Shown piece by piece: positions 1 through 64,000 of a DNA stretch of 64,000 bases. Origin of the DNA: Macrostomum lignano. Lineage: Eukaryota. Both the position numbers and the translations under genes were made by a program. The notes below the pieces were generated by a model. The model was not told the DNA's origin and searched no databases. It worked only from the letters and a program-made list of their open reading frames with translations. Position 1 is the stretch's first letter. Every line of letters begins with the position of its first letter. The stretch spans positions 124,001-188,000 of the forward strand of contig NIVC01001557.1 in assembly GCA_002269645.1 (NCBI GenBank). Reading direction: 5' to 3'.

Positions 1-269
1 CCCTACCTCCCTGCCTCCCTACCTCCCTGCCTCCCTACCTTTTAGGTTAATACAGACCAGAAAATTCTAACCCAGTCAATATTGTCTCATTCGTCAGAAT
101 GCAATTGAATTATTCTAGTTAAAAATCCATTTTGTTACAAAATCAATAAGCTAAACTGAAACAAAGATTCATAAAAACGACTAAATCATCAAGGCTACAA
201 GAATAAAAGCAAGTCATATCAAAAGATGAGCATCGGGTCTGGCTCCTATCATAAGCTAAAAAAAAACCG

Positions 270-392
270 AAAAATTTGATGCTGAAAGAATCAAAGACTA
301 TTCGCCGTAATTAATTTTTCGCTAAAACCGGCCTTCTAAAATTTTTCCAAGAAAGCGTAGTTTCCCGTCCCTCTAATTGGGTAGTCCTTGCT
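270..392. repeat. Short dispersed repeat, second copy at ~25572-25693
   Basis: aaaaccggccttctaaaattt(t)tccaagaaa...tcccgtcc...gtagtccttg is visible at both loci in the same orientation. Confidence 0.6.
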
Positions 393-484
393 TTCATATA
401 GCACTTGTACATCACTACTTGACACGATGTCGGAGTCCTGATGAGAGTCTGACTCTCCAATCAGATCAGCTTGCTTCCTTGCAG

Positions 485-533
485 ATCAAAATCCGGAAAC
501 GAAATTACTTTTTCCATCAGTATCGCTTCAAAG
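485..533 (+). CDS. Candidate exon of an unidentified gene entering from the left (IKIRKRNYFFHQYRFK)
   Basis: ttgcttccttgcag acceptor and AAAG|gtgagc donor around an open frame. A phase-compatible next mini-exon (VCDSALKTTCQ|gtagat, ~607-638) precedes the 18-bp array. No family recognised. Confidence 0.3.
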
Positions 534-643
534 GTGAGCTCACAGCATGCCCAGAAAGCTTTCTACAATTTGCTTGTTGTGTGAGTCATCCTTCTAGCCC
601 TACAGTCTGCGACAGTGCCTTAAAAACAACATGCCAGGTAGAT

Positions 644-1284
644 GAAGTTTCCCCGGTCTGTGAAGTTTCCCCGGTCTGTGAAGTTTCCCTGGTTGGGGAA
701 GTTTCCCCGGTTGGGGAAGTTTCCCCGGTCTGTGAAGTTGCCCTGGTTGGGGAAGTTTCCCCGGTTGGGAATTTTCCCTGGTTGGGGAAGTTTCCCTGGT
801 TGGTGAAGTTTCCCTGGTTGGGGAAGTTGCCCTGGTTGGGGAAGTTTCCCTGGTTGGGGAAGTTTCCCTGGTTGGGGAAGTTTCCCTGGTTGGGGAAGTT
901 TCTCTGGTTGGGGAAGTTTCCCTGGTTGGGGAAGTTTCCCTGGTTGGGGAAGTTTCCCTGGTTGGGGAAGTTTCCCTGGTTGGGGAAGTTTCCCTGGTTG
1001 GGGAAGTTTCTCTGGTTGGGGAAGTTTCCCTGGTTGGGGAAGTTTCCCTGGTTGGGGAAGTTTCCCTGGTTGGGGAAGTTTCTCTGGTTGGGGAAGTTTC
1101 CCTGGTTGGGGAAGTTTCCCTGGTTGGGGAAGTTTCCCTGGTTGGGGAAGTTTCCCTGGTTGGTGAAGTTTCCCTGGTTGGGGAAGTTTCCCTGGTTGGG
1201 GAAGTTTCCCTGGTTGGGGAAGTTTCCCTTGTTGGTGAAGTTTCCCTGGTTGGTGAAGTTTCCCTGGTTGGGGAAGTTTCCCTA
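644..1284. repeat. 18-bp minisatellite (GGGAAGTTTCCCTGGTTG)n
   Basis: Direct reading; explains the WLGKFP repeat ORF. Confidence 0.97.
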
Positions 1285-3227
1285 GTTTATGGAGCTTGTA
1301 ATGTTTTTTATCTGTGAATCCGTCACGAATGATCTCTAAAGCTATCGTGCAGTCTCAAAGCCGCAGCTAAAGGTGAGGCAAGACTTGGCGAACGGTGAAG
1401 AAGGCGGACTGTCAGGCCATGCAGCAAACACAGGAGCAAGAATGCATAAACAAGTGCGGGGCTTGCCTGAACTGCAGTCAGCCGAAAAAAAGAACAAGAC
1501 AGAAAAGTCCACGTGGACTGTTCAGCGCTGTGTGTACATGTGCACATTTTGACAAATATTCGCTGCAATACATAAAATGAGTTTGTGTCTCGGATGTGAT
1601 CGAATGAGATCTGAGAACCTTCTTGATAGAGTGTGGCGAATAAAGTGATTTAGAATTTGATAAAATCATCCATTTTAAAGCATAGAATTTGAGATAGCTT
1701 TGGAAATATAGGCTTCCCTCTCTACGCTTCGTTGATTCGTATCTTAGCCTATATCTTATCGATCATGTCAGGACAGACATGGGGGTCCAACCCCCATGGC
1801 ACAGAAAGTCAATGTACATTCTGTGTGAGCGTGTGTATGAGTGTTTGCCAGTGTACAGTATTGGTTTCACTAATTACATGAAACAGACTCTAAAACACTC
1901 GATTGCAAGATTTCAGACCAATAGTTTCGGGCAACTGCATGCGATTCATTGACAGGCCGCCCGGATGGGGAAGAGAAGCCGCTGACAGCCCCGCTCACCT
2001 GAGCAATACTTTGAATCGAAAGTGCGGAGCAGAGCAAAGATAACAAAAAATATGGGCTTTGGAGCTCTCAGCTCACACAGAAACGGCCATGCCAGCTTTT
2101 CCCATCCCCCTCTCTCCTCTCCTCTCTCTGCCCTGTTCCCCAATTCCTTAAGTCTGTAGGGCAGCGCACTGAAAGTTCAGCTTGAGCAATGGCCAGGGCA
2201 AAGCAAAGGCACGCGGTGCATTGCGCGGTGCGAGTGGGGAGCAGAGCTGGCTGAAGCGCCAGCCCACCCGCACCCCGTTCGTTTCGTCTTCTAAAAGAGG
2301 GGTGAAAGCTGCCTGCTCGCCGCGAACAGGAGCTGCGCAAAGTGTACATTTCCCACTCCAAACCCCCGGGGGGGGGGGCAGCAGGGAAGCTCAGGGCGAC
2401 GCGGCGGTGGGTCTTGCAGTGCACTGGAGGAGCCGAGAGGACGGCAGTTTCAGCTCCCCAAACCAGTCGCAAGCAGCTTAGGCGAGTGAGCGCGCAAAAC
2501 AGGCCAGTGGGTGTGGATGAAGGAGAGAGGGGAGAGGAGAGGGTGGGAGAGGAGGGAGGCCCGGCATCCCCGGGGCAGTTCAGTCGCCGAACCAGCCACC
2601 CGCCCCATCCCATTCCCAACTCCCAGGCCGACTTCTGTTCTTGAAATTCCTGCCGTGTCCCCTCCCCCCTCTCCCCTCTCCCCTCTCTCTCCCCTCTCTC
2701 TCCCTCTCTCTGTCCCCTTCGCCGCCTTTAGCAGCTCCTTAGCCCCATTTTCTTAATGCGGGCGCACTGTTGGCTTGACCGCATGCATATAGGCTATCAT
2801 CTCGTTTGGCAGTGACAGTTGAGTCCCCAGCAGAGCCTTAGCTACACAAGCACCCCAATCCCCCCCGGCGAGGATTTCACAATTTTTCAAAGACTTCAAA
2901 GACTTGTCAGAGTTGCTATGAGCACCAGCGGCGCCCCCTGACCAGTTGAGCCCGCCTGCTGTCACTGGAAACTTGTCTGCCGATATGTAGGGAGGCTGAC
3001 TTCGAATTTGACCCGTACACTTCTGCTTCGCCTTTGCATTTAACCATTCGAATTTAATTTTTGTGGTAAGTATAGCAGTCAATAACCAGCTACTTTGCAT
3101 AGTTTTCGAAACTTACCTTTTATCTGCACTAGACATATTGACACCTGGAATGCCTGCAAAAATCCTCTTTGCCATCTGAATAGGCAAGTCAGGTTTTCTA
3201 TTATATAATGCTTTAGTATTGCCACTG

Positions 3228-4275
3228 AGATTCTCTATGATCTCCAGGTTTCTATACGACTCTATGGATCTCAATGACCTCAATGATTCTCTATATAACT
3301 TCAATGATTCTCCATGACCTCAATGATTCTCTATGACTTCAATGATTCTCTATGACCTCAATGATTCTCTATGGACCTCAATGATTCTCTATAGACCTCA
3401 ATGATTCTCTATGACCTCAATGATTCTCTATGACCTCAAAGATTCTGTATGACCTCAATGATTCTCTAAAGACCTCAATGATTCTCTAAAGACCTCAATG
3501 ATTCTATATGACCTCACTGATTCTCTATGACCTCAATGATTCTCTATAGACCTCAATGATTCTCTATGACCTCAATGATTCTCTATGACCTCAATAATTC
3601 TCTTTGACTTCACTGATTCTCGATAGACCTCAATGATTCTCTATAGACCTCAATGACTGTTGATGACCTCAATGATTCTCTATGACCTCAATGATTCTCT
3701 ATGACCTCAATGATTCTCTATGACCTCAATGATTCTCTATAACTTCAATGATTCTCTATGACCTCAATGATTCTCTATGACTTCAATGATTCTCTATGAC
3801 CTCACTGATTCTCTATGACTTCAATGATTCTCTATGACCTCACTGATTCTCTATAACTGCAATGATTCTCAATGACCTCAATGATTCTCTATGACCTCAA
3901 TGATTCTCTATGACCTCAATGATTCTCTATGAACTCAATGATTCTCTATGACCTCAATGATTCTCTATGACCTCAATGATTCTCTATGACCTCAAGGATT
4001 CTTTAAGATCTCGATGATTCTCTAATACCTCAATGACTGTTGATGACCTCAATGATTCTCTATGACCTCAATGATTCTCTATGAGCTCAAGGATTCTCTA
4101 AGACCTCAATGATTCTCTATGACTTCACTGATTCTCTATGACTTCACTGATTCTCTGACTTCAATTATTCTCTGTGACTTCACTGATTCTCTATGACCTC
4201 AATGATTCTCCATTAGCTTAATGATTATCTATGACCTCGATGATTTTCTATGCCCTCAATGATTCTCTATGACCT
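3228..4275. repeat. 19-21-bp minisatellite (GACCTCAATGATTCTCTAT)n
   Basis: Direct reading. Confidence 0.97.
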
Positions 4276-4954
4276 GCGGCCCATTCATTTCATAAAGAGT
4301 CTATTTATCTATTTATTTGTCTGTCTGTCTAAAAAGAAAATTGTCTATAGCCTCAATTACGAGCCAATTATGGTGACTTTAAGATTCTAAACGACCTCTG
4401 TGACCACGTCAGAAAAAAATTAAAGTCAGATTAACTTAAGTAAAATTAAAATAAGCATTAAATTTAGCTTCTATTCCAATTTAGATGATAACTCACAGCA
4501 GTTCTGGTACGCATAAACCCAAGTTATTCGAGAGGCTATAAAATAAGAATAATAAATCTCCCCTCATCGCGCCAGAAGCCCATGCATTTTTAATTCATTA
4601 TTAAAATACAAAATCTATGCCGAGAAATCTCCCGTACCGTCAGACAGAAATTATAACAAAATCGAGGACAATCCATTGAAGATCGTTTTTGATTTAAAAA
4701 AAACGATGATTCACAAAAGTGGTGATGATTTGTTGAATTCGTCAATGACTTTTTTAATCTTTTTAATTCCTGAACACGACATTTACTAGACAGTGCTTTA
4801 GCGGCGCGAAATTTTCAACAGCTTTCACTTCACACTTTTCTTAGTCTGTTGCTTTTAGTAGGGTTGCCATCAATTTATTAATTCCAGTTCGATCGGAAAT
4901 TCAATATACCTCTTGGCACCTGGTCTCTTAAATGTGCTCATGTGTACTCTTATT

Positions 4955-5630
4955 TTCCTTTCTCTCCCCTCTCCTTCTCTTCCCCTGCCTCTTCCCTCTA
5001 CCCCTCTCTCCTCTCCCTCTCTCTCTCTCCCTCTCTCTCTCTCACTCTCCCCCTCTCTTTCTCCCTCTCTCTCCATCTTTCCCTATCTCCCTCTCCCTCT
5101 ACCCCTCTCTCCCTCTCCCTCTCTCTCTCTCACTCTCCCCCTCTCTTTCTCCCTCTCTCTCCATCTTTCCCTATCTCCCTCTCCCTCTCCCGTTCTCTTC
5201 TCTCTTTCTCCCCTCTATCGCTCTCTCCTTCTCTCACTCTCCCTCTCTTCCTCTCACTCTCCCTCTCTCCTTTTCTACCTCTCTGCCTCTCTCCCTCTCT
5301 GCCTCTCTCCCTCTCTCCGTCTCTCTCTCCCTTTCTTTTAATCTCCCTATCTCCGCCCCTCTCTCTCCCTCTCCCTTCTCCCCCCTCCCTTCTCTCCCTC
5401 TCCCTTCTTTCCGTCTCCCTCTCTCCCTATCCCCTCTCTCCCTCTCCCTCTCCCGTTCTCTCCCTCTCTCTCCCTCTCTCGCTCTCTCCCTCTCTAACTC
5501 TACCTCTCTTCCTCTCATTCTCCCTCTCTCCCTTTCTCCTATCTCCCTCTCCTTCTTTCCCTTTCTTTGACTCCCCATCTCTCTCTCCCTCTCTCCCTCT
5601 CTCCCTCTCGCCCCTTTCTCTCTCCCTCTT
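4955..5630. repeat. CT-rich degenerate microsatellite
   Basis: Polypyrimidine tract; source of several spurious ORFs. Confidence 0.95.
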
Positions 5631-6126
5631 TTGACTGCCTCTCTCGCAATCTTCGCCTGCTTTTTGAATTTCTCACTGAGCGGATTTCTTTGGTATCAGC
5701 TGTATAAATATTCTTCACCTTTCTTCACACCCATCCACCTCCTCCACCATTTGTCCCTACTCTACTCCCACCTTCTTAATATCCCTTTCGACCCGTCTCC
5801 ATTTCTATTTAGCTTAATCCTTCCCCACACGCAGATCGCAGCCTCCCCTGCACCCATTTGGCCTCATTTCCCGTCTCCCAATCGGCCGTGTCGCTTTTCA
5901 GTGCTTCATTTCGTTGGTTTTATAAATTTCCCCCCTGCTCAGAGACCCCATCGCCCCCAAACTCAGCTGGAATCCCTGCTTGTCTGTCCGCCTCATTTTT
6001 ATCCCAAATCCGCCCCTAGGGAAGTTTTGGTGGCTTCTCTCAGTTGATGGTCTCTGGCTGCGCTGACCTGATCAATGGGACCAACCCTGGCTTTGCTTAA
6101 AATAGACTCAAGGCTGGAATCTAACA

Positions 6127-7435
6127 GTAGGCTATAGATTAGCAATCCATTCTATTCCTTAATCTTCATGTAGGCTATAGATTAGCAATCCATTCTATTC
6201 CTTGATCTTCATGTAGGCTATAGATTAGCAATCCATTCTATTCCTTGATCTTCATGTAGGCTATAGATTAGCAATCCATTCTATTCCTTGATCTTCATGT
6301 AGGCTATAGATTAGCAATCCATTCTATTCCTTAATCTTCATGTAGGCTATAGATTAGCAATCCATTCTATTCCTTGATCTTCATGTAGGCTATAGATTAG
6401 CAATCCATTCTATTCCTTGATCTTCATGTAGGCTATAGATTAGCAATCCATTCTATTCCTTGATCTTCATGTAGGCTATAGATTAGCAATCCATTCTATT
6501 CCTTGATCTTCATGTAGGCTATAGATTAGCAATCCATTCTATTCCTTAATCTTCATGTAGGCTATAGATTAGCAATCCATTCTATTCGTTAATCTTCATG
6601 TAGGTTATAGATTAGCAATCCATTCTATTCCTTGATCTTCATGTAGGCTATAGATTAGCAATCCATCTATTCCTTAATATTCATGTAGGCTATAGATTAG
6701 CAATCCATTCTATTCGTTAATCTTCATGTAGGCTATAGATTAGCAATCCATTCTATTCCTTAATCTTCATGTAGGCTATAGATTAGCAATCCATTCTATT
6801 CCTTAATCTTCATGTAGGCTATAGATTAGCAATCCATTCTATTCCTTGATCTTCATGTAGGCTATAGATTAGCAATCCATTCTATTCCTTGATCTTCATG
6901 TAGGCTATAGATTAGCAATCCATTCTATTCCTTGATCTTCATGTAGGCTATAGATTAGCAATCCATTCTATTCCTTAATCTTCATGTAGGCTATAGATTA
7001 GCAATCCATCTATTCCTTGATCTTCATGTAGGCTATAGATTAGCAATCCATTCTATTCCTTGATCTTCATGTAGGCTATAGATTAGCAATCCATTCTATT
7101 CCTTGATCTTCATGTAGGCTATAGATTAGCAATCCATCTACTCCTTGATCTTCATGTAGGCTATAGATTAGCAATCCATCTATTCCTTGATCTTCATGTA
7201 GGCTATAGATTAGCAATCCATCTATTCCTTGATCTTCATGTAGGCTATAGATTAGCAATCCATCTATTCCTTAATCTTCATGTAGGCTATAGATTAGCAA
7301 TCCATCTATTCCTTGATCTTCATGTAGGCTATAGATTAGCAATCCATCTATTCCTTAATCTTCGTGTAGGCTATAGATTAGCAATCCATCTATTCCTTGA
7401 TCTTCATGTAGGCTATAGATTAGCAATCCATTATA
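6127..7435. repeat. 42/43-bp minisatellite (GTAGGCTATAGATTAGCAATCCATTCTATTCCTTGATCTTCAT)n, ~30 copies
   Basis: Period 43 (6127 to 6170); a 42-bp variant dominates the right end. Confidence 0.97.
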
Positions 7436-7606
7436 TCCCATTATGTATGCGGAATAGATTAGCAATCCACTATTTAAAGAAATTAACTATCAAACATTAG
7501 CACTTCATTGAACAGGAACACTATTTCTATATTTAGCTAGTTGTTGGATGTATCAAAGAAGTACACCAAGAACTTTTTATCCTCATCCGCTCCCGCCTAG
7601 CCAGTC

Positions 7607-7896
7607 ATGAGCGCCGCCATGAAAACTTATCGAAAGAGCAGCAGCGGCGGCTCCGGCGGCGGCAATTCCGATGCACAGAAGCAGACCCAGCGGGCACTGC
7701 TGAAGTACAACGCCTCCAGCAGCAGCGGCGGCGGCGGCGGCGGTGGCGGCAGGAACAACCGCAACGGCAGTCGGTCGCACAGCGGCGACGCACCCGACGG
7801 TCCGATTGGCGATGAAGGCGGAGACGGCGGCGGCGAGGCGAGACGAGGCAACAAGACCTGCTGCTTCTGCTGGTGCTGCTGCTGCTCCTGCTCCTG
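7607..7896 (+). CDS. RGS17/RGS19/RGS20: RZ-subfamily RGS protein, exon 1 (Gly/Ser-rich N-terminus and cysteine string)
   Basis: CCFCWCCCCSCS is the RZ/A-subfamily cysteine string. Acceptor cctag at 7600, ATG 7607, donor TG|gttagt (phase 2). Confidence 0.9.
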
Positions 7897-8214
7897 GTTA
7901 GTGCTGCCAATCATTTTCTCTGTTGTAAAATAGTAACATGTACCTTTCTATACTGGCTACTTGCAGTAGGGTATCGCGGAGATATTATTTAATTTATTTG
8001 AGAAATCATCAAATTAGCAATGCGAGTTGTTATTTCAGGACAACTGCTGCTATACAGAATCTAGACCAGAAAGATCAGGCTCCTTAGAGGACATTGCGGT
8101 TCCGCAAACAAAAAAATGTATAGGTTTTTTGAGAGTACCAGAAAATATGATAAACGAGAAACAGTATTTAAAAAATTGAGAAAGTTTGGATTGGTTTATT
8201 AGAATGAAAAATAT

Positions 8215-10000
8215 AAAGTGAGAGAGAGGAAAGAAGATAGGAAAAAAGAGAGAAGGGGAGTGAGAAGGAGAGAGAGAGAAGGGGAGAGAGAAGGGAAGAG
8301 AGAAGGGAAGAGAGAAGGGAAGAGAGAAGGGAAGAGAGAAGGGGAGAGAGAAGGAGAGAGAGAGAAGGGGAGAGAGAAGGGAAGAGAGAAGGGAAGAGAG
8401 AAGGGAAGAGAGAAGGGAAGAGAGAAGGGGAGAGAGAAGGGGAGAGAGAAGGGGAGAGAGAAGGGGAGAGAGAAGGGGAGAGAGAAGGGAAGAGAGAAGG
8501 GGAGAGAGAAGGGGAGAGAGAAGGGGAGAGAGAAGGGAAGAGAGAAGGGGAGAGAGAAGGGGAGAGAGAAGGGAAGAGAGAAGGGGAGAGAGAAGGGAAG
8601 AGAGAAGGGAAGAGAAGGGGAGAGAGAAGGGGAGAGAGAAGGGGAGAGAGAGAAGGGAAGAGAGAAGGGAAGAGAGAAGGGAAGAGAGAAGGGGAGAGAG
8701 AAGGAGAGAGAGAAGGGAAGAGAGAAGGGAAGAGAGAAGTGGAGTGAGAAGGAGAGAGAGAGAAGGGGAGAGAGAAGGGAAGAGAGAAGGGGAGAGAGAA
8801 GGGAAGAGAGAAGGGAAGAGAGAAGGGGAGAGAGAAGGGAAGAGAGAAGGGGAGAGAGAAGGGAAGAGAGAAGGGAAGAGAGAAGGGAAGAGAGAAGGGA
8901 AGAGAGAAGGGAAGAGAGAAGGGAGAGAGAAGGGAAGAGAGAAGGGAAGAGAGAAGGGAAGAGAGAAGGGAGAGAGAAGGGAAGAGAGAAGGGGAGAGAG
9001 AAGGGAGAGAGAAGGGGAGAGAGAAGGGAAGAGAGAAGGGGAGAGAGAAGGGAAGAGAGAAGGGGAGAGAGAAGGGAAGAGAGAAGGGGAGAGAGAAGGG
9101 GAGAGAGAAGGGGAGAGAGAAGGGGAGAGAGAAGGGGAGAGAGAAGGGGAGAGAGAAGGGAAGAGAGAAGGGAAGAGAAGGGGAGAGAGAAGGGAAGAGA
9201 GAAGGGAAGAGAAGGGGAGAGAGAAGGGGAGAGAGAAGGGAAGAGAGAAGGGAAGAGAGAAGGGAAGAGAGAAGGGAAGAGAGAAGGGAAGAGAGAAGGG
9301 GAGAGAGAAGGGAAGAGAGAAGGGAAGAGAGAAGGGAAGAGAGAAGGGGAGAGAGAAGGGAAGAGAGAAGGGGAGAGAGAAGGGGAGAGAGAAGGGAAGA
9401 GAGAAGGGGAGAGAGAAGGGAAGAGAGAAGGGGAGAGAGAAGGGGAGAGAGAAGGGGAGAGAGAAGGGAAGAGAGAAGGGGAGAGAGAAGGGAAGAGAGA
9501 AGGGAAGAGAAGGGGAGAGAGAAGGGAAGAGAGAAGGGAAGAGAGAAGGAGAGAGAGAAGGAGAGAGAGAAGGGAAGAGAGAAGTGGAGTGAGAAGGAGA
9601 GAGAAAGAAGGGGAGAGAGAAGGGGAGAGAGAAGGGAAGAGAGAAGTGGAGTGAGAAGGAGAGAGAGAAGGGGAGAGAGAAGGGAAGAGAGAAGGGGAGA
9701 GAGAAGGGAAGAGAGAAGGGGAGAGAGAAGGAGAGAGAGAAGGGGAGAGAGAAGGGAAGAGAGAAGTGGAGTGAGAAGGAGAGAGAGAGAAGGGGAGAGA
9801 GAAGGGAAGAGAGAAGGGGAGAGAGAAGGGGAGAGAGAAGGGGAGAGAGAAGGGAAGAGAGAAGGGGAGAGAGAAGGGGAGAGAGAAGGGAAGAGAGAAG
9901 GGAAGAGAGAAGGGAAGAGAGAAGGGAAGAGAGAAGGGAAGAGAGAAGGGAAGAGAGAAGGGGAGAGAGAAGGGAAGAGAGAAGGGAAGACGGAATGGGA
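8215..10000. repeat. 12-bp purine minisatellite (AGAGAGAAGGGR)n in RGS intron 1
   Basis: Direct reading; source of the 280-680 aa low-complexity ORFs. Confidence 0.97.
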
Positions 10001-10746
10001 GAGAGAAGAGAAGAGAAGGGGAGATGGGGAGCGAGGGGGAGAGGAGAGAGTCGAACAAAGAGAAAGGTGAGGTGTTTCAGTTGACACATTAGTTGGAAAG
10101 GAGGTCAGAAGGAGCCTGAAATCCGCAGAATTTCCCATGCAGGAACGCGGTGACTGCAGTGTGAGAGTGGACCAGAGAAGGCTCAAACAGGGAAACCTGA
10201 GCTGCTCATCCCAAACGGGGATTTAATCCCGCGGTTCCCGCTGCCCGTTCCCCATCGAGAAATTTCTGCTTTGCGCTTCGCCTTTCAGGCTGACAGAATT
10301 GGCCCTGCCAGCCATATCTGCTCAGGCCCTGCTCACCTCTCCATTCCCCTCTCAGCCTGTCCCCCGAGTGCTCACTTAATCCGCGCCGCTGAAATCTGGG
10401 ATCGGCGAGATGCGCCGTCACTGGCTGCTGCTTCCGCTGCCCGACCCCCCGGCGCGCGGGGATTGAATAGAGAATGGGGAGTGGGCGGTTCCGCCTGAGC
10501 ACTGATTTCCCAGTCCTTGCCGTCCCATTCAAGTACCCCACCCGCCCCCTGTCTTCGGCCATTGGTCTCGCATTTGCGCTCGGGTAATAAGGATTTGCCC
10601 GGAGGCTTCTGTCTGTGAACTGCAGGGCTCAGAGAGAGAGGGGCTCTTCTTTAGCGGAAAGGCTTTTGAGCTCAGGACTGAGCAGCCGCATAGGTGAGAC
10701 AGAGTGGGAACAGTCCTGACAGCATGACTTTCTGCTGCGCTTCCAG

Positions 10747-10839
10747 CCTCAGCGTCAAGTCCAACAGGCAGGAGGTGACGCCCAGGCAGTCGGGAGTGTC
10801 GCAGACTGCAAAGGACATCTCTGCCTTCGACTTCGGCAG
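10747..10839 (+). CDS. RGS17/RGS19/RGS20: RGS exon 2 (C-LSVKSNRQEVTPRQSGVSQTAKDISAFDFG)
   Basis: ttccag| and AG|gtgaga, 93 nt, phase 2-2. Restores CSCSC-LSVK, comparable with CSCSCLTVR of vertebrate RZ proteins. Confidence 0.8.
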
Positions 10840-10854
10840 GTGAGACTGCTGGTG

Positions 10855-11348
<494 letters not shown>

Positions 11349-11562
11349 TTTGTTTTTCTGCGATATTTCCCTAATTAGAATTGGGGATTGCAGAGATAAT
11401 CTTCCTGCCCGATCCCAGCTGTTCCCGGCAAGTGATTTGATGAGGCACAAAGGCTGCTGTGTCGCACCTGCGTTGTTTTTTCCTTGGGGAATCAGCCACA
11501 CGGGAAACCGTGAAGAAAGGCTGGGAAAAATATTGATTTTCATATCCGCCATCGCCTTGCAG

Positions 11563-11624
11563 CATCTCCAAGGAGGAAGCCAAGCAATGGGGAGAGTCCT
11601 TCGATGCGCTGATGCAGAGCGCCA
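11563..11624 (+). CDS. RGS17/RGS19/RGS20: RGS exon 3 (SISKEEAKQWGESFDALMQSA, RGS helix 1)
   Basis: ttgcag| and A|gtgagt, 62 nt, phase 2-1. WxxSFDxLM is the start of the RGS domain. Confidence 0.88.
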
Positions 11625-11896
11625 GTGAGTTCTGTTTCAATTATTATTTCTAGAAGTGCTTTTTAAAAATGCTTCTTGCACTTCAAGCGAATTGCGTCTG
11701 CGATTCTGATAAATTCAGCTCCGGTTATGATATCTGAAAAATGATAATTATTCTGCTATTGCAACAGACCTTGATAGTGGAATACTGTACGCAAGCACAG
11801 CACTCATGCACACGCCACACAGGGTGTACAGCTGCACAGACTTTCTAATTGTCAGGTATGTGCAGTCTCTGTGAGCCTTGGGGTTGTCCCCTAATG

Positions 11897-12555
11897 AGAG
11901 AGGGAACTCCGGTAGAGAAATGGAGGGAATTCCGGTAGAGAAATGGAGGGAATTCCGGTAGATAAATGGAGGGAATTCCGGTAGAGAAATGGAGGGAATT
12001 CCGGTAGAGAAATGGGGGAATTCCGGTAGAGAAATGGAGGGAATTCCAGGAGAGAAATGGAGAGAATTCCAGTAGATAAATGAAGGGAATTCCAGGAGAG
12101 AAATGGAGGGAATTCCGGTAGAGAAATGGAGGGAATTCCAGGAGAGAAATGGAGAGAATTCCGGTAGAGAAAGGGAGGGAATTCCAGGAGAGAAATGGAG
12201 GGAATTCCGGTAGAGAAATGAAGGGAACTCCGGTAGATAAATGGAGGGAATTCTAGGAGAGAAATGGAGGGAATTCCGGGAGAGAAATGGAGGGAAGTCC
12301 GGTAGAGAAATGGGGGAATTCCGGTAGAGAAATGGAGGGAATTCCGGTAGAGAAATGGAGGGAATTCCGGGAGAGAGATGGAGGGAATTCCGGTAGAGAA
12401 ATGGGGGGAACTCCGGTAGATAAATGGAGGGAATTCTGGGAGAGAAATGGAGGGAATTCCGGGAGAGAAATGGAGGGAATTCCGGTAGAGAAATGGAGGG
12501 AATTCCGGTAGAGAAATGGAGGGAATTCTGGGAGAGAAATGGAGGGAATTCCGGT
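11897..12555. repeat. 23-bp minisatellite (GGAGGGAATTCCGGTAGAGAAAT)n in RGS intron 3
   Basis: Direct reading. Confidence 0.95.
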
Positions 12556-13214
12556 ATAGTTTCCTGTCTCTCCGTGGCCAGTTGCAATTAAAGAAAAGTT
12601 TTTTACAATACATGTCGGTAGACAGGCCGCTGAGGCAGTACCAGTCTACTCGGCATCTGCATGGTTAAAGCCTTTGTAAAAGCCCCCCCCCCCCGAGAAT
12701 GAAATCTCATATTTCGTCTACCTGCAGGCCTCTCCGCCTGACTGGCTTTAATTATTGTTGGATTGTAATGCGATACGCAGCTATGAGCCGCGATCAGCTT
12801 GAGGGCCGTTTATGCCATCTCATAAATCAATCAGTGAGATCCGCTCCTGCCTCGCATCCGTCATGGATTTCCTTACATTTCTAGTTATCTGGATTGGGAA
12901 ACAGTTCCCGATTTTGCAGCCCCGACTCCGTCTAAAGTGCACCCATGGCCCAGCCAACCACGCCCCGAAAAATTCGACTAATTTTCACAACAACTCCTCC
13001 CTGAGTGGCGGGCGGGCCCCTTGACAACTGTCCATTCTTGACCGCCTTTGTGCATTTCCCATGGCGTACTGAGTCCTAGCGGGGGGCATCAGCTCTGGCT
13101 TGAACTCGCTGCACTCTTGCTGACTTCCTTCTCCTCCTTCAGTCTCTCTCCCTTCATCTCGGTCAGTCTCCTTTCTTCTCCATCTCTCACTTCCTTCTCT
13201 CCTTTTATTTAAGT

Positions 13215-13780
13215 CTCTCTCTCCCTCCGTCTCCGTCTCCGTCTCTCTCCCTTCATCTCCGTCTCTCTCCCTTCATCTCCATCTCTCTCCCTTAATCTCC
13301 GTCTCTCTCCCTTCATCTCTGTCTCTCTCCCTTCATCTCCGTCTCTCTCCCTTCATCTCCGTCTCTCTCCCTTCATCTCCATCTCTCTCCCTTAATCTCC
13401 GTCTCTCTCTCCCTGTCCCTTCATCTCCGTCTCTCTCCCTTCATCTCTGTCTCTCTCCCTTCATCTCCGTCTCTCTCCCTTCATCTCCGTCTCTCTCCCT
13501 TCATCTCCGTCTCTCTCCCTTCATCTCTGTCTCTCTCCCTTCATCTCCGTCTCTCTCCCTTCATCTCCGTCTCTCTCCCTTCATCTCCGTCTCTCTCCCT
13601 TCATCTCCGTCTCTCTCCCTTCATCTCTGTCTCTCTCCCTTCATCTCCGTCTCTCTCCCTTCATCTCCGTCTCTCTCCCTTCATCTCCGTCTCTCTCCCT
13701 TCATCTCCGTCTCTCTCCCTTCATCTCCGTCTCTCTCCCTTCATCTCCGTCTCTCTCCCTTCATCTCCGTCTCTCTCCAC
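13215..13780. repeat. 20-bp minisatellite (CTCTCTCCCTTCATCTCCGT)n in RGS intron 3
   Basis: Direct reading. Confidence 0.95.
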
Positions 13781-14393
13781 TCCACCCATTCCTTCCCGTT
13801 CTGCATTAATCCCATCAGCCCTTCGGTTTGGGGCTTGTTAATCCGAAAATCCTCTGCAGGCTTAGCCAACAAGCCAAGAGTCAAATTTCTGATGGAGCTC
13901 TCAAAAAAATGCCAGCCATGCAGAGGACGCCAGACTCAATGAGGTTTCAGTAATCCCCAATCCCTCATTATTCTTGATCAAATTATTTTAATTAAAAATC
14001 GCTAACAAAGGAATATGATTTATCATTTATAACGGCCTCAACCGATCCGCACTGTAGAGCACGCGATGCAGGCGGTGCTTTGGAGACTGCAGCTCCCTCA
14101 TCTCCTTCCTCTCTCTCAGCTCTCTCTTCTCATCGGGGGGGGGGCAGGGCAGTTCAGCGGGCGAACGCATCCGACTCAGCGGTCTGCGCTGCAGGCTGTG
14201 CGAAAATTAAAGTTTTCGCTCTTCTCATCCATCTCCCCTCTCCAATACACTCTGGTGTACTCTATAATATTATTCTGTATTGACTTCTACTGTCTTTTGA
14301 TATAAAGTTAATGTATGGCGATTGCTAGCAGATTTTACAGCTACTCATAGTTCAGAACTGCAGAATGCAATAAATCACAACTTATAATCCCAG

Positions 14394-14560
14394 ATGGTCG
14401 CAAAGTGTTCCGCGAATACCTCAAGTCCGAGTACAGCGAAGAGAACATTCTGTTCTGGCTGGCGTGCGAGGATCTCAAGCTTGAGTCCACTCCCGAAGGC
14501 GTGGAGGAGAAGGCGCGGGTGATCTATGAGGATTATATCTCGATTCTCAGTCCTAAAGAG
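14394..14560 (+). CDS. RGS17/RGS19/RGS20: RGS exon 4 (GRKVFREYLKSEYSEENILFWLACEDLK...IYEDYISILSPKE)
   Basis: Canonical RGS core; cccag| and GAG|gtgagt, phase 1-0. Confidence 0.95.
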
Positions 14561-14624
14561 GTGAGTCTTGAGAGCCGTTGCATTTTACTCGGGCCAAAAA
14601 GCTGCTGAGTGTTTCTGCTGGCGG

Positions 14625-15195
14625 TCGGGTGTTGTGGGGTGGTGGGTGTTTTAGGGTAGTGTGGATGTTTTAGGATCGTTGGGTGGTTGTGGTGGTGAGT
14701 GTTTTGGGGCGACAGATGTTTTAGGGTGGTGGGTGTTTTAGGGTAGTGGATGTTTTGGGGTGGTGGATGTTTTGGGCTGGTGGGTTTTTTGGGGTGGTGG
14801 GTTTTTTTGGGGTGGTGGGTGTTTTGGGGTGGTGGGTGTTTTGGGGTGGTGGGTGTTTTGGGCTGGTGGGTTTTTTGGGGTGGTGGGTGTTTTGGGGTGG
14901 TGGGTTTTTTGGGGTGGTGGGTGTTTTGGGGTGGTGGGTGTTTTGGGGTGGTGGGTGTTTTGGGATGGTGGGTGTTTTGGGGTGGTGGGTGTTTTGGGCT
15001 GGTGGGTTTTTTGGGGTGGTGGGGTGTTTTGGGGTGGTGGGTGTTTTAGCCATTTTGGGGTAGTAGCCGTTATGGACGTTTTGGGTAGTGGTTTTTTGGC
15101 TGTTTTGGGTGGTGGGTGTTTTGGCTGTTTTGGGTGGTGGGTGTTTTGGCTGTTTTGGGTGGTGGGTGTTTTGGCTGTTTCGGGGTGGTGGGTGC
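14625..15195. repeat. G/T-rich minisatellite (GGGGTGGTGGGTGTTTT)n in RGS intron 4
   Basis: Same family as the arrays at 17580-18180, 34195-34680 and 35287-35432. Confidence 0.95.
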
Positions 15196-15281
15196 ATGTT
15201 TCGGGTGCTAGGTCGGGCAGCTATTCATGTACATGCAGGAACACTGTGTGAGCAGAGCTCCCCGACTTTTCCCCACCGCAG

Positions 15282-15461
15282 GTGAGCCTGGACGCAAGGG
15301 TCCGCGAGATCATCAACAAGAATATGGTGGAGCCGACAGCGCATACATTCGACGACGCGCAGGTGCAAATCTTCACCCTAATGCACCGGGACTCTTACCC
15401 CAGGTTTCTGAACTCGCACTTCTATCGGCAGCTGGTCTCAGACGGAGCCACCACATCCTGA
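15282..15461 (+). CDS. RGS17/RGS19/RGS20: RGS exon 5 (VSLDARVREIINKNMVEPTAHTFDDAQVQIFTLMHRDSYPRFLNSHFY...*)
   Basis: LMHRDSYPRFL C-terminal RGS motif; TGA at 15459-15461. Exons total 792 nt = 263 aa plus stop. Confidence 0.95.
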   Translation: MSLDARVREIINKNMVEPTAHTFDDAQVQIFTLMHRDSYPRFLNSHFYRQLVSDGATTS

Positions 15462-16204
15462 TGCTCCGGCATGCAGATTTGCACATTATGCCTGCAGTCT
15501 GCACTCTGTTCTGAATTATTTAAATTCATACCGCTTCTTCACGGAATCTCGCGTTATTTTTAATCATAACTGCTTCGCGACTTAATTATCGATGATTTTG
15601 TCATAAAGTTTTCCGCTTTTGATCGTTCCTTTCGTATGCAAAAATGCAATTTGTGATTCAAGTATATTTTAGGAAAATTTTGCACCTTCTTGTCTTTTTA
15701 GATCTATATGAAATGCTTTTAAAATTAGTTCTGAAGAGTCCAACAATTCGTTTATAGAAAGGCTGTTTCAGTCCGAACATTCTACTCGATGGCCGTGCGA
15801 GTAGTAGCGAGTGTGAAATATTTGAACTTTTCCTATCTTTTCTATCATAATTTCTATCCTCTTAAAGTCTTGCATAATAACATAGGGTCAATCCTGATAC
15901 ACTTATTGTGATGCGCTACTTGCTTGCTACGAAATCAATCGCGGTTTATCAATAATGTTTCCCATCGCTTATGTACATTAATTTACCAGTGAGTGACGCC
16001 TGCATGTTGTTTCGTGGTGTTCGTTCCTGCACCCTGACACCTCGGATCACCTCGCTGTTCTAGTTGCTAGGCTTCTTATGCAAAAACCGAAGCTATTTAT
16101 TATTATCCTTTTTGTTCAGAACCAAAATTGTCGAAACAAATTCACGCAAAACCTCCTATTGTATTCGATTTTAGCGCATATTCAAATTTGTTTACTGCAC
16201 AAGT

Positions 16205-16720
16205 AGAAATGGGTAGGTGGCTGTGTAAGCGTACGGGACTGAAAGAATGTACGAAAGTGAGGTGGTTGTTCAGAATGAAAATGGGGAAGTGGGTGTGTAG
16301 CGAGCGGGACTGAAAGAATGTACGAAAGTGAGGTGGTTGTTCAGAATGAAAATGGGGAGGTGGGTGTGTAGCGAGCGGGGCTGAAAGAATGTACGAAGAG
16401 TGAGGTGTTTGTTCAGAATGGAAATGGGGAGGTGGGTGTGTAGCGAGCGGGACTGAAAGAATGTACGAAAGTGAGGTGGTTGTTCAGAATGAAAATGGGG
16501 AGGTGGGTGTGTAGCGAGCGGGGCTGAAAGAATGTACGAAGAGTGAGGCGGTTGTTCTGAATGAAAATGGGGAGGTGGGTGTGTAGCGAGCGGGGCTGAA
16601 AGAATGTACGAAGAGTGAGGCGGTTGTTCTGAATGAAAATGGGGAGGTGGGTGTGTAGCGAGCGGGGCTGAAAGAATGTACGCAGGGTGAAGTGGCTGTT
16701 CAAAATGAAAATGGGGAGGT
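16205..16720. repeat. 71/72-bp minisatellite, ~7 copies
   Basis: gaaagaatgtacg recurs at 16241, 16312 and onward. Confidence 0.93.
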
Positions 16721-17579
16721 AGGTGCGCGGCGGGGGTGGATGGAATATTCACACGGAGCGAGGTGAAAGGCGGAAATACAAGCCTAGAAGTAAAAACGTA
16801 ATTACTCGCGGAGTGAGGTGGCTATAAATACATAGGAGCGAAATTTGTGATGCACAATGTAACTAATACATTTAATTTATTCTTTGTAATCATAGATGTA
16901 TATGCATTCAGGGCACTCATGACCTATTTTTAAGATATATTTATGCCCAAAACGTATTGTTTTACTTGTCCATCTTCTGTAATGTTTACACAACAAATGA
17001 AGCTTCTAGCGCACAGCCTCGTTACCTGAATGTTGGACTTACCAATCTGCTTTGTTCTAATCTATTGCTAGCTCCAACTAATGTGCTGTTACAATGCGTT
17101 TATTGACATGATTATTCATCATTTATGCGCGGCACTTGTGGTCTCTGTAGCATGACTCTCTCTATCCTTGTCTTGTAACAATTTTTTTCTCTATCTGTCC
17201 AAACAGTTTGTTAATTTTCAATATAAATAATATTTTGTTTATTTAATTCAAAAGTCCGAAACCCGAATTCGAAAATGGCCAAAATTCGCTGTTCAGTTTG
17301 TTGCAAACATGCGGAATCAAGCTAAAGCCATCTCCGCTGCAAAACAACGAGCTTATTATTTCCCGCTAAACAAAACTTGCTCGCTTGAACTGAGAATACA
17401 AGGAAATCAAACCGTGCGGGTTTGCTCCACCCTGCAGAAAAAATTTCCAATATTTTTGAAATGCAATAACTTGCACCACGTTGCGACACATCAGACAGAC
17501 TGCGTTAATCATTAAGCTTTCATCCTTTTACGAGTACAAAATACTGAATACAAATCGTTTGGTGTTGTGAGGTGGTGGC

Positions 17580-18180
17580 TGCTTTGCTTGTTTTAGGTTT
17601 GTTGGTGTTTTGGGGTAGGGGGCGTTTTAGGGTGGTGGGTGTTTTGGGGTGGTGGATGTTTTGGGGTGGTGGGTGTTTTGGGGTGGGGGTGTTTTAGGGT
17701 GGGGGTGTTTTAGGGTGGGGGTGTTTTAGGGTGGGGGTGTTTTAGGGTGGTGGGTGTTTTGGGGTAGGGGGTGTTTTAGGGTGGTGGGTGTTTTGGGGTG
17801 GGGTGTTTCAGGGTGGTGGGTGTTTTAGGGTGGGGGTGTTTTAGGGTGGGGGTGTTTTAGGGTGGTGGGTGTTTTGGGGTGGTGGATGTTTTGGGGTGGT
17901 GGGTGTTTTGGGGTGGGGTGTTTTAGGGTTGGGTGTTTTAGGGTTGTAAGTGTTTTGGGGTGGTGGGTGTTTTGGGGTGGTGGATGTTTTGGGGTGGTGG
18001 GTGTTTTGGGGTGGGGTGTTTTAGGGTTGGGTGTTTTAGGGTTGTAAGTGTTTTGGGGTGGTGGGTGTTTTGGGGTGGTGGATGTTTTTAGGTGGTGGGT
18101 GAATTGGGGTGGTGGGTGTTTTAGGGTTGTAAGTGTTTTGGGGTGGTGGGTGTTTTGGGGTGGTGGGTGATTTGGAGTGG
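17580..18180. repeat. G/T-rich minisatellite (expanded counterpart of the NUDT2 intron array)
   Basis: Direct reading; includes TTAGGG-containing variants. Confidence 0.93.
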
Positions 18181-18279
18181 TGGGCTGTCAAGCCCTTATG
18201 CCTGAACTGCTTGGAATTTTCTCTTCTGCTGACAGTACTCTTACAGTGTACATTTACACAAGGCAAGTCGTCAGCGCGA

Positions 18280-18740
18280 ACCCGAAGGCGACATAGCTGA
18301 CGGCGTGAACCCAGTCCGGCACCAGCCCATAGTCCGCCCCCTCTCTCAAACCGCACTCCTCCGCAGTCTCCCTGATGGCAAATCTTCCCCCGGGATCCAC
18401 GTGGCGCAGGGCCCAAACCAGTATATTTATGACTAACTTAGATGGGTTGACTCCAGATAATAAAGAGGGGGTGGAGTGCGCGACTGAAGAGAGAGGCGAG
18501 AATGGAGAGCCAATCAGAAGGCAGCAAGGGAGAGAGAGATAAGAATAACAAGATTGAGCTAGACAGAGAGAGAAAACAATAATCAGAGACAGGTGAAGGT
18601 GAACTAAAGAAATGACTAAGAGGTCGCGACAGGCGGAGTCCACAGTCCCTCCTCGATGGTGGCGTGCAGCAGCAGGTACTGCACTCCCGCCGACACTGTG
18701 CGGTAGATCACGATTCCGAGGCCGCCACGGCAGGAGACAT
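18280..18740 (-). pseudogene. NUDT2: NUDT2 pseudogene (exon 1 only)
   Basis: Near-identical to 35520-35767, but with a 1-bp deletion near codon 9, a ~228-bp insertion (18403-18630) replacing ACCTTT of the PPKG motif, and a 10-bp deletion before AIRET. No exon 2 found. Confidence 0.9.
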
Positions 18741-20367
18741 ATCGCCGGCTAAATTTCGGGAACAGCTGAAATAGGTACAAGCAATTTTACAGGCTCAGCC
18801 GATAGTTTATTGACAATATTCGCTAATTGCCTACTTTAAGTACGAGCTAGAAAACTGCGCTCGTGAACTCAACAGTAGAATAATACCATTTAGATTGTAA
18901 TCAGGTGATTTTCCTGCACTTTTGGTTGGATTGTTAGGCCAGTCGCGCAGATGTAAGCCGACACCCAGGGAGCAGATCGCTAATGCACTGGTGCGAGGAC
19001 TCTGCACTAACTGAAGTCAGGTTGGGACACCTTGATCGGAATGTTTTGCAGAAATTGTCTAAAGTTTAAATAAATTCGCTATACGTAGTTTAAGAAAGCT
19101 TAATTTGAAAGTTGCATAGTTGCGTACGAGTATGAGAAATATATTGTTACACAATCCCACACCCGGACTGCACATGTATCCTATCTACATTTGCCCACTT
19201 TTTATGTCATACTATACTTTTAAATCTACTTACCATTACATGATAGTTTTTTGTCTTGCCGGGAGGCTTAACACTTTTGGGGCTATGGCATAAAACTAAA
19301 TGGGTATGGATGCCCACCAGCTTTGCTCAAGTCTGTATTTCTATCTATTTTTAAGAAGCAAGAAATCATAACTGTCGAAAGGAAAGTACTATACACGGGA
19401 CTGTGTTCATCTCATGCGATAGCAGCGATGCACTTTTAAACACACTGGCCTCTAAAGACCCTAATGAGTGTGTAAGGAGGGTCTTTAGTCAACGAGAGCA
19501 ATACAATGTAGGCACCATGCGAAACAGAAGATGGTTTTAACGGGTTAGGGTTAGCGCTCACGCAGTACAGATCTCTCCGCAGTACACTTCTTTCCGTGTT
19601 GTTGTTTAGGCCACCATCAACCCCCCTCAACCCTACTGTGTCACGCGTTCACAGGCTGCTGGCTTGGCCTTTAAACCTAAGCTTGGGTATTGTCCTTTAG
19701 GCATTGAATTCGGCTTGTCTAGAGCAGCTGGTCTGCTTAGATATTTAGTCGAGACGAGTTAGAGGGGGCCTTGTTTTTAGCGCTCCGATGTAAGCGCTTT
19801 TCCAGTGCTTGCACAGACACCCTGACTAATACAAAAATAAAAAATTAATAATCCTAATCTTAAATTCGACAAATTCCCAAACCTTAGAAACAATAAAATC
19901 ACTCTGAAAAGTCAGACTGAAAACTAAATCTCTAAAATCAGTAGTAAATGAAAATAAGACAGACTGGGGGGCACACAACTGGTGCATGCGGTATTTCTGA
20001 TGATAGAACAGCCGATATCGGGCGCGACGGTAAAAGGTGCTGCATACAAATACTCGGAGCTTTAGGACATCTTTAGAATTCAGAGGATACTGTTATATAT
20101 TGTTAATAACCGATTTTTTATTGAAAAGTTCCACACAGAAATTAAAATCTGCCAAAATATCGACCCCATGACTCCCTCGATTCCCTAATTTGTTCCGCCT
20201 CTGCTCTTCCTGGAGAGAGAGGGAGAGAGGGAGAGAGAGGGGGAGAGAGAGGGGGGAGAGAGGGAGAGAGAGGAGAGAGAGAGGGGAGAGAGAAAGAGAG
20301 AGAGGAAGGCAACTCCAATCTCAGGCACTGACACGGTAGAAAGGACTGAAGAAAGTCAGTTAAGTTG

Positions 20368-20413
20368 ACTTGCCGATATTTCGAAATTATTATATTTCTT
20401 CGTCAGGGCAAGT
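20368..20413 (-). ncRNA. Minimal type I hammerhead ribozyme, copy 1
   Basis: Minus strand reads ACTTGCC-CTGACGA-A-GAAAT-ataata-ATTTC-GAAA-TATC-GGCAAGT: 7-bp stem I, CUGANGA/GAAA core, 5-bp stem II, palindromic AUAU stem III, AUC cleavage triplet. Confidence 0.8.
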
Positions 20414-20525
20414 GAAAAGTGAGAAGAGAGAGGGGGGAAGAGAGGGAGAGAGAGAAGGAGAAAGAGAGAGAAAGAGAGAGACAGAGAGGGAGAGAGAGGA
20501 GAGAAAGAGAGAGAGAGGGAGAGAA

Positions 20526-20584
<59 letters not shown>

Positions 20585-20624
20585 GAGAAAGAGAGAGAAA
20601 GAGAGAGACAGAGAGGGAGAGAGG

Positions 20625-20694
<70 letters not shown>

Positions 20695-20771
20695 GAGAGA
20701 GGAGGGCGCCTCCAATCTCAGGCACGGACGCGGTACATGTAAAAAGGACAAACAAGTCAAGATGATTTAAG

Positions 20772-20812
20772 TTGCCGATATTTCGAATTAGGTAAATTCT
20801 TCGTCAGGGCAA
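20772..20812 (-). ncRNA. Minimal type I hammerhead ribozyme, copy 2
   Basis: TTGCC-CTGACGA-A-GAATT-tacct-AATTC-GAAA-TATC-GGCAA; stem II shows a compensatory change relative to copy 1. Confidence 0.8.
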
Positions 20813-21905
20813 ATGCAAAGTAGCGACAAGTGGTGTTGTAAAAGTTATTAAATAGGCGGGTTAGAGGGAGAGAGAGTAGGCAGGTAGATAGAGAGCGTAC
20901 GGTATGTACACTTGGTGTGAGTCGATAAAACACTATTAGAGTTGAAAATGCAAAATAAAAAACAGTGCACAAATAAAGTGAACCGCACGTGGGCTGCAGC
21001 GATCCTACACACGAAATAAATAATGGAATAGTGCGACTGCACCGGTGTCTAAAAAGGGGAAAGAGTGACTCTAAACACTTTACAAAATTGACCTCAATAA
21101 ATAAATAAGCAGTAAATCAATAAATAAATAAATAAGGTGAAAGGCCCTCAAAAACTTAAAAAAGAGCAATTGTACGATAAGCAAAAGAGTAAAAGTAAAA
21201 AGTGTAATAAAAAGTACAGGGTGTCAAGAAACAATAGAAATGTTGATGCAGAATAAATGCTGAGAATATACAAAAGCTGTGCTTGGGCTAGCGATGAGAA
21301 TAAAAAAATTTTCTAAGAAAGGAGCAATAAAAGGCTTGGTAGGTATCGGCACGGTCTGACAAAGGTAAGTAGTAGGGAAAGTGAAGTAAAAAATCAAAAA
21401 GAAAAAAAAAATTCAATCAGTGTGGACTCCAGTCGACTGGGACAGAGCAGCTGCCGGAGGTTCCGCCTTTGGTGTAGGCGGGCAGCAGCCGGCGCCTCGC
21501 AGCACCGGGCCACGCGGTCCTTCACCGCGGCCACCAGGGCGTCCGACCTCGCACAATGGGGCAGGATCAGCGGGATGGCCGGGTTGTGCAGCGTGCCGGC
21601 AAGCTCGTTGACGCCGTGCGGGGTTTGAGTCTTTACACCTCGATGAGCTTGGCCTCGTGGCGCTGCCGCCGCTCGTTCGCTCTGGGTCCCGTGCCGTCAC
21701 GAGACCAGATGTGAAAAGTCCGCCAGACTGTGGCCATCACTGGTGAATGGCGGGCCACCGGAGTGTCACGGGCGTGCCGGATGTCGCCGATGTGCGCCAG
21801 CATGCGGCCGCGGATGCTGTTGGCGGTCTCGAGAGAGAGAGAGAGAGAGAGAGGGGAGAGAGAGAGAGAAAGAGAGAGAAAGAGAGAGACAGAGAGGGAG
21901 AGAGG

Positions 21906-21977
<72 letters not shown>

Positions 21978-22005
21978 GAGTGAAAGAGAGAGAAAGAGAG
22001 AGAGG

Positions 22006-22036
<31 letters not shown>

Positions 22037-22056
22037 GGAGAGAGAGAGAGAGAGGG

Positions 22057-22118
<62 letters not shown>

Positions 22119-22208
22119 GAGAGATAAAAAGAGAGAGAGAGAGAAAGAGAGAGAGAGGGAGAGAGAAAGAGAGAGAGAAAGAGAGAGAAAGAGAGAGAAA
22201 GAGAGAGA

Positions 22209-22356
<148 letters not shown>

Positions 22357-22396
22357 GAGAGACAGAGAGGGAGAGAGGGAGAGAAAGAGAGAGAGA

Positions 22397-22432
<36 letters not shown>

Positions 22433-22476
22433 AGAGAGAGAGAGTGAAAGAGAGAGAAAGAGAGAGAGGGAGAGAA

Positions 22477-22517
<41 letters not shown>

Positions 22518-22526
22518 GGGAGAGAG

Positions 22527-22557
<31 letters not shown>

Positions 22558-22658
22558 GAGAGGGGAGAGAGAGAGATAAAGAGAGAGAGAGAGAAAGAGA
22601 GAGAGAGGGAGAGAGAAAGAGAGAGAGAAAGAGAGAGAAAGAGAGAGAAAGAGAGAGA

Positions 22659-22818
<160 letters not shown>

Positions 22819-23642
22819 GAGAGAGAGCTTACCTTTATGAAGTTTCTGCAGCCAGCTTGTAGCATCTCAAACAGGAACAAAAAAAGATATTGTCTCAAAG
22901 AGAAGAATAGAACGCACGGGCATACAGAAAACATCCAGAACTGAATATCAAGTTTTTAAAATTTTGCTGAATGATTAAAAACTGAAAAATAGAAATCATT
23001 TAGATAATAGCTCGTAATTATAATTAACGATCTTGAGTATCTAAGGGCACTGGGATTAATGTAAGATTATTGACAAAAAATTTTGTTGACTGATGACGCT
23101 CAGTTTTTGATTGAGTATAGATCAGAGAAAAAAATCTGCGAAAGAAAACACACAGCCATACAAAAATTGATAAACACGGAGGCTTCCATATCTTAATAAT
23201 TAAAACAGTTTGATCAACGTTTTACTAATTTCCTTAAAAAAACAAAAAAAGTGTTGCAACTTCAAAAAATATTTCATCTGTTTGTTCCGTTTTAACAAAA
23301 CTGACCGACCAAAGTGTTTCATTTCATCATCTTGATCTTCATCTTGAAGCTGCTCAACTGCTCAGGCCTCGCTTGTCTGCGCGGTGGGCGATTTGAGTCG
23401 TTGTAGCATTTCAGGAATGAGAGTCGGAATTTATGATGTGGAAATTGGGATTTTTGATGGGGAAATTGGGTTTTATGATGGGGAAATTGGGAATTTATGA
23501 TGGGGAAATTTGGAATTTATGATGGGGAAATTGGGGCTGAATCTCGACATTCACCGACATAGAGGATGTCAGACATTTGGGTTCATGAGGATATCAGAAT
23601 CAGGCATCTCAGATGATACTGCATTGTAAAAGAGTCGCAAAC

Positions 23643-23845
23643 CTTCTTCCTGGCGTTGGCGAGGACCTTGCCGAGGGACGTCAGATAGAGCTGGTGCTGG
23701 TTTCGCTGGGGGGCGGCGGCGCGCCAGAAGACCAGAAGCACAGGGCAAACACGAGCAGCAGGGCAAACAGGTAACCATTGGAACCGGTCGGGGGCATCGC
23801 AGACTGCTTTTGGACGGACGGGAGCCGCTGAATCTCGACATGAAG
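23643..23845 (-). pseudogene. TMEM59: TMEM59-like copy A, transmembrane exon with frameshift
   Basis: YLFALLLVFALCF is in frame 0, while the homologous VFWRA...KKV continues in a shifted frame (~4 nt missing vs copy B), giving a premature TGA at 23681. The terminal exon is reduced to cag|ACAAGCGAGGCCTGA near 23362-23376. Confidence 0.6.
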
Positions 23846-23921
23846 CTGTGAATTAGAAAAAAACATCCAGACCTTCAGCTAGAGTGAAATTATCCACCAC
23901 CACCAACCCGGCTTTACAAAC

Positions 23922-24140
23922 CTGGATGCGCGGCTTGCCATCCGGTCCGGGCGGCAGGAAGCGAAATCTAACATAAATGGCTTGCTGGGGGTTCTTGGTG
24001 CTGGGGTCTCCCTGCGGCAGCCTGCCTTGGTTGTTCCCGCCAAGAAGAGGCCGGTGACCGTCTGGGCGGATCGGGGGCTTCGAAAGCTGGTCTTTGCCTT
24101 TGCTGCCCAGCACCGGAATGCGGCGCTCGTGGATCTCCAC
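23922..24140 (-). CDS. TMEM59: TMEM59-like copy A, exon 3 (ends in a second PPGPDGKPRxQ module)
   Basis: gacag|GTGGAG and CAG|gtttgt, 73 codons, phase 0-0. Confidence 0.6.
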
Positions 24141-24214
24141 CTGTCACGGTGATTGAAGGCTAGACTGAAGTTATCTACTACAATATCATGACCTTCGGCC
24201 AGACTGAAGCTATT

Positions 24215-24485
24215 GGGTGATTTCGGGTGCAAGGCTTTACTTGCACTCATTTTGTTATTCGTAATTTGTGCACTTATTTTCTCTATTTGTATTTCTTTTT
24301 TGTTTTTGTTATTTTTTTGTTTCTTTCTTTCACCTATTGCTCATTGGCTCATTTCGTCCCTACCCTTGTCTAAGCCCCCCTCCCTCGTGTGCTCTCTCGC
24401 GTCAGTTTTAATTTCTACCCTTCCACGCATGCTGATTGGCTCTGCCGTGGCGTTCTGGCCGGGCACCGTGCATTGGGTTGCACTC

Positions 24486-24544
<59 letters not shown>

Positions 24545-24960
24545 CCTGGCTGTCTGTCGGCTTAAGGGTTGCTACTACTTTTCAGCATCTATATTGGGGT
24601 CGCGCGCCCCGTCGCCTCGTCGCTAGAGCTGTTTTGCTAAAATACCACTGCACCTACATAGCCACTGAAATAAATAAACCAGAGTAGACAGTCACAGTAG
24701 ACATTGGCCTACGGCTGCTAAGCAAGTTCTGCAGCGGCCGCGTAAGTGTACGAGTCTTTGGTGTGTGTTCTTTTGGGTCCAGTCCAGAGTAGGCATTCTT
24801 TCACCAGGGCCTGTGCGTTTGCCGCGACCCTGGTTGCTGGCCTTCAGCCTGTGTGTGCAGCGCGACTGGGGGTTGGTAAGTAACGGGACTGGAGTGCTGA
24901 CCCTACCTGCTCGTACTGAGCGTGAGGTAACGCCGGCTGGTCTGTCTCGGGATACAAGAC
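24215..24960. mobile_element. ~0.75-kb unclassified insertion in TMEM59-A intron, absent from copy B
   Basis: No counterpart in the paralogous intron. Contains CTGATTGGCTC, (CT)n, TATATTGGGG and AATAAA, as in an LTR- or PLE-type terminal region. Confidence 0.35.
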
Positions 24961-24986
24961 TATCCAGCATCCCCAGCTGTACAAAC

Positions 24987-25409
24987 CTGGTAGCGCGGCT
25001 TGCCATCGGGTCCGGGAGGCATGGAGTGGATGCGGATCTGGATGCGCTGGACAATGGCGTGCTTGGCGTTCTTCATGGCCTCCATCATGCGAGTGTGCAT
25101 CTGGCGCATCTGCTGGAAGATACGCTGGTGGAAGGGCGACGGCGAGTGCATGTCAGGCAGGGCCAGACCGATGCCATGCATCACAGACATCTTGGCGGCA
25201 TGGTCGGACATGCCATGCTCTTGGAATACACGGGCCTGCTCCTTGCACCCAACATTACAGGCTTTGTCCATGTCAACATCAGTGATGGCACCATCAGTGA
25301 AGCCCCGCTTGCAGGACTTGGAGCACATGTTAGACAGCTCGTCATTCTTGATGCTCTTGTCGTGGGCCAGGTAGATCATTGAGTAGAGGCGGCAGCCATG
25401 GAGGCAGGA
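24987..25409 (-). CDS. TMEM59: TMEM59-like copy A, exon 2
   Basis: SCLHGCRLYSM...CSKSC...ACNVGCKEQ matches the TMEM59 cysteine pattern (ACxRGCRLFSI...CxSAC...ACxxGC). ttttag| and CAG|gtttgt; 141 codons. Confidence 0.8.
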
Positions 25410-25733
25410 CTAAAAGTGCATTGGTTAGTTAGGTTTGGGTATATTCATTGACTGTTTTTTCATTCATTTTTTAATTCTAAACAAAAGCTTTAGGAATATC
25501 AATAGAACTATAAGAAAGGCACAACAAATCAAAAGATGAACAGTCGGTCTGCCTCCTAACAAAGGAAATAACAATTTTTGTGCTGAAAAATGAAAAGCCT
25601 TCAATCTCCGAAATGCAGTTTTTTCGGAAAAACCGGCCTTCTAAAATTTTCCAAGAAACGAGGTGTCCCGTCCTTCGACTTGAGTAGTCCTTGGTCGTTC
25701 AAATATAGGCAAATGAAAAATGTGATGACTTAC

Positions 25734-25865
25734 GTGTTTCAGGTGATGACTATGGGGGGGATAGCTGGCCTTGCAAGTGTCGCAGCATCTCTTGTGGTTT
25801 TCTTCTCCAGAGACCACCTGCACAAGCAGGATAGCGACAAGCGCTGCCACAATTAGCTTTTTCAT
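25734..25865 (-). CDS. TMEM59: TMEM59/BSMAP-like copy A, exon 1 (signal peptide + CCxxC..YP)
   Basis: MKKLIVAALVAILLVQVVSG signal-peptide-like; CAC|gtaagt donor, phase 0. Confidence 0.75.
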
Positions 25866-27179
25866 TTTCAGGCTTTAAGATTTTTAGTGTTTAGTCTTCG
25901 GCTGCTTATTCTAGTTGTATAAGGAAATATTTCTCACAGATGCTTAAATACAGCGGTATCTCGTACGACCCAGTAAAACAAAAAACTAGTTGATAACGAG
26001 GCCTTGAGGAGGGTTGCCGGGTAAGGGGCTTAGAAGTTTAACAGTACCGAGGGCGGGACCATTGGAAACGTGTTTAAGCAGAGATGGCCGAGGCAAAGCC
26101 AAAACAGATAACAATGGACTTAAAACAGTTAGAGGCAAATGAAATAATAGTAGGCAATTCATACCAGAGGCTAAAAGGCCCCAGTCCATCTCAGATCAAA
26201 GACAATGCCAAGGCGGTTGACAGGCGAAGGCAGCCAGGCAGAAAATATTTATTGAGCGAGACGCGTGCCTGCGCCGGAGATCTTCATGATGGCGATCAAC
26301 CCCGTGGCAACCGAGGGGTGGACAACCCGACGAGTACGGAAAGAAATATAACAAAAAGACTCGAGGCCCGACCCCCCCCCCGAATCGCTCTATAACTCAA
26401 CAAGAGTAGAACAGTTAATTTGAGCACTCGCCTCCGTAGCAACATACTGGTTTAGTGTTAAAGACCGGAAAAACTGCTGCATCCAGTGTCGCGGTTTACC
26501 CGTCCCGACAACAACAGGGAGGACAAAAATATGAAAATGCTATGAATATAAGCTGTCTCGAGCCTCTGACAATGCTCTCCTTCTTTGGAAAAATGCGTTA
26601 TACTCACTTTCAACAGCTATGTGTCAACGAAATCTGACCGATTATTTGAACAAACGAAAACTTTAGTAAAAAAGGGGAAGACTCAAGCAATAATAGTGTT
26701 AACGGTTCTTCTCACTTTGACACAATAACGCCTGTTCTGGGTGAGCTTGAAAAAAGCAGGGGCGCCGACTGCATGGAGCGTCGACTCAGGTTGTCAGGTC
26801 TCAAATCTCAGGTTGTCCTGGTCAGGACTGGCCGTGTTGCATGGCTTCAGGCGATTGAAATGCACGACCCGTCGATGCCGTCGAGCATTGGCCTCGTGCT
26901 GACTGCGGTAGGTAACCTCCGAGATCTGCTTTTTACTCCTAACGCGCCTCACTTCAACGCCGGTGTTATGGTTTAGAACCTCCGGGGCTCCGACCAGTTT
27001 TGGGTCGCCGATCCGGAGACTGCAAACGGGCTGGGATCTCCGACAGGAGACCTTAAAGGGTGTAAGATCTCCTTCGGAGACTACAAACGGTTATGGGTCT
27101 CCGCGATAGGAGATCCGTAACCGTTGTGGGATCTCCAGGGCATGTTTAGTAAGTGCGTGGTCATTGTTCAATACATGGG

Positions 27180-27423
27180 TGTTATTGCCACCTAGTTGAA
27201 TTAGCCTAGCAGGGCGGTGCCTGTTGCCAGCGCTCTCTCTCTCTCTCGCCCGCTCTGTCCTAATCAATAGCATCAATAGCGTAGCAATGTACATGTTCAT
27301 GAATGTACGCATCGTTCACTGTCGCCTAACAAATATATATATATATTGGGCCCACGGCCATATGGGGCCTTAAGCCTTTCGTTTCGCGCTCACACTGCCG
27401 CCTTCACTATCGCAGTCTTTACA
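27180..27423 (+). repeat. 5' LTR (244 bp)
   Basis: Differs from the 3' LTR by one visible substitution and by (CT)n/(TA)n length. Confidence 0.97.
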
Positions 27424-27463
27424 GTGGCATCGCAAGCAGAGCTTACCCCTACGGTTAGCCACA

Positions 27464-28300
27464 ATGGCGCATTTCATCTCCCTGCCACCGCCTGAGCAAT
27501 TCAGCACAAACACTGATCAACAAAACATCTCTAAACGGTGGACCGTGTGGGCCGATCGCTTCCGCGACTTTATCGACGCATCCGGAATTACGGCCGAAAC
27601 TCAGAAGTGCAAACTGCTGTCCTACACGGCAGGCAGGGAGATCGCCCAAATCGTCAAGGACCTGCCGGACGACAAGAAAGACAGCTTCAGCAACTTGCTG
27701 GCCGCTCTTACAGCACACTTTGACGAACGCAAGAGTATCGTCTTCGCCCGCTACCAGTTCAGACTTTGCGTGCAGCAGACTGGAGAGCCGGTGGACGCCT
27801 GGTACGCTAGACTAAAGGCAGCTGCTGAAGCCTGCGAGTTCTCCACCCTGAAGGATTCTCTCATTAGAAACCAGATCGTCGCAACTTGCTGCTCCGACAA
27901 GCTCAGACGGCGACTGCTCCAGGAGAGCAACATTGCATTGAACGATGCTATCAGACAGGCTCGCGCACTAGAAGCCGCGGAAGAGCAGGCCACAGCCATG
28001 GAGAGCAGCAGCAGCAGCATCGCGGCCATTCACAAGTCGGCATCAAACCAGCGCAGAGACCAGCCACAGCCAAACGGCCAGAGGCCGACATTCGCCTCCA
28101 ACACCACCTGCTACCGCTGTGGAGAGCGCGGCCACAGCAGCTGCGGCGCCGCGAAAGGGAAGACCTGCTCGTGATGCGGCAAGCCCAACCACCTCGCAAA
28201 GGCCTGCAGGCAACGCCGGCAGCAGAACTCTTCCAGCATCAACGTGGTTGCAAACAACACGGACGGCAGCTCAATCTATGTCTCGCCCGACACCTCACCG
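27464..28300 (+). pseudogene. gag with two zinc knuckles, interrupted by TGA at 28172-28174
   Basis: LIRNQIVATCCSDKLRRRLLQE capsid-like motif; CYRCGERGHSSC and CS*CGKPNHLAKAC knuckles. Confidence 0.88.
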
Positions 28301-31300
28301 AAGAAGCATTCACGATACAGACGCCGGCTGCGTCGTCAGGGCAAAGATCGGCCAACATGCGCCTGCAGATCGAAGGGAAAGAATTCAACGTGCTGGTCGA
28401 CAGCGGCGCGAGCTTCCAACACCTGCAGCACGTTTCCCTGCGTGGCGCCACCCAGCAGATCTTCAGCTATGGCTCATCAACACCGCTGCAAGTGCTTGGC
28501 CTTGCCGATCTAGCTCTCCGCACCGACTCAGATGAGCTACAAGCCCCGTTCTTCATCACCAAGGGCAGTGGCATCACTCTGCTTGGGCGCAACACCGCCT
28601 TCGACATGGGAATCCTACACATCCAGCAGCCGGCCCGACAGATCAACGCTGTGAAACCTCGTGACAGCGCCGAATCCTCGACATTGAAGAAGCTACTCGC
28701 CAAACACGATCAAAATCTGGACAACGACCTACAACCGGACTTACGGTTAGGCAACATACTTCGCGAGTTCCAGCCAGTTTTTGAAGGCCTTGGCCGGGTC
28801 AAGGACGTTGAAGTAGACGTTCGGCTGCGCCCCGAAGCCGTGCCAGTGTGCCATCCACCGTCCAGGATACCCGTCCACCAGCGACAGGCCGTCATCGACG
28901 AGCTACAGCTCCTGCTAGATGAAGGCATCATCGAGCGCGTGCATGGGCCTTCACCGTGGGTCTCCCGGATGGTTGTCGTGCCAAAGGAGTCTGGCGGCAT
29001 TCGCATTTGCCAGGATCTTCGCAATGTCAACTCTTTTGCCGTGCCGGAAAAGCAGCCGATCCCGACCTTCGAGGAAATCACTGACGACATGGCGGGCTCG
29101 ACCGTATTTAGCGAGTTAGACATCACGAAAGCCTTTCACCAGATCCCCGTGAGCCCGGAGTCCCGCCACCTCTTCACCTTCAGCACCCCGCTGGGCCTCA
29201 TGCGACTCACCAGGCTCAGCATGGGTTTCACGAACGCGTCGGAGGTGCTGCAGAGAGTCATGACGGGAGTCCTCAGCGGCCTAAATGGTGTCAGGTGGGC
29301 CCACGACGATATCACGATCTTCGCGCGCAACATGGCCGAACACAACAGCCGTTTGAAGGCGTGCCTCCAGCGCCTCAGAGACCACGGGATCACCCTTAAC
29401 CCCGATAAGTGCCGTCTCGCCCAACCTTCCATCGAATTTCTCGGAATGCGCATCAGCGCCAGCGGCGTCCAGCCAACAGAGGAGAAAATAAAGGCGCTCA
29501 AGGCCTTCAAGGTGCCCACAAACACATCGGAGCTACGCTCATTCCTTGGGCTGGCAACCTACCTGTCAAGGTGCATTCCTAACTTCTCCGACCTGACTCA
29601 ACCGATGCGAGAGCTGCTCAAAAAGGGCCACGTCTGAAGCTGGACGGACAAGCAGCAAGAAGCCTTCAAACAAACTAGGGCCGCCATTTGTTCGGAAAAC
29701 ATTCTGGCCTTCTTCGACGTCGACATGGAGACGGAGGTGCACGTGGACGCCTCGCCGGTCGGCCTCGGCGCTATCCTGAGCCAGACGGACAAGAGAGGAG
29801 TCCGCAGACCTATCGCCTTCGCCAGCAGATCGCTGACGGCCGTCGAGCAACGGTATGCTCAGATCGAGCGGGAGGCACTTGCTGTGAAGTTTGGCTGCCT
29901 CCGATTCGAGCACTACCTCAGCGGCTGCCCAAGGTTCACCATCGTGACAGACCACCGCCCGCTGGTACCACTCTTCCAGCCCGGGTCTCGGCCGCCGCCC
30001 AGAATCGAGCGTATGGCACTGAGAGTGCAGCACCTCAGCTTCAACATCATCTACCAGCCCGGGCCGCAAAACCCAGCCGACGTGCTCAGCAGGCAGCCGC
30101 AAATGCAGACAACCGACAACCCCGGCGAAGTGCTCGACCGGCAGTTCATCAACGCCATCGCCCTCGGATCGACGCCACAAGGTCTCAGCTTCGAGTCAAT
30201 CAAGCAGGCGGCCAGGCTCGACGGTGTCACTCAGGCAGCCATCTCGGCACTACAGACCAACCAGTGGACCAGCAACGACCATGAGCTCCGTGCGCTTGCC
30301 TGCATCCGGCAAGAACTGTCGGCCCACGACGGCGTTCTGCTTCGCGGTTCTTCGATCATCGTGCCAGCGAGTCTTCGGCGAGTAGTACTCCAGCTGGCGC
30401 ACAAAGGCCATCAGTGCTGGCGGAAAACTCTAGACCGGCTTCAAACGAAGGTGTGGTGGCCAGGCATGAGGGGCGAATGCCAGGTTTTCGTGCAAAGCTG
30501 CCTCGCCTGCCAAGCAACGTCGCCTAAAACGACCAATCCGCCACCTCTTCAGCCCTCGCAGCTCCCCGACGGAGCCTGGCTCGTCCTCGGCATGGACTTC
30601 TACGGTTCGGTACAGGACAAAATGCTGCTAGTGACAACAGACCTTTACTCAAAGTTTCCAGAGATCAACATCGTCAGTTCGACCTCCGCAGAGGCTGTGC
30701 TGCCACACCTGAAAACTCTCTTCAGCAGGTACGGCATCCCACAAGAAATCATCAGCGACAACGGCCCACCCTTCAACTCTGCAGAGTTCCACAGCTTTCT
30801 CGCTGAGCACGGCGTCAAGCACCGCCGCATCTGCCCGCTGCACCCGGAGGCCAACGGAGCGACCGAGCGCGTCAACCGATGCGTCAACAAGGTCGTCAGG
30901 GCGGCCATCGCCGAAGGCCGCAGCTGGCGCAGTGCCCTAGACGACTGGCTCCTCGCATACCGCGTCACTCCTCATTCGGCAACCGGAGTCGCGCCGGCCG
31001 AATTGCTAATGGGCCGGACCTTCAACGACACCGTCCCGTCGGCGCGCCCCTCGCAGCCCGTGTACCATCATCGCACACAGCTGACCCAGCGACACTCGGC
31101 CTACACCAGAGCGATGGCCAGGGACTTCAACCGTTCCCGGAGGGCCAAGGCCTGCAGCGTGAGGCCGGGTACTGCGGTGCTACGGAGGCGGAATCAGCGA
31201 ACGAAGACTCAGACACCCTTCGAGGTCGAGCCCTGGACCGTCGTGGACAGGCGGGGTGACTCCTACGTGCTACAACAGGGCGACCGCACCTGCACTCGAC

Positions 31301-31437
31301 ACCTGACGCACATCCGCCCGCTGGTGGCGGCAGAGGGCGCTGCGGCGAACGCGGAACCGACGCCGCCAGAATGCGGCATTGCCCAGCGGCCGCATCCCCG
31401 CGCGGCCAAAGACAAGCCAATCAGCTACAAGGACTGA
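28300..31437 (+). pseudogene. pol (protease, RT, RNase H, integrase) with in-frame TGA at 29635-29637
   Basis: LVDSGAS protease; PWVSRMVVVPK...RICQDLRNVN, LSMGFTNA and AHDD RT motifs; VDASPVGLGA and YAQIEREALAV RNase H; H-H-C-C finger, GMDF, SDNGPPF and ATERVN integrase. Confidence 0.93.
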
Positions 31438-31541
31438 TTTGGGGTTGGGGCTGATTAAGGACTGGAACTATTGTACGAGTACTTCGATGACTGTCATTCG
31501 AGCTTTTATCCCCTCTTTGTTTCTTTCTGCTTTGGGAGAAG

Positions 31542-31787
31542 TGTTATTGCCACCTAGTTGAATTAACCTAGCAGGGCGGTGCCTGTTGCCAGCGCTCTCT
31601 CTCTCTCTCTCTCGCCCGCTCTGTCCTAATCAATAGCATCAATAGCGTAGCAATGTACATGTTCATGAATGTACGCATCGTTCACTGTCGCCTAACAAAT
31701 ATATATATATTGGGCCCACGGCCATATGGGGCCTTAAGCCTTTCGTTTCGCGCTCACACTGCCGCCTTCACTATCGCAGTCTTTACA
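31542..31787 (+). repeat. 3' LTR (246 bp)
   Basis: See 5' LTR. Confidence 0.97.
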
Positions 31788-32129
31788 ATGGGGAATACTT
31801 GATTTCGAAGTAGCCATTCGACTATTAGAAAGTAAGAAAATCCCAAACTGAAAATGGCTCATTCCTTCCGCCGTCAAATTACGCGATTAAAACATTCGAC
31901 TTACGAGTACATGTGTGTAAGACTAAAAACAAGTCTAACCAAGTCTAAATTTAGCCCCACTTGATTGATGGCTGTGTGAAAGGGCCGTATGAACTAAATG
32001 GATGAACTTATCGAAAGAGTTGCGCAAGCTAGGCTGCTCACATGCTGGGCTTTTGAAATTGTAAAATCGCGTAATTTTTCGTGTTGGATCTCCGGGCCGG
32101 AGATCCTTAACCCCGGAGAACAGATCGAA

Positions 32130-32815
32130 ACCCTAACACTGGATTATTCAAGCAGACCAGTTGCGCCGCCTTCAAGTTTTGTCGCGCCTTTTCGTGCGAT
32201 GTCTGCAGCCGGCTCCGCAGCTTGGCCACCCATTCACACGGACGTTGCTCATCCGGCGCCAGACCTCCGTAGTCCAGTGGTGGCCGCAGTTCTCGGCCGA
32301 AATGAATGCCCGAAGGTGGTAGCCCATCAGTGCAATCTGCTGATGAAGATCCCAGTCTCGCTGATTCTCGTTCACCCATGCTCGCAGCGACCGCAATTGC
32401 TTGCATAGGTGCTCGCAACTTGTGCAAGCACCTAGCGTCCGGTTCATCCGTTCTCCACCGCCGTCTCCTTCAGAGTGGTATGCACCGACTGCGGGATTCC
32501 CGAAGCGAGCCAACCACTCGTTGACAAACGTCCGGGCTGTGAGCTCAGCGTCTTAAGACGGTAGTGGAAAGGCCTCAGTCCACTTGCTGAAGGTCTCGAT
32601 TCCAGGATTGACTGAATTTCCACGATCGGTCCTCGGCAGGCCCACCATGAAGTCCATTTCCAGTGGCTGGCCAACGCTGCCGACCGCCATGCTCTGTAGA
32701 GGCGCCCGCTGACAGCAGTTGCCGCATCTGCCTTTTCCGGTGGTTGACCGTCTCGCAAACAGTTCGGCAGCTGCAGCCTGTGCCTCTGCCTGTGCTCGTG
32801 GAATCGCGCTGTCGT
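32130..32815 (-). mobile_element. Decayed Gypsy integrase fragment from an older element
   Basis: Frameshifted pieces MDFMVGLPRTDRGN, ETFSKWTEAFPL, GERMNRTL, NQRDWD and EWVAKLRSRLQTSHEKARQNL. Confidence 0.8.
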
Positions 32816-33439
32816 TGTAGAGAGCCGTTATAGTCATACCGTAATGCACTACGTAAAGTAATATATTTTTTTCTAAGAAAATTGTCTATCTACATGTATT
32901 TTAGAATGAGTCATATCTATTTTAAGAATATCGATTTTAGAATGAGTCAAGTGTATAAACAGAAGTGACTCAGAACCCCACGTAGGACCAACGTTTTTTT
33001 GATCAAGGAACCGATTTTCAACAGCTATATTTGTTTAATTCCACGTAACTCAAACTCAAACATTTATGAACCACACTTAGTCAAATACGTATGACCTAAG
33101 TAAATAACCGATTCTAAACCAGTTTTCCCTCGAAATTTTACTATAAATATTATCGAAAATCCGAGTCAAAACTTCAGACTCGGAGCGGTCTCTGAGAAGA
33201 AATCCTGACCGATTGGTAAGCGTTTACCCGATTTAGTTCTAATTTGCTACAGCGTTTACAATTGTTGATTAATTGAGTTTACGAGAGCCGCGCGTTTATT
33301 GTCGACACATCTGAGAAAGGCCTTCTGGTTTCCTAGGATAAATTTCTAGAGGATTAATTGATTAATTTGAGTTATCCGTTACGTTTCGGACGTAACGAAG
33401 AAGACGCGCCCTTCAGGAGGACCTATTTGGAGAAACTCA

Positions 33440-33625
33440 GAGAGTTAAATTGTTTATTAGGGCGCACGTTCTAAATTTGTTAATTCCGAGCTCGAGGACC
33501 GGCAAGAAATTCTGATTCGCTCTCGTTTTTTGGACGACCTACAGATAAAGTCAAGGTCTCCAGGAGACAACAGCTGTTCACCGAAACCGGCCGCCGCTAC
33601 CGCTCAACGAAGCTTAGCTAGCTAA
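33440..33625 (+). mobile_element. Possible decayed gag-like remnant
   Basis: ELEDRQEILIRSRFLDDL resembles the retrotransposon gag LxxxF-xxGL motif; short and stop-ridden. Confidence 0.25.
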
Positions 33626-34194
33626 GCCCCACAATCTACAAGACTCAGACGTCTACAGACCGCAAGAGGATCCGCTGCAGTAAGAGTTACTTGATTTTGC
33701 ATGTGCCTAGGCACTTGTCCCCAGTGTCTAGAAGTGGGAGTTTTCGAGTGACTGACAACCACTCTTAAACTCTTCATCGTCACTGAACTCAACAGCGAGC
33801 GCAGAGCCACTGCACAAGCAAGGTCCTTTTTGACACGGTTGCCGACTAAGTGTGTCTGCATTTCCAGTCTCTCGCCCTTGCGGTACCCCGTCTGGTAGTC
33901 GGATTTGCTTAGTTTATCCCGCCACCATCGCAGCACGTATCAGTAATACGTAGTGTAAATCTCTTTCCCAACAAGTATACAAAAACAATGCAATCTTAAC
34001 AAACGTATAGTGACATCGCCCCAATATCAATCGGCGATATATCGCCCCATACAGCCCGCGGCGGGGAGTGAGCGATATCGATGCGATTCTTTTGGTTACG
34101 TGGGTCATTACGTTTTCAACCTTTTCCCAGTAAAAAATACTGGATACAAAAGGTTTGAAGTGTTGTACGAGAAGGACAATGGGTTGATTTGGGT

Positions 34195-34680
34195 TTGATG
34201 ACTTTGGGTGTTGGCTGATTTGGGGTGCTGGGTGTTTTGGGGCGTTGAGTGATTTGGGGTGTTGGGTGATTTGGAGTGGTGGGGGATTTGGGGTGGTTAG
34301 TGATTTGGGGTGGTGGGTGATTTGGGGTGGTGGGTGATTTGGGGTGGTGGGTGTTTTAGGGCGTTAAGTGATTTGGGGTGGTGGGTGATTTGGGGTGGTG
34401 GGTGTTTTGGGGTGGTGGGTGTTTTGGGGTGGTGGGTGATTTGGAGTGGTGGGGGATTTGGGGTGGTTAGTGATTTGGAGTGGTGGGTGATTTGGGGTGG
34501 TGGGTGTTTTAGGGCGTTGAGTGATTTGGGGTGTTGGGTGATTTGGAGTGGTGGGGGATTTGGGGTGGTTAGTGATTTGGGGTGGTGGGTGATTCGGGGT
34601 GGTGGGTGATTTGGGGTGGTGGGTGTTTTAGGGCGTTGGGTGATTTGGGGTGGTGGGTGATTTGGGGTGGTGGATGATTT
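34195..34680. repeat. G/T-rich minisatellite (GGGGTGGTGGGTGATTT)n
   Basis: Direct reading. Confidence 0.93.
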
Positions 34681-35087
34681 ATGATAGAGGGTTATTTGAA
34701 GTGGCGGTCAGTTTTCGGTGAGCGTTTTCAAGTAGTGCACGCTGTGGTTTGATTACCTGCATTTTTTTCAGAAAAACGAGCAAGTCTGCTTAACAGCAGC
34801 TGAATCACAATGACAGATTTAGACAACCAAAATACCTATATGAGCTTGCATCTTTATTTTGCGAGTATGTTACTAAACAACACGTGATGATCACGGCAAA
34901 ATGTATTGCTTGTTTATAGTGATGTTCAGCTATTTCTCCTATCAGTGATCATTCAAAACAAGTTAAACGACGCGTGATTGAATTTTGGTTAATGCAGGCT
35001 GTTTAACTAAATTTAAACTTTGTAATAAACGTCAAAGATTATTACAGTTTATATTGCTGGCTTAATTGGAATTGGACAGAGACAGAA

Positions 35088-35283
35088 CTACCGAGACTTT
35101 GCCGTCATGTCAGCGATATACTGGTGTGCGGACTGCAGAACCTCGATGCTCTCCTTGAACTTCACCAGCTCTTTGGCCCGCTCGATGCTGCACCAGGCGA
35201 AGTCTTTGTGCTCGTCCGACAGACGGATCGGAGCGTCCGGGTTCGACATCTGGCCGAGGTAGTAGGTCACCGACTTCTGCTTG
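35088..35283 (-). CDS. NUDT2: Ap4A hydrolase, exon 2
   Basis: KQKSVTYYLG...IRLSDEHKDFAW...LVKFKES. Spliced product is 147 aa, the known length of human NUDT2. Confidence 0.93.
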
Positions 35284-35286
35284 CTA

Positions 35287-35432
35287 GTGTTTTGGGTGGT
35301 GGTGTTTTGGGGTAGTGGCGTTTTGGAGTGGTGGTGTTTTTGGGGTGGTGGTGTTTTTGGGGTGGTGGTGTTTTTGGGTAGTGGTGTTTTTGGGGTGGTG
35401 GTGTTTTGGGGAGGTGGGTGATTTGGGGTGGT
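35287..35432. repeat. G/T-rich array filling the NUDT2 intron up to the acceptor
   Basis: Direct reading. Confidence 0.9.
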
Positions 35433-35519
35433 GTTCAAACATTGTAGTCGGGGGATTCTACAAGGGCAGTCTGTGCATGTACATAAGCGATTCCCCAATT
35501 CGCCAGCACCAGCACGAAC

Positions 35520-35767
35520 CCGAAGGCGACGTAGCTGACGGCGTGAACCCAGTCCGGCACCAGCCGATAGTCCGCCCCCTCTTTCAAGCCGCACTCCTCC
35601 ACAGTCTCCCTGATGGCGCACTGCCGCAAATCTTCCCCGGGATCCACGTGACCTTTAGGCGGAGTCCACAGTCCCTCCTCGATGGTGGCGTGCAGCAGCA
35701 GGTACTGCACTCCCGCCGACACTGTGCGGTAGATCACGATTCCCGAGGCCGCCACGGCAGGAGACAT
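35520..35767 (-). CDS. NUDT2: Asymmetrical Ap4A hydrolase (Nudix), exon 1
   Basis: ASGIVIYR...YLLLHA...WTPPKGHVDPGEDLRQCAIRETVEECG: Nudix box in the NUDT2 context. GG|gttcgt donor, phase 2. Confidence 0.93.
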
Positions 35768-36334
35768 CGCTGGCTAAATTTCGGGAACAGCTGAAGTAGG
35801 TACAAGCAATTTTACAGGCTCAGCCGATAGTTTATTGACAATATTCGCTAATTGCCTACTTTAAGTAGAAAACTGCCCTCGTGAACTTAACGGTAGAATA
35901 ATTCCAGCTGTTTAGATTGTAATCAGGTGATTTTCCTGCACTTTTGGTTGAATTGTTAGGCCAGACGCGCAGATGTAAGCGGACACCCACGGAGCAGAGC
36001 TAATGCACTGGTGCGAGTACTCTACCAAAGACCACTAGGAACACTTCGTCTAGAAGTCCTTGGTACTAACTAACTGAAGTCGGGTTTGTACACTTTGGTC
36101 AGAATATTTAGCCGAGTGGCCTACAGTTACGTAAACTTCGCCATACGTACGGGCGCAGTTTAGGAAAGCTTGATTTAAAATTTGCATATAGAATTAGCTA
36201 AACTAATTCGCAATGCTAAGCTGTTTAATGACGCACCAAATACCTTATAAAACATTTATGCTAGCCCAAATTAAAAGCATTTAACTCAACATTTGTGAAC
36301 TCATGAATTTCACAGAATGCCGCATCTTGATCCA

Positions 36335-36625
36335 ACACAGTCCCACACCCTGACTGCAATATCCTACACAGTCCCACACCCTGACTGCAATATCCTACAC
36401 AGTCCCACACCCTGACTGCAATATCCTACACAATCCCACACCCTGACTGCAATATCCTACACGATCCCACACCCTGACTGCAATATCCTACACAGTCCCA
36501 CACCCTGACTGCAATATCCTACACAATCCCACACCATGACTACAATATCCTACACAGTCCCACACCCTGACTGCAATATCCTACACAATCCCACACCCTG
36601 ACTGCAATATCCTACACAATCCCAC
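36335..36625. repeat. 31-bp minisatellite (CACAGTCCCACACCCTGACTGCAATATCCTA)n, ~9 copies
   Basis: A single diverged unit is present at the paralogous site ~19150-19190. Confidence 0.93.
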
Positions 36626-38017
36626 CCCTAACACAAATCACGCATAAAAGTCAAACTAAAAGCTAAAAATCTAAAATCAGTAGCAAATGAAAATAAGTCA
36701 GAGTCGGCAGCACACAAAAGGTGCATGCGGTATTTTTGAATATTAGGACAGGCGATATCGGTGGCGATGTTAGAAGGTGCTGCATACAAGTAACTGTAGG
36801 GACATATCTTTAGTATTAAGTGGATATTGATTGTTATATATTGTTAATTTTCGAATATTTTTTGACAAGTGCCACACACAGAGATAAAAGTAGTCAAAAC
36901 GACATTTTATATTATCATTTAGAAAGCGGGTGCTCTCCGGGCTCGCACTGCTGCAGACTGCTTTAGCAAGCCAACTAAAGGATCTCTAGGACAAACGCAA
37001 AAGCAGTTTCGTTTGCCTCCCTGCATCGAAGCTTGCATGGTTTTTGAAGCATAGCAACGCCCAGACCCCCTGTAGTGCAGGCCTGGTTATTGTACAGGGG
37101 ATCTCACGGGTCTGTCCTCCTCTGCTTGATTATCGATCCCCGCTGACTCCCTCTTCCCCAGGTTGTCCCGCCTCTGCTCTCCCCGTCGCGAGAGAGAGAG
37201 AGAGACAGAGAACCTCTGCCCACGTTGATGAACCCTCAGCAGCAGCCCTAGCAACCAGCATGCAGCATCGCAGATGGGGAAAATGTATTAAAAAAACGAT
37301 GGCCTCATAAAAAAAGAGAAATAGAACGCGCGGGAATAAAGAAAATTCTAGAACTGAATAGCAACTTATACAGTTTTACTGAATTATGAAAAAAAAACTG
37401 AAAAAAATAGGAATCATTTGCAAAGAAAAAAATTAAAATGATAAAACTGCGCTTACTGAACTGAAAGGATTGCTAATCTAGCAATCTCTCTCTCTCCGAA
37501 ACAAAAAACCATAAGCGCTACCAAAATTTAAAAGAAAAAAACACACATCTAAAAGTTGTTGCTTGCTAAACTGATCAGCTGATAAGAGCAGCGCACAGAG
37601 AGGCGAGGATGTTGGCGATCGATTAGTTATTAATAATAATTATTATTAACGATCTTGAGTAACTAAGGGCACTGGGATTATGGTAGATAATTATTGACAA
37701 ACACTTTTGTACATGCAGGCTGATGACGCTCAGGTTTTGATCGAGTAGAGATCGGAAAAAATTAAGTAAAATAAAAACACGGAGAAATGATAAACACGGA
37801 GGCTTCGATATTAATAATTATAATTAATTGATCAATGTTTTGCCAATTTCCTTTAAAAAAGACAGAAAAAAGTTTCTTGCAGATTTGAAAAGAAAAAATA
37901 TTTAAATTTTATCTTGTTCAGTTTTTAACAAAAATGACCGGCTAAAATGTTTTTTTTTTCAAATCGACTCCTCCCCAGTCCAGCTTCTATTCTTCATCTC
38001 GAGGCTGCTCACTGTTC

Positions 38018-38131
38018 TCAGGCCTCCTCTTTTTTGGCCTCGGCGGCGGCCACGTCCACAGCGTCGTCTTCGATCAGCGGCTTCTTGTCACCGACATCGA
38101 CATAGAAAATGTCGCCCGACTGCACGCACGG
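38018..38131 (-). CDS. TMEM59: TMEM59-like copy B, exon 4 (cytoplasmic tail)
   Basis: accgcgcag|PCVQSGDIFYVDVGDKKPLIEDDAVDVAAAEAKKEEA*. An in-frame alternative acceptor lies 12 nt downstream. Confidence 0.78.
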   Translation of the reverse strand, partial: PCVQSGDIFYVDVGDKKPLIEDDAVDVAAAEAKKEEA

Positions 38132-38169
38132 CTGCGCGGTGGGTGGTTTGGGCCGGTTAGAATATGTGA

Positions 38170-38505
38170 TGGGATTTCGGATGGGGGAATTGGGATTTCT
38201 GATAGTGGAATTAGGATTTCTGATAGTGGAATTAGGATTTCTGATTGAGGAATTGGCATTTCGGATAGGGGAATTACGATTTCTGATTAGATTATTTGGA
38301 TTTACAATAGGGGAGATGGGATTTCTGTTAGGGGAATTGGGATTTTTGATAGGGGAATCGGGATTTCTGATAAGGGTAATTGGGATTTCTGATAGGGAAA
38401 TTGGGATTTTTTGATAAGGGAAATCGGGATTTCTGTTAGGAGAATTTCCGGATTTCTGATGGGGGAAATCGGGATTTCTGTTAGGAGAGTTTCGGGTTTT
38501 AATAT
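38170..38505. repeat. Degenerate 21-bp minisatellite (GGGAATTGGGATTTCTGATA-like) in TMEM59-B intron 3
   Basis: Shorter version in copy A at ~23430-23535. Confidence 0.9.
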
Positions 38506-38598
38506 CGAAATTCATCTACATTAGGGATGCAGAGAAGTCTGATTGGGGATGTCTGAATCAGGCATCTCAAATGTATGCATTGTTCAAGAGTCGCAAAC

Positions 38599-39048
38599 CT
38601 TCTTCTTGCCGATGGCCTTGGTGATGGACAGGCGCTGGCGCTGGGCGGAAGCGGCAGCGAGGCTGCGGCAGGCGCGCCAGAAGACCCAGATGAAGCACAT
38701 GAAGGAGACGAGCAGCAGGGCGAACAGGGACCAGCGCAGGCAGGTCTTGGCGGAATCGGGCATGTCAACGAAAAAGTGGCGCACGCGGTACATCGGGCCG
38801 TGGTGTCCGTGATGTCCGTGGTGCTCGCCGTGATCTCCATGGTGCTCGCCGTGGTGTCCGTGGTGTCCGTGGTGTCCGTGGTGTCCGTGGTGAGGTCCGT
38901 GCGGCAGCATGTCGTGGTCGTCGCCGCCAAGAAGAGGCCGGTGACCGTCGGGGCCGATCGGGGGCTTAGAAGGCTGGTCTTTGCCCTTGCTGTTGCCGAA
39001 CATCGGGTGGCCGAAGGACAGTGGAATGCGACGCTGGTGGATCTCCAC
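38599..39048 (-). CDS. TMEM59: TMEM59-like copy B, exon 3 (His-rich stretch, TM helix, basic stop-transfer)
   Basis: WSLFALLLVSFMCFIWVFW TM followed by RACR; AAG|gtttgc donor; 150 codons. Confidence 0.82.
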
Positions 39049-39072
39049 CTGTCACAGTGAATTGAAAATCCC

Positions 39073-39550
39073 ATCTAGACCTTCAGCTGGACTGAAGTTA
39101 TCTACTATCTTGACCTTCAGCTGGACTGAAGTTATCTACCATCTAGACCTTCAGCTGGACTGAAGTTATCTACTATCTTGACCTTCAGCTGGACTGAAGT
39201 TATCTACTATCTTAACCTTCAGCTGGACTGAAGTTATCTACTATCTAGACCTTCAGCTGGACTGAAGTTATCTACTATCTTGACCTTCAGCTGGACTGAA
39301 GTTATCTACTATCTTGACCTTCAGCTGGACTGAAGTTATCTACTATCTTGACCTTCAGCTGGACTGAAGTTATCTACTATCTAGACCTTCAGCTGGACTG
39401 AAGTTATCTACTATCTAGACCTTCAGCTGGACTGAAGTTATCTACTATCTTGACCTTCAGCTGGACTGAAGTTATCTACTATCTAGACCTTCAGCTGGAC
39501 TGAAGTTATCTACTATCTTGACCTTCAGCTGGACTGAAGTTATCTACCAT
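39073..39550. repeat. 34-bp minisatellite with internal inverted repeat CTTCAG-ctgga-CTGAAG, ~14 copies
   Basis: Period 34 (39078 to 39112). Confidence 0.95.
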
Positions 39551-39566
39551 CCCCAGCTGTACAAAC

Positions 39567-39986
39567 CTGGTAGCGCGGCTTGCCATCGGGTCCAGGAGGC
39601 ATGGAGTGGATGCGGATCTGGATGCGCTGGACAATGGCGTGCTTGGCGTTCTTCATGGCCTCCATCATGCGAGTGTGCATCTGGCGCATCTGCTGGAAGA
39701 TGCGCTGGTGGAAGGGCGACGGCGAGTGCATGTCAGGCAGGGCCAGACCGATGCCATGCATCACAGACATCTTGGCACCGTGGTCGGACATGCCATGCTC
39801 TTGGAACACCCGGGCCTGCTCCTTGCAGCCCACATTGCAGGCTTTGTCCATTTCATCAGTGATGGCGCCACCAGTGAAGCCCGGCTTGCAGGACTTGGAG
39901 CACATGTTGGACAGCTCGTCATTCTTGATGCTCTTGTCGTGGGCCAGGTAGATCATTGAGTAGAGGCGGCAGCCATGGAGGCAGGA
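39567..39986 (-). CDS. TMEM59: TMEM59-like copy B, exon 2 (BSMAP cysteine domain)
   Basis: SCLHGCRLYSMI...CSKSC...ACNVGCKEQ; 140 codons, phase 0-0. Confidence 0.85.
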
Positions 39987-40745
39987 CTAAAAGTGCATTG
40001 GTTAGGTGGCTTGCAATGTATACTCATATATAAAATATACTTAAATATAAAATATACTATTAGTATTATTAATAAATATTTATCTTCATAAAATATTTTT
40101 AGACAAGAAAATATTATTATTTAAGGTATTATATTATACAGATTATTCTACTCTTAATAACATAACCAAGGGTACACTCTTTGTATATATCAATTTATTG
40201 TAAACTAGCTTTTTTCTTTTGAATTCTATATATTAAGAATAATGATTAGTGTTTATAATACTATACTAATATTATTTTAATTGTGCATTAATCAATATAA
40301 TACTATTGACTTTTATAAAATATTCATCAATGGTAAAATATGTAGCAAACCATATATTTAAATTTAGAAATAAATTATTAATATTATTGCTCAATAATAG
40401 GCTATTATTATTTTGGTACAATTATTATAACAACATTCAAAATGATATTTTAAATCACAAATAAGTTTTTAGCCAAGAACTACTACCTTAGATTATTAAA
40501 CTAAGATACAAGCATACACATTCATATTGAGTTTTTTTGTTAGATAAACAGATTTTCTGTTTTACATTTAATAATATTAAGTCATTATTTTGCCCTTTTA
40601 GGGATATTTATATACAGAGCTCATTATGAATTGCCTTGCGTTGAGAAGTGTAAATATTTTTACTCAGGCAAGGTAAAAGTATAAATAATGAGTGATTAGT
40701 TGTAATTTAAAATTAGCAAATAAAAATGCGATAGGACTGACTTAC

Positions 40746-40871
40746 ATGTTTCAGGTGATGACCATGAGGATAGTTGGCCTTGCAAGTGCCGCAGCATCTC
40801 TTGTGGTGTTCTTCTCCAGAGACTACCACAAGAAGAACAGCAAAAAGCGCTGTCACAATTAGCTTTTTCAT
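40746..40871 (-). CDS. TMEM59: TMEM59-like copy B, exon 1 (signal peptide)
   Basis: MKKLIVTALFAVLLVVVSGEEHHKRCCGTCKANYPHGHHLKH|gtaagt; 42 codons. Confidence 0.85.
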
Positions 40872-41284
40872 CTTAAGGCTTCAAAAACTTTAGTGTTTAG
40901 TCTTCGACTGCTTGACTTGGTTGTACAAGGAAATATCACACTAAAAATAATTAAATTTATACAATTTGAAGTCGCGCCTTTTAGCTTACCTATACGACCA
41001 AGTAAGCAAATAAAACTCGTTGATTACGAGGCCTAGAGGTTTACCACGAAAAAAACATGAACAGTATTAGCTTTTCATGACTTTTAAAGGGAAAGCTAAA
41101 GCCCCACATATCTTTTGACTGTAAGAATAAAGTACAGGATAAAGTTATACGATTACCCCAGTCCTAATGGGCAGATGTAACCGACAGCTCAGCCGCAGCA
41201 ATGCCGCAACGCATCTGAAGGCTGCGTACGGCTGTTCAGTCCATGAACTGTGTGGTCGCCACAAACCCTCAATTACTCCAGCTA

Positions 41285-41400
41285 ATTTTGTTACTTATTT
41301 TACAGCTGGGGTGAACTGAAGCACTGCAGTGCTAAGTGTCTTGCTCAAGGACAAAAATTATTTCGAGTGGGTCGAGAATCGAGAACCCCCCCCGACCTTA
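41285..41400 (+). mobile_element. Fragment of a CORE/Meta-type SINE
   Basis: TACAGCTGGGGTGAACTGAAGC...AAGTGTCTTGCTCAAGGACA followed by GAATCGAGAACCC resembles the conserved central domain of widespread invertebrate SINEs (recalled, not searched). Confidence 0.5.
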
Positions 41401-42639
41401 TTATTAATACTTTTATACATATAGTGCTTAACAACAAGTTATGTTTACGCATCTACTGCTAGTGATCCTCGGTTACGGTATGTAGCGTGCACTTCATTGG
41501 ATGGAAATATTGGTACAAAAAGTATAATTATTAAAAAGCAAACTCCGAATTACGACATTAACCAGATATTTCGCACCTCTTTTTCGAAAAAGGCCATGAT
41601 AGTAGAGCTTTTAATAAATTTTAACTCTTTTTAATCATTCTAAGTGTTGAAAATAATGTCTGTGTTGTCTTAACTGATGTTCACAACCAGAAACGGAAGT
41701 TCAATTTCAGTATCAATCTGTCTAGTTGTAAATTCGGATAGCAAGCAGAATTCCACGGTATTACACAGTGCCTACTCGCAGCAATAGTGATAGTACATGT
41801 AGATGCATTAACAAATTTAATATACGAGTACAAATTATGTCTACAAAATATGTATATTTTTTAAAAAATGTTGACACCTTGAATGTTTATCACTCATGCA
41901 GTTACATGTAGTCAGATTTGGAAATGAACAAACCAAAAATAATTTGATTATTTCTATGAATATTTCAATGTTCAAAAAAACGCACAAAAGTTAAATTTGC
42001 TTGGTTTTCCATTGTATTTACTGGCGACCAAACATTACAAGCCAAGCACACAAGTAGAAGAAGTGGTTCAATACGCTCGTACCCATTAATTGCACTAAAA
42101 AATTGACGAATTGTCAACGAATCTCCACGAGAAACATTTTGCTTGCTAAATTCGGCAACTAGCCAAGAAATACCAAATAAATCAGTTCGAACGAATGTTT
42201 TTTTAAAGCCAGACCAACAGTCGAAAACATTATTAATAAAGAAATCGAAGCAATAAAATACAAAACGACTATATACAGGGAGCATAAAGTTAACGTTACA
42301 AGCGAGAATAAATGATTTACTGCTACGCGCTAATGAGAACTTTCCGGACGCACCGAGTCATGATTCATAGAGAACATTAAGGTGCCGAGCGCACCTGAAT
42401 GCAAGTTGACTTTGCCGGACAGATATTATCCCCTCAATTTTCTACTGTAAGCTTCGCAGAAGATCAATATATGGTTGTTAAAGGCGACACCAGGAAACAG
42501 GGGCCTGTTGCTACTAGGAAACGGGGAATATGCTTGATGAAGAATTGCTAAGAAACAGTGGCTGCTTGGGACGCTTAAAAGAGACAAACGGTTGCGAGAG
42601 AGGTATGAGTAAATATATAATATTTGTGGTTTAAAAAAC

Positions 42640-42870
42640 GCCAAATCGCTAAAGTAATGGTTGCTAGGGACGCCAGAAATACGGCTTAGCTAAGAAAGCT
42701 AGAAATGTATATGGTTGCTAAGGACGCTTCAAAGGGGTGTATGGTTGCTAGGAGAGCGTTAGAACGAGCTCATGGCTTCTAAAGTACAAAAGCTATAACC
42801 TACAATTTCTACACTTTAACGAATGGTTGCTAGGGACGCTATAGATGATTGATACGGTTGCTAAGGCCAA
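42640..42870. repeat. Interspersed motif (ATGGTTGCTAGGGACGC) cluster in the PHF20 3' region
   Basis: About 6 imperfect copies with variable spacers. Confidence 0.7.
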
Positions 42871-42875
42871 GGGAC

Positions 42876-43505
42876 TCAGTTCTTTTTAGGCAGTGCGGCC
42901 AGCCGGCGCAGCTTAGCCAGATTGTTCCTCAGCGCTGGCAGGCGCGGTCGCAACGTCCGAGGCGTCCGTTCGGCCAACGGCCGGACACTCGGCCGTTCAC
43001 GCAGTTCGGACATCTTGGCCGCTACAATGGACAGCACGTGGCCGAGCGCCTGCTGGGTGCACAGCAGGGCGGTGAGCTCATTGGCATCGGCGCCTGGCGG
43101 CGGCGGCGGCACCGGAGGCGGCACCGGAGGCGGCGGCGGCAAGCTCAACACGCCGCCGATTTCGTCAGCTTCACCGACCTCGCCGCCGCCGTTGCCGCCG
43201 GCGCCACCGGCGCCGCTGCCACCCAGCAGACTCTCGAGCTGGTCCAGCTCCAGGCTGGGCAGGAAGTCCGCCAGCTCGCCGACAGAGTCCAGACGGGTTC
43301 GGCCTGAGACAGCGCCGCCGCTTGCACTGGCCGCTGCTGCAGACGTTGACGCAGCTGATGACGCCACCTGCTGCTGCTGCTGCTGCTGCTGCTGGCGCTG
43401 GCTGTGCAACTGCAGCAGCTGGCGAATCTCGTCGGGCGACTTCTCCGCGAGATCGGGAGCCAGTTTGATCAGGCGAGAGTGGATGTCCGTGTTGAAGCGC
43501 TTCAG
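42876..43505 (-). CDS. PHF20: PHF20-like, exon 3
   Basis: ccctcgcag|CTGAAG in phase 0; helical C-terminal region; stop at 42876-42878. Total ~983 aa. Confidence 0.8.
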   Translation of the reverse strand: MKRFNTDIHSRLIKLAPDLAEKSPDEIRQLLQLHSQRQQQQQQQQQVASSAASTSAAAASASGGAVSGRTRLDSVGELADFLPSLELDQLESLLGGSGAGGAGGNGGGEVGEADEIGGVLSLPPPPPVPPPVPPPPPGADANELTALLCTQQALGHVLSIVAAKMSELRERPSVRPLAERTPRTLRPRLPALRNNLAKLRRLAALPKKN

Positions 43506-43654
43506 CTGCGAGGGCCGAGGGGTCCGGGATGCGCATTGGGAACTGTTTAATCTTTTGATCATTAATCGATTATTCTCTTGACTTTTCCACGATGCTCCAC
43601 TACATGAACGCAACTCAAGAATCCTACTTGATCCATCTCCTGAGGAATCCCATC

Positions 43655-43925
43655 TGATTACCAAACTAAAAATCCCATCCGATCCCCATTCCCAAAAATC
43701 CCATCCGATCCCCATTCCCAAAAATCCCATCCGATCCTCATCCCCTAAAATCCCATCCGATCCTCATTCCCTAAAATCCTATACGCTCCTCATCCCCTAT
43801 AATCCCATCCGATCCTCATCGCCTAAAATCCCACCCGATCTCTATCCCCTAAAATCCCATCCGATCCTCATCGCCTAAAATCCCACCCGATCTCTATCCC
43901 CGATAAGTCCATCTGATCCCCGATC
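43655..43925. repeat. ~26-bp minisatellite (AAAATCCCATCCGATCCTCATCCCCT) in PHF20 intron 2
   Basis: Direct reading. Confidence 0.9.
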
Positions 43926-43982
43926 CCCAGGAATCCCATTTTCGGAAGCATTCGGACGAGCAACGCAACCAAAGAGCCTCAC

Positions 43983-45924
43983 CTTCTGAACAATAGCGTA
44001 GAGCTCCATAACCTGACGCACAACGTCCATCATTGGCGAAGTCTGCGCGCCCGAGCTGGGCTGGCGCAGCCATTTGTGATGCCAGACCCGCCTAGTGGAT
44101 TTGAACTCCTTCCTGGGGTGCAGGCAGAAGCTGCACACATAGTACAGATCCGGTATGCTGCGCAAGTCAACGGCTTTGGAGGCGCAGCGGGCGTGCTGGA
44201 AGGCGCGGCAGACCTCGCACTGGATCATGTCGTCTTCGCCCGAGCGGCCGCACTGGCAGTGAACAACCCGCCGCTTGTCTGGCGCGACTATCGAAGCCTC
44301 CGCTGCGGCGGCGGCGGCTGCAGCGGTAGCAGCAGCAGCCGATGACTGCAACGAGGAACTGGACGATTTATGATGCGCCTTGCTGACCGTGGCCGGCTGG
44401 GACGCGAGCTCGGAGTCGTGCTGATCGCGACTAGACGACATCAGAGATTCCAGATCCTCGGCGGTGGCAGCCTCGCTACGCCTGGACGAAGAGGCGTTGT
44501 CGCCGGCTGCCGCAGCCTTGGACGAGGACGCAGCGCGGCCGGAACCTTTGGGCCGATGGTAGAACCTGATGTGGTCGGACAGCAGCTTCTCCTTGCGGAA
44601 GCTCTTGCCGCACTGGTCGCATTCGAATGTCTCGATGGTCCAGTGGGCGGGCACAGTCGGCTCAGTTGAAGTCTTCCGCTTGCCGCTGCCGCTGCCGACG
44701 CTTGTGGCGCTGCTGTTGCTGCGGCCGAGGCCGCCCGAGCCGAAGAACGAGCGCCGCCTGTCGGCCGTCCAAGCCGACGATCCGGGCGTCGAAGTGGCGG
44801 TGGCGGCGGCGGCAACAGCGGCGGCGGAGGTCGGAGCGGCGGGGCTGCACACGGAAGCTGACCGATCCAGCGATGGAGTTGACAGCTTGGGCAGCCGGAC
44901 TCGCATTTTCGGCAGTCGCTGCTCGTGCTGAGAACCCTGCTGCTGCGGCGGCGGCGGCGGCGGCGGCGGCAGGAGTTCTGCTGAGGCATCGGCAGCAGAC
45001 TCCACAGTCTCCTCAGCGCTCATCATAGCGGTGGTCATGGCGGTGGTGGCGGCCGAACTGCCAGCCTCGGCCACAACATTCTGATCGCTGCTGAAGCTGT
45101 TCTGCTCCAGCTCAGGGTCCAGCCGAGCTCGCTTTGCCAGCGGTTCGTGCTCAGGCTCAACAGCGGACGGTTTCGGCAGGGTGCTGGCCTCCTCACTGGC
45201 TGGCAGCTCAGCGGGCGGAGAGTCTGCCGGTCGCTTCCTACTGAGCTGGTCCGGCAGTTGCTTGGGCGAAACCGAAGCATCCTCTTGGCACTCTTCAAAC
45301 GTCAGCGAGTATTCAGACTGCTGCTCTTCTGGCTTGATTGCAGCTGCCGCGGCCGCTTCCTCTGCTTCTTTTTCTTCTTTTAGTAGCAAATTTGTCGGAA
45401 TTTTCAACGTCATCTTTAATGGCGGCAGCCGGCCCTGCTTCGGCTCTGGAGCCTCCTGAGGAGGAGTCGGCGAAGGCGGTGGCGGGGACTGCGGCGCTGC
45501 CTGCGACTTGGCCGGCTGTGGAGCGGCGGTTCGCCGACGGCTTCGTCGGGTCTCGCTGGCAGCATTGAAGGACTGGGAAAGCTTCTGCTGCTGCTGCTTC
45601 TGTTGCTGCTTTTGCTTCTGTTGCTGTTGCTGTGATGAAGAAGCGCCGCCAGCATCACTGGATGAGGCTGAGGCCAGCTCAGCTGACAGCAGCGACTCCG
45701 GGCAGGTGGAGTTGAGCATCAGCTGGTCATCCGCGTCGTCGCCACCGCCGCCACCGCCGCCGCCGACGCCGCCGCCGCGTTTCTCCAGCCGTCGGCGCCG
45801 GGAGTTCTCCTGAATGCGGCGTACCATGGGGTCATAGTTGATCTCGCTGGGCCCCGTGGCCGGCCACTGGGCGGCGAAGATCGCCTCGGCCTCGGCTGCG
45901 TCGTACGGCTTCAGCTGGGAGGCC
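43983..45924 (-). CDS. PHF20: PHF20-like, exon 2 (low-complexity region, C2H2 finger, PHD finger)
   Basis: FECDQCGKSFRKEKLLSDHIRFYH C2H2; VVHCQC...MIQCEVC..FQHARC...YVCSFC PHD. cccgcag| and AAG|gtgagg. Confidence 0.92.
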
Positions 45925-45957
45925 CTGCGGGGTGGCGACAATGGGGCGAAGTTTCGA

Positions 45958-46660
45958 TTAGTGAGTTGGTCATGCTGTGAGTTGGTCATGCTGTGAGTTG
46001 GTCATGCTGAGTTGGTCATGCTGTGAATTGGTCATGCTGTGAATTGGTCATGCTGACTATAATTGGTCATACTATGAGTTGGTCATGCTGACTATAATTG
46101 GTCATACTATGAGTTGGTCATGCTGACTATAATTGGTCATACTATGAGGTAGTTATGCCGTGAGTTGGTCATGCCCTGAATTGGTCATGCTATGAGTTGG
46201 TCATGCTGACTATAATTGGTCATGATGTGAGTTGGTCATGCTGTGAGTTGGTCATGCTATGAATTGGTCATGATGTGAGTTGGTCATTGTGTGAGTTGGT
46301 CATGCTGAGTTTGGTCATGGTGTGAATTGGCCACGCTGAGTTTGGTCATGGTGTGAATTGGCCACGCTGAGTTTGGTCATGGTGTGAATTGGCCACGCTG
46401 AGTTTGGTCATGGTGTGAATTGGCCATGCTGAGTTTGGTCATGGTGTGAATTGGTCATGCTATGAATTGGTCATGATGTGAGTTGGTCATGCTATGAATT
46501 GGTCATGCTGTGAGTTGGTCATGCTGTGAGTTGGTCATGCCCTGAATTGGTCATGCTATGAGTTGGTCATGCTATGAATTGGTCATGATGTGAGTTGGTC
46601 ATGCTGAGTTTGGTCATGGTGTGAATTGGCCATGCTGAGTTTGGTCATAGTGTGCAAAAT
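45958..46660. repeat. 16-20-bp minisatellite (GAGTTGGTCATGCTGT) in PHF20 intron 1
   Basis: Direct reading, with higher-order sub-blocks. Confidence 0.95.
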
Positions 46661-46694
46661 TGGTCACGCATAACCGATGGCAGCAAGCGCTCAC

Positions 46695-47074
46695 CTGTAA
46701 CCCTTAGCTTTCCAGCTATCCAACGTGAAGAACAAACTGTAGTGACCTTTGCTGTCAACGGAAATGACCTTGGCCTGATACCAGAGGGTATCGCGCCATC
46801 TCGCCAGCACCAGATCGCCGGGCTGGAAGGCGGCGGCCTCGGCTGACTCAGCTGACTGCTTCGTCGGTTTATTCAGCGGCCTGAGCCGCTCGCTGCTCAT
46901 CTCGATCTCCTCGTCGAACTTGGCGCTCCACTTGTGGTAGTGCACCAGCACGGACTTCGTGTCCTCGTGCACCGCCAGCAGCTTGGCGGCCGTCCAGTTG
47001 CCCCACGCGTCCTGGGCTTCCAGAAATTCGCCGACTTGCCACACGAGGCCAGGGCGCTTGGGAAGGCTGGACAT
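46695..47074 (-). CDS. PHF20: PHF20/PHF20L1/MBD-R2-like, exon 1 (tandem Tudor domains)
   Basis: MSSLPKRPGLVWQVGEFLEAQDAWGNW...LVHYHKWSAKFDE and FQPGDLVLARW..WYQAKV parallel the PHF20 N-terminus. AG|gtgagc donor, phase 2. Confidence 0.9.
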
Positions 47075-47133
47075 GACTGGCTGCGACTGGCGACTGACGG
47101 GGCGATTCGCTGAGGGTGAGTTGGCTTTGTATG

Positions 47134-47995
<862 letters not shown>

Positions 47996-48607
47996 GCCTC
48001 CCTCTCTCCCTGTCTGTGTTTTTTATTGCAATTCCTGTTAATGTTGGCGAACATCAATGCTGCCGGCATGTCCCAGATGAAGCGCCCCAGCTGTGAATTT
48101 TCAAACTGCTTCACACGCTCAGGACTGCTTGCTAGAGTTGTCGTAATCGCAATATACTAATAACAGTACTAGCAATATGGCATTCTAATAATATAAATAC
48201 GAGAAACTCTACACTGCAAGCAGTGCAAGTTCAAGCAATAAATATAAGATGCAGACAGAAAAAAGCTATAATAGGCTGCACGCCCACACATAGCAACTAA
48301 ATAGACAAGATGGAGACAGACTAGCTGGAGCGTATTGTCAACAATTGAAACTATAATCTACAAAGCATGCGCCTAAGCAATGGAAAAGCATAAAATATTT
48401 GCGCGGGCTTATTTCTCCTAGTCATAAAAAGGATTCGAGTGCAAGGGGGCGAGGCAGTCATGCGTTCTTGCGTAGCCTGTCGTCCATAGCTTAGCGACTG
48501 ATCATTAATGAGACCCAGCCAGTGAAATCAACACGACTGACTGCTTTGATGCCCTTCTAATGATTCCCTGCGAGGATCGGATGGTTCCCCTGACTGACTG
48601 ACTGGAT

Positions 48608-49380
48608 CCCCTGTGACAATCCAATGATTTTCCTGTGACAATCCAATGATTACCCTGTGACAATCCAATGATTCCCCTGAGACAATCCAATGATTACCCT
48701 GGGACAATCCAATGATTACCCTGAGACAATCCAATGATTACCCTGAGACAATCCAATGATTACCCTGAGACAATCCAATGATTACCCTGTGACAATCCAA
48801 TGATTACCTTGTGACAATCCAATGATTACCCTGTGACAATCCAATGATTCCCCTGTGACAATCCAATGATTACCTTGTGACAATCCAATGATTACCCTGT
48901 GACAATCCAATGATTACCCTGTGACAATCCAATGATTACCCTGTGACAACCCTGTGACAATCCAATGATTACCCTGTGACAATCCAATGATTTTCCTGTG
49001 ACAATCCAATGATTACCCTGTGACAACCCTGTGACAATCCGATGATTTTCCTGTGAAATTCCAATGATTCCCCTGTGACAATCCAATGATTACCCTGTGA
49101 CAATCCGATGATTTTCCTGTGAAATTCCAATGATTACCCTGTGGCAATCCAATGATTACCCTGAGACAATCCAATGATTCCCCTGAGACAATCCAATGAT
49201 TCCCCTGTGACAATCCGATGATTTTCCTGTGAAATTCCAATGATTATCCTCGTCACAATCCAATAATTTCCCTGTGACAATCCAATAATTTCCCTGTGAC
49301 AATCCAATAATTCCCCTGTTACAATCCAATCATTTCTATTGATAATCTGATGATTCCTCTTGACTATCCAATGATTCCCT
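48608..49380. repeat. 22-bp minisatellite (GTGACAATCCAATGATTACCCT)n
   Basis: Direct reading. Confidence 0.95.
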
Positions 49381-50084
49381 TTAAAAATGCAATGCTATAC
49401 CTTTTCAACAAACTGTCCTGACACACCAGTGACTCTTTAGACTCCAGTACGATGGCACCCAATAGTCCCCAGACATCATATGCCACACCTCCGATGCCCA
49501 AACAGCAACAACTGCAATCGAAACCCTACAATCTTCTAGGAGGAATTCCCACGCACGAAGAACAATCTGCTACAGATTCAGAAAAGATATTCCAACCGGG
49601 GCAGACACAAATAGCATCAGACAAGAACTGGGTCGAAATATTCGAAACGATACAAAATTGCCAGCCGCAATGTCACAAGAAGGGCGGGTAGTCCCAGTGT
49701 GGGAATCAGACGTCCCACTGTATCCAGCCTGCTCAAATTTCGGGTTCAGTTCAAAGACACCGATGTAGAGAGGGCCAGAGTATTACAGTGTTGAGCACAG
49801 AACACACACCATATCCTCAATCGCACGTGCATTGCCCAGATAAAAGATCTGGGATCAGTCGGATACCCAGCATCATATGGTTCGCCATCGCCAGCCCTTC
49901 TCTCTCATCTCTGCTGCTTGCCTGCCTGCTACTGTTTTGCCCACACATCTGTTAGCACAGCTGGATTTCCAGGGACAGAGCACACGGGCCTACACAGACG
50001 CTGCTGTTGTTGACTTGTACTTTTATGAGTAGGACTCAATGTTAAGACTGAGAGGAAGAGCAAACTCATGCCCGAGATTAATAC

Positions 50085-50351
50085 AGTCAGTCAGTCAGTC
50101 AGTCAGTCAGTCAGTCAGTCAGTCAGTCAGTCAGTCAGTCAGTCAGTCAGTCAGTCAGTCAGTGAGTCAGTGAGTCAGTGAGTCAGTGAGTCAGTGAGTC
50201 AGTCAGTGAGTCAGTGAGTCAGTGAGTCAGTCAGTCAGTGAGTCAGTGAGTCAGTCAGTCAGTGAGTCAGTCAGTGAGTCAGTCAGTGAGTCAGTCAGTC
50301 AGTGAGTCAGTCAGTCAGTCAGTCAGTCAGTCAGTCAGTCAGTCAGTCAGC
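50085..50351. repeat. (TCAG)n/(TGAG) microsatellite
   Basis: Direct reading. Confidence 0.97.
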
Positions 50352-50984
50352 AAAGGAATTCAAAGCCATCTAAGAGGGTAAAAAGAATTAAAAAATGGCA
50401 GCGAGAAACGAGACAAAGGCTGAAATAAATAATTAACTGAGAACTAACAACTGAGACCTACCAGACCAGGTCACGCAAGAAAGCTTACTAATTAAAACAA
50501 AAAAGAAAACAACAAAAAACAGCCAAAATTCCTAGCGAAACCAAGCGGGAAGAGCTCAGGGGCTGGAGAAGTGATTCGATATATTTGTCAATACACACTA
50601 ATACGCAATACGCGCATATATTTACTCATTATAACAGATCGAACAATTGTCAGAGGCCTCACTGTGCAGGCGCGATGAAATCAAAATATAAACTGACTAG
50701 ATATTAACAAAGGAAAAAGCCAGGTAAAAACGGAGGGATTTGGGCATTGAAGCAATTGAGGTGCAGAAAGAAATAACGAAGCGAATGGGAGAAAATGAGC
50801 TGTGTGCTAGTCCAATATTTCTGTAGACCGATATAGTGCTGATTACCCACAAATGTTTACAACAGACAGACCTGCAACAACCGTGACTAGCTGTGCAAAC
50901 TGGACAAGCAATAATTCAATATGACGCATTTCTGCTGTCAGGGTGCCGCAGGCAGCAAGCAAACAGGTTAGCAGCCTCACCTTT

Positions 50985-51880
50985 GTCTCTGTGCCCCACT
51001 TAACTGTCTCTCTTATGTGTGCCCCACTCACCTGTAAATCTCGCTTATCTGTGCCCCACTCACCTGTATCTCTTATCTGTGCCCCACTCACCTGTATCTC
51101 TTATCTGTGCCCCACTCAACTTTGTCTCTCTTATCTGTGCCCCACTCACCTGTATCTCTTATCTGTGCCTCACTCACCTGTATCTCTCTTATCTGTGCCC
51201 CACTCACCTGTATCTCTTATCTGAGCCTCACTCACCTGTATCTCTTATCTGTGCCCCACTCACCTGTATCTCTTATCTGTGCCTCACTCACCTGTATCTC
51301 TTATCTGTGCCTCACTCACCTGTATCTCTTATCTGTGCCCCACTCACCTGTATCTCTTATCTGTGCCTCACTCACCTGTATCTCTCTTATCTGTGCCCCA
51401 CTCACCTGTATCTCTTATCTGTGCCTCACTCACCTGTATCTCTCTTATCTGTGCCCCACTCACCTGTAAATCTCGCTTATCTGTGCCCCACTCACCTGTA
51501 AATCTCTCTTATCTGTGCCCCACTCACCTGTATCTCTCTTGTCTGTGCCCCACTCACCTGTATCTCTCTTATCTGTGCCCCACTCAACTTTATCTCTCTT
51601 ATCTGTGCCCCACTCACCTGTATCTCTCTTGTCTGTGCCCCACTCACCTGTATCTCTTATCTGTGCCCCACTCAACTTTATCTCTCTTATCTGTGCCCCA
51701 CTCACCTGTATCTCTCTTATCTGTGCCCCACTCACCTGTATCTCTCTTGTCTGTGCCCCACTCACCTGTATCTCTTATCTGTGCCCCACTCACCTGAAAA
51801 TCTCTCCTATTTGAGCCCCACTCACCTGTAAATCTCGCTTATCTGTGCCCAACTCACCTGTAAATCTCGCTTATCTGTGC
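50985..51880. repeat. 28/30-bp minisatellite (TCTGTGCCCCACTCACCTGTATCTCTTA)n
   Basis: The minus strand of most units contains CAGGTGAGT. Confidence 0.96.
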
Positions 51881-52306
51881 CGCATTTATGTTTTTATATA
51901 TCTTATTAACAAATAATCTTTAAGGCTGTAGTCAGTGCAGGTTAATAGCTACAAATTAATAATGCGTGGACATGAAAAGAATCAACAATGAACAATATCC
52001 GAGCAAAACGTTACAATGACATTTTCGTATGCATACAAATATCATAAAGAGCATGAACAAGCGAGCAGCAAGCAAATGAAATAGTAGAAGGTAAAATTTT
52101 GGAATAAATAACCCGGGAAGAAGTATCATTAACATCAAGATAAATAAGCAGGATAATATTCAAATCAAAATTCTACACACAGTTGAAAATAGAAATTTAC
52201 AAATCAACTCCTGCCAAGCCATTCAACGAATGCAATGAAACGCACAAGGTTTGAGGTGTGACACTCGCCACAGGTATGGCGCGGCGTGAGGCAAACAAAT
52301 TGAAAA

Positions 52307-52883
52307 TCAGTCGGTGGCACCGCCGAGGTCCATCATGAAGTAGTCCTCAGATCCGCCGACTTCGCCAACGAGAGGCGCTGCGCTGTCAACTGTCGGGGGT
52401 TCCACAGAAGTGCCGGGACCCAGCAGGCTGTCCAACCGTCCAGGCGGTGTCCAGTAGGGATCCAAGTCGTCATCACCGTTCAGGCCCTTGTGCTCGTCCA
52501 GCTCCCGCTGCTGCTGATAGCTGTTCTGACGAAGGCAACTCCGTGTGGGCCGGAGCAGCATCGTGACGTAGCTGCCCTCATCGTCGGCTGATAGACGAGA
52601 CGGCTGCTGCGACACCGCGGCAGGGACGGCCAGCTCGCCAGACGACGAGGCCGTGGACTCGGACAGCGGCCGCATGCAGCTGGAGAGCGCCAGAGAAGGC
52701 GACGGGGAGGCGCCCGACGAACTAGCGATGTCGCACACGCCGAGCACTTCTCCGTCGGCTGGTTGAGCGGCTGGCCGACCGAACTTGTTGCCGTAGGAAA
52801 TCGCCCGGGGACGGAAACCGCGGAGCAGGCCGCCGCTGCTGCTAGCAGAGGGTGGCGCAGGAGTGAGCAGGTTCTGCTTGAGA
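52307..52883 (-). CDS. IRS: IRS exon 7 (GSYVTM, DPYWTP, EDYFMM; stop)
   Basis: cttgtcag|, phase 2; two more YxxM motifs; TGA at 52307-52309. The seven exons sum to 2202 nt (in frame). Further 3' exons are possible. Confidence 0.78.
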
Positions 52884-53295
52884 CTGACAAGGGGCCTATG
52901 GGGCCTGACCTAAAAACCTTGATTGATGATCTTGACCTAAAAACTTTGATGAATGACTCCTGACCTAAAAACTTTGATGAATTATCTTGACCTAAAAACC
53001 TTGATTAATGATTCCTGACCTAAAAAACTTGATCGATGATCCAGACCTAAAAGTACCTATGTTTAGACCTCAAAGCCTTGAATTTAGTTAGATACGATAG
53101 TTAATGATTCTGTCATTCTGACCTAAAAAAACCTAGATGGACTTTATTCCTATATGGATTTCTGACTTGAACATGGATTTTTAAAGCCAATAACTATACA
53201 TGTAGTATTATACTCGTAAAACAGAACCATAAAAGGGCTGCTCATGGCCTCAGTGGAAATACATGCAACCTTGATACGACTTCCCCGGAGAATAC

Positions 53296-53581
53296 CTGGT
53301 GCCGCAGTTAGCGCAAGAAGCGTTAAGCGAAGCCGCATCACTAGTCGTTCTCGGCCTTGAGAAACCCTGCTGCTCAGCGAATACCTGATGGCTGGATGAG
53401 TTGCGATGATGGTGCTGGTGCTGATGCTGGAATCGACTCCTAGATTGCATGTGCGGCGATCTCTGTTGCTGCTGCTGCTGCTGCGAATGATGGGGATGGT
53501 GCACGACGGGGTACTGGGAAAATAGTCCGCCCCGACTCTGTGGCCGGCATCCGATGCTGTTGGCACGACTGATGGGCGAGC
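53296..53581 (-). CDS. IRS: IRS exon 6 (Q/H-rich)
   Basis: ctcccgcag| and AG|gtattc; phase 1-2. Confidence 0.75.
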
Positions 53582-53609
53582 CTGCGGGAGCGTTGAAGAG
53601 GCTCTTGGT

Positions 53610-53993
53610 CTATGGGGGTGGCTGGAGTTGGTTTATGGGGGTGGTAAAGTTGGTTTATGGGGATGGTTGGAGTTGGTTTATGGGGATGGTAAAGTTGGTT
53701 TATGGGGATGGTAAAGTTGGTTTATGGGGGTGGTAAAGTTGGTTTATGGGGATGGTAAAGTTGGTGTATGGGGATGGTAGAGTTGGTCTATGGGGATGGT
53801 AAAGTTGGTCTATGGGGATGGTAAAGTTGGTTTATGGGGATGGTAAAGTTGGTTTATGGGGATGGTAAAGTTGGTTTATGGGGATGGTAAAGTTGGTTTA
53901 TGGGGATGGTTGGAGTTGGTTTATGGGGATGGTAAAGTTGGTTTATGGGGATGGTAAAGTTGGTTTATGGGAATGGTTGGAGTTGGTTTATGG
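53610..53993. repeat. 22-bp minisatellite (GGGGATGGTAAAGTTGGTTTAT)n, IRS intron 5
   Basis: Direct reading. Confidence 0.94.
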
Positions 53994-54040
53994 GCGCGAT
54001 TCTAAATCAGATTCTAGAAAACACACGAGTCGCTGCTCAC

Positions 54041-54109
54041 CTTGATGGTGCTGATGATGCTGCAGCTGCTCGTCAGCCGGACCGAAACCGCGGTGACCGG
54101 TTGACACGG
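54041..54109 (-). CDS. IRS: IRS exon 5 (69 nt)
   Basis: attttcag| and G|gtgagc; phase 1-1; His/Gln-rich. Confidence 0.7.
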
Positions 54110-55029
54110 CTGAAAATGAGGTCAAAAGGTTAAATCTAGCGGGTTTACGCTAATGCAGCAAGGTTGCTGGGACTGGATTACACGGAGCATAGGGGATTTA
54201 CCGTTTGAATCTTTAAGCAAATATCTTTACCGATTCGTTGCCAAAGGTCAGAGGTCACACGAGGACAAGACTGCTCATTTAACATCGATGTTTAACGAAT
54301 AGTTTAAGGTATATACAAATGCATAATAGCTGTCAAAGTACAATACAGAGAGGGTTCAGAAATATTATATTGGTTCAGAGTCAAGCAAAGGCTTACGGTG
54401 AACCCGCACAACAGGTAGGAGCTGGTTGTGCCGAGCCGCTGCTAGCACTGCAAATGCAGATAAAAAGGCAACCCACCCACCCAAGTTAGAAGACACGACT
54501 AATTAGGTCAGGCAAGGGAGCGTAGGACAGTGAGAAAAGCACTTGGGGGAAAATAGAAAATAGATAAGCGGAATCTGCAGTGCAATCTGTGCAACGCCTG
54601 ATAAAGGCATTGCATTAGACCGACCCTGTTCCGTTAGACTCGAAGTCATGACGATAAAAAATAAAAACAATTTCAATTAAAGAGCACATTGACAGTTAAA
54701 TGCAGCCGATATGTATCGTAGACTACTTTATAAGGCGGATAATTAATATAGAAAATAGTAAAGGACAATAAGGGCGGAAAAAATTGGAAAGGTCGCCTGT
54801 TCACACGCTGGCATTTGTGCTTATGCCAATTATTATATTATATCTGCGTTAGTACTATATTTAGCTAAGCGTATATAATAATGTAAATCTGTTAGTTGCC
54901 GGGGCAAGGCTGAAAGTTGGACTAAAGAATAAAGTGCAGAAAAACACGCGGTCGCGCGCGCGCTGAGACGAAATGCCAGCCAAAACATGGGGCTTCTGCC
55001 CCACACAGAGATTGTGGAGAGGAGAGGGT

Positions 55030-55064
<35 letters not shown>

Positions 55065-55224
55065 TAGAAAACACACAGACGCGCCTCTTACGTTGAGCGC
55101 GCAAAAACATTAGTATATAGGACTTAGTATAAATACACTGTATAATGTAAAGTTTATAATAAACAGCTGTACAAGCTTATAATAAGTAATCTTTGCGCTA
55201 AACAAAGCATTTAAGCATACTCGT

Positions 55225-55765
55225 AGCCGCCGGGTTTTGAAGGCTAATCTCTATGGTTTTTTGAAGTCTATTCTCATATAGTTAAAGGCCGACTCTGATA
55301 ATGTTTTGAAGGCCGTTTCTCATAGGGTTACATAAACCGATTCTGATAATGTTTTAAAGGCCGATTCTCATAGGGTTACATAAACCGATTCTGATAATTT
55401 TTTGAAGGCCGATTCTCATAGGGTTACATAAACCGATTCTGATAATTTTTTGAAGGCCGATTCTCATAGGGTTACATAAACCGATTCTGATAATGTTTTA
55501 AAGGCCGATTCTCATAGGGTTACATAAACCGATTCTGATAATTTTTTGAAGGTCGATTCTCATATGGATTTAGAAGCCGACTCTGATAATGTTTTAAAGG
55601 CCGATTCTGATAATGTTTTAAAGGCCGATTCTCATAGGGTCTTCTTCGATCGATTGAAGGATCGATTTTGATAATGTTTTAAAGGCCGATTTTTATAGGG
55701 TCTTGAAGGCCGATTTCACAGGGATTTAAAGGCCGATTCTCATAAGGGATTTAAAGGCCAAATTT
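55225..55765. repeat. Compound minisatellite built on (AAGGCCGATTCT) units, IRS intron 4
   Basis: ~49-bp higher-order unit made of two related halves. Confidence 0.9.
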
Positions 55766-55829
55766 TTGTAGGGTTTTGAAATTCCTAGCAGAAAGATGTA
55801 CAGCTCCAGCTTCGAAAATTTTTCCTTAC

Positions 55830-56137
55830 CACTCGGCCCTCTCTCGGAATCCCCACCGCCGCCAACGCCCGTCACTTCGCTGGTAGTCGACAAGGACATC
55901 GACGAATTCGGCGATCGACCTCGAAAAGCGATGCCGCCAGTGCCGCCAACATCGTTGCTACCCGTAGACATCTCCATCAGACAGTAATCTTCCTGTTGCT
56001 GCTGCTGTTGCTGGGCAGACGAACACTGCGATTGACAGTCTGGCGGCGGCAGGCTGAGGCCGCGACTTCCGCTACAGCTTCCGTCGGAGCCCAGGCCGCT
56101 GCTGGACTGGCTCGGCTTCATCTGAGCAGCACTCAAA
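55830..56137 (-). CDS. IRS: IRS exon 4 (EDYCLM, YxxM)
   Basis: ctacgcag| and G|gtaagg; phase 2-1. Confidence 0.8.
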
Positions 56138-56221
56138 CTGCGTAGAAGGGCGGGTTTACAGGGGGGCGTCTTTGAAAGGTTTCAGATTCAGAGGGCGATT
56201 TTTCGTATGGTTCTAAGCAAT

Positions 56222-56735
56222 ACCCAATAGGGTTCACAGGGCTATTCACAATAGGGTTCACAGGGCCATTTACAATGGTTCACAGGGCCATTTACAATAT
56301 GGTTCACAGGGCCATTCACAAGAGATTTCACAGTACCAATCACAATGTGGTTCACAGGGCTATTCACAATATGGTTCACAGGGCTATTCAAAATAGAATT
56401 CACAGTGCCATTCACATTAGGGTTCATAGGGCCATTACCAGTAGGGTTCACAGGGCCATTCCCAATAGGGTTCACAGGGCAATTCCCAATAGGTTCACAG
56501 GGCTATTCACAATAGGGTTCACAGGGCAATTCCCAATAGGTTCACAGGGCTATTCACAATAGGGTTCACAGGGCTATTCACAATAGAATTCAGTGCCATT
56601 CCCAATAGGGTTCACAGGGCTATTCCCAATAGGGTTCACAGTGCAATTCACAATAGGGTTCACAGGGCTATTCAAAATAGAATTCACAGTGCCATTCACA
56701 ATAGAATTCACCGGGCCATTCAGAATAGGGTTCAG
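56222..56735. repeat. ~24-bp minisatellite (CACAGGGCCATTCACAATAGGGTT), IRS intron 3
   Basis: Direct reading. Confidence 0.92.
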
Positions 56736-56819
56736 AAGCGAGGGTAATATTTACAAACACAAATAAAAATTTGGCTCAGTGCCAGACAAAAAAGCATGAA
56801 CTACTCAAGCAGCACTCAC

Positions 56820-57055
56820 ACACTCGCCCTGGCAGCGCAGTGAGCGCAGGCGGTACGCTGGTTGATGCAGTGCACCGAGGCGGGTCGCTGGGCCTGATAA
56901 TCATCCGCTGTCGAGCCCGATACTGTCGACGAAGTCTGTCGGGAATTGCGCCGATTTTTTCTGCTTTTAACAATCTCTAAGTCTCTGCTGCCGGTCTCGT
57001 ACAGGCAGCGGACCAGGTGCTCTACCAGCTCTTTGAATGGGGAGCTCTGCTCGGC
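56820..57055 (-). CDS. IRS: IRS exon 3
   Basis: tttag|GCCGAG and GT|gtgagt; open frame, phase 0-2. Confidence 0.78.
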
Positions 57056-57214
57056 CTAAAATGCAAAGTAAAAAATTATTTACGATACATATCGGCGATG
57101 ACTGCAACTGTTATTCTGTTAACAGTATTAGTAATAAGTTAATTCGCAATTGCACAAGTTGAGGCCCTCGGGTGTTTCATTTGCCACCAGTATCGGGTTT
57201 ATAACTTTAACATG

Positions 57215-57748
57215 TAGCAATTTAGCTTGTAACCTGCAGCTATTCAGCTTGTAACCTGCAGCTATTCAGCTTGTAACCTGCAGCTATTCAGCTTGCAACC
57301 TGCAGCAACCTGCAGCTATTCAGCTTGTAACCTGCAGCTATTCAGCTTGTAATCTGCAGCTATTCAGCTTGTAAACTGCAGCTATTCAGCTTGTAAACTG
57401 CAGCTATTCAGCTTGTAAACTGCAGCTATTCAGCTTGTAACCTGCAGCTATTCAGCTTGTAACCTGCAGCTATTCAGCTTGTAACCTGCAGCTATTCAGC
57501 TTGTAATCTGCAGCTATTCAGCTTGTAAACTGCAGCTATTCAGGTTGTAACCTGCAGCTATTCAGCTTGTAACCTGCAGCTATTCAGCTTGTAACCTGCA
57601 GCTATACAGCTTGTAACCTGCAGCTATTCAGGTTGTAACCTGCAGCTATTCAGGTTGTAACCTGCAGCTATTCAGGTTGTAACCTGCAGCTATTCAGCTT
57701 GTAACCTGCAGCTATTCAGCTTGTAACCTGCAGCTATTCAGCTTGTAC
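57215..57748. repeat. 22-bp minisatellite (CAGCTATTCAGCTTGTAACCTG)n, IRS intron 2
   Basis: Direct reading. Confidence 0.96.
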
Positions 57749-57806
57749 TTTATGTCAAAAATCATACTAGTCTACCCAGATAAGCGCGCATTATAACAAG
57801 CTTCAC

Positions 57807-58199
57807 CTTAAAGTGCAACAGACCCTCGCCCAGAGGGCTCAGCCGTCCCAAATCGATTTTCAGCAGATTGGAAACAGTAGAATGTGTACAGGAGCGGATG
57901 CAAGGGAACGGCAGGCTTAGCACGGGATTAAGGAGGTCATCTTTCACTAGCAGTACCGCCGAGTCAGTCAGGCAGAATCGATATTGCCCCGGTAAGTTCG
58001 GCTTGCCATGCTTAGAAGAGGCGGCGGCTAGCTCTTTGTTCTTCAGCGTGACGTTGACGCACTGCTTCAGTTCCGGCCATAGACAGTTGCGCTGCGCTGA
58101 GAAAATCTCGTTCAGGTGGAAATACCAGCGGCTGAGCTCGTCCTCCGTGTCGAATTCCAGGTACAGTGCCTCATCCTGGGCGGCGGTTGGCAACAAATA
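57807..58199 (-). CDS. IRS: IRS exon 2: PH C-terminal helix + IRS-type PTB
   Basis: DTEDELSRW; VTLKNKEL...NLPGQYRFCLT...IRSCTHS...IDLGRLSPLGEG. The phase-0 acceptor (gaag at 58200) is uncertain; the stronger cag at 58217 is phase 1. Confidence 0.85.
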
Positions 58200-58377
58200 C
58201 TTCGAATTACAGAGAGCTGGGAAACAGTTTTTTTAACGAAAACACGCTGTCACGGGAAGAAAGAACTGCCGAAAAAATATATCAAATCTTTGAAAGAAGA
58301 TACGATGTTTGTATAATAACCTAGGGAATTTTTAATGAAGACTACGTGCTTTACCGGGGCAAGAAGGGAATTTTTTT

Positions 58378-59435
58378 ATGAAGACAGCGGTGCTTAGAAG
58401 ACATGCTGTTTCCGAAAGACATGCTGTTTCTGAAAGAAGACTTGCTGTTTCTGAAAGAAGACATGCTGTTTCTGAAAGAAGACATGCTGTTTCTGAAAGA
58501 AGACATGCTGTTTCTGAAGGAAGACATGCTGTTTCTGAAAGAAGACATGCTGTTTCTGAAGGAAGACACGCTGTTTCTGAAGGAAGACATGCTGTTTCTG
58601 AAGGAAGACGTGCTGTTTCTGAAGGAAGACGTGCTGTTTCTGAAGGAAGACATGCTGTTTTTGAAAGAAGACATGCTGTTTCTGAAAGACATGCTGTTTC
58701 TGAAAGACATGCTGTTTCTGAAGGAAGACATGCTGTTTCTGAAGGAAGACATGCTGTTTTTGAAAGAAGACATGCTGTTTCTGAAGGAAGACATGCTGTT
58801 TTTGAAAGAAGACATGCTGTTTCTGAAAGACATGCTGTTTCTGAAAGACATGCTGTTTCTGAAGGAAGACATGCTGTTTCTGAAGGAAGACATGCTGTTT
58901 TTGAAAGAAGACATGCTGTTTCTGAAAGAAGACATGCTGTTTCGAAAAGAAGACATGCTGTTTCTGAAAGACATGCTGTTTCTGAAAGACATGCTGTTTC
59001 TGAAGGAAGACACGCTGTTTCTGAAGGAAGACATGCTGTTTCTGAAAGAAGACATGCTGTTTCTGAAAGAAGACATGCTGTTTCGAAAAGAAGACATGCT
59101 GTTTCTGAAAGACATGCTGTTTCTGAAAGACATGCTGTTTCTGAAGGAAGACACGCTGTTTCTGAAGGAAGACATGCTGTTTTTGAAAGAAGACATGCTG
59201 TTTCTGAAAGAAGACATGCTGTTTCGAAAAGAAGACATGCTGTTTCTGAAAGACATGCTGTTTCTGAAAGACATGCTGTTTCTGAAGGAAGACACGCTGT
59301 TTCTGAAGGAAGACATGCTGTTTCTGAAAGACATGCTGTCTCTGAAAGAAGAAATGCTGTTTCTGAAAGAAGACATGCTGTTTCCGAAAGAAGACATGCT
59401 GTTTCTGAAAGAAGACTTGCTGTTTCTGAAAGAAG
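58378..59435. repeat. 18/21-bp minisatellite (GAAGACATGCTGTTTCTGAA[G/A])n, IRS intron 1
   Basis: Unit lengths are multiples of 3, which explains the four 350-400 aa ORFs. Confidence 0.97.
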
Positions 59436-59583
59436 ACGTCAGGGCTTCTAAAAGGAAAATTAATTTGGTTTAGCAAAAGCAGAAGATCGATTTCTCTCAC
59501 AAGACCCGGCTGCTTCCGGCACGAACCCAGCAACACAGAGGATATGCATGGGGGGAGGGAAATTAATTTCCCAAATGACAAAC

Positions 59584-59916
59584 CTGAAGACAAACGCCCA
59601 GAATAGTCTGATTTGCTTTCTTAGTGCTTCTGGACAGCAGGATGACGTTGGCCAAATCGTAAACTCGCTTTGGCTCGCCTCTCTCGTAGCACTTCTTATT
59701 CTTATAGGCGTACAGAAAGTACCTCGGCGGCAAGTTCAGAGTGGATTTACCAGACTCAAAATCGTTAGTTAACGAGCTGCGTCTTGGCTGCGACTTGAGC
59801 ACAAAGAAGCGCTTCTTCTTGGCTTGGACCTCCTTGATATAGGCGAAGGCGATGGTGCTATCAGCGGCCTGAACGATGGTCATCGAGCTGTCCTCGAGCG
59901 AGGCGGTGTCCTCCAT
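59584..59916 (-). CDS. IRS: Insulin receptor substrate (IRS/chico-like), exon 1: PH domain
   Basis: KKKRFFVLK...YAYKNKKCYERGEPKRVYDLANV parallels the IRS PH motif HKRFFVL...YYENEKK...PKR.I.L. CAG|gtttgt donor. Confidence 0.85.
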
Positions 59917-62900
59917 CACGAACTGGCGAGGCTGGCTGGCAGCTCAGCGGCCGGGCAGCATCGGGAGGTCAAATTAAATTTAAGCAAATTGCAGATCTGC
60001 AAATTCAAAATAGGAAAGCAGCATAGAGCAATGGAGGCTGGCCTGATGCAGAGCGGCGGGGTGCAAAAAAAGACTCAAAACATGAAAATAGCGCAGGTTT
60101 ATTAGAGTGGACTCTCAGCACTGGGCCTGACCTGAGCAGCCCACTCTCGGCGGCCGCTCCGCCCACTGCATATGAGGGCATGAAGAATATTTGATAAATA
60201 AGACACCGCTACCGCTACTTAATACGAAAGGCTATCAACCAACACTGGGGGCACTCGAGAACAGCAGCCACCACCTCTGCACCCGAATCAGAGAGCACTA
60301 AATTAATAACACACTCTGGAGCTGGCAATTTAAAGCCTATTGTTATGATTAATTACCCAATTACAATTGCAAAGCAAGTTTTGTTTTTTTAAAGCAAGTT
60401 CACCATGTACTTTATATACGAAAATGAATTAACATTTCTCATGGATACTGTGGATGTCTGTTTTTATTATGAGAACTCTAGAGAACTGTATTATTCTGTT
60501 CTCTGTGCAGAATTACAGCTTTAGGTGTCCATGCACAGTACAGCAAAAATACAAAGCAATAAAACCTCTACTAGAACTTACTTGAATTAAAAAATCGTTT
60601 TATGTAAAGCGGTGCAGCGGTGAAGTGTGATAAGACTTCAACAAAAATTATCGCTAGTTCGGATTTCAATGCTGGTACTGGTACTGGTGTTTACAAACTC
60701 AGCTAAACTATATATATATATATATTTATATACATGCGAGCAGTTCGGAATTTGGCACAGTCCAGACGCACTCTTAAACCCCCACAGCCAATGGGAAAGC
60801 TCCGTCTCTACTGGACCCCATAACCCGCCTGCCCCGACATTCTAGACTGGCAAATCAGACGGCACCGCCTGCGCTCTCGCCTCGCTCTCTCCTTTAAAAA
60901 ATCCCTCACCCCCCCCCCAAATTGGGATTTTGGTGAGCTGATAGAAGAAAAGGACATAAATATTTTTGTGTATCTTCCTTTCATTTCATTTCTAGACCTC
61001 GCCTTCGCCGCCTCCTCTTTTTCACTCCGTCTGGCTCGCTCTGGTCTCCGGCCGGCTGAGGGCACGCCCCGAGCCGAGCGCATAGAGAGACCCACTCCCC
61101 CGATCTCCTCCTCGCCTATAGGAGAAAGGGAGCGGGGAAGGGCAAGGGAAGAGAGCAGGCAGAAGAAGAACAGTCGCCACACCAGACTGCTCCCAGAGCT
61201 AGCAATAGCTTAGTGCTCAATTCTGCTGCACAAGATTGAAGTGCCTAAGCAAATAAGCCTTTCTTTCCTTCCCCAATTCGGTACGCAGAAGTACATCCTC
61301 AATATCCCCTCCTACTGAAAGAGAACTCTGACTGGGATGGGGGATGGACAGGCAGCCAGAGAGAGAGCGGAGCGCGGCAAGTGCGCTCGGCTGTACAACT
61401 GGGTTGCTGAGGACAAACTCCTGGGGAAGAGAAAATTTCTTCCCCTTGAGACTGGGCGCCAGCTTTCACGTGACTGCTAGCCTAGTGAATCCCCATATTT
61501 CTCTCTATTGCCCAGCCAAAACATCCATAGAGCGCGGGAGTAGGTCGAATATAGATGCGAAGGGGAGAGGAGTATTGTTGATTAGCCAAACACAGGCAGC
61601 TGCTGAATGATTGAAAGTGAGGACTAGAGAGAGGCAGGAGACACAGAGAGAATGGCAAAGCAGCTGGGGCCATTAGAATTCAACTAGGACTACACGGGAA
61701 TAGAGTGGAGAGAGACCGGACTCACGCCCACAGCTTCACATCCAGACAAATTAACATCTAAGAACACGTGTAAACAACTCATTTACCACTACATCTGCCC
61801 CTCTCTTGCTTGTACTATCCTCAGACTCAAAACAGTAACTACCTACTGACTTGGGCCAACAACGTCCACATAAAGTTGAGTTCAAATAGATTCAACTAGA
61901 AGGGCATTATAAACAAGTTTACGTGACAGCCACAGGCCTAAAATTACCAATTTGGGAATTTTCTTATTATTTTATGACTTACCCCAAACAGATGCAGGTA
62001 GATCAATTATTGACCCACAATGTGTGCCAAAAACATGAGACTGATTCTCACCAACTAAATAATTGATATAATATAACTAAAAAACACTAGCAAAGAAAGC
62101 AAAAAAGTAATTATCCTACTAACAAAAGCAAGTAGTGAGGTGAGGTAAATTTACCTAAATGCTGATAAAAATTAAAAAAAAAATTATTACAAATAAAATA
62201 ATTAAAAATAATGCTGATTTTTTATAATAAGAGTTGCTAAATTCTATGCTCATTTATCTGTGCTCCTAATATATTCCAATCTTAAACTTTAGGTTCCATT
62301 GATGGTATGTCTCCTTTAGTTTAGTGCTAAAATATTTAATCTTTAATCCCTCATAGCCACTATTTTGTGGTCCTTAGTTATTAGACTTGAGTATCAACTT
62401 TTTTCTAAAATCTAAAGATTAAAATAAAACTTTATTTAGCTTAGACTATTATAGAAAACCTTTTAACATTAATGATTTAAACATTTGCTACCAACTCTTA
62501 CATTCATTGAGATTCATTGCTATAGTATAGAAATTTATATAATATTTAATCAATAATAAAAAAACTGAAGCCTTACTCACTTTCCACCATGAAATAAAGC
62601 TTTATGAAATGCAATTTTGGCATCTAGGATCAAAATTTAAAATCCAAAATCAAAGTTCATATGTCATAATACAAACTATTATACAAAATACAACCTAGTT
62701 TATTTTTATCATACTCTATTCATACCCTTTCATAATCTCACAAAGTATATCATACATATATACATACATATCTATTCTATATATAGAATAAGAAATGACA
62801 GATTTTTAAACAATGAATTCTGCTTTATTCAATAGTAGTCTAAACTAAAAAACTATTGAAGGGACTTGAGAGATATTATACATGCGCAACACCTGGGCAA

Positions 62901-64000
62901 GCTGAAAGATCTGGCTGGCAGGCAAGTGGCCCAGTCAAGGTACGTTGCAAAAATTCTCACCTGAAAAAAGCAAGCAATCTGCACGTAGTACTAATTAGAT
63001 GACGAGGCATTCAGCCTTGATAATATAGCCTAAATTACTCCTGCCGTTTACCAAAAATTCGAAGTTTGTGAAATTCAAAAACAGAGTTGTGGGTCCTCCA
63101 CCTGTATCATTGTGATACAGTCCATTGTCTATTGTAAGACCTGCCATCACTCTTCAAATTGATCCAGAATTTGCTATGACTTGATGCAATAAACAGTCAG
63201 CAACACTCAAGCAATATGCAAATGAGCAGATTGAAATAAAGATAGCTTACAGATAGCCATAGGCTTCAGCTCCATGTGGGTTATTGCCATAATATATAGA
63301 GACAGTCAGTGTGGACCATGTGGTTGCATTCCAATTACATAGACTTCACTGATTACTTACATCAAAGGTTACAACTGTCACAGTTAAACAAGTTGAATAA
63401 AAAAAATCCAAACAAGCAAATCATCCCATTCTTTGTGTTTTACAGTAGGTATATACATTATTTTTTAGAAAAAAAAACCACTAGATGATTAGGCAACCAA
63501 AATTCACAGGAATTCAAAAGCATTTTTTGTCTCCATATAGGCATGTTTCTATGGCTACAACCATCACACTCACACTGTGTCTCATTTGCTTTCAAATAAA
63601 ACTACAGTTCCAAAAAAATTTTTTAAACTACAATTCAGACTTGTTATTTTAGGATAAAAAACTAATGTTAATGACCTTTTTTCATATTACAACAAGCTGT
63701 TGAAACCCGTGGATTTTGAACCCGTGGAATTCCTATCCCCAGAACTATTTTTTGCATGTATTCTACTATCTGAAGTCACACTCAAACAAAAACTTGTTAA
63801 TAGTTAGTAGGATAGAGGTAAACAAAATGGAGTACATTGGCATAAAATTAGGATTTGAGGCAAACATTGATATTGTTGGCTAGGGTGCTTTTTACTTTAA
63901 ATAGGCAATTAATGTTTGTTGGACTCTAAAATATGTATTAGCAAACTCTGGCCTCTGACTCTCCCTACGTCCCTTGAATCCTTTGATACTTCTATCTTCT

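What the first reader, a model, noticed from the sequence alone, without database searches (positions are those of the whole stretch)
20368..20812. Pair of minimal hammerhead ribozymes with covarying stem II, separated by (TC)n
Seen: on the minus strand two copies, ~400 nt apart, of TTGCC-CTGACGA-A-G[stem II]C-GAAA-TATC-GGCAA. Stem I is 7 bp in copy 1 and 5 bp in copy 2. Stem II differs compensatorily (GAAAT/ATTTC vs GAATT/AATTC) with different loops, which is what a structure under selection looks like. Stem III is only the palindrome AUAU. Established: Penelope-like elements carry minimal type I hammerheads with palindromic stem III that cleave as dimers. Inference: the two copies pair in cis to self-cleave after C at 20375 and 20777 and process the element's transcript. 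They lie antisense to nothing and on the same strand as the upstream TMEM59-A transcript, so they could also cut read-through RNA.
Basis: partly seen in the sequence, partly recalled or inferred. Interest (0 to 1): 0.75.

Follow-up and report, generated by a model that had tools for sequence, protein, structure and literature searches.

The report
Relic hammerhead ribozymes of Penelope-like retrotransposons
The two small self-cleaving-RNA motifs are real, but they are the known "minimal hammerheads" left at the tails of two dead, separately inserted Penelope-like retrotransposon fragments in a (TC)n microsatellite of the flatworm Macrostomum lignano, not a purpose-built pair.

Summary
Two minimal type I hammerhead (HHR) motifs lie on the minus strand at 20772-20812 (A) and 20368-20413 (B). 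They have intact catalytic cores, an extra A between A9 and G10.1, a G10.1-C11.1 pair, and AUAU in place of helix III. These are the published hallmarks of Penelope-like element (PLE) min-HHRs (PMC4209133).

The window is Macrostomum lignano. HHR-A lies about 0.8 kb downstream of a frameshifted C-terminal remnant of a PLE GIY-YIG endonuclease and about 70 nt from the element's 3' end. HHR-B belongs to a 125-nt 3' stub of the same family. Both abut (TC)n.

A second M. lignano assembly has HHR-B but lacks the 1.13-kb fragment carrying HHR-A. In the window that fragment is flanked by a roughly 150-bp duplication of the target. The two motifs therefore most likely come from independent insertions, not from the two pLTRs of one element or a retrozyme tandem.

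More than 120 metagenome loci carry the same motif, with strong stem II covariation. Nine of them lie just downstream of PLE RT-EN ORFs.

Cis-dimer cleavage and cutting of read-through RNA remain untested inference. This is a new member of a known kind, of low to moderate interest.

The parts
20772..20812 (-). min-HHR copy A. Helix I TTGCC/GGCAA (5 bp); core CUGACGA plus an extra A; helix II GAAUU/AAUUC with loop UACCU; GAAA; AUAU palindrome. Predicted cleavage is 3' of C at 20777.
   Evidence: 50.5 bits with CM R1
20368..20413 (-). min-HHR copy B. Helix I ACTTGCC/GGCAAGT (7 bp); the same core plus the extra A; helix II GAAAU/AUUUC with loop AUAAUA. Predicted cleavage is 3' of C at 20375.
   Evidence: 51.9 bits with CM R1; present identically in L123 at 13541-13590
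21633..21830 (-). Decayed C-terminal remnant of a PLE GIY-YIG endonuclease. It starts at the 'ET' of YVGET, so it is 5'-truncated inside the GIY-YIG motif. The homologous reading continues past 21633 in another frame, to about 21560, and needs at least 3 frame changes overall.
   Evidence: Translations. The stitched 93 aa give E = 2.6e-40 and 84% identity to P0001, which by its accession series is probably a chimeric M. lignano gene model, and which carries PLE RT+EN sequence. More distant hits carry Pfam GIY-YIG or RVT_1 in the right places.
20813..21632 (-). AT-rich 3' untranslated region of the longer PLE fragment, between the endonuclease remnant and HHR-A.
20702..20771 (-). 3' terminal 'tail' of fragment A (70 nt). 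It ends in the conserved block TACCGCGTCCGTGCCTGAGATTGGAGGCGCCCTCC, directly abutting (TC)n.
20297..20367 (-). 3' terminal tail of fragment B, with the same conserved distal block (GTGCCTGAGATTGGAG is identical in both copies), abutting (TC)n.
20414..20424 (-). About 10 nt of element sequence upstream of HHR-B (ACTTTTCAC, homologous to ACTTTGCAT in copy A). This marks the 5' truncation point of the 125-nt fragment B.
21831..22827 (-). (TC)n microsatellite upstream of fragment A. It is target DNA. Roughly 21833-21982 is one copy of the duplicated target segment.
20421..20701 (-). (TC)n between the two HHR-bearing fragments. It is host microsatellite. Roughly 20552-20701 is the second copy of the approximately 150-bp duplicated target segment.
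20211..20296 (-). (TC)n-rich tract downstream of fragment B, ending at unique sequence.

Best explanation
The locus holds two relic 3' ends of one family of Penelope-like retrotransposons (C-terminal GIY-YIG endonuclease type) in the flatworm Macrostomum lignano. Each carries the family's minimal type I hammerhead about 70 nt from the element's 3' terminus.

Shown:
- The motifs carry the complete hammerhead core and helices I and II.
- HHR-A belongs to a 1.13-kb 5'-truncated copy: endonuclease remnant, 0.8-kb 3'UTR, HHR, then tail.
- HHR-B belongs to a 125-nt stub of a diverged copy.
- Both are embedded in one long (TC)n microsatellite.
- Another assembly of the same locus has only B. In the window, A is flanked by a roughly 150-bp duplication of the target. 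The two therefore most likely arrived in separate insertion events.

Inferred:
- In the active parent element, the HHR lies in the terminal repeat region. When two copies are on one RNA (the partial tandems typical of PLEs, or read-through), they pair through the AUAU palindrome. That forms a shared 4-bp helix III, and the RNA self-cleaves 3' of C17, trimming unit-length RNA.
- The conserved distal tail (GTGCCUGAGAUUGGAG...CCUCC) is the likelier recognition or priming site for target-primed reverse transcription into (GA)n/(TC)n DNA.
- At this locus the motifs are passengers. Any cleavage of a host read-through transcript, or release of a 402-nt RNA between the two C17 sites, would be incidental and probably inefficient.
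For: - Motif anatomy and non-random occurrence.
- Match to the published min-HHR hallmarks (extra nucleotide between 9 and 10.1, G10.1-C11.1, palindromic 15.2-16.2, location in PLE terminal repeats, many solo copies from truncated PLEs): PMC4209133.
- PLE endonuclease remnant upstream on the same strand.
- Species.
- Related PLE on metagenome contig L001 (58% EN identity). Its min-HHR lies about 330 nt after the ORF stop, has the same extra A and GAAAUAU-H, and has different, compensating helices I and II. A microsatellite follows.
- More than 120 metagenome loci match the 22-nt-anchored pattern. About 2-3 chance matches is my own estimate from an assumed collection size, not a computed value.
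- Stem II paired far above null. Mean 3.9 extra contiguous pairs, against 0.8 for shuffles and 1.4 for swapped halves; 16 distinct stem types.
- Pair counts: 87.4% of cells paired, against 69% when shuffled and 28-49% when slid. Six of 7 stem II pairs show double changes.
- Eight loci from the pattern scan, plus L001, have the HHR on the same strand downstream of a PLE RT-EN ORF.
- A covariance model built without the window's sequences scores A at 50.5 bits and B at 51.9 bits. It also matches flanks that the fishing pattern did not force (UCAnUU, AAGUC).
- Independent insertions and target duplication.
- Between the two copies the HHR is 36/42 identical, with all differences in distal stem II or the loop. 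The tail as a whole is 63% identical, with a conserved distal block.
Against: - No cleavage or expression data exist for this locus.
- Helix III would be only four A-U pairs. My nearest-neighbour estimate makes it roughly neutral to unfavourable, and RNAcofold does not predict it.
- Published min-HHRs cleave poorly in vitro even as dimers (PMC4209133). HHR mutants did not impair in vitro insertion of an Anolis PLE, and no RNA-seq ends mapped to its cleavage site (PMC11167929). The 'processing' role of PLE HHRs in general is therefore unproven.
- Stem II here is short (5 bp) and A/U-rich. The metagenome relatives have 6-7 bp.
- In a fold of the 471-nt two-HHR RNA, the 3' strand of HHR-B's helix I is predicted to pair elsewhere (low ensemble frequency).
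- The absence of fragment A from L123 could in principle be a deletion or an assembly difference rather than an empty site. The flanking target duplication argues for insertion.
- No other M. lignano copies could be surveyed.
Confidence: 0.85

Rival explanations
1. This is a functional cis-acting pair. The two hammerheads are the two terminal-repeat (pLTR) ribozymes of one element. They dimerise on one transcript and excise or process that element's RNA.
For: The copies are in direct orientation, 401 nt apart on one strand, and share the palindrome AUAU. PLEs commonly occur as partial tandems with an HHR in each pLTR (PMC4209133, PMC8557442).
Against: L123 has HHR-B without fragment A, and A has its own flanking target duplication. 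The ORF remnant lies upstream of both HHRs, not between them. The two units are only 63% identical across the tail. The intervening DNA is host (TC)n. The element is 5'-truncated within the endonuclease and frameshifted.
Confidence: 0.05
2. This is a metazoan non-LTR retrozyme. On this reading the locus is a dimer of a roughly 400-nt HHR-containing tandem repeat. Its transcript self-cleaves at both ribozymes and is ligated into a roughly 402-nt circular RNA, which is mobilised in trans by PLEs.
For: The monomer size (about 400 nt) and direct tandem orientation fit the 150-450-bp range of animal retrozymes (PMC7229834). Retrozymes are proposed to derive from PLE pLTRs (bioRxiv 10.64898/2026.07.22.740005).
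Against: The 'monomers' are homologous only over about 125 nt; the rest is microsatellite plus, for A, a further kilobase of PLE sequence. The two were acquired separately. Published retrozymes carry canonical type I HHRs with loop 1-loop 2 contacts and highly self-paired monomers, whereas (UC)n is unstructured. Nothing beyond this dimer was found in the window.
Confidence: 0.05
3. The matches are chance occurrences of hammerhead-like sequence in AT-rich or low-complexity DNA, with no ribozyme ancestry.
For: Rfam hammerhead models give no hit even at E<=10. A third partial match (28317-28348) is clearly chance: it lies inside a Gypsy ORF and scores 11 bits.
Against: Two full matches against 0.04 expected. 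Both are embedded in homologous repeat units next to a PLE endonuclease remnant. The same architecture sits downstream of PLE ORFs in unrelated contigs, with covariation.
Confidence: 0.02

Closest known systems
Minimal hammerhead ribozymes (min-HHRs) of metazoan Penelope-like elements (Cervera & De la Pena 2014, PMC4209133), including those of the flatworm Schistosoma mansoni (Cercyon PLEs)
   Same: - Type I topology with an open helix I of 5-7 bp.
- Complete CUGANGA / GAAA / UH core.
- An unpaired nucleotide between A9 and G10.1, and a G10.1-C11.1 pair.
- No helix III hairpin; positions 15.2-16.2 are palindromic (AUAU), which implies dimeric action.
- Location near the 3' end, in the terminal repeat region, of an RT-GIY-YIG element.
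- Most genomic copies are solo motifs from truncated elements.
   Different: Helix II is 5 bp and A/U-rich here, against 7-8 bp in the S. mansoni families and 6-7 bp in the metagenome relatives. The host (Macrostomum lignano) and this PLE family were not found described in the literature I searched. Both copies sit in a (TC)n microsatellite.
Microsatellite-targeting PLEs (Neptune; Naiad with (TA)n; Chlamys with (CA)n or (C)n) (Craig et al. 2021, PMC8557442)
   Same: The insertions are embedded in a simple-sequence array. The copies are 5'-truncated. A short conserved 3' 'tail' region is present. The related ORF P0011 contains a C-x4-C-x2-C string upstream of the GIY-YIG domain, of the kind hypothesised to mediate microsatellite bias.
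   Different: The target here is (TC)n. A discernible, unusually long (about 150 bp) target duplication is visible because the array carries landmark variants. Naiad and most Chlamys lack canonical HHRs, whereas this family has one. Clade assignment was not tested.
Animal non-LTR retrozymes and newt satellite 2 hammerheads (PMC7229834)
   Same: Type I hammerheads with a weak, palindromic helix III, active only as dimers. Direct repeats a few hundred nt apart. A proposed evolutionary link to PLE terminal repeats.
   Different: Retrozymes are homogeneous multimeric tandem repeats. Their HHRs are canonical, with loop-loop tertiary contacts, and they are expressed as self-paired circRNAs. Here there are two independently inserted PLE ends separated by host microsatellite.

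Membership tests
Hammerhead ribozyme (type I) | Conserved catalytic core: C3-U4-G5-A6-N7-G8-A9, G12-A13-A14, A15.1/U16.1, and H17 not G | tested here: met
   Both copies read CUGACGA ... GAAA-UAU-C.
Hammerhead ribozyme (type I) | Helices I and II flank the core, with 5'/3' ends in helix I | tested here: met
   Helix I is 5 bp (A) and 7 bp (B); helix II is 5 bp in each. Both helices form in the MFE fold of each motif.
Hammerhead ribozyme (type I) | Helix III closing the three-way junction within one molecule | tested here: not met
   Only A15.1-U15.2-A16.2-U16.1 is present, with no hairpin. It could form only between two motifs. RNAcofold does not predict that pairing. Rfam hammerhead models give no hit.
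Hammerhead ribozyme (type I) | Site-specific self-cleavage leaving 2',3'-cyclic phosphate and 5'-OH ends | not testable with these tools
   This needs in vitro transcription and cleavage assays, or RNA end mapping.
PLE min-HHR (Cervera & De la Pena 2014) | [quoted passage not shown] | tested here: met
   All three features are in both copies. The criteria are quoted from PMC4209133.
PLE min-HHR (Cervera & De la Pena 2014) | Consensus families with compensatory changes in the helices | tested here: met
   Within the window there is one pair flip. Among 55 distinct metagenome relatives, 6 of 7 stem II pairs and 2 of 5 stem I pairs show double changes, with 87.4% of cells paired against 69% shuffled. 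Within the M. lignano genome: not testable here.
PLE min-HHR (Cervera & De la Pena 2014) | Location in the terminal repeat or 3' region of an RT + GIY-YIG element | tested here: met
   HHR-A lies 0.8 kb downstream of the endonuclease remnant on the same strand. The same arrangement is seen in L001 and in 8 loci from the pattern scan.
Penelope-like element (intact copy) | A single ORF with PLE-type RT followed by a GIY-YIG endonuclease, flanked by pLTRs from partial tandem insertion | tested here: not met
   Only about 90 aa of the endonuclease C-terminus survives, with frame changes. There is no RT in the fragment. The second HHR unit is an independent stub, not a pLTR. The locus therefore holds PLE fragments, not an element.
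Animal non-LTR retrozyme | Homogeneous tandem monomers (about 150-450 bp), each with a canonical type I HHR with loop 1-loop 2 contacts, expressed as circRNA | tested here: not met
   Homology between the units is limited to about 125 nt. Helix I is open, with no loop 1. The units were acquired separately. circRNA expression is not testable here.

The most novel reading that the evidence does not exclude
Two independent PLE 3'-end insertions into one microsatellite have by accident created a head-to-tail HHR-spacer-HHR unit of 402 nt. If the region is transcribed, for example by read-through from the upstream gene, the two minimal hammerheads could dimerise. They would release a (UC)n-rich RNA with ligatable ends. 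This would be a snapshot of how a non-LTR retrozyme can be born from PLE termini, as the 2026 preprint proposes on phylogenetic grounds. A side aspect: this PLE family may target (TC)n and generate exceptionally long (about 150 bp) target duplications.
Probability: 0.07. Interest if true: 0.55.

Novelty: new member of a known kind. Interest (0 to 1): 0.28.

Why it matters
The finding adds Macrostomum lignano, a regeneration and germline model flatworm, to the hosts of hammerhead-bearing Penelope-like elements. It also gives a clean natural 'filled versus empty site' pair for such an element inside a microsatellite. That pair shows that the hammerhead-bearing 3' end travels with even very short truncated copies, and that the insertion came with a long target duplication.

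This is useful for annotating PLE ends in a repeat-rich genome. It is also useful for the open question of what PLE hammerheads actually do. It does not reveal a new ribozyme class or a new mechanism.

Tried and rejected
- Rfam 15, at gathering score on the whole window and at E<=10 on 19800-21400: no hammerhead hit, only sub-threshold noise (snoU30, TCL6_3, DUF805b).
- A third core-like match at 28331-28344 is chance. It lies antisense inside a Gypsy-type RT ORF, has no stem II or GAAA, and scores 11 bits.
- Pfam on the endonuclease remnant, both in pieces and stitched: no hit.
- The word-indexed protein search with the remnant found nothing. Only the exhaustive HMMER search did.
- A search for more M. 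lignano copies through the protein databases gave just one Logan contig (L124), which ends 29 nt after the ORF stop and so carries no 3'UTR or HHR.
- L002 (PLE ORF P0011) has no HHR within the 620 nt available downstream.
- I tested whether a microsatellite downstream of the HHR is general in the metagenome family. It is not: 9 of 119 downstream, against 12 of 109 in the upstream control.
- The attempt to evaluate the double-hammerhead structure energetically failed, because that structure is not nested.
- The TMEM59 identity of the upstream gene gave only a sub-threshold BSMAP hit, and the database homologue P0044 has no meaningful Pfam hit.

Full report
**1. The observation**

On the minus strand the window reads as follows.
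- Copy A, 20812-20772: TTGCC-CTGACGA-A-GAATT-TACCT-AATTC-GAAA-TATC-GGCAA.
- Copy B, 20413-20368: ACTTGCC-CTGACGA-A-GAAAT-ATAATA-ATTTC-GAAA-TATC-GGCAAGT.

- Helix I is 5 bp in A and 7 bp in B.
- Helix II is 5 bp in both, and its fourth pair is flipped (U-A against A-U).
- The hammerhead core is complete.
- An extra A sits between A9 and G10.1.
- Only the palindrome AUAU stands where helix III should be.
- C17 lies at 20777 and 20375.

The motif is not a chance event. The core pattern matches twice, against 0.04 expected. A relaxed structural descriptor run over both strands of all 64 kb returns only these two sites. Each motif folds into helices I and II as its minimum-energy structure, with z = -2.05 for A and -4.05 for B.

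Rfam's hammerhead models find nothing, even at E<=10. That is expected, because the motif has no helix III hairpin. A third core-like string at 28331 is noise inside a Gypsy-type ORF.

**2. What surrounds the motifs**

Reading the minus strand 5' to 3', the layout is:

| Coordinates | Content |
|---|---|
| 22827-21831 | (TC)n, about 1 kb |
| 21830 to about 21560 | GC-rich coding remnant |
| down to 20813 | AT-rich 3'UTR |
| 20812-20772 | HHR-A |
| 20771-20702 | 70-nt tail |
| 20701-20421 | (TC)n |
| 20424-20414 | about 10 nt of element sequence |
| 20413-20368 | HHR-B |
| 20367-20297 | about 70-nt tail |
| 20296-20211 | (TC)n, followed by unique DNA |

The coding remnant translates, with at least three frame changes, as ETANSIRGRMLAHIGDIRHARDTPVARH / FTSDGHSLADF.. 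/ ..RANERRQRHEAKLIEV / KTQTPHGVNELAG...

An exhaustive HMMER search links it to PLE proteins.
- The best hit is P0001 (E = 2.6e-40, 84% identity). Its accession series sits beside a Macrostomum lignano UniRef entry, so it is probably a chimeric M. lignano gene model.
- In P0001 the match continues upstream into ...AVYAVICRQCDHTVYVGET. That is a GIY-YIG motif with the PLE-type cysteines, and it is preceded by PLE reverse-transcriptase sequence.
- More distant hits carry Pfam GIY-YIG over the aligned region (P0011, P0029). P0006 carries RVT_1 upstream of it.

The remnant is therefore the C-terminal end of a PLE endonuclease, 5'-truncated inside the YVG-ET motif.

The window itself is M. lignano. 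A neighbouring ORF is 99% identical to BOX15_Mlig017900g2.

**3. Relation between the two copies**

The homologous unit runs from about 10 nt upstream of helix I to the (TC)n junction.
- Within the hammerhead, 36 of 42 positions are identical. All six differences lie in distal helix II or its loop.
- The tail as a whole is only 63% identical.
- Its last roughly 35 nt are well conserved, and GTGCCTGAGATTGGAG is identical in both copies.

The two copies are thus diverged members of one family. The hammerhead and a terminal block are the conserved modules.

**4. The two motifs most likely come from separate insertions**

Locus L123 is contig NIVC01001601.1 of assembly GCA_002269645.1. It covers the same locus at 98-99.8% identity.

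In L123 the (TC)n array runs uninterrupted from 12415 to 13535 and is followed directly by HHR-B and its tail. The 1.13-kb fragment 21830-20702, which holds the endonuclease remnant, the 3'UTR, HHR-A and its tail, is absent.

The flanks align as follows.
- The window's upstream flank aligns to L123 up to position 13405.
- The downstream flank starts aligning at L123 13256.
- About 150 bp of the array is therefore present once in L123 and on both sides of the insertion in the window.
- That segment includes a distinctive ...CCCTCTCTGTCTCTC... landmark, so the overlap is not a low-complexity misalignment.

This is the signature of an insertion with a long target duplication, not of an assembly collapse. 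It follows that HHR-A and HHR-B are not the two pLTR ribozymes of one element, and they are not monomers of an amplified tandem repeat. They are two separate arrivals in the same microsatellite.

**5. Family evidence from elsewhere**

*A related PLE.* Metagenome contig L001 encodes a relative with 58% endonuclease identity. It carries GAAAAGCC-CTGAAGA-A-GGATT..GATCC-GAAA-TA-TT-GGCTTTTT about 330 nt after its ORF stop. The architecture is the same, including the extra A. Helices I and II differ but compensate. About 80 nt further on a (CAGT/CATT)n microsatellite begins.

My rough expectation by chance was 2-3, estimated from an assumed collection size rather than computed.

*Pairing of the unconstrained helix II*.
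- It is paired far above null expectation: 3.9 contiguous pairs beyond G-C, against 0.8 for shuffled and 1.4 for swapped sequences.
- There are 16 distinct stem types.
- On a 55-sequence alignment, 87.4% of cells pair, against 69% when shuffled and 28-49% when slid.
- Six of 7 helix II pairs show changes on both sides.

*Position relative to PLE ORFs.* In eight of these loci, and in L001, the motif lies on the same strand a few hundred nt downstream of a PLE RT-EN ORF.

*An independent model.* A covariance model built only from the metagenome sequences scores HHR-B at 51.9 bits and HHR-A at 50.5 bits. The core identity is partly built in by how the sequences were fished. The model also matches flanks that the pattern did not constrain (UCAnUU upstream, AAGUC downstream).

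*Microsatellites.* Association with a downstream microsatellite is not general in the metagenome set (9 of 119, against 12 of 109 in the control). It appears specific to the M. lignano and L001 lineage.

**6. How it most likely works**

The anatomy matches, point for point, the 'min-HHR' of metazoan PLEs described by Cervera and De la Pena (PMC4209133):
- a conserved G10.1-C11.1 pair;
- palindromic 15.2-16.2;
- location in PLE terminal repeats;
- mostly solo genomic copies from truncated elements.

The published model is that two motifs on one RNA form a shared helix III and cleave 3' of H17, trimming multimeric or read-through PLE transcripts.

That model is inference here, and it is weakly supported in general.
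- Min-HHRs cleave poorly in vitro even as dimers (PMC4209133).
- For an Anolis PLE, ribozyme-dead mutants inserted normally in vitro, and no RNA-seq ends mapped to the cleavage site (PMC11167929).
- A 4-bp all-A-U helix III is thermodynamically marginal by my own estimate. RNAcofold does not predict it.
- In the 471-nt two-HHR RNA, HHR-B's helix I is predicted to have a competing pairing.

I therefore read the locus as relics. The hammerheads were maintained in the master elements and are passengers here.

The conserved terminal block next to (TC)n is the better candidate for the reverse-transcription recognition or priming site. This is by analogy with the internal RT start sites and 'tail' of the Anolis element, and it is inference.

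**7. The read-through idea**

A gene does lie upstream on the same strand. Its exons match P0044 at 25217-24984 and 24143-23631, and a paralogue lies at 39797-38587.

Its TMEM59 identity rests only on a sub-threshold BSMAP hit (E = 0.017). The database homologue has no meaningful Pfam hit.

HHR-A is about 2.8 kb beyond the last matched coding segment. Nothing here shows transcription across it.

**8. Comparison and novelty**

- As a kind of object this is already known: PLE min-HHRs, including those of flatworms.
- As an instance it is new. I found no paper describing PLE hammerheads in M. lignano.
- Microsatellite insertion bias is known for Neptune, Naiad and Chlamys PLEs (PMC8557442). The (TC)n target and the visible roughly 150-bp target duplication are minor new details.
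- The locus is not a retrozyme (PMC7229834). The units share only about 125 nt, they lack loop-loop contacts, and they were acquired separately.

**9. Verdict**

| Question | Answer |
|---|---|
| Observation | confirmed |
| Novelty | new member of a known kind |
| Interest | about 0.28 |

Noticed in passing
window about 21833-21982 and about 20552-20701; L123 13256-13405: The 1.13-kb PLE fragment is flanked by two copies of a roughly 150-bp stretch of the (TC)n array that occurs once in the other assembly. The stretch is recognisable by a G-containing landmark. This is an unusually long target duplication for a retrotransposon insertion.
   Followed up: yes
window 20313-20328 and 20710-20725 (minus strand): A 16-nt block, GTGCCTGAGATTGGAG, is identical in both element tails just before the (TC)n junction, although the rest of the tail has diverged. 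It may be the 3' recognition or priming element of this PLE family.
   Followed up: partly
L001 3413-3458 and 3540-3875: A related PLE (58% endonuclease identity) on a metagenome contig has the same min-HHR architecture, with compensating helices. About 80 nt after the motif a (CAGT/CATT)n microsatellite begins. Microsatellite association may therefore be a trait of this PLE lineage.
   Followed up: partly
loci L003-L122 (metagenome contigs, mostly Ga0126336, Ga0126343, Ga0099818-21 and OFE*): One abundant metagenome HHR family (TCAGTTGCC-CTGACGAAG-...-CGAAATATC-GGCAAGTC) shares with the M. lignano HHR-B not only the core but also helix I and flanking bases that the search pattern did not force. 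This suggests a PLE/HHR lineage conserved across distant hosts. The host organisms of these samples could not be identified here.
   Followed up: partly
window 27464-31437 (+): A Gypsy-type LTR retrotransposon interior: gag-like (PNMA, zf-CCHC), RVT_1, RNase H and integrase ORFs. The region is 99.8% identical to L123.
   Followed up: partly
window 25217-23631 (-) and 39797-38587 (-): Two paralogous copies of the gene homologous to BOX15_Mlig017900g2 lie about 14.5 kb apart on the same strand. TMEM59/BSMAP similarity is only sub-threshold.
   Followed up: partly
whole window; for example 644-1287, 3229-4275, 6127-7436, 8247-10024, 10855-11348, 47139-47996, 58396-59437: The density of tandem repeats is extraordinary: 36 TRF rows with score 300 or more, with periods from 2 to 144. 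Many of the long 'ORFs' in the window are artefacts of these arrays.
   Followed up: no
L123 5338-9897 and 14061-16495, against window about 25983/25590 and 19894: The other assembly carries about 4.5 kb and about 2.4 kb of sequence that is absent from the window at these points. The locus therefore differs by several large indels besides the PLE fragment.
   Followed up: no
window 43875-45989 (-): A GC-rich 704-aa ORF with weak, sub-threshold PHD-finger and C2H2 zinc-finger hits. It could be a host gene or a transposon-derived ORF.
   Followed up: no
window 20752-20760 against 20366-20374 (minus strand): In the MFE fold of the two-HHR transcript, UUGACUUGU in tail A pairs with GCAAGUCAA (the 3' strand of HHR-B helix I). 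This would compete with folding of HHR-B. The ensemble frequency is low, so the prediction is weak.
   Followed up: no
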